This document shows positions 1 to 38,618 of a stretch of 38,618 bases of DNA, one piece after another. Under the pieces are notes generated by a model. It made no database searches. It was not told the DNA's origin and saw nothing but the letters and a program-made list of their open reading frames with translations. Origin of the DNA: Patescibacteria group bacterium. GTDB lineage: Bacteria > Patescibacteriota > Minisyncoccia > UBA10092. Within the stretch, counting starts at the first letter, position 1. Each line of letters begins with the position of its first letter. The translations under genes and the position numbers were made by a program. The stretch lies in NCBI GenBank assembly GCA_043812515.1, contig JBDRMC010000001.1:1-38618 (forward strand), read 5' to 3'.

Positions 1-847
1 AAATGTTTTGGGAGAATTGAATGGCACAGCTATGGACTTAATCTCACAAATGCGTCCAGTCAAATACGAATGGAATGATTTGCATAAACAACTCTACGGC
101 ACTTCCACGGATACGGTAATGTACGGATTCGTGGCTCAAGAATTAATGAGTGTAATTCCAGAAATGGTTAAACAAGGTGGCGATGGTTACTATTGGTACA
201 ACCCGTCTGGTTTTGAAGCGGTGCTGACAGCGGGGATGCAGGAATTGGGTATGAAGATAGCATCTCTTTCGGAGCAATTTCGTATCACGGATAGCAGTGG
301 AAGCGCCGGTTTTTCTGAAATTCGTGATATGGGAACACTACAAGGTAGTGATATGGGAAATTCGGTTTTCCAGTCTGTAATTTCAGTATTCTCAAATTTC
401 TTTGAGATTGTATTTGAGAAAGGATTGTTGAGAGTAGCGAGTGTGATCACGAATAAGCTAAGCGCGGTAGAGGTTGAAACCAAGAAACTGTGCGTGGGCG
501 AAACCTGTGTAACCGAACCGGAGTTGAAAAAATTGCTGGAAAAGAATAACATTACTCCTACGCCGACACCGCGAGAGACGCCTCAAGAAGTAATTTTAGA
601 AACACCCGCGCCGGAGCAGACTCCCGAACCGACGGCAACGCCTGAAATCGCGCCAGAAGGTACGCCTGCGGCACCTGAAACTCCGTCTGAAATTCCGCCA
701 GAGTCAGAGCAAGAGATAATTCCGGAAACACCGGAAACAAGTATCCCGCCGGAGCAGACTCCCGAACCGACGGCAACGCCTGAAATCGCGCCAGCGCCAG
801 TGAGCGCGCCTACGGAAATTCCGACGGAAGTAGTTCCGACAGAATAA
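1..847 (+). CDS. C-terminal part of a large tail-fibre/adhesin-like protein with a Peptidase_S74-type chaperone domain and Pro/Glu/Thr-rich tail (5' partial)
   Basis: Motifs AMDLISQMRPVKYEWN and YGFVAQELMSVIPEMV are typical of the S74 intramolecular chaperone; LCVGETCVTE segment; PET-rich C-terminus; frame open at the window edge. Confidence 0.75.
   Translation, partial: NVLGELNGTAMDLISQMRPVKYEWNDLHKQLYGTSTDTVMYGFVAQELMSVIPEMVKQGGDGYYWYNPSGFEAVLTAGMQELGMKIASLSEQFRITDSSGSAGFSEIRDMGTLQGSDMGNSVFQSVISVFSNFFEIVFEKGLLRVASVITNKLSAVEVETKKLCVGETCVTEPELKKLLEKNNITPTPTPRETPQEVILETPAPEQTPEPTATPEIAPEGTPAAPETPSEIPPESEQEIIPETPETSIPPEQTPEPTATPEIAPAPVSAPTEIPTEVVPTE
610..794 (+). repeat. 47-bp exact direct repeat (610-656 and 748-794) encoding PEQTPEPTATPEIAP
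   Basis: gccggagcagactcccgaaccgacggcaacgcctgaaatcgcgccag occurs twice. Confidence 0.95.
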
Positions 848-859
848 ATTATTAAAACA

Positions 860-2041
860 ATGTCAAATAATATTAATAATATTGTGGACAAAGAAAAAGA
901 AATAAGCAACATCGGCGAGGAGAGAATCGCCGAAACCTGCCCTTATTGCAATTCCAAAAATTTTGTAAAAAGAGGCAAGAGGAAAAAGAAACTGGAGACA
1001 GTCCAGCTTTATTTGTGCCGAAAGTGCGAAAAAACTTTTACGGCCCAGTTCAGCAAAGGCAAGCATTACCCCTTGAATCTTGTCATTGAGGGCATGAGCT
1101 ATTACAATCTGGGCTATAACTTGGAAGATTCTTGTCGCTTGCTGAATCAAAAGTTTGGAGTGAATCCGGGGGCTTCAACGCTGGGGGGATGGATAACGCA
1201 ATACTCCGGGCTTTGTCGGTATAGCAGATTGAGGCCTTACGCCATTAAATTATGCAAGCCAGAAAAAACGGTTGAGGTAACAACTATGGCGCACCGACAA
1301 ATTTACCGTTTTCGCTATCATCGGCCGAAAATGAGATTGACCATCGTTGAAATGTACAAGCATAAAAAGTTTGAGGCATTGAAAGATTATCTTGACGGCG
1401 TCTCTTCCGAGACCCCGCATCAGTATTTTCAAGACGGAATCAGGATTTCCGAAGTTAAAACAAAGTTTGACAAGTCGCAGATGATTGTGAGGAGCAAGAA
1501 GAATTACGCCAATATGCTGGCAAATTTTGTTCTGCAAGCGGTGAAGGATAACAAATCGCGACACGAAGCCATGCAAAGATTTATAATTGCCAACGATTCG
1601 GTTACGGTGGCAACCGAAGTGCCTGTTTACATCAGAAAAGAAGATATTGAGCATATGGAAAATCAGTTGAGTTTTAAGATTGTGGCCGAAGGCGGTTTAG
1701 AAATTAAAGGGAAAAAGCAAGTGGAATTTCCAAAATTGCTGACGGGACACATAGATATTCTGCAAGTCCGCAACGGACAAATCCATATTCTTGATTACAA
1801 ACCGAATGCGGCGAAAGAAAAACCGCTGGAACAACTGACTTGGTACGCCTTGGCTCTTTCGCGCCTGACCGGCTTGAGATTGTACGAATTCAAGTGCGCT
1901 TGGTTTGACGAAAAAGATTATTTTGAATTTTTTCCCTTGCATATGGTGAAAAAAATCGCTAATCGCAAAAAGAAAAGAGTCAGCTTAAAGGTCGGCAAAG
2001 TGGTGGAAATACCGGAAGAAGATGTATTTAAGGTGGTATGA
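860..2041 (+). CDS. IS1/InsA-like zinc-ribbon + putative HTH + C-terminal PD-(D/E)XK nuclease protein
   Basis: CPYC..KRG..QLYLCRKC..F N-terminus; ATEVPV...GHIDILQVRNGQIHILDYK...QL..Y RecB/Cas4-like nuclease motifs. Confidence 0.75.
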   Translation: MSNNINNIVDKEKEISNIGEERIAETCPYCNSKNFVKRGKRKKKLETVQLYLCRKCEKTFTAQFSKGKHYPLNLVIEGMSYYNLGYNLEDSCRLLNQKFGVNPGASTLGGWITQYSGLCRYSRLRPYAIKLCKPEKTVEVTTMAHRQIYRFRYHRPKMRLTIVEMYKHKKFEALKDYLDGVSSETPHQYFQDGIRISEVKTKFDKSQMIVRSKKNYANMLANFVLQAVKDNKSRHEAMQRFIIANDSVTVATEVPVYIRKEDIEHMENQLSFKIVAEGGLEIKGKKQVEFPKLLTGHIDILQVRNGQIHILDYKPNAAKEKPLEQLTWYALALSRLTGLRLYEFKCAWFDEKDYFEFFPLHMVKKIANRKKKRVSLKVGKVVEIPEEDVFKVV

Positions 2042-2045
2042 AAAT

Positions 2046-2459
2046 ATGAAAAATAATTATTCATACAAAAAACCGGTGAGAAGTTTCAGGGATTTGGAAG
2101 TTTATCAAAAGACACTGGAAGCGTCGGTTATTATCGTGAAAAATATCAAGCCAAGATTGGCGCGATTGAGGTTCCCTTTTACCGAAGGCATAGTAAACTG
2201 CGCTATGTCGGTGCCGCTTTGGATAAGCGAAGCGCACTCAATCCGCTTCGGCGACCATAAGCTTGGCTTGCGCCTGCTGGAGCAGGCAATGGCCGGATGC
2301 AACAAGATGATAGTTTATCTAGAACAAGCCAAGGGTATGTACGGCAGTAAACTGGAGCCGGATTTGATGGACGATTTAATAAGACGATACGCCGATGTGC
2401 GAGGCAAGATTTTCCGGCTTGAAAAGTCGTGGCAGAAATGGACAGAACCAAAATTTTAA
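2046..2459 (+). CDS. four helix bundle protein (23S rRNA IVP / Avd-like fold)
   Basis: SFRDLEVYQK and SVPLWISE motifs; ATG at 2046, 4 nt after the upstream stop. Confidence 0.8.
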   Translation: MKNNYSYKKPVRSFRDLEVYQKTLEASVIIVKNIKPRLARLRFPFTEGIVNCAMSVPLWISEAHSIRFGDHKLGLRLLEQAMAGCNKMIVYLEQAKGMYGSKLEPDLMDDLIRRYADVRGKIFRLEKSWQKWTEPKF

Positions 2460-2521
2460 TTTTTTTATCGCCAACATGTCGAGTTGGCAACGAATAATAA
2501 AATAATTTGCGGTAATTTATT

Positions 2522-5113
2522 ATGTGGAATATTTTTAAGAAAAAAAGGGGGAGTGTGTTTGGTAAGTTTGAGTATGTTAATTTTCAAGACCAGGTTGACC
2601 CGCAAGCGTCAACCGTGGAGGTTCAGAGAATTGAGCCCGTTGAGTTTCAAAACGATGAGCGGGTTGACGAAATTGAACCTCCGAAGAAAACTCGGTTGAG
2701 AAGCGGCGCGAAAGGATTGATTTTGGGGTTGATATTTTTAGTTCCGCTTTTCTTCTTGACCCTGACCGCTCCGGGAAATGTTTTGTTGCTCAACAAGCAA
2801 ATCCTGATTTACGGCGTGGCAATGGCTGGTTTGTTGATTTGGCTTGGGATAGTAATTCGACAAGAAGGTCTTGTTTTGCGCTTGAGCGGTATTGAACTTG
2901 GAGCGCTGGCGATGCTGGCTGCCGGTTTGGCGGCTTCTATATTTTCAACCAGCGCTTATCGCAGTTTTACTTCAAGCGATGGGTTTATCACTTTGGCAAG
3001 TTTTGTCGTTTTATTCTTTTTGACGGTCAATTTTTTTGACAAAAAGGACATTGGCAAATTGATTGCCACTTTCTTGTCCGGTTCTTCGCTGGCGATTCTG
3101 GCAGGCATATTAAGCATCTGGGAGATACCGGTGTTTAAATGGATTAGCTGGTTTTCCTTTGACGGACTGACGGTTAGCGCCGCCTTTAATACCGTCAGCT
3201 CGCCTAACGGTTTGGGCAGTCTGGCGGTTTTGGTTTTCGTTCTCGCCCTAAGTCAATATTTCTATCCGCAGGAAAAAACATCTGAAAATCCAAGTTCTGA
3301 CATCGGAAATTTTAAAAGTCGCGCTTCTAATATCTTGACTTTAGGCTCAATGATTGTTTCCGGCCTGCTTTTGCTGATTCTTGACTGGTGGGTTTTCTTC
3401 GCGGTTATTGCCGCGGGAATGCTTGCGGTGCTTTTGGGGCCGGGATTGGCGCAAAAATTCACCGGCAAGCGAATGAAGGTAAGTTCCGCCTATCTTGTTA
3501 CGCCGTTAATTATTCTTGTAATGTCGCTAATCTTTATCTTCAGTAATGTCTATTTCGGTTTTAAGATCTCAAGTCTTGTTTTAAGAAAAAACCTCCCCGT
3601 TGAAGCCGGCTTAACGCAGCGAGGTTCAACAAATATCGCCAAAGGGGTTGTTATTGCCAGTCCGGTCTTTGGCGTAGGCGCGGGCAGTTTTGGAATCGCT
3701 TACGATAAATTCAGACCGTCTTCAATCAACCAAACGGCTTTTTGGAATACCCGATTTTCCAACAGCGCTTCGGAATTTTTTGACAGATTGATTGAGGGAG
3801 GCATATTAGCTTTGGCCTCGTTCATTTTCCTCCTAGTTTTGGCTTTCCGCAAACTCAAGGAATGGAAGGTCGCGCCCGCTTTTGTGACGGCGGTAGTTTT
3901 GTTTTTCCTTTACCCATTCAATTTGGTTTTGATGTTTGCTTTTTGGATGCTTATCGGGTTAATCGCGATTAGCGCCAAAGATGACGGCCAAAAAGTAAAA
4001 ATACGGATGGAAGACGCCTCTCTGTCTTCAATTTTGTCTTCCTTGGTATTCGTCCTCGTAATGGCATTCGGTCTAATCGGTGGCTATATGCTTTTCCAGA
4101 AATACCGCGGAGAGATTTATCTCGCCCACGCCGCCAGAGTTACTATCAATACCGAGGCTGATTTGGATAAAGCCATTTCTCTAATGAGCAAAGCGGTCAA
4201 CGCCAATAATAGCGAAGGTCTGTACTTAAGCAATCTTGCCAATTTGATTTTGAGCAAGATTAATTTTGCCATTAATGACGAAGGATCCGAGCCCGAAGAG
4301 ATTACGGCAAAATTGGAAAATTTAACCAGAACAGCCATTCAAATTGCCAATCAACTAACCAATAGCCACCAAGACGACGCCTCAAGCTGGTTTAGCGCCG
4401 CTTTCATTTACCAGAACTTAATCGGACTTGTCGGTGGAGCCGATGAAGCCGCCCTTTCCGCTTATGACGAATATTCCAAAAGAGCAAAAAATGACCCGCG
4501 GGGGCATGAAAGAAGAGGTGGAATCTACCTAAACAGAGCGGATAGCAATAGCATTGCCCAGCAAAACGCCAAAAGCAAGAATCAAAAAATTGAAAATGAA
4601 GAAGATGTTAAGACATTCATAGCCAACGATTATAAAAAAGCGGAGGAAAGTTACAAAAAAGCGATTGAGCTTAAGGAAGATTTGGCGACCGCTTTGTACA
4701 ATCTGGGCACGGTATACGAAAGAGAGGGCCAACTAAAAGAAGCAATGAAGCAGCTGGAACTGACTAAGTTACTAGAATAAAGTAATCCGGGGCTGGCTTT
4801 TGAACTTGGCTTGCTCTATTATCGTGACAGTCAAAAAGAAAAAGCATTGACTGAAATGGCGCGCGCCGTCGGTCTGTTCAAGGACTACTCCAACGCAAGA
4901 TGGTATTTAGCTCTAATGCTTGAAGAAAGAGGAGAGATTGATATGGCAATCGCGCAATTGGGAGAGATTCTGAAACTGGAAGCCAATAAGGACAATGAAA
5001 CAGTAAGAGAAAAGATGGCATCTTTAGAAGCCGGTAAGAGAGAAATTCCTCCGGCTACGGTTACGAGCAAAAAACCCTTGGAGACGGAAGGATCTCAAGT
5101 CAAACATGATTAA
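2522..5113 (+). pseudogene. O-antigen ligase (Wzy_C)-like membrane protein with C-terminal TPR repeats, interrupted by an in-frame TAA at 4778-4780 (nonsense mutation or sequencing error)
   Basis: Many TM helices; FGVGAGSF motif; TPR motifs (ALYNLGTVY); after the stop the same frame reads SNPGLAFELGLLYY into ORF 4811..5113. Confidence 0.75.
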
Positions 5114-6050
5114 AAAGGTTTTACCCATAACTGCTTTGCTGTCTTTCGTTGTTGTCCTTATTATTCTTGTTTATTCGCCCTTGACTGGGTCTGACAACAC
5201 ATTAAGAGAGTTTGTAATTCAGAAAGGCGACGGGTCCGCTAAGGTAGCGCGTCTTTTATCCGAACAAAGACTTGTCAAGAATCGCTACCTTTTTATCGGC
5301 TACACTCTATTGATTGGCAAGGAAAAAAGTTTTCGGGCGGGACGATATTTGATTTCACCCGCGATGAGTATTCCGAAAATTGTCGGTATCTTCACCCGAG
5401 GCAAAGCGGAACCGGAAGGAGTTTTAATCACAATTCCTGAAGGCCTAAATGCTTGGGAAATTGTCAAGCTCTTGGAGAGTGACGGCAAATTCAAAGAATT
5501 AAATACTTCTGAATTTTTGGATAACGAGGGTTATCTTTTTCCTGATACTTATTTTTTTGGCGATCAAGAGGTAAACGACAAGGAGCAAACGAAAGAGATA
5601 ATTGGAAAGATGAAGGAAAATTTTGAAAGCAAGTTGAAAGATTTGGAGTCGGAAATTATTATCATTGCCTCTATGCTGGAAAAAGAAGTTCAGGCAGAAA
5701 AAGATATGCGCCTTGTCGCCGGCATTATTTACAAACGGCTGGAGCTGGATATGCCCCTGCAACTTGACGCGACGGTTGCTTACGGCGCTTGTTTGAAAAT
5801 CTCAAAATGCGATGTTTCGCGGATAAATTTGGCGGAAAGTATTAAGATTGACTCGCCCTACAATACTTATGCCAGAAAGGGTCTGCCGGTCGGCCCGATT
5901 TCAAATCCGGGACTGAAGGCGATTGAAGCGGCTCTCAACCCAGAAGTAAGCGACTACCTGTATTATCTCTCGGCAAGCGACGATAACAGGACAATTTTCA
6001 GCAAAACCGCCGAAGAACATTCGCGTAACCGCGCAAAATATTTGAAGTAA
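5106..6050 (+). CDS. mltG: endolytic transglycosylase MltG (copy 1)
   Basis: ITIPEG, EGYLFPDTY, ASMLEKE, LQLDATV, SPYNTY..GLPVGPISNPG. Confidence 0.95.
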   Translation: MIKKVLPITALLSFVVVLIILVYSPLTGSDNTLREFVIQKGDGSAKVARLLSEQRLVKNRYLFIGYTLLIGKEKSFRAGRYLISPAMSIPKIVGIFTRGKAEPEGVLITIPEGLNAWEIVKLLESDGKFKELNTSEFLDNEGYLFPDTYFFGDQEVNDKEQTKEIIGKMKENFESKLKDLESEIIIIASMLEKEVQAEKDMRLVAGIIYKRLELDMPLQLDATVAYGACLKISKCDVSRINLAESIKIDSPYNTYARKGLPVGPISNPGLKAIEAALNPEVSDYLYYLSASDDNRTIFSKTAEEHSRNRAKYLK

Positions 6051-6101
6051 AGTTGAGCCAAAATGATTGGCAAAAATCAGGTTTATTGTTACTGTAACGA
6101 T

Positions 6102-6392
6102 ATGATTGCTAAAAAAGAAATTAAACGAATTGCCGACTTGGCAAGAATAAACATCGCCGACAAAGAGCAAGAGGGATTACAAAAAGACATCTCCAAGATT
6201 TTGGATTATGTAGATAAATTAAAAGAACTCAATGTGAAAAACATTGAGCCGACTACAAACGCCGGTAAAGCAATGAATGCTTTCCGTTCGGATGATCCTA
6301 GCGGCGAATATGGAGCGGAAACGGTAGCGAAGATTTTAGGGCAAGCGCCGGACAAAAAGGGGGAGTTCGTCAAGGTAAAGAGGGTTATATAA
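6102..6392 (+). CDS. gatC: Asp/Glu-tRNA amidotransferase subunit C (copy 1)
   Basis: [10 protein letters not shown]...[11 protein letters not shown]...VKVKRVI; directly upstream of gatA; start placed at ATG 6102. Confidence 0.93.
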
Positions 6393-6429
6393 TTTGCAAC
6401 TTGAAGAAATTTCGATTCCCCCGCAAGTT

Positions 6430-6441
6430 ATATGTTATAAG
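6430..6441 (+). promoter_or_regulatory. putative extended -10 element (TGnTATAAG) 4 nt before gatA; identical 12-mer at 7841-7852 before the next gene
   Basis: atatgttataag precedes ATG 6446 and ATG 7857 at the same distance. Confidence 0.45.
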
Positions 6442-6445
6442 ATTT

Positions 6446-7834
6446 ATGGATATTAAGAAGCTGACAATAAGAGATGTTCAAAAAGGCATAAAAGAGAAAG
6501 ATTTCTCTGCCGAAGAATTGCAGGGTCAGTTTTTGGATTTAATCAAAAAAGAAAATCCCGACCTCAACGCCTATTTAACAATTTTTGATAAAGAAAAATT
6601 GCATCCGGCTACCACCAAGACAGAAGTCGCGAGTTCTGTGCTGTGTGGAGCGCCTTTGGCCGTTAAGGATAACATTTGCATTAAAGATACGGTTACCACC
6701 GCCGGCTCTAAAATCTTGGAAAATCATAAAGCGGTGTATGACGCTACGGTTATCAGCAAGCTCAAAACCGCCGGCGCGGTGTTTTTGGGAAAGACCAATA
6801 TGGATGAATTCGCCATGGGTTCTTCCACTGAAAATTCCGCTTTCGGCGTTACTAAAAATCCGCGTAATCACAGTCGGGTGCCGGGCGGTTCAAGCGGTGG
6901 CTCGGCGGCGGCTGTAGCAGCCGGCTTGGCGGTAGCGGCTTTGGGCTCCGATACCGGCGGCTCAATTCGCCAGCCGGCATCTTTTTGCGGCGTAGTGGGA
7001 CTTAAGCCGACTTACGGAAGGGTCTCCCGCCACGGCCTGATCGCAATGGCTTCAAGTTTGGACCAAATCGGACCCATAACCAAGAATGTTTACGATTCCG
7101 CATTGCTAATGAATATTATCAGCGGAACGGATAAAATGGATTCAACCGCCAGCAGTCAATCAGTGGTTGATTTTACAAAAAATCTTGGGCAAACAATCAA
7201 GGGACTTAAAATAGCTATACCGAAAGAATTCCCCAGCGAAAGTATTAAAAAAGCCCTTTCCAAATTAGAAGCGTTGGGAGCGCGCGTTGACCAGGTAAGT
7301 TTGCCGCACACCAAATACGCTCTGGCAACTTATTATTTAATTATGCCTTCCGAGGCGTCTTCAAACCTCGCCCGTTACGACGGAATTCATTATGGATTAT
7401 CCAAGAACGGCGACAACCTTTTGGACGCTTATTTAAAAAGCCGAACAAAAGGTTTCGGCGATGAAGTTCGACGCAGAATAATTTTAGGTACTTTCGCTTT
7501 GTCGTCGGGATATCATGATGAATATTATTTGAGAGCCCAAAAAGTCAGGACTTTAATCAGGCAAGATTTTGAAAAAGTGTTTGAGAAATTTGACGCGATA
7601 GTCGGACCGACTACTCCCACCACGGCATTCAAAATCGGAGAGAAAGAGGATCCATTGTCAATGTATTTGTCGGATATCTACACCGTATCGGTGAATTTGG
7701 CCGGCCTGCCGGCGATTTCAATACCCTGCGGAAAAATAGACGGACTTCCAATCGGTCTTCAGATTATCGGCAAGTCCTTTGACGAAGAAACGGTTTTGAG
7801 AGTTGGCCATCAGTACGAAAGCAGCGTCTTATAA
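6446..7834 (+). CDS. gatA: Asp/Glu-tRNA amidotransferase subunit A (copy 1)
   Basis: Amidase signature [38 protein letters not shown]; SNLARYDG; start placed at ATG 6446. Confidence 0.97.
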
Positions 7835-7856
7835 CAAAAAATATGTTATAAGTTAT

Positions 7857-8390
7857 ATGTCCCCTATGGCTCTTAATTTAAATAATTTAGAAAAGGCGGC
7901 AAGAGATTTTGACTTCAGTTCAATTATGGAAATTCTAAAAATAATCGGAATCAGCTTGTCTGTTATTTTTGGCATTCTTTTTGCTTGGACTGTCGCTAAG
8001 ATGAGAAGAAAGTTGGGCGCCAAAGTGGTTGAATTGAAAACCGAAGCAAATCCGCCAACGCCCGGCGAAAGCAAGTATGACGCCAAGTGGAAGGAGATTG
8101 CGGAGCATTTGCAATCAGTTCGCGAAACCGAATGGAAGTTCGCGGTGATAGAGGCGGATAATATCGTTGAAGAAATTTTAACCGGAGCCGGTTACCCCGG
8201 CGATACTCTGGGTGAAAAATTAAAACAGATAGACAAGAATCAACTAGCATCTATAAATGACATCTGGGAAGCTCATAAATTGAGAAATGTTATCGTCCAT
8301 AACCCTGATTATCAGGTTAGATACAATGACGCGCGCGTAGCCATTAGCCAATACGGGAAAGCGCTCCACGAACTAGGAGTGCTGGGCTAA
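7857..8390 (+). CDS. conserved CPR single-TM hypothetical protein (copy 1)
   Basis: One TM helix; AVIEAD..G.TLGEKLK..IWEAHKLRN.IVH motif shared with 19904..20425. Confidence 0.8.
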   Translation: MSPMALNLNNLEKAARDFDFSSIMEILKIIGISLSVIFGILFAWTVAKMRRKLGAKVVELKTEANPPTPGESKYDAKWKEIAEHLQSVRETEWKFAVIEADNIVEEILTGAGYPGDTLGEKLKQIDKNQLASINDIWEAHKLRNVIVHNPDYQVRYNDARVAISQYGKALHELGVLG

Positions 8391-8456
8391 AAATTTTATC
8401 AACTTTTAATTTTATTGTACCTATAATATAGTCATTTTGCATTAATCTTTGGTTCA

Positions 8457-9109
8457 ATGGCGAAATCATTATTAAGATTAAAAGCAATAAAATTACGGAC
8501 ACGAGGAAAAAGTATTGGGACGATAGTACCGTTAGTTTATGGTGCGGAGATATTGAGTTAACCAAGGATCTGACTATCAGATTATTAGCCAATAAGATGC
8601 TCGGATTGCGTCTTGGGCAATTAAAAGGCGCTGTGGTTCAAAAACAAAAACGATTAGACAAGATTGCCAAATACGAGAAAGAGGGCATAGAAAGATTTAG
8701 AAATATGTCAGAAGATGCATTTTTTATCGCAGGGGTAGCTTTGTATTTAGCTGAAGGAACAAAGAAAAGCGGCAGAGTAGAACTTGTTAATCCCGATTAT
8801 AAAACCTTAAAATTTTTTATTAATTGGCTCGCTAAATTTTTCCAAATAAAAAAAGAGCGACTAGCTCTCTATTTAACCATTAATGCGGTCCATAGGAATA
8901 GAGAGTTGGTAGTCAAAAAATTTTGGGCAAAATGTTTTAGTACTTCTCTTTCTCGGTTTAGAAAAACTTTTTTTGTTGAAACAAAACAAAAAAAGATCTA
9001 CGCAAATCATAATAACTACTACGGCACCTTAGCTGTTAGTGTATTGAAAAGTAGAGATTTATTATATAAAATCAATGAGTTAATAGTGGGGCCATTGCAT
9101 TCTATATAA
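8457..9109 (+). pseudogene. HTH + LAGLIDADG-like protein, frameshifted near 8524
   Basis: ATG 8457 frame reads MAKSLLRLKAIKLRTRGKSIGT; another frame continues STVSLWCGDIELT into ORF 8597..9109 carrying IAGVALYLAEGTK. Confidence 0.65.
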
Positions 9110-9113
9110 TAAA

Positions 9114-9186
9114 GCCGGCGTAGCTCAGTGGTTAGAGCGGACGTTTCATAAGCGTTAGGTCGGAGGTTCAATTCCTCCCATCGGCA
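9114..9186 (+). tRNA. tRNA with CAT anticodon (elongator Met; Ile2 not excluded)
   Basis: Cloverleaf: GCCGGCG acceptor, TAGCTCAGTGGTTAGAGC D arm, GACGT-TTCATAA-GCGTT anticodon arm, GGAGG-TTCAATT-CCTCC T arm; no initiator hallmarks; CCA not encoded. Confidence 0.92.
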
Positions 9187-9190
9187 CAGT

Positions 9191-9265
9191 GCAGTGGTAG
9201 CTTAGCTGGCCTAAAGCGCCTCCCTGTCACGGAGGAGACCGTGGGTTCGAATCCCATCCACTGCG
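9191..9265 (+). tRNA. tRNA-Asp(GTC)
   Basis: GCAGTGG/CCACTGC acceptor, CCTCC-CTGTCAC-GGAGG anticodon arm, GTGGG-TTCGAAT-CCCAT T arm, G discriminator. Confidence 0.95.
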
Positions 9266-9451
9266 CAATTGCCAACTAAAATACGCCCTTGTGGCGTTTT
9301 TTAGTTGGCACTTCGTGATGAGGGATTCGAAGGGTATTGTAAAAAAGTGAACTGCTTCACTTTTTTACAAACCCCGGCTGCGGGGGAAATTCGAGCGGGA
9401 ACCGCTTGCGGTCGCGAGAATTGGAGGAGCAGGAATCCCATCCACTGCGCA
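9249..9451. mobile_element. short non-coding element flanked by a 19-bp direct repeat of the tRNA-Asp 3' end
   Basis: gaatcccatccactgcgca at 9249-9267 and 9433-9451; internal inverted T-loop copy gggattcgaa 9322-9331; 15-bp-stem hairpin 9337-9370. Confidence 0.65.
9270..9310. terminator. hairpin, probable bidirectional intrinsic terminator after the tRNAs
   Basis: tgccaactaaaa-t-acgcc-cttgt-ggcgt-t-ttttagttggca. Confidence 0.7.
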
Positions 9452-9595
9452 CTTCGACAAGCTCAGTGTAAACAGTCAACATTTCTTTCTGAAAGCCATT
9501 AAAGAACGCTTAGCCGAACTAAATGGTTAGGCCGCGACTTTGCCGAAGAATAAGATTTAATCCAGATGTAACTTATTTTAAACCTCAAGTAAAAT

Positions 9596-10045
9596 TTACT
9601 CTTTTGTTTTTTTAAATGTGACGGCATGAATTTCTTCCGTCAATATATTATTGACTTTAACTAATCGGTGGATTTCATCCTGAAGTTTTAAAATTGCCTC
9701 TGCATCTTTATATGTTTGCTCCGCTTGTTTATCGGAAGCTCGACTCAAAACTTGCTGACCCACTGCTAAAATTGGCAGTGCAAATAATTGGACTAAATTG
9801 CTCAAAAACAATAAGAAGATGAATGGATATTGGTCTTCTCGGAACAACCAAAATCCTGCCGTAGCAAGAATCATCCAACCGAACATCCATATTACGAGGA
9901 CATAAAAAGCCCCCATTGTGCCGAACTTTTTGGTAATAAATACCGCTGAGCGGCCATTGAGTCCTAGGTGCTCATCTTTTGTGAGATGAGGTTTCTCTTT
10001 TGCCCTTTCTTCAATCCGAGGATGTGGTGTGTGTATATTTACCAT
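9596..10045 (-). CDS. DUF1003-like membrane protein
   Basis: Two TM helices; DQYPFIFL..LSN.VQL.ALPIL.VGQ pattern then coiled tail. Confidence 0.8.
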   Translation of the reverse strand: MVNIHTPHPRIEERAKEKPHLTKDEHLGLNGRSAVFITKKFGTMGAFYVLVIWMFGWMILATAGFWLFREDQYPFIFLLFLSNLVQLFALPILAVGQQVLSRASDKQAEQTYKDAEAILKLQDEIHRLVKVNNILTEEIHAVTFKKTKE

Positions 10046-10162
10046 TTATATATTATTTCCGCTACTTGAATTGATTATAACAAAATCCATAAAAATAGTA
10101 AGTAGCAGAATAAAGTAATCTACTGAGTTAATTATAAAAATTGTTTTTTCCATAAACTTATT

Positions 10163-10561
10163 TTATTTATTTAGATAAGTAATAGTTAATTGTAAAACTG
10201 TTGCAAACGAAGCCCATAGCAAATACGGAATTTGGATATATGCAATCCAGCGCGCATGCGGATAAATGGCCGCCATCGCCCAAACAAGCGTGCCTAAAAT
10301 CAACAAAATATCAATTGCCGCTAATAAATTATTTTTGAGTCCGAATTGCAAATAAGTAAAAGAAAAATTGAAAATAAGATTGAGGATAAATGGCAAAGCA
10401 ACCATAAATGGAATTTGATTCCGCCAGACCATATAAAACACCTTGCCAAAAGATAAGGCCATCAAAGCGTAAAGAAAAGTCCACACCGGGCCGAAAAGCC
10501 AGCTTGGCGGCGACCATGTCGGCTTTATTAAAGTTGAATACCAATTATACGCGCTGTTCAT
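10163..10561 (-). CDS. tspO: TspO/MBR tryptophan-rich sensory protein
   Basis: WYSTLIKPTWSPPSWLFGPVWTFLY and PYLLWASFATVL. Confidence 0.93.
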   Translation of the reverse strand: MNSAYNWYSTLIKPTWSPPSWLFGPVWTFLYALMALSFGKVFYMVWRNQIPFMVALPFILNLIFNFSFTYLQFGLKNNLLAAIDILLILGTLVWAMAAIYPHARWIAYIQIPYLLWASFATVLQLTITYLNK

Positions 10562-10581
10562 ATTTTTATTATACCACTTTT

Positions 10582-10663
10582 TTATTTATCTCCGGAATTG
10601 ATGATGATGGCGACAATAATCCCCACAACCACCACCCCCGATTATTATTAAAATTGAAATCAT
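10582..10663 (-). pseudogene. frameshifted copy of the 26-aa hydrophobic peptide gene at 11552..11632
   Basis: Near-identical DNA with one extra C in the run at 10635-10639 (82 vs 81 bp). Confidence 0.6.
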
Positions 10664-10697
10664 GTTTTAGAGATTTTAATTTTTTTGGCCAACTTCT

Positions 10698-10735
10698 ACA
10701 ACATTCTCACATTCTGCAGAATGTGAGAATGTTGT
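10698..10735. repeat. 38-bp perfect palindrome, ATTCTGCAGAAT-core family copy 1
   Basis: acaacattctcacattctg|cagaatgtgagaatgttgt. Confidence 0.95.
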
Positions 10736-11013
10736 TAGTTGGGAAAGGTTTTAATAAACTTACAAAAGGTCTTGCCATAGGGCGAGAGAGAATGAGCGAC
10801 TTCCCTGCCCTGATACTTTTTATCAACCAGGCCGGCCTGAACTAACTTTCTGGTGTGTTCGGAAATAGTTTTCATATTGCAATCCAGCTCATCGGCAATC
10901 TTCTCTAAACTAATGCCATCGTTACTGGCAATCAAATTCAATATATCAATGCGACGGTGATTGGCCACACCTTTGAAATGTCTTTCCAATTGTTTAGCGG
11001 TTTTCGTTTGCAT
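10735..11013 (-). CDS. ArsR/SmtB-family winged HTH regulator
   Basis: FKGVANHRRIDIL...IADEL....TISEHTRKLVQAGLV. Confidence 0.88.
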   Translation of the reverse strand: MQTKTAKQLERHFKGVANHRRIDILNLIASNDGISLEKIADELDCNMKTISEHTRKLVQAGLVDKKYQGREVAHSLSPYGKTFCKFIKTFPN

Positions 11014-11045
11014 ACTCCCCCATTTTACAACACTTTAAAAAACAT

Positions 11046-11069
11046 TCCAACATTCTGCAGAATGTTGGA
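11046..11069. repeat. 24-bp palindrome, family copy 2
   Basis: tccaacattctg|cagaatgttgga. Confidence 0.92.
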
Positions 11070-11078
11070 GTATCTATT

Positions 11079-11477
11079 TTATCTTTCCCATTCTTTAATA
11101 TCTGGATGAAAATCAACTTGATGTTCAGGAATTCCTAAAGAAATTCCGTATTCTTTCGCCTCGTTATATTGTTCTTTGTTTTTTCTATCAATTTTGAAAA
11201 CTTTATCGCGAAAAATTATAAAATGCGTTTCGTCATTTTTAAAATCCGCGTACCAGGAACCGCCATGTCCCCTATCGAGCGCATGACTTATTTCCTCGGC
11301 AATCGCCTCCGCTTTATCTTCAGGAATTTCTACGGTATGCAAAGTCCACTGTTTAAGCCAAGGAGTTTCATGCTCGTTAGTCACCGGCTCAACTTCGGTC
11401 TCTAAAATCTTGACCTCTTTTAAAACACCCGTATTTTCTAAACTTTCTTCAATTATTACACCTTTATAATTTTTCAT
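11079..11477 (-). CDS. hypothetical protein (132 aa, soluble)
   Basis: Clean ORF, YKGVIIEESL...WTLHTV...WYADFKN; no function recognised. Confidence 0.8.
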   Translation of the reverse strand: MKNYKGVIIEESLENTGVLKEVKILETEVEPVTNEHETPWLKQWTLHTVEIPEDKAEAIAEEISHALDRGHGGSWYADFKNDETHFIIFRDKVFKIDRKNKEQYNEAKEYGISLGIPEHQVDFHPDIKEWER

Positions 11478-11520
11478 AAATTTATTTTCAAATTTCTTAT
11501 TAATTCAATACTATACTATG

Positions 11521-11552
11521 ACATTCTCATATTCTGCAGAATGTTGGAGTGT
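11521..11552. repeat. imperfect palindrome, family copy 3
   Basis: acattctcatattctgcagaatgttggagtgt; left arm resembles copy 1, right arm resembles copy 2. Confidence 0.88.
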
Positions 11553-11632
11553 TATTTATCTCCGGAATTGATGATGATGGCGACAATAATCCCCACAACC
11601 ACCACCCCGATTACTATTAAAATTGAGAGCAT
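11552..11632 (-). CDS. small single-TM peptide MLSILIVIGVVVVGIIVAIIINSGDK (26 aa)
   Basis: ATG..TAA ORF of 81 bp read by hand (below the ORF-track cutoff); second copy at 10582..10663. Confidence 0.55.
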   Translation of the reverse strand: MLSILIVIGVVVVGIIVAIIINSGDK

Positions 11633-11652
11633 GGTTTTATTGGCTGATTTTT

Positions 11653-11690
11653 ACAACACTCTCACATTCTGCAGAATGTGAGAGTGTTGT
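11653..11690. repeat. 38-bp perfect palindrome, family copy 4
   Basis: acaacactctcacattctg|cagaatgtgagagtgttgt; compensatory change relative to copy 1. Confidence 0.95.
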
Positions 11691-11703
11691 TATTGAGTTA
11701 GTT

Positions 11704-11766
11704 TTATCTTTCCCATTTTTTAATGTCCGGATGAAAATCAACAATCGCGCCTTTATAATTTCCTAT
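11704..11766 (-). pseudogene. internally deleted remnant of a homolog of 11079..11477
   Basis: Reads IGNYKGAI-VDFHPDIKKWER*, versus MKNYKGVI...VDFHPDIKEWER*. Confidence 0.75.
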
Positions 11767-11770
11767 AAAT

Positions 11771-12526
11771 TTATTTTTTAATTATTTCTTCAGATGAAAT
11801 GAATTGTTTTTGCACATCTCTCTCGAATTGCCGTAATTCTCCTTCAGCGATGATTTGATAATAAGAGTCATTAAGTTTATTTAACGGACAGAAAAAAAGT
11901 TGCTTTGGATTTTTTGGGCTTCCTCCTATTCCAATGGCAACGAAAACCGGCAATTTATGGCTTTCGCCATATATTCTGTAATTTTTTCCCTTTCTCTTAT
12001 CCCACTCTATGCCGCCTTTATAGAAATAGGAACGATATTTACATTCAACAGCCAACATCTTCCCGGTCTTAATATGCCGAAATGTAAAATCGGGGTTGGT
12101 ATCAGATTCCACATGACGTTTAAGCACTTTAGAAAAATCTCTCGTTTTATCAACGATTACCCAAATATCTGTCGGGAAAAGTAAGGCGATATATTTTTCA
12201 AATTGATAACCCTTCCCATAATAATCATAATAACTCCAAAGAAACGTTCCGAATACAATTGCCGTCATGAAATCTATAACGCGCCAAATGTTCACGCTAT
12301 AGAGATGAATCGGAATGATAGGATTAAAAATTATAATTGCCGCAATAAAGGCAAGGAGCCAATAAAATTTTCGGCTCTGATATACGGTATAGGCAAGAGC
12401 AATCCCACTCAAAGAAACCGCCCAGCGCAGTATCGCAAAATCTCCTTGATATAAACCTACAGACGCGACCAAAAGTATTATGATAACTCCCCATATTAAA
12501 ATGCGCAGTATAATTTCAGAATTCAT
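11771..12526 (-). CDS. membrane-anchored PD-(D/E)XK nuclease-like protein (DUF6804-like TM domain fused to nuclease)
   Basis: 4 TM with IIFNPIIPIHL....W..ID; then KG.QFE...NPDF...AVECKYRS. Confidence 0.7.
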   Translation of the reverse strand: MNSEIILRILIWGVIIILLVASVGLYQGDFAILRWAVSLSGIALAYTVYQSRKFYWLLAFIAAIIIFNPIIPIHLYSVNIWRVIDFMTAIVFGTFLWSYYDYYGKGYQFEKYIALLFPTDIWVIVDKTRDFSKVLKRHVESDTNPDFTFRHIKTGKMLAVECKYRSYFYKGGIEWDKRKGKNYRIYGESHKLPVFVAIGIGGSPKNPKQLFFCPLNKLNDSYYQIIAEGELRQFERDVQKQFISSEEIIKK

Positions 12527-12565
12527 AAATTTATTTTAGTAATTTTTTTGTTAAACAAAACTAAA

Positions 12566-13051
12566 TTAATCTAAATTTAAATTTTCTTTCCACTTATCTT
12601 TGAATTTATTTTCTAAAATTTTCAAAATCTCCTTTTGTTGAAAAATTATGCGAACATTCTTTGTCCTTATTGGCTTATGATGTTTTTTATTCAACCAAAT
12701 ATTCCAATCTTTTCTAATTAAATTTTTCATCTGTTTCACATTCAAAATATAAAATTCTGGATTTTTATTTTTTAATTTTACTAGAATATACGGGCAAGTT
12801 ATTTTTTTATTTAAATCCCCGCTCATTTTTTTAATATCTTTTATTAACACGATGTGAAAATTATCTCCTGATGATGTTTTAACTTGAACTGGTAATGTTT
12901 TATATTTACCTTCTTTAAAAATAAGAATGTCGTAAGCCCTTGTATTTCTAGCTGTAATAAGTGCTATATAGCCCATCCTACTGAGTTCCGCCGCTGCGTA
13001 ATAAACACCAGTAATACCCACTAAGTTTTTTTCAAGATTTCTTTTTTTCAT
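12566..13051 (-). CDS. small PD-(D/E)XK-fold endonuclease-like protein
   Basis: G..GVYYAAAELSRMG....RN..AYDIL.....VQVKT. Confidence 0.7.
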   Translation of the reverse strand: MKKRNLEKNLVGITGVYYAAAELSRMGYIALITARNTRAYDILIFKEGKYKTLPVQVKTSSGDNFHIVLIKDIKKMSGDLNKKITCPYILVKLKNKNPEFYILNVKQMKNLIRKDWNIWLNKKHHKPIRTKNVRIIFQQKEILKILENKFKDKWKENLNLD

Positions 13052-13084
13052 AATTTTATCTTAATTTTTTTGTGGGAAACGAAG

Positions 13085-13969
13085 TCATAAGTTTAAAGTT
13101 CCAAGATAATAATCATCCCCTGAAATATTCTCATCGTCTAAAAAATCAATGGAATAGTCATAATTAGAAACGAAAACATGTACTTTTTTCCCAGCACAAT
13201 CAAGAGTTATATCCCCGGCGGAATTTTGTGTTAGTGTACTGTAATTGCAATAATAATTTAAGTCTTCCGAGGGCGCTTCACCAATGATAATGATTTTAGG
13301 ATTCATTTTCTCCAACCATTCTTCAGGCACTTTTCCTGTATCTCTACCATGATGAGGGGCAAAAAGAATATCTACCTTTGATAATTTAACAGTATCCTTT
13401 ATTTTTTCCATAAAATCGGTTTCTAAATCACCCATCCACAAAACAGATACTCCGTCTTCCACGCTATATTTAATAATCGCTGAAGTATTATTAGGACTTC
13501 CATCTTCTTCTTCTGCTATTTTTAATGCTTCTATGTAATCTTTATTGCTCGTTATCGGCCAAAGAATATCTATCCCAGCCGAACCCCTTTTTTCGCATGC
13601 CTTATTCATCCATTTTCTTGTACAGTCTCTTTCTATATAAAATGCTTTCTTACTTGAATCGCGCAGAGCGCAGTAATGCTTAAAATCTTCCGTTTCAATC
13701 TTCTTTGTTGCGTTATTTTTTATGCAATAAAAGTTGAGAATATCAATATTATCATCTAAATATTTCAGTCCTCGAAAATGGTCTTCGTCGGGATGGGTGG
13801 AAATAAATCTAGTTACACCTTTTCCTTGATGAGTATGTTTTATTTCTTTGACTATCCTCTCTTTATTATCGTCAGATAAATAGCAATCAATAATACTAAA
13901 ATTATCGCTATTATGCTTGATGTAAAATGTATCCCCGTCTCCAACTGAAAATGATTTTATAATACTCAT
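13085..13969 (-). CDS. ComEC/Rec2-type metallo-beta-lactamase-fold hydrolase (B)
   Basis: SVGDGD, ISTHPDEDH, NNTS, WMGD, APHHG. Confidence 0.88.
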   Translation of the reverse strand: MSIIKSFSVGDGDTFYIKHNSDNFSIIDCYLSDDNKERIVKEIKHTHQGKGVTRFISTHPDEDHFRGLKYLDDNIDILNFYCIKNNATKKIETEDFKHYCALRDSSKKAFYIERDCTRKWMNKACEKRGSAGIDILWPITSNKDYIEALKIAEEEDGSPNNTSAIIKYSVEDGVSVLWMGDLETDFMEKIKDTVKLSKVDILFAPHHGRDTGKVPEEWLEKMNPKIIIIGEAPSEDLNYYCNYSTLTQNSAGDITLDCAGKKVHVFVSNYDYSIDFLDDENISGDDYYLGTLNL

Positions 13970-14460
13970 ACTTTTTTGTTTCTTGCTTCAATCCGGCGAG
14001 TAATGTATTTAGTTTGTTTCCAATATGCACAAAGAAATATAATCAAAAGTATAATGGTTAGAATATATGGACTGTAAGTCCCTAATACCGGAAATTTATA
14101 CTCAATTGCGCTATAAAATTTCAAAAGGAGGAGTAGAGAAAATAAAGAACAAAATGTTCTGTACATATTATTTGCTTCCAAAAGTATTTCAATTTTAGGA
14201 TCTTCTTTAGAAGCACATACGAATTCGGGATAGGACGAAAATTTTAAATATAAAATTTTTCTCAGCAACGGTTCAATTACCAACGAACCAAACCTGCTTA
14301 TCACTAAACCAATAAAATAATAAACAAAAACACCTATAATAATATTTTCTTGAATAAAATGAAATGACATAAACTCGTCAGCAATAACGGCAAAGAGTAT
14401 CCCCGGCAAGAGGTAATTAAAAAGATTGTATGAAGTTAATTTGTTTAAAAAGTCGTTCAT
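13966..14460 (-). CDS. uncharacterised ~4-TM membrane protein
   Basis: SYNLFNYLLPGILF...; hydrophobic helices; ATGA overlap with the downstream gene and 1-nt gap to the upstream gene. Confidence 0.8.
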   Translation of the reverse strand: MNDFLNKLTSYNLFNYLLPGILFAVIADEFMSFHFIQENIIIGVFVYYFIGLVISRFGSLVIEPLLRKILYLKFSSYPEFVCASKEDPKIEILLEANNMYRTFCSLFSLLLLLKFYSAIEYKFPVLGTYSPYILTIILLIIFLCAYWKQTKYITRRIEARNKKV

Positions 14461-14461
14461 A

Positions 14462-15514
14462 TTATTCCTCAACTATTGAATGAAATGGCTCTGCTATTGC
14501 CGAACCCCAACCACGTCCATTCCCACCATTGTGATGGAGAAGCGGGACACCACGCGTTACAAATACATTGGCTCCATACTTTTGTAGACCATTAGTGACT
14601 TTCTTTGCAGGATGTTTTGGTGAATCCTTTGAGGCCGACACAAAGGCAGTTCCTGCTTTAATTTTTTTCAAAACATTACTACTAATATTTCGTTTACTTC
14701 CATGATGAGGAACATCCAAAAATACCAAATCAGTGAGAAGAATACCTAAACTTTCGGCGTAAACGATAGAATTAAGCAAGGCCGTCTTCCCCGCATCACC
14801 AGTAAAAAGAAGTTTATGGTTATCGAGAGTGAAGAGTATAATCGTACTTGTATTATTCTCACCCGATGTAGTGTCTTCGTTGTCATTCAATAGATCAATA
14901 TGCCAGAAATCCTGTATGCGCTTGATAACTTCTTCTGCCACCTTTTGGACTGGTGCAAAAACACCAAATACACCTTTTGGCTCTGGAGTTGATTTAAAAA
15001 CGGCTAAAAGATTTTCATAATATTCTTGAGACGGACCTAGAATCTGCACTGCCCCATTGAAACCTGTTATGCCCTGAAATGGTTCTACAATCGGTATGTT
15101 TTTCTTGTTTGCCAACGCTTCCAGATCGCTTGCGTATTGTAGCGATTTCTCAAGTCGATCTTCCAACCCCGATGCAGTAATTTTCCCATTCTTGAAAAAG
15201 TTCTTTATGTCATTAGCATGTTCCCATGGGCGGTGCATTGCTAATTGTCCAACGTTTAATTTATCCAATACAACATATAGACCTGAAGCGTGATCAGCGT
15301 CAGGATGCGTGGAAACAATCAAATCAACACGATCTGTACCATAATAATTTTTTATGTGGTCAACCATCAACTCTCCGGACTCCTTAAAACCGCCATCAAT
15401 AACTACGACGAATTGCTGTTCTCTCGGGCCGTTTAAATTTCCAAAGCGAAGTGTGATAGCATCTCCGCTTTTTTCACCTTCGCCGACTGGAATGTAATCG
15501 ATTTCGTATGCCAT
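14462..15514 (-). CDS. ComEC/Rec2-type metallo-beta-lactamase-fold hydrolase (A)
   Basis: VGEGEKSGDA, VIDGG, STHPDADH, ENNTS, LFTGD, VPHHGS, KHP. Confidence 0.9.
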   Translation of the reverse strand: MAYEIDYIPVGEGEKSGDAITLRFGNLNGPREQQFVVVIDGGFKESGELMVDHIKNYYGTDRVDLIVSTHPDADHASGLYVVLDKLNVGQLAMHRPWEHANDIKNFFKNGKITASGLEDRLEKSLQYASDLEALANKKNIPIVEPFQGITGFNGAVQILGPSQEYYENLLAVFKSTPEPKGVFGVFAPVQKVAEEVIKRIQDFWHIDLLNDNEDTTSGENNTSTIILFTLDNHKLLFTGDAGKTALLNSIVYAESLGILLTDLVFLDVPHHGSKRNISSNVLKKIKAGTAFVSASKDSPKHPAKKVTNGLQKYGANVFVTRGVPLLHHNGGNGRGWGSAIAEPFHSIVEE

Positions 15515-15576
15515 ATTATAATTTTTTATATAATTCTCCTTTTATTTTCTGTAATTGACTATCAATTTTATTAACT

Positions 15577-15602
15577 AAAACAAGCCGGGTTGCCCCGGCT
15601 TG
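15577..15602 (-). terminator. intrinsic terminator-like hairpin in the leader of the MBL operon
   Basis: Minus strand caagccggg-gcaa-cccggcttg-tttt. Confidence 0.6.
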
Positions 15603-15645
15603 AATTCTAAGTTCTTGTCGAGGCGTCGCCTCATCTTATGCTTAT

Positions 15646-15674
15646 ATTATAGCAAATTTTAAATAAAAAATCAA
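15646..15674 (-). promoter_or_regulatory. sigma70-type promoter TTGATT-17-TATAAT with extended TG
   Basis: Minus strand ttgatt ttttatttaaaatttgc tataat. Confidence 0.65.
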
Positions 15675-15687
15675 TTTCTTAATTATT

Positions 15688-16362
15688 TCAACTTGCTATT
15701 TTTTCTCGCAACGCCTCAAAACTAATATACCGAATACAGAAATTTTCAGATTGCACTTTTTTGATAATCTCATCAAATTTATTTTCAATTTCTTTATTTA
15801 TTTTTTCATGGAATTTTGGGGGTGAATCAATAGCGTAAACAACCCATATATGCCCGCCATTTGAATTCAATTGTTCTTTTGCCTTATTTATATGATCAGT
15901 AAATTTTTTGCTAATACGGTCAATATATTCTTTTTTTATTTTTTCTACTTCATCTTCGGTAAACGCAGGACTGATATCACAAAACGATCCTTCGTTTAAT
16001 TCCTCTTGTCTTTTGCGTTCTTCAATACTATTATTGATTGTTTTAACTTCAACAAAAATATTATTTGAACGAAAATCGGGCGTTCTTTGATTTTCCTTTT
16101 CCGGTAAAAATTCTATATTATCGTAGAAGGCGCAAGCGATATTTATTTCGTGAAATACATCATTATGTTGCTCATGTGTTTCATTTTTCTTTTTGTTTGT
16201 TTTGTCTTTTAATATTTTCTTTTGTTCGGCTGATAAGTTTTTAACAAAAGAATCTATTTTTACCATATGAGCTTCTTGATAGATAGTGCCGTTTCCTCTA
16301 TCTTTTAGGTAATTTTCGAAGCCTAATTCAATAAATGATTGATATAATTTTTCATCTGCCAT
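15688..16362 (-). CDS. hypothetical protein with a PD-(D/E)XK-like motif
   Basis: FHE...RTPDF.....FVEVKTI. Confidence 0.6.
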   Translation of the reverse strand: MADEKLYQSFIELGFENYLKDRGNGTIYQEAHMVKIDSFVKNLSAEQKKILKDKTNKKKNETHEQHNDVFHEINIACAFYDNIEFLPEKENQRTPDFRSNNIFVEVKTINNSIEERKRQEELNEGSFCDISPAFTEDEVEKIKKEYIDRISKKFTDHINKAKEQLNSNGGHIWVVYAIDSPPKFHEKINKEIENKFDEIIKKVQSENFCIRYISFEALREKIAS

Positions 16363-16440
16363 AATTTTATACTTTTCGCATTGTAGTGATTTTATTTTCC
16401 AGATTTAGTTCGGTTGCATTGTTCACTATGGAAACGAGAC

Positions 16441-18912
16441 TTATTTTAATAATTCATATTGAAACAGCTTGGGTTGAATTTCTGCTTCATAGTATTTAGC
16501 CAATTTTGTCTTTAAACTATTGATCGCCGTATTGAGTTCTGCGTAATCGTAAATCCACTCGTCATTTTCATTTTTTTCACGAGTGTTTAGCTCTTCGTCG
16601 ATTTGATATGTACCGTACATATACTTTGGATTGTATTCTTTGGTAGACTTTGCTTTTGACAGAACATCGGCAAAAGTATCCAGCAACTCTTTTTCCTCGT
16701 CCGTAAGTTTATAGATTTTTAATTTATTACTTGCTACTGTGCCTTTGTCAAAACAAAGTTCGTTTTTGTAAAGTCGGCCGTCGCTAGCATCAAAGCTACG
16801 ACAGTGATTACGCCGACTAAGACAAGTAAATATGAAGCATGCTTTCAAAAAATCTTTGTCTTTTAAATAGCGGTCGCCACCGTCAGCAGTAGTAAAATAA
16901 ATATCTCGTTCATACCAATTTTTCTGCGGGTAGAGTTTAGCCGTAAAGAGTGGCAGCTTCTCAATGAAATTATCAGAGCGAAGGTAAAAACCATTTTTTC
17001 TCGCATTCAGAGTTGTTCTCACTAATGCCTGTTTTGGGGCACCAAGTGTGTAACCCACTAAGTATTCATAGGCTAAGATATTTTCATTAAATATTTTTTC
17101 AGTACTAGTTGCACTTGTTTTTTCTGCCTCCCGTCCAGCACCATCACAATACACACCATCAACTACGTCATCATCAAATGTTCTTTTATCAAAATAGAAT
17201 TCGTTAAACGTTTTGTGCACTTTTTTCACAATGACACCTTTGACAAAGAAGATATCATCGTGTTCGGATGTATCTTTGGTATCGATGTCGAAGGCCTTAA
17301 GTGCTACCTCTTCTCGACTCTCATCTTGATTTCGCCACAATATACAACTAATAGCACTTGGCCCAGCATGAAAATGCTGGCGATTAAATAAAAAGCCGTC
17401 GATAAACTTCTTTTCAGTAAGTCCATGCGACTTCCAATATTTAATTGGTGAGAATAAAACAAAAGCGTCATCGGGTTTCGTTAGATAATATTTCCAACCA
17501 GACCAGATGAATAGATTGGCAATTTCTTTTGATGGAATCATCCCCCTTGTTTCTGAGGTGAATGAGCCCTTAAAAGCCTTTGCGACAAAACTATCTTTTT
17601 TAACATCCCGCGTAAGGCCGTCTTGCCTTATCTTATCAGCGCTGGTATCACTATATGGTGGATTTTCAAACAATATAATGTTTGTCTTTTTGTCTTTCAC
17701 ATAGCTCAGAAGCATACCTATGCTGTCGTTATATTCTTTCGTCATCCCAATCGCCTTTTGGCCGGTAACAAACTGTTCGCTTAAAGCGTCACCGCCATCA
17801 ACCAGAGCTTCTGTATTGTCGATTTCCTGAGGTGGCGGAATTATGAGCTTAACACGATCTCCGATGCGCTCATTTAATACTACCCATTCCTTTAATTCAT
17901 ATGTGTTGACAACAGCATGAGACAACTCATTGTCAAAAATATAGTCATGGAGCGAAAGTTTTGTCCTATGTTTTTCCAGTTCACCTACGGTGATTTCGCT
18001 AAAATTGCGCTTATTGTAAAACGTCGTGATAATATCAGCCTTATCCTGTAAATATTTTGTTTTTAGAGATTTGTCGATATAGCGGCTTAGCTCGCCAATT
18101 GTAATATCATTCACCTGTTTATCGGTTAAAAACTCTTCCAGGTTGCCTGTACCGGCGCAGCGGTCAAGAATGATATAGTCATGGCCTCTCGGTATCTGCT
18201 TAATGGCTTTACGAACCAATTCAGTAGCTTTTAGACAATATGCCGGAGGAGTATAAAAAGCGCCAAGCTCCTTTTTATGCTGCTTATCATTAAGCAGATC
18301 CATGATGTATTTAAAATCCTTTTCATCGCCTGCCCACGGATAGATATAGGCAGCAAAATACTTGGGAGCACGTAACTCCTTAAAAAGTTTAATTTTACTA
18401 GCAGTCGGATTTTCTCGATAAAACCGATTTGACCAACCGACAACATCGAATAAGTCAATATGAATTTTGGTGTATTTTTCTACATCTAGAATTTCTGTAA
18501 TGCGTCGTAGACCAGCTAAATTACTGTAGTCAATCTTTTCTGGTTGAATTTTGGTTGCAAAATCAGCATTATTTTTACTTGCAGCGCCGGCATAGGGTAT
18601 TTCCATATATGAAAGAAAATCTCCGGAATTAAATAAGTAAGCATTTTCTTCATTTAATGCGGCTAACAAGATTTGCGCTGGCACTGGTTCACCCTTAATT
18701 CTTCTATGGCTAAGATATTTTATTGCCTGAAAGAGTGCTTTGTTAATGTCTGGGATAGTAAGTTTAAACTCAAATAACGTGCCTTTATATACCCCGTCAG
18801 TATTATGGGTTAGTTCTACATCGGCATCTATCCTTAGATCGGCAAAGAATTGTATCTGACCTTCACGTTCAGATAAGAAATTCTTTTTTGATTTAGTTAA
18901 TTTTTTTACCAT
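16441..18912 (-). CDS. putative type IIG restriction-modification enzyme (nuclease + amino-methyltransferase + TRD)
   Basis: N-terminal TDG....LFEFK; GAFYTP; motif I LDRCAGTGNL; motif IV ENPPY; start placed at ATG 18912. Confidence 0.75.
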   Translation of the reverse strand: MVKKLTKSKKNFLSEREGQIQFFADLRIDADVELTHNTDGVYKGTLFEFKLTIPDINKALFQAIKYLSHRRIKGEPVPAQILLAALNEENAYLFNSGDFLSYMEIPYAGAASKNNADFATKIQPEKIDYSNLAGLRRITEILDVEKYTKIHIDLFDVVGWSNRFYRENPTASKIKLFKELRAPKYFAAYIYPWAGDEKDFKYIMDLLNDKQHKKELGAFYTPPAYCLKATELVRKAIKQIPRGHDYIILDRCAGTGNLEEFLTDKQVNDITIGELSRYIDKSLKTKYLQDKADIITTFYNKRNFSEITVGELEKHRTKLSLHDYIFDNELSHAVVNTYELKEWVVLNERIGDRVKLIIPPPQEIDNTEALVDGGDALSEQFVTGQKAIGMTKEYNDSIGMLLSYVKDKKTNIILFENPPYSDTSADKIRQDGLTRDVKKDSFVAKAFKGSFTSETRGMIPSKEIANLFIWSGWKYYLTKPDDAFVLFSPIKYWKSHGLTEKKFIDGFLFNRQHFHAGPSAISCILWRNQDESREEVALKAFDIDTKDTSEHDDIFFVKGVIVKKVHKTFNEFYFDKRTFDDDVVDGVYCDGAGREAEKTSATSTEKIFNENILAYEYLVGYTLGAPKQALVRTTLNARKNGFYLRSDNFIEKLPLFTAKLYPQKNWYERDIYFTTADGGDRYLKDKDFLKACFIFTCLSRRNHCRSFDASDGRLYKNELCFDKGTVASNKLKIYKLTDEEKELLDTFADVLSKAKSTKEYNPKYMYGTYQIDEELNTREKNENDEWIYDYAELNTAINSLKTKLAKYYEAEIQPKLFQYELLK

Positions 18913-19025
18913 ATTTTGTTTCCCAAAATCCCCCTTCTTTTCCCTAACAATACCCCACTTTGGTGGGGTTGTAAAATGAAAAATAGGCGCGAAAAAAAAT
19001 AACATAAATTATTTTCCGAAGCTTA

Positions 19026-19142
19026 TGAAAGCATTTTAGCGTGGTTTCAAATTACATATTTCATATGCTATCGCATTTATATATGTAATTTGAATAAAAT
19101 GCTTTCACCCGCCCGAACGACTGAAATCGTTCAGTTGGGCGG
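19026..19142. repeat. two adjacent bulged hairpins (19026-19107 AT-rich; 19109-19142 GC-rich REP-like)
   Basis: tgaaagcatttta..ttcaaattacatat / atatgtaatttgaa-taaaatgctttca; ccgccc-gaacga..tcgttc-agtt-gggcgg. Confidence 0.8.
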
Positions 19143-19169
19143 CTGTGGATAGATGGCTGGATATAATTC

Positions 19170-19421
19170 TCAATAAATCCCTTGGCGGTGGCAGACGCGG
19201 ATTATGACGACAACTAAAATTCCTTTATAGACTTTATAAATTATTCTATAGGGCCAAACTCGATAAGAATAAAGGCCGGCTAATTCTCCTTCTAATTTTT
19301 TACCCGAAAAAGGATCAACCGCGATTAACGGAAAAACCGCCAAAATTCTTTTCCGATATTGAGCCGGAATTTTATCAAGCTCTTTTTGCGCTCTTTTTTC
19401 GAATTTTAGTTCCCACGCCAT
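19170..19421 (-). CDS. type II TA RelE/ParE-family toxin
   Basis: RAQKELDKI...P..GKKLEGEL.GLYSYRVWPYRIIY. Confidence 0.9.
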   Translation of the reverse strand: MAWELKFEKRAQKELDKIPAQYRKRILAVFPLIAVDPFSGKKLEGELAGLYSYRVWPYRIIYKVYKGILVVVIIRVCHRQGIY

Positions 19422-19734
19422 ATTTGTTTTTTCCTTTATCCGCTAAAATATAACCATGTTTGGCCATGATGTCGTCCAAAGTAGCCCATTTTTTATATTC
19501 GCCGGTTTTGATCGCGCGATCCGTTTCTTTAATATCTTTATCTAATCCTGGGCATTCTCTCATTACTTCCAAGGTTTCCTGTAAGGATTCAAAATCTTCC
19601 GCGGACATTAAAACGGCCTTGGGCCGGCCCTTTTCGGTTAAGGTGTAAAAATTATCGGGTTTTTGAACTTCTTCGGCGATTTCAAAAATTCTTTTTCTGG
19701 CCTCGGAAATTGATATGGTTGTTTTTGTATTCAT
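19375..19734 (-). CDS. type II TA Phd/YefM-family antitoxin
   Basis: ISISEARK......LTEKGRPKAVLMSAEDFESLQETLE. Confidence 0.9.
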   Translation of the reverse strand: MNTKTTISISEARKRIFEIAEEVQKPDNFYTLTEKGRPKAVLMSAEDFESLQETLEVMRECPGLDKDIKETDRAIKTGEYKKWATLDDIMAKHGYILADKGKNKYGVGTKIRKKSAKRA

Positions 19735-19745
19735 GTTGGTTTTAT

Positions 19746-19781
19746 ATGTACATAATAACGTACATGCTAATCTTTCGTCAA
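19746..19781 (-). promoter_or_regulatory. TA promoter (TTGACG-18-TATTAT) overlapped by two GTAC-centred operator palindromes
   Basis: tgtaca-taataa-cgtaca; YefM-type operators are TGTACA-centred. Confidence 0.6.
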
Positions 19782-19903
19782 TAGCTATAGCAGCTTCTTT
19801 TTGAAGTATTTTTCAAGTTTTTCCCTTGGCCTATCAATTTTTGGCAAATCTTTTATTTTCATAAATCCCCTTCATTAAAACCCGCCTTAGATGGATTTTT
19901 TTA

Positions 19904-20425
19904 TTAATCAATAAACTCCAGTTCTTTGAGGGCTTTTTCGTAGGCGCGGACTCCGAATTCTATTTCGCTTCTGGCGATTGTATATTCCGAACCGTGCACC
20001 AGTTGATTTCTCAATTTATGCGCCTGCCAAATTTCTTCTATATTGGAAACTTGGGCGGAGTTTAAATATTTCAACCGGTCGGCCATTGACTCCCCCGGAA
20101 GCCCCATCAGTTTCAATAAATCATCAAAAATCTTATCGGCTTCTATCAACGCCATGTGTAAATTGGCTTCATCATTTTTATTTAAACGAGAAACGACTTT
20201 TTGCCACGAAGCATTTAAATTCTTCTTCGGCGTTTTGCCGCCTTTCAAAAAATTACTAGTGGCTTTGAAAAATTTCTTTAATGTGTCAACTTTATTTATC
20301 AAAATTATAACCAGAACACCAAAAACCAACGTCAAAAAAATACCGAGAATTTTAAGATTGACGACCCACTCCGAGCCGCCGAGATTGATGACGCTTAAAC
20401 GGAGATTATTTGTTATATCGGCCAT
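19904..20425 (-). CDS. conserved CPR single-TM hypothetical protein (copy 2)
   Basis: ALIEADK..G.SMADRLK..IWQAHKLRN.LVH; homolog of 7857..8390. Confidence 0.8.
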   Translation of the reverse strand: MADITNNLRLSVINLGGSEWVVNLKILGIFLTLVFGVLVIILINKVDTLKKFFKATSNFLKGGKTPKKNLNASWQKVVSRLNKNDEANLHMALIEADKIFDDLLKLMGLPGESMADRLKYLNSAQVSNIEEIWQAHKLRNQLVHGSEYTIARSEIEFGVRAYEKALKELEFID

Positions 20426-20447
20426 TAAATAAATTATACGCATGGAT

Positions 20448-21890
20448 TTATTTACTCATATTTTCAACCAATTTGGCAATTTTTAGCAATTTAACATCTT
20501 CAAAATTGTTGCCGATAAGCTGAAGTCCGACCGGCAATCCATTCGCCTCTTTTATGGGAATGGAAATCGCCGGAACGCCCGCCAAGTTAATTGAAACCGT
20601 ATAAATATCCGCCAGATACATTGATAACGGATCCTGGGTTTTTTCTCCAAACTTGAAAGCGGTTGTCGGAGACGTGGGCGTTATAATCGCGTCAACTTCT
20701 TTGAAAGCATGAGTAAAATCCTGTTTTATAAGCCGTCTGACTTTTTGAGCTCTTGTGTAATACGCGTCATAATATCCGGCCGAAAGAACGTAAGTGCCGA
20801 GCATTATTCTTCGTCTCGCTTCGGCGCCGAATCCTTCTCCCCTGCTTTCAAGATAAACGTCAAGCAAATTTTGCAGTTTTTCTTTTTTATTTATTTTGGA
20901 ATGCCCATATTTTATTCCATCAAATCTGGCAAGATTGGCCGACACTTCGGCGGGCATAATGATATAGTAAGCCGCCAGCGCCCACTCGCTGTAGGGCAAG
21001 GAAATTTCTTCTATTCGCGCCCCTTCTTTTTCCAGTTTTGATATTACCGATTTTATGTTTTTTTCTATTTCCGGGTCCAGACCATGAGTAAAAAATTCCC
21101 GGGGGACGCCAAATTTTATTTCTTCTATATCTACAGGTTTATCATGATAACTTTGCCATTCTCTATTGGCGCTTGTTGAGTCTAAAATATCCCCGCCGCG
21201 AATAATTTCAAAAACTGCGGCGGCGTCGTCTACGTTTCTGGTAATCGGCCCGATTTGGTCCAAGGACGAGGCCATAGCCATCAATCCATGGCGGGAAACG
21301 GCGCCGTAAGACGGTTTAAAACCGACAACGCCACAAAAACCGGCCGGTTGGCGGATTGAACCGCCCGTGTCGGAACCCAGCGCGTAAACAGAAAATCCGG
21401 CTTTAACCGCGGCGGCGGAGCCACCGGAAGAGCCGCCGGGCACTCTGCTTGGGTCAACCGGATTTTTTGTCGGGCCGAAAGCGGAATTTTCGGTTGAACT
21501 GCCCATCGCAAACTCATCCATATTTGTTTTGCCGATAAAAACCGATTCTTCTTCCTTAAGTTTTTTAATTACGGTAGCGTCATAAGGCGCTGTATAATTT
21601 TCAAGAATTTTTGAAGCGGCTGTGGCTTTGGCGCCGCGAATTAAAATATTATCTTTAATCGCGGCCGGAATTCCGGCCAACATTTCAATCGGCTCGCCTT
21701 TGGAAATTCTGGCATCAACTTTTTTTGCCGATTCAAGCGCCCCCTCTTCGGTCAAAGATAAAAAAGCGTGGATTTCGCTATCATGTTTTTTAATCTCGTC
21801 AAAATGCGCCCGGGTTAGTTCAACCGAAGTTATTTCTTTTTCTTCCAGAAGCTTATGCGCTTCTTTGATTGTCAGTTCTTTTAAATTCAT
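20448..21890 (-). CDS. gatA: Asp/Glu-tRNA amidotransferase subunit A (copy 2)
   Basis: [44 protein letters not shown]. Confidence 0.97.
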   Translation of the reverse strand: MNLKELTIKEAHKLLEEKEITSVELTRAHFDEIKKHDSEIHAFLSLTEEGALESAKKVDARISKGEPIEMLAGIPAAIKDNILIRGAKATAASKILENYTAPYDATVIKKLKEEESVFIGKTNMDEFAMGSSTENSAFGPTKNPVDPSRVPGGSSGGSAAAVKAGFSVYALGSDTGGSIRQPAGFCGVVGFKPSYGAVSRHGLMAMASSLDQIGPITRNVDDAAAVFEIIRGGDILDSTSANREWQSYHDKPVDIEEIKFGVPREFFTHGLDPEIEKNIKSVISKLEKEGARIEEISLPYSEWALAAYYIIMPAEVSANLARFDGIKYGHSKINKKEKLQNLLDVYLESRGEGFGAEARRRIMLGTYVLSAGYYDAYYTRAQKVRRLIKQDFTHAFKEVDAIITPTSPTTAFKFGEKTQDPLSMYLADIYTVSINLAGVPAISIPIKEANGLPVGLQLIGNNFEDVKLLKIAKLVENMSK

Positions 21891-22180
21891 TCCAATATTG
21901 ATGGGACTTTAAAATAATCTTCTTCGCGATTTGGGGCGGCATTCAATATTTGTTTTCGCATTTCCGGGTCGGAAATGGTTGTTTCATCGTCCTGTCTGGC
22001 AACGCTCTCCAAGTCCGTGCCTCCGGTCATCGGCTCGACTTTTTCAACGTTAACTTCCGATAATTTTTGGACATAGCCGATTATGGAAGATAAATCTTCG
22101 GCGAATTTTTCTTTTTCTTTTTCTTCCAGTTTCAATCGGGCCAATTCCGCGATTTTTTCAACCTCTTTTTTGGTTAACAT
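21887..22180 (-). CDS. gatC: Asp/Glu-tRNA amidotransferase subunit C (copy 2)
   Basis: EVEKIAELARL...YFKVPSIL. Confidence 0.95.
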   Translation of the reverse strand: MLTKKEVEKIAELARLKLEEKEKEKFAEDLSSIIGYVQKLSEVNVEKVEPMTGGTDLESVARQDDETTISDPEMRKQILNAAPNREEDYFKVPSILE

Positions 22181-24294
22181 TATTTTATGAGTTTCAAAAA
22201 CTCTTTTTCGTCTATTATTTTAACTCCCAATTTTTTCGCTTTTTCGTATTTTTCTCCCGGTTCGGCACCGGCAACGACATAATCAACCGAAGCGCTTACC
22301 GACGAAGAAATATCGCCTCCCAATTCTCTAATTCTGCCTTTGGCTTCTTCCCGCGTCAAGGTTTGCATACTGCCGGTTAAAACAAATATCTTGTCTTTCA
22401 ACTTTAAAAATTTCGCGGCAATTTTTGGTGAGATAATTTTAACATCCGCATTATCAAGCTTTTGAAGAAAATTAATGCTATTTTTATCGCTAAAATATTC
22501 AAAAATGCTTTCGGCGACCTTCGGGCCGATATTGGGAATTTTCTGCCAATCTTCCAGTTTTAATTTTTCCGCGGCGATAATCAAATCCTGTGGAGTTGAA
22601 ACCGTTTTGTGTTCAATTAATTTTTTGCCGATATCAATCGCCGTTTCCTCCCCCGCGTGTTTTATGCCAAGCGCGAAAATAAATTTATATAAACCGATTG
22701 TTTTGCTTTTTTGGATTGAAGCGACGGTATTTTCGGCCGATTTTTCGGCGAATCTTTCCAGCGGCAACAAATCGCCATCTTTCAAATCAAACAAATCGGC
22801 CGCGTCGGAAATCAAACTGTTATCCAAAAGCGCGTCAATTATTTTAGGCCCAACTCCATCCATATTAAACGCCGCTTTTGATACAAAGTGATAAAGCCGC
22901 CGGCGGTTTACCAGCCCGCATTTTTCCGGATTCAAAACTTTGTGGGCGGATTCGCCGGCAACTCTGACAACTTTTTGGCCGCAAAATTCTTTGGGAAAAT
23001 GAAAAGTTTTTTCCCGCCCGGTCCTCAATTCTTTCAGCGTTTTTATAATATCGGGGATAACGTCTCCGGCCCGACCGACAATAACCGTGTCGCCGATTTT
23101 TAGCCCCAGCCGTTCAATCTCATCTTCATTATGAAGCGTGGCCCGAGATACCATTGTGCCACCGATTGAAACGGGCCTAAGAATCGCCACCGGAGTTAAT
23201 ACGCCCGTCCTGCCAACTTGAACGATAATATTTTCAACAATCGTTTCAGCTTCTTTGGCGGCAAATTTATAAGCAATCCCCCCTCGCGGCGCTTTGCCGA
23301 CAACTCCGAGCCGCTTTAAATATTCTTCCGAATTAACCATGACTACAGTACCGTCAATTTCAAATGGCAATTTATCGCGATGCGCCGACCAATATTTTTT
23401 AAATTCAAAAACTTCGGAAAGCGAATCAACTTTTTTATTATTGGGATTAGTTCTAAATCCAAGCGCTTTTAAAATTAAATGTTCTTCTTCATGGGTTTTT
23501 TGACCCAAGTCATTTACTAAAGCGTACGCAAAAGAATTCAGATGGCGGGAGGCGGTAATTTTGGGGTTGAGCTGGCGGATGGAACCGGCGGCTACGTTTC
23601 TTGGATTGGCATAAAGCGGAAGATTTTTTTTCGTCTGTTCTTTATTTAAGGCATTAAAATCTCTTGTATTCAAAAAAACTTCACCGCGCGCTTCTATAGT
23701 TTTCGGCCATGTTAAATTATCTACTATATATTGAAGTCCCGATTTTTTAAGATTTTTAATAACCTCTTCTTTCGGCAATAAAACAAGCGGAATAGTATCA
23801 ATAGTTTTTAAGTTATTGGTTACATCCTCTCCTATTGCCCCGTCGCCGCGGGTTGAACCGGTTTTAAAAATGCCATTTTCATAAATCATGCTAACGGCCA
23901 AGCCATCAAGTTTGAGCTCCACATAAAAATCGACTTTGGTGCCACCCGGCCCGCCTTCGCCAAGGCTTCGGCGGGTAAACAATAATTTCATATTTCTTTC
24001 ATGCCAGTCCTTTATATCCTCTTCCGAAAAAGCGTCATTAAGAGAGAGCATCCGCGTAGAATGGCGGACTTTATTGAATTTTTTGAGCGGCTCGCCGCCG
24101 ACCCTTTGGGTCGGCGAATCGGGCGTAATTAATTCGGGATAGGCCTTTTCGATTTCTTTTAGTTCGTTATTTAAAGAATCATAAACCGCGTCCGAGACGT
24201 TCGGTTTATCTAAAACATGGTATTCGTAAGAATATTTATTAAGCAGGCCCCTTAGTTTTTCAGCCCGGTATTTTGCCTCCGTTTTATCTGTCAT
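22180..24294 (-). CDS. ligA: NAD-dependent DNA ligase
   Basis: ELKLDG, TRGDG, NPRNVAAGSIRQ, QVGRTG, C-terminal BRCT. Confidence 0.98.
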   Translation of the reverse strand: MTDKTEAKYRAEKLRGLLNKYSYEYHVLDKPNVSDAVYDSLNNELKEIEKAYPELITPDSPTQRVGGEPLKKFNKVRHSTRMLSLNDAFSEEDIKDWHERNMKLLFTRRSLGEGGPGGTKVDFYVELKLDGLAVSMIYENGIFKTGSTRGDGAIGEDVTNNLKTIDTIPLVLLPKEEVIKNLKKSGLQYIVDNLTWPKTIEARGEVFLNTRDFNALNKEQTKKNLPLYANPRNVAAGSIRQLNPKITASRHLNSFAYALVNDLGQKTHEEEHLILKALGFRTNPNNKKVDSLSEVFEFKKYWSAHRDKLPFEIDGTVVMVNSEEYLKRLGVVGKAPRGGIAYKFAAKEAETIVENIIVQVGRTGVLTPVAILRPVSIGGTMVSRATLHNEDEIERLGLKIGDTVIVGRAGDVIPDIIKTLKELRTGREKTFHFPKEFCGQKVVRVAGESAHKVLNPEKCGLVNRRRLYHFVSKAAFNMDGVGPKIIDALLDNSLISDAADLFDLKDGDLLPLERFAEKSAENTVASIQKSKTIGLYKFIFALGIKHAGEETAIDIGKKLIEHKTVSTPQDLIIAAEKLKLEDWQKIPNIGPKVAESIFEYFSDKNSINFLQKLDNADVKIISPKIAAKFLKLKDKIFVLTGSMQTLTREEAKGRIRELGGDISSSVSASVDYVVAGAEPGEKYEKAKKLGVKIIDEKEFLKLIK
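23950..23980. repeat. REP-like hairpin inside ligA, in-frame (FTRRSLGEGG)
   Basis: cccgcc-ttc-gcc-aa-ggc-ttc-ggcggg-taaac. Confidence 0.7.
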
Positions 24295-24295
24295 A

Positions 24296-25312
24296 TTACT
24301 TTAAATAAATAGCGCGGGCGCGGTTGTGTTCTTCGAGGGTTTTGGAGAAAATGGTTGTGCCGTCTTTAGCGGAGAGATAGTACCAATATGGGCTTGCTTC
24401 CGGGAAAAGCGCCGCTTTGATGGCAGAGATACCCGGGTTGGCAATTGGCCCATTCGGCAGACCGCGGTAAAAATAAGTATTATATCGCGAATCTATTTTT
24501 TTGTCGGAATCGCCGATTTCGTTGCGTCCGGTGATATAAACCAATGTCGCGTCGACTTGTAAAGGCATGCCCGCTTTAAGTCGTTTCCATAATATGCCGG
24601 CAACAATCGGCCTGTCGGAATCTTTGGAAACTTCTTTTTCAACCAGAGACGCCATCGTTAAAATTTCGTAAGTGGTATATGAAGAATTTTTTATGGCTAA
24701 TTTTAAGTCCGGCGTTAATTTATTATTAAGATTATTAATCATTTTGCCAGCTATATCGGATAAAGAGTCTTTTCCGCCAGAGGCGGATCCGCCTTGGGCG
24801 GAGAAAAAACGGTAAGTGTCAGGAAATAAATATCCTTCAAGAGAAGCCATTTTCGGCTTATCGAATAAAATCTCCGGAATATTTAATAAAAATTTGAAAT
24901 TCGTTAGCGCATTCGGTTCAGCTAAATTAGCCCTGACTAGTTTATTTTCAATTTGCTTTAAATTAAAACCTTCGGGAATCACGATTAAAACTTCATTGGT
25001 TCCGCCCAGGGCCAGTATATCTCCAATATCGCGGATGGACATTTTCGGCGAAAGTTCATATTCGCCGGGTTTCAAATCATACTGAGCCAAAGACAGAAAA
25101 ACATAAAGGCGGAAAAGAAAAGGATTTTTTATCAATCCGGCATTTTTTAAATTTTCGGCAATTGTCTGGGCCGATTCCCCTTTTTCAACTTTCAGTATTC
25201 TTATTTCACCCGAAATGTTTAGCGGTGTTCTTATTTTCCACCAAAAAATAAAAAGCGCGGCAAAGGCAATGACAAAAAATATTAAAATGGCATAAGCGAA
25301 TTTTTTACTCAT
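24296..25312 (-). CDS. mltG: endolytic transglycosylase MltG (copy 2)
   Basis: IPEG, LEGYLFPDTY, ASLVEKE, LQVDAT, YNTY...GLP.GPIANPG. Confidence 0.95.
   Translation of the reverse strand: MSKKFAYAILIFFVIAFAALFIFWWKIRTPLNISGEIRILKVEKGESAQTIAENLKNAGLIKNPFLFRLYVFLSLAQYDLKPGEYELSPKMSIRDIGDILALGGTNEVLIVIPEGFNLKQIENKLVRANLAEPNALTNFKFLLNIPEILFDKPKMASLEGYLFPDTYRFFSAQGGSASGGKDSLSDIAGKMINNLNNKLTPDLKLAIKNSSYTTYEILTMASLVEKEVSKDSDRPIVAGILWKRLKAGMPLQVDATLVYITGRNEIGDSDKKIDSRYNTYFYRGLPNGPIANPGISAIKAALFPEASPYWYYLSAKDGTTIFSKTLEEHNRARAIYLK
24773..24802. repeat. 30-bp double-hairpin element in mltG (SAQGGSASGG)
   Basis: tccgcc-aga-ggcgga-tccgcc-ttg-ggcgga. Confidence 0.93.
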
Positions 25313-26126
25313 CTTTTTCCGCCCGCTCCGACTCGGAGACGAGGCGAGCCGCTTTTATTATTTTCATAAAGGTCTGAAGCTCAAGAGACGCGCCGCCCAC
25401 CAAGGCGCCATCAATTCCATTTTGCGCGATAAAATCAGCCGCATTTTCTTCCGAAACAGAGCCACCGTAAAGAACCGGCATATCACTTGCCCATTCTTGG
25501 CCGTATAGGCGGCTTATAATTTTTCTTATTAAAAGCGCCGCTGAAAGAGCGTGGTCAGGATTATCGGGCCCTGTCCCTTCGTGTCCAAAGACCGATTCAA
25601 TATCGGCACGGGGACGGCCAATAGCCCAAACCGGTTCATAGGCAATAATCAGGCGGCTAATATCTGAAACGCCAACCCCTTCCAAAGCGCTCTCAATCTG
25701 TCTGGATAATATTTTGGAAATATCGTCATTTTGTTCTTTTTCGCCCACGGCTAAAATGGGCATTAATCCGATTTTTAGAGCGGTTTTTATTTTCAAATTT
25801 ATTATTTCCTCTGTTTCTCCCATGATGTACCGTCTTTCCGAATGGCCGATAATTACATAATTGCAACCTAAATTTTTCAACATCAATCCCGATACTTCTC
25901 CGGTATAAGCGCCACGCTCGGCCCAGCTGATATTTTGAGCCGCCAGTTTTATTTCTTTCCCGCAATTTTTCTTCAGCAACTCAAGATAAACGAACGGCGG
26001 AGCGATTATTAATTCAATGTTTTTTGGCAGACGCTGAGCTAAAATGCCCTGCACGAAACGCGAAGCTTCATCGGCCGTTTGAGGATTCATTTTCCAATTG
26101 GCAATGATAATTTTTTTTGTACTCAT
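25305..26126 (-). CDS. tpiA: triose-phosphate isomerase
   Basis: ANWKMN, IGHSERR, AYEPVWAIG, LYGGSV, DGALVGGASL. Confidence 0.97.
   Translation of the reverse strand: MSTKKIIIANWKMNPQTADEASRFVQGILAQRLPKNIELIIAPPFVYLELLKKNCGKEIKLAAQNISWAERGAYTGEVSGLMLKNLGCNYVIIGHSERRYIMGETEEIINLKIKTALKIGLMPILAVGEKEQNDDISKILSRQIESALEGVGVSDISRLIIAYEPVWAIGRPRADIESVFGHEGTGPDNPDHALSAALLIRKIISRLYGQEWASDMPVLYGGSVSEENAADFIAQNGIDGALVGGASLELQTFMKIIKAARLVSESERAEKDE
25573..25615. repeat. bulged hairpin inserted in tpiA loop 6
   Basis: gtccc..cgtg..ccgat-tcaat-atcgg-cacg-gggac; adds RPRADIESVFGHEG. Confidence 0.75.
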
Positions 26127-26599
26127 AATAAAAATAAATATTTAAAAATATTTTCGCCAAAAACAGTCATGCCGGTAACTATTAAACCGGCGGCTAAAAC
26201 TCCCAAAATAATAGACCAAAAGGCATGAGTTTTCGAGATTCCGAAAATAAAAGCCGCCACCACTCCGGTATAAGCGCCGGTCAAGGGTAATGGGATGGCG
26301 ACAAAAATAAAAAGCGCCAAATCGCCCCAACAAGCAAAATGTTCGGTGTGTTTTATTCTCGTTCTTTCAAAAAGCCAGTTAAAAAATTTATTAAACCAGT
26401 AAAATTTATGACTTAAATATTCCGATATTTTTTCCAAACCGAATAAAAGCGGTAGAATCGGCAAAATATTCCCCAAGACGCTTAAAATAAATGCTTTATA
26501 CGGATTAAAACCAAATTTTAAAATTGCCAAAGGGATAGCTCCCCTAAGTTCACTTAAAGGCAGCGCGGCGGTAACAAATGTGATTGTTTCATTGAGCAT
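26123..26599 (-). CDS. COG2426 small multi-drug export-like membrane protein
   Basis: PLSELRGAIP and FVAIPLPLTGAYTG. Confidence 0.88.
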   Translation of the reverse strand: MLNETITFVTAALPLSELRGAIPLAILKFGFNPYKAFILSVLGNILPILPLLFGLEKISEYLSHKFYWFNKFFNWLFERTRIKHTEHFACWGDLALFIFVAIPLPLTGAYTGVVAAFIFGISKTHAFWSIILGVLAAGLIVTGMTVFGENIFKYLFLL

Positions 26600-27552
26600 T
26601 ATTTTTTAAAAATTTCCGCGGCTTTCTCCGGATACACGGCAACAATATCCAGCCCGGTGCTTAATTCAAAACCGCCGATAATATCAAATTTTGGCATAAT
26701 CTCCAAATGCCAGTGATAATGACTGTGATTTGAATTTTTATCCACCGGCGCCGTGTGGATGAAAAAATTGAAAGCGGGATCTTTCAATTTTTTATAAATT
26801 TTCTGAAGCGCAACTTTCAAAGCATCGGCGAGAGCGGATAATTCCGGCTCTTTAATTTTTTCAAAATAAGCAAAATGTTTTTTTGGTAAAATCGCCAATT
26901 CAAATTCCGCCCGCGAAGCAAAAGGAGCAATGACAACCATGTCGCTGTTTTGATAAACCACTCTTTTTTTCTCTTTTAATTCCCAACCAATCATTTGGCA
27001 ATGCGTGCATTTGTTGTGTTCCTTAAAATAGCGCCGCGAGGCGTTAACACTGCGGTTGATATAAGGCGGTAATATCGGCAAGGCCAAAATCTGCGAATGA
27101 GGATGGGGTATGGTGGAACCCGCTTCTTTTCCGTGATTATGAAAAATCGATATATATTTTATATTTTTTTCTTCAGCCAAACTTTTATAACGCTCCTGAA
27201 AAGCCAATAAGACCATTTTTATTTCTTCTTTGGTAAAATTGGCTAAATGGCGTTCGTGGTCTCTGTAAATCACAACATCGTGAGAGCCTAATTTCGGTCC
27301 GACCGCCGGACTTTTATTCGGGATTATCTGCAAAAACCAATCGTTTTTGGTCTTATCTTGATAAACCAAAACTGGCGGTTTGTTTCCAAATTTGGCGGGA
27401 TTTTCAAAGGGACATTTGTTTTTGGCAAATTCCATTTTTGCCCTGCCTTCAAACCTATGCCCCGCGCCGCGAAGCGGCGCGAACAAAATACAATCCCCTG
27501 AAATCGGGTCCTGGCGAAATTCCGAATCAGATTTTACCTTTTCGCTTTTCAT
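26599..27552 (-). CDS. galT: galactose-1-phosphate uridylyltransferase-like HIT protein
   Basis: RQDPISG, CPFE, NHGKEAG.TIPHPHSQI, YHWHLEI, GGFELSTG. Confidence 0.85.
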   Translation of the reverse strand: MKSEKVKSDSEFRQDPISGDCILFAPLRGAGHRFEGRAKMEFAKNKCPFENPAKFGNKPPVLVYQDKTKNDWFLQIIPNKSPAVGPKLGSHDVVIYRDHERHLANFTKEEIKMVLLAFQERYKSLAEEKNIKYISIFHNHGKEAGSTIPHPHSQILALPILPPYINRSVNASRRYFKEHNKCTHCQMIGWELKEKKRVVYQNSDMVVIAPFASRAEFELAILPKKHFAYFEKIKEPELSALADALKVALQKIYKKLKDPAFNFFIHTAPVDKNSNHSHYHWHLEIMPKFDIIGGFELSTGLDIVAVYPEKAAEIFKK

Positions 27553-28277
27553 AATTTATACTTACCCGTCAATAATCCTAATCTTATTTTGAATAAATCT
27601 TTCAATACCTGAAAATAACTTGAAAGATGCACGGTTGAATTACCGGAGTTATTCCAAATAACCGGCAATTCTTTTATTTTATATCTAAACTTTTTGGCCA
27701 AAACCAAAACTTCAATGTCAAAAGCAAAACGATCAATTTTAGTTCTGGAAAAAATACTTTTGGCCGCTTCGGCGGTAAAAAGTTTAAAGGCCCTTTGGGT
27801 ATCGTGGATGCTCCACAATCCGGCAACAATCCTAATGAGATACTTTGAATACTTTCCCAAAAACCGGCGGTACCATTGGGCATTTTCGTTTATTACCGCT
27901 CCGGGCATTTCAATCGAACCGATAACAATATTGTAGCCGTCGGAAAAATAGGGCCAGAATTTTTCAATTTGCTCCATTGAAACCGCGTTATCGGCATCCA
28001 CAAAGATACGATAATCGCCGGTCGCGGCGAGCATCCCCTGTCTGACGACATAGCCCTTGCCGTGATTTTGAGTATTGGCGATCAAACTGAATTCCGGTTT
28101 GTTACTGATAAATTCGGAAACCATTTCAACCGTTTTATCGGAACTTCCGTCGGAAACCACGATCGCTTCCCAAGAATAGCCTTGGCGTGAAAGATAACCA
28201 TAAATAGCCTCAATGGTGCCTTTTATTTTATTCGCTTCGTTATAGGTGGGAATAATGACCGACAGATGTTTAGACAT
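27549..28277 (-). CDS. GT2 glycosyltransferase (dolichyl-phosphate beta-glucosyltransferase-like)
   Basis: LSVIIPTYNE, SDGSSD, NHGKG, DAD, DTQ..FKLF, FAFDIE. Confidence 0.9.
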   Translation of the reverse strand: MSKHLSVIIPTYNEANKIKGTIEAIYGYLSRQGYSWEAIVVSDGSSDKTVEMVSEFISNKPEFSLIANTQNHGKGYVVRQGMLAATGDYRIFVDADNAVSMEQIEKFWPYFSDGYNIVIGSIEMPGAVINENAQWYRRFLGKYSKYLIRIVAGLWSIHDTQRAFKLFTAEAAKSIFSRTKIDRFAFDIEVLVLAKKFRYKIKELPVIWNNSGNSTVHLSSYFQVLKDLFKIRLGLLTGKYKL

Positions 28278-28313
28278 TAAATGGATTTTATCAAATTTTT
28301 AAGACGAAATCCA

Positions 28314-28685
28314 CTATTTTCTGTCTAAATAACTTTGCAACAAAATCGCGGCCGCGGCCGAATGGTTGTTTTTGGCGCCGCTTTGAGCCGCGGCTTTAGT
28401 GGTTAAAATTTCGTTTTCAAATTCAATCGGCAAATCAACTTCTTTGATTAATTTTTCGGCCCAATTTTCAACCTCCGTTGTTTGGGCCGTTGACTTCATA
28501 TTTTTATTCAGCGGTAAACCGATAATAATTTTGTAAATACTCTCTTTTTTTATCATTTCATTTAAACGTCCGAAAAACTTGAAATTGTTTTCCAATGTTT
28601 CGCAAGGAAAAGCCAGCTTGTTTTCATCATCAGTCATGGCTAGTCCAATCCATTTTAATCCATAATCAACTCCCAATATTTTCAT
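28314..28685 (-). CDS. ruvX: RuvX/YqgF nuclease
   Basis: ILGVDYGLKWIGLA, IIGLP, NE.LTT, SAAAAILLQSYLD. Confidence 0.92.
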   Translation of the reverse strand: MKILGVDYGLKWIGLAMTDDENKLAFPCETLENNFKFFGRLNEMIKKESIYKIIIGLPLNKNMKSTAQTTEVENWAEKLIKEVDLPIEFENEILTTKAAAQSGAKNNHSAAAAILLQSYLDRK

Positions 28686-28730
28686 AAGGCCATTTTGACA
28701 CACTTAGACATAAATTTCAATTAAAAATAG

Positions 28731-29495
28731 CTATTCTGTCAATATAGTGCAGCCCTCGTCCGTAATCGCGATGGTGTGTTCAAAGTGAGCCGTGAGAGAG
28801 CCGTCGATGGTTTCAAAGCCGAAGCCGTTTTTTGATTCGCGAACTTCGCCGCCGCCGAGCGCCGCCATGGGTTCTATCGCTAAAACCATGCCGGATTCTA
28901 AGACTATTCCTTCCCCTTTTTTGCCAAAATTACAGATATTCGGTTCTTCATGAACCGCGTAACCGACGCCGTGACCGACTAAATCCTTAATAACGGATAG
29001 GCCTTCTTTCTCAAAACAATTTTCTATGGCAAAACCGATATCGCCTATATGATTTCCCGGCTTCACTTCGTTGATGGCCGATTCTAGGGCGTGTTTTGTA
29101 GTGTTAATTAATTTGGTTTTTTCATCCGTCATTCTTCCAATGCCGACTGTAAGCGCGGCGTCGGTAAAAAGATTTTTATATTTGACACCGATATCCAATT
29201 TCAAAATATCGCCCTCTTTCAAAATGATTTTGTCGCTTGGCAAACCATGAACCACGATATTATTCAACGAAGCGCAGATGGCGGCCGGATATGGTTTGTC
29301 GGAAAAGCTCGGCTGATACCCTTCAAATGCCGGCTCGGCGCCCCGGGCTAAAATTATTTCTTTCGCTTTGGTGTTTAAAAAACCGGTGCTAACGCCGATT
29401 TTGGCCAGTTCCGAAACTTCTTTTAAAACTTCCGCCAAAATCCGCCCGCCTTGTTTTAAAATCTCTATCTCTTCTTTTGTTTTTATAGATATCAT
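28731..29495 (-). CDS. map: type I methionine aminopeptidase
   Basis: VVHGLP, LDIG, TDAA, GHGVG..VHEEP, AIEPM, AHFEHT. Confidence 0.97.
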   Translation of the reverse strand: MISIKTKEEIEILKQGGRILAEVLKEVSELAKIGVSTGFLNTKAKEIILARGAEPAFEGYQPSFSDKPYPAAICASLNNIVVHGLPSDKIILKEGDILKLDIGVKYKNLFTDAALTVGIGRMTDEKTKLINTTKHALESAINEVKPGNHIGDIGFAIENCFEKEGLSVIKDLVGHGVGYAVHEEPNICNFGKKGEGIVLESGMVLAIEPMAALGGGEVRESKNGFGFETIDGSLTAHFEHTIAITDEGCTILTE

Positions 29496-29526
29496 GGCTT
29501 TGAGTTTGTTATGCGTGCTATAGCAT

Positions 29527-30114
29527 TTATAACAAACTCGCAAGAATTTTTAATATGTCTTTATGGATTTTCGCTATCGGCTGTTCCCCGTTGATATTAA
29601 AAATGATTTTTTTTGATTTTAAGTATTTAATAACCGGCAGAGTTTCGCGATTGAAAACAGCAAGCCGTTTCTTTATTATTTTACGGGTATCCAATTCCGG
29701 AAAATCTTTTCTATGACGTTTCAAATTTCTAATGTAAACCTCTTTCGGGCTTATCGCAACGTGAAAAAAGTAAGTGTTTTTTCCGTACAGTTTTTTAAGA
29801 AGCGGTAATTCGTCTTTCAGTTCTATTAAAGTTCTGGGTGAACCGCTCATAATGATTCCTTTTCCGCGGTCGGCAAGAGATTTTATTTTCGCCATCATCA
29901 GCGCCGACACAAATCCTGAAGAAACTAAAAAACCGCTTTTCTGTAAATAGCGTTCTTTTTCAACTTTAGCGCTTTTGCCTTTCAGTGCCGCTTTGATAAG
30001 CTTGCTTGAAATTATATGTATTAGATCGAATTTTTTGGCTAAAAGTTCCGCTTGAGTATCTTTGCCGGAACCGGGCCGTCCCAAAATACTTATGGCAATT
30101 TTAGAACCCCTCAT
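29527..30114 (-). CDS. adk: adenylate/nucleoside monophosphate kinase (short, LID-less)
   Basis: P-loop GRPGSGKDTQA; located between secY and map. Confidence 0.88.
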   Translation of the reverse strand: MRGSKIAISILGRPGSGKDTQAELLAKKFDLIHIISSKLIKAALKGKSAKVEKERYLQKSGFLVSSGFVSALMMAKIKSLADRGKGIIMSGSPRTLIELKDELPLLKKLYGKNTYFFHVAISPKEVYIRNLKRHRKDFPELDTRKIIKKRLAVFNRETLPVIKYLKSKKIIFNINGEQPIAKIHKDILKILASLL

Positions 30115-31372
30115 ATTCGCGCGTTACGAGCTGGGATCTGACCTGTTTCATGCTTTCCAAAACAACCGATACCACGATCAAAAGGGCTGTACCGCCTATC
30201 GTCATCGTTGTGATTCCAGTAAATTGCTGGACTATAATCGGCAAAACGGCTATTACCCCCAAAAAAATCGCGCCTATTAAAACCACTCTGTTTAAAATAT
30301 GTTTTATGAATTCGGCAGTGGAAATTCCGGGCCTGATTCCGGGAATAAATCCGCCTTGTTTTTGGAGATTTTGCGAAATTTGGTCGGGATCAAAGGTTAC
30401 CGCCGTATAAAAGTATGTAAACATAATTACCAGCAAAAAATAAAGCGAGCCGTAAGCAAATTGATTTCTTAAAAATCCCGCCATAGCGCTTGCGATGCCG
30501 GCGAGCCACGCAACATTGACGCTGCTTAAAATTTGCGCCAAAAGCTGGGGGAAAAGCAAAATGGAAAGGGCAAAAATAATGGGGATGACACCGGCCTGAT
30601 TCACTCTTAACGGCAAATGGGCCATCGAACCGCCGTAAACCCGATTTCCTCTCACTCTTTTGGCATAGGCCACCGGTATGGCTCTTTCCCCTTCGGTGAC
30701 AATAACGACACCGGCAATAACGATTAACGCGGTTATTATGAACGCCAAATAAGTCGGAATTTGGGAAGAATTAAAAGTAATCAACGTCTGCTTCAAATCA
30801 ACGGGCAGGCCGGCAATGATGCCGGCAAAAATCAAAAGCGAAATGCCATTGCCGATATTTTTTTCCGTTATTAATTCGCCGAGCCACATCAAAAACAACG
30901 AACCCGCGACCACCGTAAAAATCGACGCTATAAAAACCAGGCTGTCTTGAGCGACAATAATCTGCTGATTTTTTAATAAAACCAACAGACCATATCCTGA
31001 CATAATGGCCATAGGTACGGTCAAATATCTAGTATACTGATTGAACTTCTGACGGCCGATTTCACCCTCTTCGTTATATAATTCTTTCAAGGCTGGGATT
31101 AGCATCGTCAAAAGCTGCATAATAATTGAAGCTGTAATATAGGGGCCGACACCAAGCATTACAATGGAAAGATTCGATAAAGCGCCGCCGGAAAAAATAT
31201 TCAACAACCCGAAAAGTTGATTTCCTTCAAAAAACGATTTCAGGCGAAGAACGTCAACACCGGGTACGGGAATAGTCGCCATCAAACGGAAAACTACTAA
31301 GAGCGCCAGAACAAAAAAGATTCTGTTTCTTAGATCTTTGATTGTGAAAATTTGGAATATTTTTTGGAACAT
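30101..31372 (-). CDS. secY: preprotein translocase SecY
   Basis: LGVGPYITASII, IGNGISLLIFAGI, AGVIPIIFA, FIPGIRPG. Confidence 0.98.
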   Translation of the reverse strand: MFQKIFQIFTIKDLRNRIFFVLALLVVFRLMATIPVPGVDVLRLKSFFEGNQLFGLLNIFSGGALSNLSIVMLGVGPYITASIIMQLLTMLIPALKELYNEEGEIGRQKFNQYTRYLTVPMAIMSGYGLLVLLKNQQIIVAQDSLVFIASIFTVVAGSLFLMWLGELITEKNIGNGISLLIFAGIIAGLPVDLKQTLITFNSSQIPTYLAFIITALIVIAGVVIVTEGERAIPVAYAKRVRGNRVYGGSMAHLPLRVNQAGVIPIIFALSILLFPQLLAQILSSVNVAWLAGIASAMAGFLRNQFAYGSLYFLLVIMFTYFYTAVTFDPDQISQNLQKQGGFIPGIRPGISTAEFIKHILNRVVLIGAIFLGVIAVLPIIVQQFTGITTMTIGGTALLIVVSVVLESMKQVRSQLVTREYEGF

Positions 31373-31378
31373 ATCGCT

Positions 31379-31819
31379 TTATTTTACGGTTCCGCCCGCT
31401 TTCTCAATTTTAACACGCGCCGATTTTGACAGTAAGACATTATGAAAAGCCAATTTCTTCGAAATTTCGCCCTCGCCTAAAATTTTTATTTTGGAAATGG
31501 CGCTTTCTTTGCCGGTAATTAATTTCTTTTTTAACAAAGTTACCGGATTGACTATTTCTCCGTTCTTGAAGTTTTTTTCCAAGTCTCTCAAATTCAAAAC
31601 TATCGGTTTTTTAAACAGACTCTTAAAAGAATGTTTCGCCCTGCCGCGTTGTTTTGGAAATTTAGTAACTAAATCACGGATAGCCGGGCGGATTTTGGCG
31701 CCGGCTCGGGATTTTTGCCCCTTGGTTCCACGACCCGAATAACCGCCTCTTTTCCCTCCGCGGGCAACGCGTTTCTTTTTCTTTGATTTATGAGTTGGTT
31801 TTATATTATGCAGTTGCAT
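31379..31819 (-). CDS. rplO: 50S ribosomal protein L15
   Basis: SGRGTKGQKSRAG; KIEKAGG. Confidence 0.95.
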   Translation of the reverse strand: MQLHNIKPTHKSKKKKRVARGGKRGGYSGRGTKGQKSRAGAKIRPAIRDLVTKFPKQRGRAKHSFKSLFKKPIVLNLRDLEKNFKNGEIVNPVTLLKKKLITGKESAISKIKILGEGEISKKLAFHNVLLSKSARVKIEKAGGTVK

Positions 31820-32321
31820 GTTTTAGTTTTTTTAGCGCTTCTATGGCCGCACGCGCGTTGTTTAATTTATTGGTTGTCGTTCCCAAAATTTTTGAAGTTA
31901 TATTAATAATCCCGGCCAGGCCCACGACCGTTCTAACCGGGCCGCCGGCAACGATTCCTTTTCCCTCGCTGGCCGGCTTGAGCAAAACAACGGCGCTGGA
32001 GAATTTTCCGATAACATCATACGGAATTGTATTGTTTTTTATCGGAACCGAAATCAAATTTTTTCTGGCGTTCCGGGTAGCTTTTTCTATCGCTTCCGAA
32101 GTATCAGCTCCCTTATCGATGCCTACGCCGACCCGCCCTTTGTGGTCACCTATAACAACGGTAGCCCTAAAACGAAACCTTTTTCCGCCGGCCACAACCC
32201 GCGTTACTCTTCTGATATCCAAAACTTTCTGATCAAAATCAGATTTTTCTCTTTTCGGCCCTCTTTTTCCGCCAAAGGCGGATCCGCCTCTGGCGGAGAA
32301 TTTGTTTATTCCTTTATCCAT
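31806..32321 (-). CDS. rpsE: 30S ribosomal protein S5
   Basis: RVTRVVAGGKRFRFRA; AGGPVR. Confidence 0.97.
   Translation of the reverse strand: MDKGINKFSARGGSAFGGKRGPKREKSDFDQKVLDIRRVTRVVAGGKRFRFRATVVIGDHKGRVGVGIDKGADTSEAIEKATRNARKNLISVPIKNNTIPYDVIGKFSSAVVLLKPASEGKGIVAGGPVRTVVGLAGIINITSKILGTTTNKLNNARAAIEALKKLKHATA
32268..32297. repeat. 30-bp double-hairpin element in rpsE (SARGGSAFGG)
   Basis: tccgcc-aaa-ggcgga-tccgcc-tct-ggcgga. Confidence 0.93.
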
Positions 32322-32322
32322 G

Positions 32323-32658
32323 TTAAAAAATTAATCCCCCCTCTCTCGCGCCCTTGGCTAATTCTAAAATTTTGCCGTGAAATTTATAGCCGCCCCGGTC
32401 AAACACTACTTTTTTTATCTTTTTATCTACAGCTTTTTTCGCCAAAGATCCCCCGAGATTGTAAGCCGATTTGATTCCCTTGTCCAAAACGGAAGACGCG
32501 GCAAGCGTCTTGCTATTTTCATCGTCGATAAGCTGGGCGTAAATATATCTGTTTGATTTAAAAACCGAAAGCCGCGGCCTTTTGGAGGTTCCGAAAATTT
32601 TCGCTCTTATCCTTTTATGTCTTGCTATTCTTTTTGTATTTTTATTTCTTGTAGCCAT
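32323..32658 (-). CDS. rplR: 50S ribosomal protein L18
   Basis: RPRLSVFKSN; VVFDRGGYKFHG. Confidence 0.97.
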   Translation of the reverse strand: MATRNKNTKRIARHKRIRAKIFGTSKRPRLSVFKSNRYIYAQLIDDENSKTLAASSVLDKGIKSAYNLGGSLAKKAVDKKIKKVVFDRGGYKFHGKILELAKGAREGGLIF

Positions 32659-32668
32659 TGAATTAAAA

Positions 32669-33214
32669 TTAAGAGGTTGTACCGGCAACTTTTTTGCCTG
32701 CTTTGCGCCGGATAACTTCGCCCGCGTAGCGTATCCCCTTGCCTTTATACGGTTCCGGTTTTTTCAGCGCTCTGATATTCGCGGCGGCTTGTCCGACCAT
32801 TTCCAATGAAATACCGCTGACCGTGATAGTGTTTTTTTCAACACTGATTTTTATGCCTTCCGGCGATTTGAAAATAACCGGATGAGAAAATCCCAAACTT
32901 AAAACTAAGTCATCGCCCTGAATTTGCGCTTTGAAACCAACTCCTTCAATTTCGAGTTTCTTTTCAAAACCCTTCTCCACGCCGATAACCATATTAGCTA
33001 TAATCGCCCGTGTCGTTCCCCAAAGAGCGGGGACTTTTTTCGATTTGCCGATAGGTAAAACTAAAAGTTGTTTTTCGTTGAGTTTCACTTCGATTTCTCT
33101 CGGAACTTTAAAAGACAGTTCGCCTTTGGGGCCTGTAATTTTGACCATCGGGGTATCAATGGCTATTGTTACGCCTTGCGGAATTTCTATTGGTTTTTTG
33201 CCGATTTTACTCAT
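32669..33214 (-). CDS. rplF: 50S ribosomal protein L6
   Basis: MSKIGKKPI; PEPYKGKGIRY. Confidence 0.97.
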   Translation of the reverse strand: MSKIGKKPIEIPQGVTIAIDTPMVKITGPKGELSFKVPREIEVKLNEKQLLVLPIGKSKKVPALWGTTRAIIANMVIGVEKGFEKKLEIEGVGFKAQIQGDDLVLSLGFSHPVIFKSPEGIKISVEKNTITVSGISLEMVGQAAANIRALKKPEPYKGKGIRYAGEVIRRKAGKKVAGTTS

Positions 33215-33224
33215 AAATTTATTT

Positions 33225-33605
33225 TTACCAGATTTCAAATAATATTTCCCCGCCCAAACGAGCCTTGCGCGCTTCTTTGCCGGTCATCAAACCTTTCGGT
33301 GTTGAAACGATGGAAACGCCATAGCCATTTTTAACCTGTTTTAATTCGGGAGCTTTGGCATAAATGCGCCGACCGGGCTTGCTTATCCTTTTAATTTCTT
33401 GAATGGCCGCAGGATGCTTTAATCCTATCTCCAAAACCTTGTCGTTCCCTTTTCCCGACTTTTTATAATCAACAATATATTTTTCGCGCTTTAGTATTTT
33501 AGCGATTTCAAATTTTATTTTTGACAAAGAAACTTCAACCGTTTCGTGTCCGGCCGATTGCGCGTTCCTTATTCTTGTTAACATGTCCGATATTGGGTCT
33601 ACCAT
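33225..33605 (-). CDS. rpsH: 30S ribosomal protein S8
   Basis: [13 protein letters not shown]; SKPGRRIY; GGEIL. Confidence 0.97.
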
Positions 33606-33784
33606 GATGATTTTTTTATTCCCGGGATTTCTCCCCTTCTTGCCGATTCCCTGAAACAAATGCGACAGAGGCCAAAGTCCCTCATATATCCACGCCGGCG
33701 TCCGCATCGAAAACATCGTTTTATGACGCGGGTTATGAATTTGGGTTTTTTTAACGCTCTCGCGATTTGTGATTTTTTCGGCAT
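33599..33784 (-). CDS. rpsZ: 30S ribosomal protein S14 (zinc-binding type Z)
   Basis: RCFRCGR...LCRICFRE...PGIKKSSW. Confidence 0.96.
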
Positions 33785-33796
33785 AATTTACATTTT

Positions 33797-34318
33797 TTAT
33801 TTTCCGCCAGAGGCGGGTCCGCCTTTGGCGGATATGGGAAAACCCAAAGTTTTATACAAAACCAGCGCTTCTTCTTTACTTTTAGCTTTTACGACGATTG
33901 TGATTTCAAAGCCAAAAATGTTGCGGACTTCCTCTCCCTTTATTTCAGGAAAAACAATATGTTCTTTCACTCCTATTGTCAAGTTACCGCTTTTATCAAT
34001 CGACTTGGCATCGATGCCTCTAAAATCGCGGGTTCGGGGAAGCGCTATTTTTACCAAGCGATCCACAAAGTCGCGCATCTTTTGTCCTCTTAAAGTCGCC
34101 ATGGCGCCAATGATCTGTCCTTCCCTGGTTTTGAAATTGGCTATGGATTTTTTTGCCAGAGTGGTTTTCGGCTTTTGGCCCGTAATCAGCGCGATATCGC
34201 GCAGCGCCACTTCCAAAAATTTTTCATCTTTAAGCGACCGGCCAAGGCCGATATTAACAACAACCTTTTCAATTTTAGGCGCCGCCATCACGTTTATAAT
34301 TTTTTTATCGCTTTTCAT
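33797..34318 (-). CDS. rplE: 50S ribosomal protein L5
   Basis: PKIEKVVVNIG; ITGQKP; LPRTRDFRG. Confidence 0.96.
   Translation of the reverse strand: MKSDKKIINVMAAPKIEKVVVNIGLGRSLKDEKFLEVALRDIALITGQKPKTTLAKKSIANFKTREGQIIGAMATLRGQKMRDFVDRLVKIALPRTRDFRGIDAKSIDKSGNLTIGVKEHIVFPEIKGEEVRNIFGFEITIVVKAKSKEEALVLYKTLGFPISAKGGPASGGK
33803..33832. repeat. 30-bp double-hairpin element at the rplE C-terminus (SAKGGPASGG)
   Basis: tccgcc-aga-ggcggg-tccgcc-ttt-ggcgga. Confidence 0.93.
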
Positions 34319-34323
34319 AATTT

Positions 34324-34629
34324 TTATATTTCCAAACCGCATTTTTTACAAATCCTGATTTTCGAACCATCGGGCAAGATTTGCCGTCCGATTCGCGCCG
34401 GTTTGCCGCAGTTCTTGCAAACAAGCATTACGGTTGACGCAAAAATCGGCCTCGACACTTTAATTTTTTCTCCTTTTTTCCCGCCCGTTTTCGGTTTTTG
34501 ATGCTTATTTTTCAAATTAACATTTTCAACGATGACCTTATCGTCTTTTGCTTTTATAACCTTCCCTTGTTTGCCCTTGTCCTTGCCGCTAATCACTATT
34601 ATGTTGTCTCCTTTTTTTATTTCGGTCAT
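34324..34629 (-). CDS. rplX: 50S ribosomal protein L24
   Basis: IKKGD..VISGKDKGKQGKV. Confidence 0.96.
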   Translation of the reverse strand: MTEIKKGDNIIVISGKDKGKQGKVIKAKDDKVIVENVNLKNKHQKPKTGGKKGEKIKVSRPIFASTVMLVCKNCGKPARIGRQILPDGSKIRICKKCGLEI

Positions 34630-34636
34630 ATATGTA

Positions 34637-35002
34637 TTAAAGCACTTCGGTCGCCAAAGAAATTAATTTTACAAATCCTCTATCTCTCAGTTCCCGAGCG
34701 ACTGGACCGAAAATACGGCTGCCTTTTGGTTCAAGGTTATCAACAATAACCGCGGCATTATCGTCAAATCGGATATAACTGCCGTCTTTTCGGCGATACG
34801 CCTTTTTTTGGCGGATTATTACCGCCCTGACAATTTCTTTTTTCTTGACAGCTTTTCTCGGTTCAGCTTCCTGCACCGAAGCAACGACAATATCGCCAAG
34901 CTGCGCGTATCGCCGCCTGGTACCGCCAAGAATCTTAAAAACTCTGATTGTCTTGGCTCCCGTGTTGTCCGCCACTTTTAATATTGTTCTCGGTTGGATC
35001 AT
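34637..35002 (-). CDS. rplN: 50S ribosomal protein L14
   Basis: VADNTGAK; IRFDDNAAV; [10 protein letters not shown]. Confidence 0.98.
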
Positions 35003-35244
35003 ATTTTTTCAATAATAGCGAAGCGCTTGTCTTTTGAAATAGGCCTTACTTCTTTAATAATAACTTTATCGCCGACATGAAACTCCCCCTTCTCATCATG
35101 GGCTTTATATTTTTTGCTGGTCATATAAAAACGCCCATAGCGGGGATGCTTTTTGTATTGTTTAACTTCAACCACCGCGGTTTTCGTCATTTTGTCGGAA
35201 ACAACCACGCCCTTTAATGTTTTGGAATTTTTAGAAACGTTCAT
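34999..35244 (-). CDS. rpsQ: 30S ribosomal protein S17
   Basis: [11 protein letters not shown]; RPISKDKRF. Confidence 0.97.
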
Positions 35245-35245
35245 A

Positions 35246-35656
35246 TTATTTGGTTATAAATTTTGTTTTAACCGGCAATTTATAAGAAGCGCGCCTCATA
35301 GCTTCTTCCGCCACTTCCTTTGAAATACCATCCATTTCAAAAAGAATTCTGCCCGGCTTTATCGGAACGACATAGTGGTCGACGGCGCCTTTGCCGCCGC
35401 CCATCGGAGTTTCAGCGCCTTTTTTGGTAACGGGCTTATCGGGAAAAATTCTAATCCAAATTTTTCCGCCGCGCGCCACATAGCGTGTCATCGCCCTTCT
35501 GGCCGCTTCAATCTGTCTGGCGGTTATCCAATCACGTCCTTGAGACTTCAGGCCATAACTGCCGAATGCCAGCTTCGTGCCGCGTGTTTCAATCCCTTTG
35601 AAGCGTCTCCGCCCCTTGTGCCATTTTCTATGTTTTACTTTTTTAGGAATTAACAT
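35246..35656 (-). CDS. rplP: 50S ribosomal protein L16
   Basis: [11 protein letters not shown]; QIEAARRA; MGGGKG. Confidence 0.98.
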
Positions 35657-35662
35657 ATTCGT

Positions 35663-36364
35663 TTAATGTCCTTCTCCGCCACGGGCGGATCCGCCTTCGG
35701 CGGAAAACACTTCGCCTTTATAAATCCAGACCTTTATTCCGATTTTTCCATAAACCGTTGAGGCTTCTTCTTGGGCGTAATTGATGTTGGCCCGGAGCGT
35801 TTGAAGCGGAACCTTGCCTTTGCTTAGCCGTTCCCGCCTGGCCATCTCGCTCCCATTGAGCCTGCCCGCCAAATTAATTTTGGCGCCCAAAACACCCTTC
35901 TGCGCTATTATTCTTTCTAAAGCGCCTTTCATCGCTCTCTTAAACGGCATTCTTTTCTCAAGGTCGGCGGCAATATTTTGAGCAACGATTTTAGCTTCGC
36001 TTTCGGGTTTTTTAATTTCGATAACGGAAAGTTTCAATTCCCACTTGCCGGTTCCGTATTTGTTTTTCAAACGCAGTTTTTTGGCTATCTCTTCCAATTT
36101 CTTTTTCAAATCGGTGAGACCGGTGCCACCGCGGCCTATTATAAGACCCGGCTTGGCGGTATTAACGAAAACCGCAAGGTTGTCTCCGGAGCGTTCTATT
36201 TCAACTTCGCCGAGCCCGGCCCGGTTATATTGCTTAGTCAAAAATTCGCGGATACGCATATCTTCTTCCAAAAAGAAACGGAAAAATTTCCGGTTAAGCC
36301 AGCGCGACTTCCAATTATCAATTATTCCTATTCTAAAATTTGTCGGATGAATTTTATGTCCCAT
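35663..36364 (-). CDS. rpsC: 30S ribosomal protein S3
   Basis: MGHKIHP..FRIG; PGLIIGRGG; VPLQTLRA. Confidence 0.98.
   Translation of the reverse strand: MGHKIHPTNFRIGIIDNWKSRWLNRKFFRFFLEEDMRIREFLTKQYNRAGLGEVEIERSGDNLAVFVNTAKPGLIIGRGGTGLTDLKKKLEEIAKKLRLKNKYGTGKWELKLSVIEIKKPESEAKIVAQNIAADLEKRMPFKRAMKGALERIIAQKGVLGAKINLAGRLNGSEMARRERLSKGKVPLQTLRANINYAQEEASTVYGKIGIKVWIYKGEVFSAEGGSARGGEGH
35675..35704. repeat. 30-bp double-hairpin element at the rpsC C-terminus (SAEGGSARGG)
   Basis: tccgcc-acg-ggcgga-tccgcc-ttc-ggcgga. Confidence 0.93.
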
Positions 36365-36369
36365 AATTT

Positions 36370-36873
36370 TTAGCCGATTGCCTTTCTCCTAAATATTCTT
36401 TTGGCAATGCTTTCCAGCCTTCTTTTTGGTTTTATTTCTTTTGGAGCCGTGTATTCAGCCTTGTCCTTGCTTTCTGTTTTAATAAAAGCTGGTTTTTCTG
36501 TCTCAATTTTAGAAACTTTCTTTTTCTTTTTGGCTCCGCCGATTTTTTCTTCCAAAACCAAAGTAATATGGCTGGTTTTTTTATGAATTGCGCCGGCCCG
36601 CCCAAAAGCCCGGGGCATAAATCGCTTTAGCATCGGCCCTTCATCGATAAAAATATTAAAAATAAACAAATCTTCGGGAGACAAACTGAAATTATTGGCG
36701 GCGGAAGCCACGCCCGATTTTAATAATTTCAAAACAGGCAAAGCCGCTCTTTGGCCTTGAAACTTCAACAGCGCCTCCGCTTCTTGAACGGGCATTTTTT
36801 TTATCAAGGCGGCGACTAGCCTGACTTTTCTCGGCGCGATTCTTAAATTATTTAAGTGAAATTTGTATTGCAT
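36370..36873 (-). CDS. rplV: 50S ribosomal protein L22 with C-terminal extension
   Basis: RIAPRKVRLVA; PRAFGRA; SHIT. Confidence 0.96.
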   Translation of the reverse strand: MQYKFHLNNLRIAPRKVRLVAALIKKMPVQEAEALLKFQGQRAALPVLKLLKSGVASAANNFSLSPEDLFIFNIFIDEGPMLKRFMPRAFGRAGAIHKKTSHITLVLEEKIGGAKKKKKVSKIETEKPAFIKTESKDKAEYTAPKEIKPKRRLESIAKRIFRRKAIG

Positions 36874-36875
36874 AA

Positions 36876-37178
36876 TTAGGGTTTAACAACTTCCGCGGCT
36901 TTTTGTTCAATTTCCCGTTGTATTTTACCGCCATGCCTTACAAATTTTCTTGTCGCGGAAAATTCACCCAGGCAATGGCCGACCATTTCTTCAATAACGG
37001 TAACCGGTATGTGAATTTTTCCGTTATGGACACCGAAAATAAAACCCACCATTTCCGGAGAAATCACGCAATCGCGCGACCATGTTTTAATAACCGTGTT
37101 ATCGCCGGATTTTAACTTGCTTATTTTCTTGAGCAGCTTCGGATCTACCCAAGGACCTTTTTTAACGCTTCTAGACAT
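36876..37178 (-). CDS. rpsS: 30S ribosomal protein S19
   Basis: MSRSVKKGP; KTWSR; MVGH.LGEF. Confidence 0.97.
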
Positions 37179-37180
37179 TG

Positions 37181-38017
37181 TTATTTGTTCTTTTTCCTTC
37201 TTCTTACGATAAACATACTGGACAGTTTCTTTTTCTTTCTGGTCTTGCGTCCGCCGGTAATCTGTCCCCATTTGGTTTTTGGCCGGCGAGTGCCTCTTTG
37301 AGAACGGCCTTCTCCGCCACCGTATTTGTGGTCTCTCGGATTCATAACCGAGGCCCTAACGGTTGGTCTTATGCCAAGCCAGCGCGAGCGACCCGCTTTG
37401 CCGATTGTGATTGTATTCCATTCGGCGTTTGAAAGCGCTCCGATGGAAGCATAACCGCTGTCCAAAACCCTCCTTATTTCCGATGAAGGCAAAAGAAGAT
37501 GGGTATAGCCGTTTTCCTGCGCCATCACTTGAATCGAATTCCCCGCCGCTCTCGCCAATTGCCCGCCTTTTCCCGGAAAAATTTCAACATTATGAACGAA
37601 TGTTCCGACGGGAATATTTTTGAGCGCTATGCGATTGCCGGCTTGAAGCGGCGCGTTTTCGGAAACAACAACCGTATCGCCGACTTTGATATCGCGCGGC
37701 GCCAAAATATATCTTTTTTCACCGTCTTTATAGATTACCAAAGCTATAAAGGCGGTGCGGTTCGGGTCGTATTCAATTGAAGCCACCCGACCGGGGACAT
37801 TATACTTATCTTGTTTAAAATCAACAAGGCGATAAAGTTTTTTGTGGCCACCGCCCTGATGGCGGGTAGTGATACGGCCGTTATTGTTTCTTGCCGAAGT
37901 GTTCTTTATTCCTCTAGTCAAACTCTTCTCCGGTTCGGATTTTGTCAGAACAGAAAAATCAACGCTCGTCATTCCGCGCCTTCCTGGTGATGTTGGATTG
38001 TAAACTTTAATCGCCAT
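37181..38017 (-). CDS. rplB: 50S ribosomal protein L2
   Basis: GGGHKK.YR; IEYDPNR; MNP.DH..GGGEG. Confidence 0.98.
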
Positions 38018-38043
38018 TTTGATATATTTAAATATTTAAAAAT

Positions 38044-38316
38044 TTAAACATTTTTTAATTCTATAGTTTGCCCAGGAGCCAGAGTGATAATAGCTTTTTT
38101 GAATCCCGATTTGAATCCCGTTGTTTTGCCAACTCGCCTGCTTCTTCTGGGAATATTGATAATATTCACGCTCAAAACCTTAACTTTATAAGTTTTTTTA
38201 ATTTCATTTGCCACCATAATTTTATTGGCGCCGGAGTCAACTTTAAAAACATATTTATTGACTTTTTGCGCCGCCAACGCTTTTTCAGCGGTATGTAATT
38301 TAATTAGCAGCGCCAT
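38044..38316 (-). CDS. rplW: 50S ribosomal protein L23
   Basis: KYVFKV...ANK; KKAIITL. Confidence 0.94.
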   Translation of the reverse strand: MALLIKLHTAEKALAAQKVNKYVFKVDSGANKIMVANEIKKTYKVKVLSVNIINIPRRSRRVGKTTGFKSGFKKAIITLAPGQTIELKNV

Positions 38317-38618
38317 ATTTTTTATTTAAATAATCAACTCCGTCTTTGGTGAGAATTAAAAATTTATATTTTAGTATGTCCAAAATATTCAGATTATCCA
38401 TGCCAATAATTTTCAAATTGCTCAAATTGCGTCCTGCTATTTTTATATCATCATTTTTGCCATTAGCAATAAAAATCCCGCTTTTTACTTGGGGAAAATT
38501 AGCCATGATTTTTGCCATTTCTTTAGTTTTGGGAACCGAAAGTTTCAATTCATCTAAAATCAATAATTCGCTATCCTTAACTTTTCCAGAAATTGCGGTA
38601 AGAAGGGCTTTTCTGGCC
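38300..38618 (-). CDS. rplD: 50S ribosomal protein L4 (5' partial)
   Basis: PKTK, RNL, LNILDIL; position upstream of rplW. Confidence 0.9.
   Translation of the reverse strand, partial: ARKALLTAISGKVKDSELLILDELKLSVPKTKEMAKIMANFPQVKSGIFIANGKNDDIKIAGRNLSNLKIIGMDNLNILDILKYKFLILTKDGVDYLNKKYGAAN

Follow-up and report, generated by a model that had tools for sequence, protein, structure and literature searches.

A run of small minus-strand genes, interspersed with closely related palindromes, lies between positions 10163 and 11790 of the window (the whole 38,618-nt stretch of DNA that was analysed). By ascending coordinate, the features are as follows.

10163..10561, minus strand: TspO/MBR family membrane protein (Pfam TspO_MBR, 2.1e-29)
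10568..10576, minus strand: extended -10 box TGGTATAAT, ending 6 nt ahead of the TspO start codon
10582..10663, minus strand: second copy of the peptide gene, with an additional G that shifts its frame
10698..10735: palindrome copy 4, 38 nt in perfect symmetry, with A/A' arms; its first base also ends the ArsR stop codon
10735..11013, minus strand: ArsR/HTH_20-type winged-helix regulator, 92 aa, with Pfam and PDB matches
11022..11050, minus strand: promoter-like site TTGGAA-17-TAAAAT, its -35 box falling in copy 3 (right arm)
11037..11078: palindrome copy 3, with B/B' arms and one mismatch; upstream site of the ArsR-type gene
11079..11477, minus strand: gene X, encoding a 132-aa conserved hypothetical protein
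11518..11555: palindrome copy 2, left arm of type B and right arm of type A', degenerate, 77% complementary
11552..11632, minus strand: gene for a 26-aa hydrophobic peptide (MLSILIVIGVVVVGIIVAIIINSGDK), one of four genomic copies
11653..11690: palindrome copy 1, 38 nt in perfect symmetry, with A/A' arms
11701..11790, minus strand: gene X remnant, 5' and 3' ends only, with an internal deletion and ATA as start codon

The ATTCTGCAGAAT core, on which the four palindromes are built, was found four times in the window (at 10711, 11052, 11531, and 11666), compared with 0.15 occurrences expected by chance, and none of 100 shuffles gave four. The palindromes span 10698-11690, and a single further copy of the core is present elsewhere in the 441-kb assembly, at C7:28365. 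These counts confirmed the array of four palindromes, and the gene order is that described in the original prediction. The palindromes begin 13 nt (X remnant), 0-1 nt (peptide), 7 nt (gene X), and 0 nt (ArsR) after the respective stop codons, within the 13 nt that had been claimed, and copies 1 and 4 do differ by a single compensatory change, C:G to T:A. Copy 3 had been taken for a hybrid, which was incorrect. The hybrid is copy 2, whose left arm is that of copy 3 and whose right arm is shared with copies 1 and 4. Copy 3 is a near-symmetric example of a second arm type, which G005, a genome of the same genus, also has as its upstream site. The hybrid arrangement (B/A') occurs at two places, 11520 and C7:28354, and copy 2 together with the peptide gene is 96% identical to C7:28270-28386.

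Gene X matched no Pfam family, and has 2764 homologues, of which those listed are 67-91% identical and carry no given name other than 'hypothetical'. A paralogue is found at C7:29055-29453 (91% identity). The predicted remnant of gene X is real, with positions 11748-11780 and 11701-11742 being 91% and 95% identical to the 5' and 3' ends of the C7 gene, respectively. The duplication of the peptide also held up; as read from the alignment, the differences among its copies are mostly synonymous or conservative. The 103 nt around the second peptide copy (10571-10673) are missing in G005, and runs X1 and X2 also yielded contigs that lack this region (joint 10572->10699). Gene X and the peptide were considered as general palindrome-linked cassettes, and this idea was rejected: no such palindrome lies within about 1.5 kb of the gene X homologues of two other genomes (G019 and G035), the palindrome does not stand behind the C7 copy of gene X, and among the sequences compared no copy of the peptide was found outside the source genome. 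The TGGTATAAT box recurs behind the fourth peptide copy on C7, and at 10568..10576 it may act as a promoter.

The 92-aa protein was placed in the winged helix-turn-helix ArsR/SmtB family by its profile matches (Pfam HTH_20, 36.3 bits with a cut-off of 27; HTH_5, 29 bits with a cut-off of 22), and its sequence matches the solved PDB structures of ArsR (6j0e, 3e-5), CzrA, and HlyU. No metal or metalloid site, formed either by alpha-3 cysteines or by alpha-5 His/Asp/Glu, was found in the regulator. Among 69 homologues, cysteine is present at position 45 in 21 and at any other position in at most 3, none being conserved, and the protein ends about 12 residues beyond the wing. Because of the absent conserved cysteine and the short tail, the regulator would fit, at most, the non-metal subgroup of ArsR/SmtB. 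A paralogue in the source genome (C4:11220-11489) has type II sites of its own at C4:11162 and 11506. In the promoter of the regulator itself, the -35 box and the spacer appear to be covered by copy 3, and the geometry of this predicted dyad fits autorepression, in which a dimer bound at copy 3 would switch the regulator gene off. The promoter-like matches in the region (12) are not in excess of those in shuffles (10.6 +/- 3.4), which was counted against an operator reading.

Comparison across the class showed that the protein and the site are associated. The 16-mer ACATTCTGCAGAATGT is present in 36 of 401 genomes, and its reversed control in none. Regulator homologues, found in 81 of the 401 genomes, occur (E<=1e-8, hand count) in 27 of the 36 genomes with ACATTCTGCAGAATGT and in 54 of the 365 others. 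The nine of 36 in which this query found no regulator homologue, several of them 100% complete, count against the operator reading. In a survey of the best-scoring 69 of 107 regulator homologue places, drawn from other genomes of the class, 96 flanking palindromes were found, 49 upstream and 47 downstream. By our own count, the upstream palindrome is centred 35-40 nt ahead of the projected start in 31 of 49 cases, and the downstream palindrome is centred no more than 20 nt past the stop in 40 of 47. The upstream copy covers the predicted promoter, and the downstream copy overlaps or adjoins the stop codon. A TAnnnT box begins at centre+20/21 in 23 of 49 upstream sites versus 1 of 47 downstream sites, and at centre+30 in 13 of 49 versus 1 of 47. 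That the downstream sites (n=47) have no positioned -10 box was counted against the operator reading.

The site types were found to be specific to regulator clades. All 19 genes flanked by type II sites fall within one clade (support 100/95), which excludes 38 of the 39 genes with type I sites; on the protein tree, the type I label requires 3 changes, compared with a mean of 22.7 after shuffling, and none of 500 shuffles reached so low a number. TspO is the most frequent downstream neighbour of the regulator family (8 of 69 loci), and where a site lies in frame within TspO, its type matches that of the neighbouring regulator, type I with type I and type II with type II. G005 retains the order site-ArsR-site-TspO, with copies 3 and 4 syntenic with its upstream and downstream palindromes, respectively. 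Judged from these sequences, the unit of site, regulator gene, and site appears to be conserved across this class of ultra-small bacteria. ArsR operators, which the original prediction had listed as an alternative, are the reading best supported by the comparative data. With a probability of about 0.6, the palindrome is the DNA sequence that the 92-aa ArsR/HTH_20-type protein recognises, and the cassette-like look of the window would result from local duplication, insertion, and deletion. We infer actual binding, repression, an effector, and the mode by which the sites would have spread. A literature search, largely of titles and abstract openings, found no description of this regulator-palindrome pair.

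The palindromes are also found apart from the regulator. The genome-wide count called for in the original prediction gave seven sites in 441 kb of the source genome (five of type I and two of type II), besides a weak extra match on C10 that was taken as chance, and the 36 genomes carry 1-7 exact cores each. Of 33 sites apart from the regulator, five lie between convergent genes and one between divergent genes. At least five sites lie inside Pfam-confirmed genes, with in-frame palindromes in TspO (three cases), in a class-V aminotransferase, where the site corresponds to a 9-aa insertion, and in an HsdS specificity gene. Sites between convergent genes or inside genes are not expected of an ordinary operator. 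An rRNA origin of some GC-rich solo-site loci (L036, L037, and others) was considered and dropped, as Rfam gave it no support.

The arms of the sites were tested for pairing at positions that vary freely between sites. Paired cells make up 89.2%, compared with 79.2% in shuffles, and double (compensatory) changes number 200, compared with 72 in shuffles; neither value was reached in 500 shuffles. This comparison shows selection on arm pairing, which two half-sites read by a protein dimer do not by themselves explain. As RNA, copies 1 and 4 are predicted to form strong hairpins (-27.4 kcal/mol, z -8.4, and -32.2 kcal/mol, z -9.2, respectively), and copy 3, which also stands behind gene X, is terminator-like on both strands. 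Copy 2 forms no significant hairpin (-11.1 kcal/mol, z -1.2; 34 of 200 shuffles fold equally well). Such folds, together with the compensatory changes that keep pairing and the many sites directly behind stop codons or between convergent genes, would be accounted for if the palindromes were structural hairpins only, that is, terminators or RNA-stability (REP-like) elements duplicated along with genes, with an incidental link to ArsR. We regard this as improbable. Terminators normally conserve structure, not sequence, whereas here a 16-nt core is identical over many families of the class, the site type tracks the regulator clade, and the upstream copies stand at a fixed distance from the -10 box and start codon. 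Some sites lie within coding regions, and copies 1, 2, and 4 lack a T tail in spite of the strong stems of copies 1 and 4. Mismatches on the sense strand (pairs 0-14) include 20 G:T and 17 A:C; G:T is not in excess, and gives no sign of wobble tolerance at the RNA level, a count that fits selection on pairing in either RNA or DNA. A search of the window and five loci against Rfam revealed no RNA family at the palindromes, the sole matches being two tRNAs at 9114-9265. A REP/RAYT (REPIN) system found no backing, with no PF01797 match and a low copy number.

Rearrangement at the array was evident from the window and from relatives. A 398-nt block, consisting of copy 3, the ArsR-type gene, and copy 4 plus 22 nt, is flanked by two TAAAA repeats, and the paralogous X-peptide junction on C7 has only one TAAAA. 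A 949-nt contig of a relative joins gene X, the peptide, and TspO with the block missing (joint 10663->11702), and copy 1 and the X remnant are missing from one relative's contig in run X3 (joint 11637->11770). Gene order is not fixed across relatives, which differ in how the units are arranged at or close to the palindromes. The read evidence comes from four runs at >=85% likeness, as short, single low-depth contigs of relatives, and two joints that run from one palindrome to another, 10733->11042 and 11069->11520, were left uncounted, as each has fewer than 31 letters on one of its sides. Because of the hybrid arms, the TAAAA-bounded block, and the varying unit order in relatives, these sequence comparisons show that rearrangements occur at or beside the palindromes. 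The original idea of palindrome-mediated shuffling is retained to this extent; its comparison with an integron cassette system is not supported.

The original prediction had proposed an integron-like array with a novel attC-like site. In such an array, each gene and its 3' palindrome would form a cassette moved by a site-specific recombinase acting on the folded palindrome. The gene-then-palindrome units, the hybrid arms, the unit order varying in relatives, and the conserved arm pairing would all suit such an array. The absence of a recombinase from the window, already noted in that prediction, was upheld by a Pfam scan of 18 window proteins, in which no recombinase family was found. A linked tyrosine recombinase or HUH enzyme was not found either: the sole Phage_integrase (PF00589) match of the assembly (91% complete) is on another contig (C21:15294-15842), and no Y1/HUH transposase (Y1_Tnp, PF01797) was matched. 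The sites show near-perfect symmetry and a conserved sequence, and they go with a single gene family, following the ArsR-type gene and not cassettes in general; no palindrome stands behind gene X in G019, G035, or the C7 copy. Both the integron and the REP/RAYT readings were rejected on these grounds, and we consider the integron-like array extremely improbable.

The arrangement could in principle have been created by mis-joins at the 38-nt palindromes and at a 57-nt identical peptide segment during assembly of a metagenome bin. These repeats exceed common assembly word sizes, they are bridged by no public run (the best run holds <=12% of the words sampled from the stretch, and no RNA run was listed for it), and the estimated contamination of the bin is 6.41%. 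The units have diverged (84-96% identity), and hence are not collapsed copies; G005 independently has site-ArsR-site-TspO, and contigs of relatives independently show the DUF6804-peptide-X, X-copy 3, and X-peptide-TspO adjacencies. We therefore hold an assembly artefact to be very unlikely.

Another possibility is that a palindrome, a small winged-helix gene, and a second palindrome constitute a minimal mobile or selfish element that moves between genomes and leaves solo palindromes behind. Recombination at the repeats could then delete, duplicate, or invert any segment between two palindromes, giving the cassette-like array with no dedicated integrase. The protein tree does not track the organism families: f18, f43, and f14 are scattered, and near-identical pairs span families. 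Two complete single-contig genomes from different families have only about 1.3 kb alignable in 20 kb, at 82-92% identity, and this stretch is the module plus TspO. The 398-nt block between two TAAAA repeats, compared with the single TAAAA on C7, and the relative's contig without the block fit this reading, the B/A' hybrids are the residue expected if an upstream site had crossed over with a downstream one, and the insertion-like, in-frame copy in the class-V aminotransferase and the sites between convergent genes also fit a spreading element. On the other side, the search turned up no transposase family next to the module, we know of no catalytic fold in the 92-aa winged-helix protein, and copy numbers are low. 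The TAAAA repeats are a single instance in AT-rich DNA, in which microhomology is possible, and the contigs that lack the units are the low-depth ones described above. The TspO site, conserved across clades and matched to the regulator type, looks selected rather than random. We consider self-spreading rather unlikely; since the sites would still be bound by the protein, it would extend the preferred explanation rather than replace it.

In the preferred explanation, that of a cognate site and its regulator, copy 4, which runs from the stop codon and lies ahead of TspO, may serve as a second operator, a hairpin terminator, or both. Copies 1 and 2, the extra peptides, and the X remnant would have arisen as segments were duplicated, inserted, and deleted at or next to the repeats, and cassettes would not have been moved by a dedicated recombinase. 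A bolder version, which we offer as speculation and think rather unlikely, is that the palindrome and the 92-aa protein form a minimal self-spreading module, in which the protein guards and regulates the gene bracketed by its own sites. Such a module would move horizontally among ultra-small bacteria, and its solo sites would seed recombination, because two perfect palindrome copies are direct and inverted repeats at once, producing recombinase-free cassettes and settling in frame in housekeeping genes.

To our knowledge, transcription control in bacteria of the candidate-phyla-radiation type is almost unstudied, and the organisms are hard to grow. Here, a putative regulator-site pair can be read from sequence alone in about a fifth of the sampled genomes of the class (81/401). 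The defined 34-40-bp site offers a practical entry point, because both the protein and the DNA lend themselves to synthesis and in vitro assay. The site at the stop codon, the site in TspO, the compensatory changes in the arms, and the insertion-like copies in genes go beyond textbook operators, and raise the question of whether the binding sites of a repressor might propagate selfishly and remodel small genomes. The 'cassette array' of the window should not carry an integron or mobile cassette annotation.

Among known systems, the autoregulated ArsR/SmtB repressors that lack a metal site (HlyU, with CzrA/SmtB as the type for DNA binding) resemble the present case in the small winged-helix protein, with its HTH_20 and HTH_5 matches, and in the dyad-symmetric site predicted to lie over its own promoter. 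The regulator differs in being only 92 aa long, with a short tail past the wing and no conserved cysteine. The SmtB/CzrA site is a 12-2-12 repeat, whereas the site described here is a 34-40-bp near-perfect palindrome of four ACATTC hexamers. A second copy is written into or against the regulator's own stop codon, and in some genomes a third lies inside TspO; the arms covary, and extra copies are dispersed, some of them within genes.

The REP/RAYT systems (REPINs) share a gene flanked on both sides by a palindromic repeat, lone repeats behind stops and between convergent genes, and conserved hairpin potential. REPs are present in tens to hundreds of copies per genome, in contrast to the 1-7 exact cores found here; the flanked gene here encodes a DNA-binding domain only, with no HUH/Y1 transposase, and the predicted promoter of that gene includes the upstream copy. 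Integron arrays (attC, IntI) are similar in their co-oriented small genes, each followed by an inverted repeat, imperfect or perfect, and in a unit order that varies among relatives. The attC sites are imperfect and variable in sequence, with one behind each cassette, whereas the repeats here are conserved in sequence, near-perfect, and tied to one gene family rather than to every cassette, and no IntI, attI, or Pc was identified at this array. The Rickettsia palindromic elements, short palindromic repeats of a reduced genome that are also found in frame in protein-coding genes, are matched by the in-frame palindromes within coding genes described here. The present sites are much shorter (34-40 bp), are accompanied by the gene of a putative cognate DNA-binding protein, and form part of its predicted promoter.

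The palindromes of the array region are best read, from sequence, as putative cognate sites of a conserved, autoregulated ArsR-type repressor. Every gene of the region is transcribed from the minus strand, and the units follow one another as listed here.

Array region in transcription order (forward-strand positions)
11771-12526, minus: DUF6804 protein
about 11701-11790, minus: gene-X remnant
11653-11690: palindrome 1
11552-11632, minus: 26-aa peptide gene
about 11518-11555: palindrome 2
11079-11477, minus: gene X
about 11037-11078: palindrome 3
10735-11013, minus: 92-aa ArsR/HTH_20 protein (the regulator)
10698-10735: palindrome 4
10586-10663, minus: second peptide copy, frameshifted
10163-10561, minus: TspO

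The repetition is real: the window has four copies of the 12-nt core, compared to 0.15 expected, and the rest of the source genome assembly, G000 (441 kb, 21 contigs, completeness 91%), holds one more copy, on contig C7 (C7:28365). Palindromes 1 and 4 are each a perfect 38-mer, and a single compensatory pair sets them apart; such a change between the two copies had been noted originally. As RNA, they fold at -27.4 kcal/mol (z -8.4) and -32.2 kcal/mol (z -9.2), respectively, and palindrome 3 at -15.2 (z -2.7); palindrome 2 folded no better than shuffled sequences (z -1.2). Arm type A is found in copies 1 and 4 (…CTCAC/ATTCTG), and arm type B in copy 3 (…CCAAC/ATTCTG). Copy 3 had been proposed to be a hybrid; the hybrids are instead copy 2 and the C7 copy, in which a left arm B is joined to a right arm A′. 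The hexamer CTGCAG occurs only 17 times in the 441 kb of G000, five of these within palindromes, compared to about 60 expected from a rough composition estimate, and looks to be avoided elsewhere in the genome.

On its lower-coordinate side the array is accompanied by YceG, an amidase, and two tRNA genes at 9114-9265 (9114-9186 and 9191-9265), the latter coming after a 170-aa ORF without a Pfam family (together 8597-9265). An accessory-looking region that includes the array begins directly past the tRNA genes; its genes are DUF1003, TspO, the array, DUF6804, two metallo-beta-lactamase-fold proteins, large unknown proteins, and a Phd/YefM antitoxin. The gene of this antitoxin (19375-19734; Pfam, 6.1e-14) adjoins a 179-aa ORF, for which no family match was found in Pfam. 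Gene X (132 aa, no Pfam family; second copy at C7:29055-29453) is present in only 3 of 61 relatives and has 2764 homologues, named from several candidate phyla, with 67-91% identity among the matches listed. Because this pattern is patchy yet highly conserved, spread of gene X by horizontal transfer is suggested. The gene for the 26-aa hydrophobic peptide has four copies in G000 (window 11552-11632 and 10586-10663; C7:28275-28352 and C7:29466-29546), one of them frameshifted. Two of the copies are followed by the box TGGTATAAT, right before the start codon of the next gene, which suggests a small repeated gene-plus-promoter unit.

Across the class, palindrome and ArsR-type gene were found to go together. 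Of 61 relatives, 7 carry the 16-mer ACATTCTGCAGAATGT, and so do 36 of 401 genomes taken from across the class; its reversed control occurs in none of the 401. Site pairs about 316-355 nt apart are common to many genomes, and the regulator gene lies between the sites in the loci inspected. Homologues of the regulator (E<=1e-8) occur in 81 of the 401 genomes; by hand count these comprise 27 of the 36 genomes with the 16-mer, compared to 54 of 365 without it, a difference that underestimates the link because the exact 16-mer detects the TGCA-centred subtype only. With the window protein as query, no homologue was found in nine of the 36 palindrome genomes. Sixty stretches around the best-scoring homologues, together with earlier loci, covered 69 of 107 places, with 38 weaker or unfetched places left out. 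At a score of at least 8, the 69 regulator genes are flanked by 96 palindromes (49 upstream and 47 downstream), and 11 of the genes, some at contig ends, have none. By hand count, 31 of 49 upstream palindromes have their centre 35-40 nt ahead of the projected start, and 40 of 47 downstream palindromes have it at most 20 nt past the stop codon, which places the left arm over the last codons or right against them. Several lineages have the stop codon within the palindrome itself, either as TAA in the arm …ATTCTAACATTC… or as TGA in the centre TTGA.

Two site types follow the protein tree. Type I reads AACATTC-NN-ACATTCT / AGAATGT-NN-GAATGTT, and AACATCCTTACAAACTTGAGAATGTAAGGATGTT is an example of type II. 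When the 69 proteins were placed on a maximum-likelihood tree, the 19 type-II-flanked genes all fell within a single clade (support 100/95), which excludes 38 of 39 type-I genes; the type I label requires 3 changes on the tree, compared to an average of 22.7 for shuffled labels, and none of 500 shuffles came as low. A second regulator of G000, 61% identical (C4:11220-11489, on contig C4), is bracketed by type II sites of its own, which read AACATCCTTATAAACTTGAGAAT… (unit C4:11162-11539), and G000 thus holds two parallel protein-site pairs. TspO is found downstream of the regulator in 8 of 69 loci, more often than any other neighbour; the cluster ranking second has 5 members, and 63 neighbours occur once each. 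Within TspO, a further in-frame palindrome was found in six other genomes (loci L012, L041, L025, L019, L089 and L090 of G028, G137, G243, G301, G182 and G067, respectively), in the loop past the second predicted helix. The four type I cases translate to QHSNIL(Q/E)NV(R/G)ML, e.g. QHSNILENVRML, and the two type II cases to QHPYILENVRML or QHPYILENIRML. In all four of these genomes that have the regulator beside TspO, the in-TspO site is of the regulator's type. In G137, about 311 nt separate the in-TspO palindrome from the one at the regulator stop codon.

The upstream copy is part of the predicted regulator promoter. Of 49 upstream sites, 23 have a TAnnnT hexamer beginning at centre+20/21 and 13 have one beginning at centre+30, compared to 1 of 47 downstream sites at either offset; mirror-image controls were flatter (at most 4 of 49 upstream sites per offset), but reached 9 of 47 downstream sites at centre+21. 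In the centre+20/21 layout, the palindrome centre forms the -35 box (T-N-N-A-G-A, with TTGAGA as the most frequent version), and in the centre+30 layout this box is TTGGAA in the right arm. Type II sites have the layout TTGAGA-16-TATAAT, and since the start codon comes only 6-9 nt beyond, leaderless mRNAs are suggested for these regulator genes. A consensus scan of the window found TTGGAA-17-TAAAAT at 11050->11022. The total of promoter-like matches in the array region was not above that of shuffles, so the promoter reading leans on conserved position rather than on a single match.

A plain operator model leaves two properties over, the selected pairing of the arms and the dispersal into unrelated places. 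In an ungapped alignment of 95 flanking sites, standard pairs made up 89.2% of cells, compared to 79.2 +/- 0.6% in shuffles, and changes on both sides were found in 200 cells, compared to 72 +/- 13; for both measures 0 of 500 shuffles was as high, the aligned sites being related to one another and the shuffle counts not being probabilities. Slid partners were 33-46% paired, and compensatory changes occurred in 14 of 18 pairs of this alignment. Where the downstream left arm is CTAAC, carrying the TAA stop (centre 7 nt past the stop), the non-coding right arm is GTTAG in 12 of 12 rows (hand count); upstream sites are mostly CCAAC/GTTGG. On the sense strand, G:T mismatches are about as frequent as A:C mismatches (20 and 17 over pairs 0-14); there is no sign of mRNA-only selection of arm pairing. 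The arm symmetry is not explained by a dimer reading two half-sites, and a hairpin or cruciform role, or an arm-equalising copying process, is needed as well.

A dispersal survey of 29 loci around exact-core sites comprised 39 sites, of which 6 are beside the regulator, 12 between tandem genes, 5 between convergent genes, 1 between divergent genes, 14 inside mechanical ORFs of at least 90 aa, and 1 has one side unknown. Several of these ORFs are probably not genuine, and Pfam confirmed a real host gene for five sites: TspO-Gmad2 (G301, G243), TspO (G137), type I restriction-modification specificity (G137), and a class-V aminotransferase (G242). The palindrome in the cysteine-desulfurase-like aminotransferase (L040:1492-1525) is in frame, encodes FYSNILQNVGMP, and marks the position of a 9-aa insertion compared to the G000 orthologue. 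The one at L041:873-906 is inside the specificity (Methylase_S) gene, which is directly upstream of the regulator module. NYN-domain genes lie about 120-175 nt or less from a palindrome in three genomes of different families, G000, G028 and G139 (C7:27655-28941, L007 and L018); possibly they are regulon members, or a preferred neighbourhood.

The module may have spread horizontally: the regulator protein tree is discordant with organism families. Between G028 and G088, complete single-contig genomes of different families, only about 1.3 kb in 20 kb is alignable (82-92% identity), comprising part of a membrane wHTH gene, site-ArsR-site, and TspO. In G005, of the same genus as G000, the order is a gene like G000 C12:13468-14314, site B, ArsR, site A, TspO, and a region like G000 C7; gene X and the peptide are absent. 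Synteny with the window extends as far as the outer edge of palindrome 3, and G005 lacks the 103 nt that hold the second peptide copy. C7 itself reads NYN, peptide, hybrid palindrome, NYN fragment, X, and peptide. Compared to its X-peptide junction, the window has an extra 398 nt between two TAAAA repeats, consisting of palindrome 3, ArsR, palindrome 4, and 22 further nt. At the junction of X remnant and peptide, 63 nt are inserted, namely palindrome 1 and a flank resembling that of palindrome 4. If an upstream B site crossed over with a downstream A site, the product would be exactly the B/A′ hybrid at 11520 and on C7.

Fixed gene order across relatives was not observed. Logan contigs of relatives (at least 85% likeness, mostly single contigs, low depth) showed three further forms: TspO joined to palindrome 4 with the peptide missing (runs X1 and X2, from two studies); DUF6804-peptide-X with the remnant and palindromes 1 and 2 missing (run X3); and, in a 949-nt contig of run X4, X-peptide-TspO with the ArsR block missing. 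Unit order is therefore not fixed, with break points at or beside palindromes.

In agreement with the original remark that the window has no recombinase, no recombinase family was found among the 18 window proteins scanned. The linked tyrosine recombinase or HUH/RAYT enzyme sought for a shuffling system did not emerge: the assembly has one tyrosine recombinase, on contig C21, and no Y1 transposase was found in its 441 kb (91% complete). No description of this palindrome and ArsR-type regulator pair was found in the literature as covered by titles, abstract openings, and one text by terms. Local duplication, insertion, and deletion beside palindromic sites would account for the cassette look of the window. 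An integron-like cassette array, as originally proposed for 10582-11766, is not supported, as the palindrome belongs with the ArsR-type gene and a dedicated enzyme was not found; ArsR operators, listed then as an alternative, are favored by the flanking sites, the promoter position, and the distribution of site type by protein clade.

Follow-up and report, generated by a model that had tools for sequence, protein, structure and literature searches.

A membrane-protein gene flanked by two ComEC-type metallo-β-lactamase-fold hydrolase genes: a PDC-M48 candidate defence module on a putatively acquired island

Related defence and competence systems

Metallo-β-lactamase (MBL)-fold proteins related to the nuclease domain of ComEC/Rec2 recur in bacterial defence. 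6A-MBL, an anti-phage system according to papers that cite van den Berg et al. 2024, consists of an MBL enzyme and a Cap2/Cap3-like E2-E1-JAB fusion; type 6a operons usually have two genes, E2-E1-JAB and MBL (Iyer et al. 2006). The accessible text of a preprint (PMC11601596) groups 'Type II CBASS/Pycsar/MBL', with E2-E1 conjugating 'their respective signaling enzymes'. In the trypsin-MBL module of Hachiman, Avs and pAgo variants, the available parts of the reports describe an autoinhibited DNase, the MBL being the DNase, and state that HamMAB requires an active MBL. Csx27 is an accessory protein of type VI-B1 CRISPR. According to secondary accounts of Makarova et al. 2019, Csx27-family proteins with four transmembrane (TM) helices are linked to components of the transformation machinery, and one such account (PMC7642515) has them predicted as channels for ssDNA transport or degradation. 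PDC-M48, finally, is one of 145 'guilt-by-embedding' candidates in PADLOC-DB, all of which the source preprint calls untested. The name was not found in the literature searched, and the DefensePredictor preprint nowhere mentions MBL, lactamase or ComEC.

The three-gene locus and its island

The window analysed is a stretch of 38,618 nt from a Patescibacteria group bacterium (contig JBDRMC010000001.1). Within it we read three intact ORFs, all on the minus strand and spanning 13085-15514, with exactly the coordinates and gene order that had been predicted from the sequence. The features are as follows:

15514..14462, minus strand: MBL-1, ORF of 350 aa, cytoplasmic ComEC-type metallo-β-lactamase-fold hydrolase; PDC-M48B, PDLC04676 type
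14460..13966, minus strand: TM protein, 164 aa from ATG, predicted four-helix membrane protein; PDC-M48A; weakly Csx27-like by sequence
13969..13085, minus strand: MBL-2, ORF of 294 aa, second ComEC-type MBL-fold hydrolase; PDC-M48B, PDLC04673 type
15581..15674, minus strand: leader 5' of MBL-1, with a promoter-like site (15674..15646, consensus scan) and, at 15602..15581, a GC-rich hairpin with a run of T after it
9191..9266, plus strand: tRNA-Asp(GTC) (ARAGORN; Rfam tRNA, 68 bits), the anchor beside the island
9267..19900: low-GC insertion of about 10.6 kb between tRNA-Asp and a 179-aa gene, carrying the module

The stop codon of MBL-1 (TAA, 14464-14462) is separated by 1 nt from the ATG of the TM gene at 14460, and the TM gene ends and MBL-2 begins within a shared ATGA. 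The translational coupling originally proposed can thus be read directly from both junctions, and the module is probably best explained as one transcribed, tightly coupled unit. An alternative TTG start of the TM gene, at 14472, would give 168 aa; the ATG (164 aa) agrees with the start used in the family. The 176-nt intergenic stretch upstream of MBL-1 folds at -39.5 kcal/mol (z -4.7) and matched no family in an Rfam search. Its hairpin may terminate transcription of the 224-aa gene that lies upstream.

GC content is 0.32-0.39 at 10-20 kb of the window, as against 0.42-0.45 at 1-8 kb. The insertion is absent from two genomes of the same genus (G002 and G004), where about 90-165 bp separate a tRNA-Met/tRNA-Asp pair from the counterpart of the 179-aa gene; none of 40 relatives carries the TM gene. 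To judge by its composition and by these empty sites, the island is horizontally acquired. We found no integrase among the ORFs scanned, and no second tRNA-Asp 3' end that could serve as an att-like repeat in the window (25 nt, up to 3 mismatches).

The neighbours named in the original prediction fared unevenly. A ParE/Phd toxin-antitoxin pair on the island was confirmed. The 854-aa 'RM enzyme' had no Pfam, PADLOC, NCBIfam or PDB match; the leads are an Atlas link to N6_Mtase/Eco57I clusters and motifs seen by eye. The 'PD-(D/E)XK nucleases' on the island are assigned by motif, the sole Pfam PDDEXK_1 match (860-2041) lying outside it, and the 224-aa protein has no sequence relatives in PDB. 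As parts of the module we rejected the neighbouring proteins of 854, 224, 161, 251 and 132 aa, since tblastn against 80 loci returned a single match (the 132-aa protein, in L048).

Family membership and pairing of the genes

The original prediction had taken the module for a candidate undescribed system, its architecture not recognised as a named one, but PADLOC models match all three proteins, and the module almost certainly belongs to PDC-M48, a name that stands for a predicted candidate. The TM protein matched PDC-M48A (PDLC04670) at 3.3e-62, residues 5-166 of its 168-aa form aligning with positions 1-162 of the 164 in the model. MBL-1 and MBL-2 matched PDC-M48B over their full length, with models PDLC04676 (1.2e-84) and PDLC04673 (8.7e-144), respectively. 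As in PDC-M48, the A and B genes are adjacent and co-directional, here with an overlap or a 1-nt gap between them; the locus differs in having two B genes, of different subfamilies, around A.

Both hydrolases are of the ComEC/Rec2 type, as had been claimed. Their closest solved sequence relatives are ComEC MBL domains (9ic4_A, E 2.9e-9 for MBL-1 and 6e-6 for MBL-2), and the AF2 model of MBL-1 (pLDDT 86.1) has the ComEC MBL domain 9ic4 as its top PDB fold (E 4.2e-15, TM 0.76 by target). Pfam Lactamase_B matched MBL-1 at 1.2e-11, and for MBL-2 the match was sub-threshold. MBL-1 also matched the PADLOC models LmuA (2.5e-28), RTasMBL (3.5e-23) and Avs1a (2.4e-12). The metal motifs, thought to be intact in both enzymes, indeed are: D18, D40, H70, D74, H75, D240, H270, H271 and H301 of MBL-1 are invariant in 22 sequences, and D13, D28, H59, D61, D63, H64, D181, H206 and H207 of MBL-2 in 19. 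In contrast to ComEC/Rec2 itself, the MBLs are separate soluble proteins with no OB/DUF4131 part. The Competence channel domain (PF03772) is absent from all three module proteins by Pfam, and neither MBL has an apparent signal peptide at its N-terminus by eye, in agreement with the original prediction. The ComEC channel is unrelated to the four-TM partner found here.

The TM protein has four hydrophobic stretches in its sequence. Its model (pLDDT 76.6) has helices at 2-30, 40-68, 88-122 and 125-163 and a short one at 77-86, which accords with the roughly four TM segments expected. We found no Pfam or NCBIfam family for it, and in Protein Atlas only nameless clusters of its own family; 1,923 homologues were retrieved at E≤1e-3, a range that takes in CPR bacteria, Methanosarcina and E. 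coli prophages. The invariant polar residues lie at helix ends predicted to be cytoplasmic, and the short outer loops are variable, a pattern that would fit input from the cell interior. Foldseek found no solved fold like the model in PDB at E≤0.001 (best 2.3). In a wide VIA-align search the best Z was 5.0, a tie between MscL, a microtubule protein and TRAP, well under the chance level for helical models. Because the fold matches nothing solved, pore formation is without structural support.

The TM protein appears weakly similar to Csx27. The PADLOC Csx27 model gave E 0.097; hhalign gave E 0.0024 and a probability of 12% for A1 against a single Csx27, and E 1e-4 and 57.6% over 54 columns for a 120-sequence TM profile against a five-sequence Csx27 alignment. 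Both have four TM helices, and one motif at the N-terminus and another in helix 2 appear to be common to them. The gene context, with ComEC-like and ubiquitin-like components, also fits secondary accounts and the title of the Makarova et al. 2019 report; operons with ComEC-like and/or ubiquitin-system parts, the context trait by which those accounts define the Csx27 family, are also found for the TM family. However, the similarity is confined to the first two helices of the TM protein, which is shorter than Csx27 (164 aa versus about 207 aa), and Cas13b and a CRISPR array are absent here.

We surveyed the neighbourhoods of the TM homologues, as the original prediction had proposed. Of the 80 genome loci, 78 have an MBL gene beside the TM gene, as do 34 of the 43 loci from metagenomes; usually there is one MBL per TM gene, either upstream or downstream. 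The conserved unit is thus the TM gene with one MBL, and the three-gene unit is not conserved. An MBL on both sides of the TM gene occurs in six of the 123 loci (L038, L019, L122, L133, L135 and L137), each time with other MBL subfamilies; the exact MBL-1/TM/MBL-2 layout occurs in none. Among 139 of the 240 eligible neighbour ORFs (69 loci), PADLOC matches were mostly to MTase_II models, with at most 6 members each, and included mad2 (4), SoFic (3) and MTase_III (3), all as raw counts.

We consider it an even bet that the locus represents two overlapping two-gene systems, in which an MBL-upstream cassette (the usual CPR form) gained a 'TM then MBL-2' partner; one MBL would then be needed, and the other would be redundant or serve a different phage range. 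The predominance of single-MBL loci is in keeping with this, as is the TM tree, where the protein falls in a supported 20-row clade of mostly upstream-MBL loci and its sister, L001, carries MBL-2 downstream. Partner type changed at least 36 times on that tree, against a possible minimum of 12, and the best relatives of MBL-1 (87%, L005) and MBL-2 (82%, L001) come from separate loci. On the other hand, both MBLs are intact and translationally coupled to the TM gene, and flanked layouts recur, both in the six loci above and in the 6A-MBL operons L102 and L103; the recurrence suggests that the double form is selected. This question concerns architecture, and either mechanism discussed below is compatible with it.

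Defence function and order of action

A homologous TM-MBL pair lies after gpA in P2-like phages, where it occupies the gpA-gpQ anti-phage defence hotspot; it is present in 45 of 5,426 complete E. coli genomes. One system with a HAD-like hydrolase and a TM protein, which we take to be Rst_Hydrolase-3Tm, was rejected as the identity of the module. The partner of the TM protein in that system is, in the accessible text of Rousset 2022, a HAD-like hydrolase, whereas here it has the MBL fold.

The TM family also enters 6A-MBL operons. In L019, L067 and L065 the TM gene stands straight after genes that exceed the NCBIfam cut-offs for 6A-MBL_enzyme (346-407 bits; cut-off 220) and 6A-MBL_cap2_3 (537-599 bits; cut-off 320). 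E2-E1-JAB lies upstream of a TM family gene in L019, L079, L056, L067, L065 and L039, and in L062 the E1 and JAB-like genes are split. The layout MBL ... TM - MBL is found in some 6A-MBL operons (L019, L102 and L103). The module thus shares with 6A-MBL a ComEC-like MBL-fold enzyme and the TM family directly after cap2_3, but differs in that the island proteins scanned include no Prok-E2, ThiF or JAB, and so no E2-E1-JAB gene, and that its MBLs score far below the enzyme cut-off (NF058524, 220 bits; MBL-1 25.1 and MBL-2 35.9 bits). The enzymes of 6A-MBL have Ala/Gly-rich tails, with PRAG or MRAG at the end or a few residues before it in 7 of the 13 compared and HG at the end of two more. A Gly-ending tail presumably defines these enzymes; MBL-1 and MBL-2, ending in HSIVEE and LGTLNL, respectively, lack it.

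Four lines of evidence support a role in anti-phage defence: the match to a PADLOC candidate, the probably acquired tRNA-side island with its toxin-antitoxin pair, the P2 hotspot pairs, and the presence of the TM gene in operons of the validated 6A-MBL type. We regard a defence function as probable; the context supports what had been claimed in this respect, and the activity itself we infer. That the module instead serves DNA uptake or nucleotide scavenging as an accessory device, a ComEC analogue of minimal form, or that it is the island's addiction module, is very unlikely. Ultra-small bacteria rely on scavenged nucleotides. The E. coli homologue is annotated by PGAP as 'ComEC/Rec2 family competence protein', and secondary accounts link the Csx27 family to components of natural transformation. 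Against this stand the homologues in the P2 hotspot and in 6A-MBL operons, the lack of a Competence domain in the TM protein, and the position of the module on an insertion, missing from all 40 relatives. The genome also has a separate Competence-domain gene on another contig (PF03772, 174.7 bits), although its frame holds two TGA codons.

We surveyed 401 Pseudomonadota genomes, 10 of which were positive including the seed, giving nine further 6A-MBL loci (L100-L108). The gene after cap2_3 varied: it encodes a four-TM protein of another family in L100 to L103, a 126-aa protein in L104, a protein with two TM segments in L105, Endonuclease_NS in L106 and a Csx27-like four-TM protein in L107. In L108 it is a patatin gene (PF01734, 5.5e-20) overlapping cap2_3; the TM genes of L100, L102, L103 and L107 share 4 nt with cap2_3. 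The TM family of our module is found in none of these nine unbiased loci, and the four-TM family of L100 to L103 resembles neither it nor Csx27 (E 0.27-0.42). By analogy with CBASS-like operons, the position after cap2_3 is a putative variable-effector slot.

The reading we favour, with a probability of roughly 0.4, is that the module is a Cap2/Cap3-less ('type I') relative of 6A-MBL in which the MBLs act upstream of the TM protein as effector. Infection would switch on the MBLs, which would hydrolyse a substrate of nucleic-acid type as phosphodiesterases or nucleases and trigger the TM protein through its conserved cytoplasmic face; the TM protein would then harm membrane integrity and cause abortive infection. 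Two divergent MBLs acting on one TM protein would provide two inputs to one output. The order from MBL to TM protein, and any pore activity, we likewise infer. By analogy, type I CBASS and Pycsar also have a two-gene form of enzyme and small TM protein, to which the elaborated form adds Cap2/Cap3-type genes, but the enzyme of our module is a hydrolase, not a nucleotide cyclase. In the available text of Rousset et al. (PMC9122126), the TM proteins of known systems are believed to be effectors. The effector role of the TM protein, taken as a separate claim, is tentative. The characterised MBLs of defence systems are DNase effectors in those parts of the literature that we examined (trypsin-MBL, HamMAB), and in the two-gene form of type 6a (Iyer et al. 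2006) the effector could only be the MBL. Moreover, the patatin in the effector slot is a single locus.

That these characterised defence MBLs are DNases, and that the nearest solved fold is the ComEC nuclease domain, favours a different order, in which the MBLs are themselves the effectors. They would be ComEC-like nucleases that a four-TM dock or DNA conduit keeps at the inner membrane, where they degrade incoming phage or plasmid DNA at entry, the two MBLs having two specificities. Such a membrane-tethered nuclease, the original proposal, is still live but not favoured over a TM effector; we rate it less likely than not, and nearly as likely as our preferred reading. It resembles the channel model that secondary accounts credit to Makarova et al. 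2019, and the ssDNA channel prediction for the Csx27 family (PMC7642515) speaks for it, as does the autoinhibited DNase of the trypsin-MBL module, in the available part of that report; that module's partners (a trypsin-like protease, a helicase or STAND) are absent here. Relatives of the MBLs in PADLOC are effector modules (LmuA, Avs1a and a DRT-associated MBL), and the catalytic residues of both MBLs are invariant. The conserved face of the TM protein is predicted to be cytoplasmic, as a dock requires, and relatives of MBL-1 have a conserved acidic tail where the TM protein has a conserved basic one. However, a patatin phospholipase or another TM family can occupy the TM slot in 6A-MBL operons, which is effector-like rather than anchor-like behaviour. 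TM identity is 50-86% across bacterial phyla and archaea while the MBL partners fall below 30% between subfamilies, which is not expected of a plain anchor. Nor does the dock account for the sparing of host DNA by a nuclease that is constitutive and cytoplasmic. A complex prediction for MBL-1, MBL-2 and the TM protein (the latter as partner, with own alignments) scored 0.00 without control runs and speaks neither for nor against binding.

Extending our preferred reading, we can envisage a broader scheme, which we consider improbable, in which ComEC-type MBLs are sensors or signal producers of a hydrolase-based CBASS-like pathway and not terminal nucleases. PDC-M48 would stand for the minimal form of that pathway ('type I') and 6A-MBL for the form under ubiquitin-like regulation ('type II'), with the Csx27-like four-TM protein as a cytoplasm-gated membrane effector. 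If this were true, the double-MBL form would have two independent sensors acting on a single pore, and the same logic would explain the role of Csx27 beside Cas13b.

One TM family ties together the PADLOC candidate PDC-M48, the validated 6A-MBL system and, through a weak likeness, the Cas13b accessory Csx27, and PDC-M48 itself is widespread. The TM-MBL pair of the E. coli P2 hotspot offers a tractable model for asking whether defence MBLs are always nucleases or may act upstream of a membrane effector. In the present host, an ultra-small genome of 441 kb devotes about 10 kb to an acquired island of probable defence genes.

Anatomy of the three-gene module

The module occupies 13085-15514 and consists of two MBL genes and a gene for a four-helix membrane (TM) protein:

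15514..14462, minus strand, MBL-1, 350 aa
14472..13966, minus strand, TM protein, 168 aa from TTG or 164 aa from ATG at 14460
13969..13085, minus strand, MBL-2, 294 aa

The ATG at 14460 is the start point of the TM-protein relatives and of the PADLOC model. As read from the sequence, the MBL-1 stop codon (14464-14462) is followed by a single spacer base and then this ATG, and the TM-protein stop and MBL-2 start share an ATGA overlap; location, gene order and both junctions are as the original prediction gave them.

In Pfam, MBL-1 matches Lactamase_B (1.2e-11), MBL-2 has sub-threshold MBL matches only, and the TM protein has no match. Among solved structures, the two MBLs are closest in sequence to ComEC MBL domains (9ic4_A; 2.9e-9 and 6e-6). 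The same domain is the best structural match of the MBL-1 AlphaFold model (pLDDT 86.1; E 4.2e-15, TM score 0.76 by target), followed by pneumococcal phosphorylcholine esterase. The description of these proteins as ComEC-type MBLs without the channel domain is, therefore, correct. The metal motifs, called intact from the sequence, are invariant at the metal-binding residues in alignments of 22 MBL-1 and 19 MBL-2 relatives, and the anticipated ~4-TM protein was modelled (pLDDT 76.6) with four long helices and one short one. The feature is real, and its anatomy had been correctly described.

Assignment to PDC-M48 and the conserved unit

We found that all three proteins match PADLOC-DB v2 models over their full length: the TM protein matches PDC-M48A (3.3e-62), MBL-2 matches PDC-M48B (8.7e-144) and MBL-1 a different PDC-M48B model (1.2e-84). 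Further PADLOC matches of MBL-1 are the MBL modules of Lamassu LmuA, a DRT-associated MBL and Avs1a. According to the source preprint, the PDCs are 145 'phage defence candidates' whose prediction rests on relatives lying within BREX, DISARM or type I RM loci, and its authors describe them as untested (10.1101/2024.01.29.577857). 'PDC-M48' was not found in the main text of the literature searched. Because the whole module matches PDC-M48, the claim that it belongs to no named system has to be withdrawn, the name being that of a prediction and not of a characterized system. Judged by these profile matches, the module represents a double-MBL form of a known, so far only predicted, defence candidate.

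At E<=1e-3, a search with the TM protein gave 1923 homologues. Among the matches listed, 119 apart from the query, identity is 56-86%, named sources include Patescibacteria and Methanosarcina, and none carries a Pfam domain. The invariant residues form four motifs at helix ends, on the face predicted to be cytoplasmic (positive-inside rule, by eye); the short outer loops are variable.

With one genome scanned per species, we obtained 300 relatives and retained 80 loci. With an iterated MBL profile, an MBL ORF accompanies the TM gene in 78 of these 80 (exceptions L029 and L080), as it does in 34 of 43 metagenome loci; six of the nine metagenome loci lacking it are short or end-limited contigs or weak TM matches. 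Usually a single MBL, from one of at least five mutually distant subfamilies, lies upstream or downstream. MBLs flank the TM gene on both sides in 6 of 123 loci (L038, L019, L122, L133, L135, L137), and a few others have two on the same side (L001, L002, L040, L111). An MBL-1 type upstream combined with an MBL-2 type downstream was seen in 0 of the 123. In a maximum-likelihood tree, the window's TM protein is sister to that of L001 (layout TM, MBL-2, MBL), within a supported 20-row clade of mostly upstream-MBL loci from CPR bacteria; the tree implies at least 36 changes of MBL partner type, the minimum possible being 12. The pairing counts, the rarity of the flanked layout and the tree thus define the conserved unit as the TM gene plus one MBL. 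The predicted co-occurrence holds for this pair but not for the three-gene combination; the window's arrangement resembles the two common TM-MBL forms joined at a shared TM gene.

The surrounding island

The genome (441 kb, 21 contigs, 91% complete) has a single copy of the TM gene; a search of 40 relatives, five from the same genus, did not find the gene in any. One flanking gene helps to delimit the island:

19904-20443, minus strand, 179-aa gene

In two same-genus genomes (G002, G004) a tRNA-Met/tRNA-Asp pair lies ~90-165 bp from the homologue of this gene; 9267-19900 is, therefore, a ~10.6 kb insertion. Its GC content is below that of the flanks. We found no integrase among the island ORFs scanned, nor any further copy of the tRNA end in the window. 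The defence-gene surroundings of the original prediction stand as regards the toxin-antitoxin pair (ParE/Phd), but its RM enzyme becomes a possible type IIG-like methyltransferase, suggested by an Atlas lead only. Across the 80 loci, no other island gene recurs beside the module except that for a 132-aa protein of no known family (11079-11477, minus strand), whose 70% identical homologue in a Methanosarcinales MAG lies directly upstream of the TM gene (L048:2985-3368).

Several repeats were also observed. Four perfect or near-perfect 38-nt palindromes (10698, 11036, 11520, 11653), an exact 57-nt duplication (10582-10638 and 11552-11608) and a 41-nt repeat (93%; 11077 and 11702) bracket an ArsR-like HTH gene (10735-11013) and the 132-aa gene; this region (10582-11742) may hold operator sites or be a small duplicated cassette. 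Inverted paralogous gene sets flank the island (5106-8390, plus strand; 19904-25312, minus strand), each with a YceG-like gene, an amidase (GatA-like) gene and a small 179/195-aa protein. A 45-57-nt motif directly upstream of an 854-aa gene (18992-19048) has copies, 84-91% identical, in two genomes of the same genus, one of which carries it between the 179-aa gene and tRNA-Asp; the motif may be a repeated intergenic element or recombination site:

L088, 656-711 and 11398-11450, motif copies
L089, 1699-1743, motif copy

On another contig, the genome's Competence-domain (ComEC) match (G000:C12:21456-22202) has two in-frame TGA codons; table 11 leaves the long genes of the window open. Possible readings of this match are a disrupted gene, a contig that is itself a contaminant (contamination 6.4%) and recoding.

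Relation to 6A-MBL, probable relation to Csx27, and possible mechanism

Directly upstream of the TM gene, six loci (L019, L079, L056, L067, L065, L039) carry an E2-E1-JAB fusion of 750-922 aa, in place of which L062 has split E1 and JAB-like genes. In L019, L067 and L065, NCBIfam names the fusion '6A-MBL_cap2_3' (537-599 bits, cut-off 320) and the preceding gene '6A-MBL_enzyme' (346-407 bits, cut-off 220). The primary paper on 6A-MBL is van den Berg 2024. The arrangement corresponds to the type 6a operons described by Iyer et al. 2006 (PMC1779556), and later papers cite 6A-MBL as a validated anti-phage system (10.1101/2025.09.30.679545, PMC13276650, PMC13700489).

For an unbiased look, we searched 401 Pseudomonadota genomes for cap2_3; ten were positive, one being the seed genome, and we examined the other nine. 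The gene following cap2_3 varies:

L100:1443-2237, L102:8463-9209, L103:7737-8534, second 4-TM family (248-288 aa), directly after cap2_3
L101:8863-9729, second 4-TM family, one gene later, behind an MBL-1-type gene
L107, Csx27-like 4-TM protein
L105, protein with two hydrophobic segments
L108, patatin phospholipase, overlapping cap2_3
L106, DNA/RNA non-specific endonuclease
L104, 126-aa protein

In L100, L102, L103 and L107, cap2_3 and the TM gene share a 4-nt overlap. A second MBL follows cap2_3 in four of the nine (L101, L102, L103, L106), of the window's MBL-2 type in L102 and PDC-M48B in L103 (8.7e-145); the PDC-M48A family occurs in none of the nine. The second 4-TM family pairs with PDC-M48B-type MBLs and has no Pfam or PADLOC match and no detectable similarity to PDC-M48A or Csx27.

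The 6A-MBL enzymes have Ala/Gly/Ser-rich tails with PRAG or MRAG, terminal or 2-5 residues from the end (L019, L056, L067, L079, L100, L101, L107), much like a ubiquitin-type precursor awaiting JAB cleavage. Unlike these PRAG-tailed enzymes, MBL-1 relatives have an acidic C-terminal tail and MBL-2 relatives end in YIGTLNL; the window's MBLs score 25 and 36 bits on the enzyme model. The module does not, therefore, qualify as a 6A-MBL system, but it is related to one, with parts and layout in common.

The reference Csx27 gene adjoins a Cas13b-like gene and a CRISPR array; one source names it type VI-B accessory protein Csx27. The PADLOC Csx27 model matches the TM protein marginally (E 0.097) and the L107 protein better (E 0.0036). 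Comparing profiles of 120 TM-family and five Csx27 sequences aligned the first two helices at a probability of 57.6% (E 1e-4); the L107 protein aligns with Csx27 over 177 columns (62%). The module is probably related to Csx27 as well. Makarova et al. 2019 is said to describe this very association. By secondary accounts, that study reported operons that combine natural-transformation components with 4-TM proteins of the Csx27 family, and predicted that these proteins are ssDNA channels (PMC7642515, PMC11662929); its title also mentions a ubiquitin network.

The anatomy and associations are established, and two mechanistic models fit them. We prefer, at a probability of about 0.4, that the MBLs would act upstream and the TM protein would be the effector. 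In 6A-MBL operons, the place that the TM gene has is taken by a patatin and by other TM families; the enzymes of those operons have a conjugation-type tail, as do CD-NTases in type II CBASS; and the conserved face of the TM protein is predicted to be cytoplasmic. A preprint refers to 'their respective signaling enzymes' (PMC11601596), and another source has small TM proteins of known systems believed to be effectors (PMC9122126). The points against are that, in the literature found, all defence MBLs of known biochemistry are DNase effectors, that the MBL fold is that of a nuclease domain, and that type 6a operons were first described as two-gene (PMC1779556). These points make it nearly as likely, if still doubtful, that the MBL is instead a docked nuclease. 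Non-defence functions are very improbable.

Elsewhere, P2-like coliphages carry a convergent pair of TM and MBL-1-type genes directly after gpA, in the gpA-gpQ hotspot, which Rousset et al. showed to contain anti-phage systems (PMC9122126). The same pair is present in 45 of 5426 complete E. coli genomes, and the TM gene also occurs on nine plasmids. Six of these are Clostridium perfringens plasmids of 12-14 kb, with a membrane-protein homologue 48-49% identical. The module ties PDC-M48, 6A-MBL and, probably, Csx27 together, and its E. coli prophage homologue provides a system in which the mechanism can be settled.
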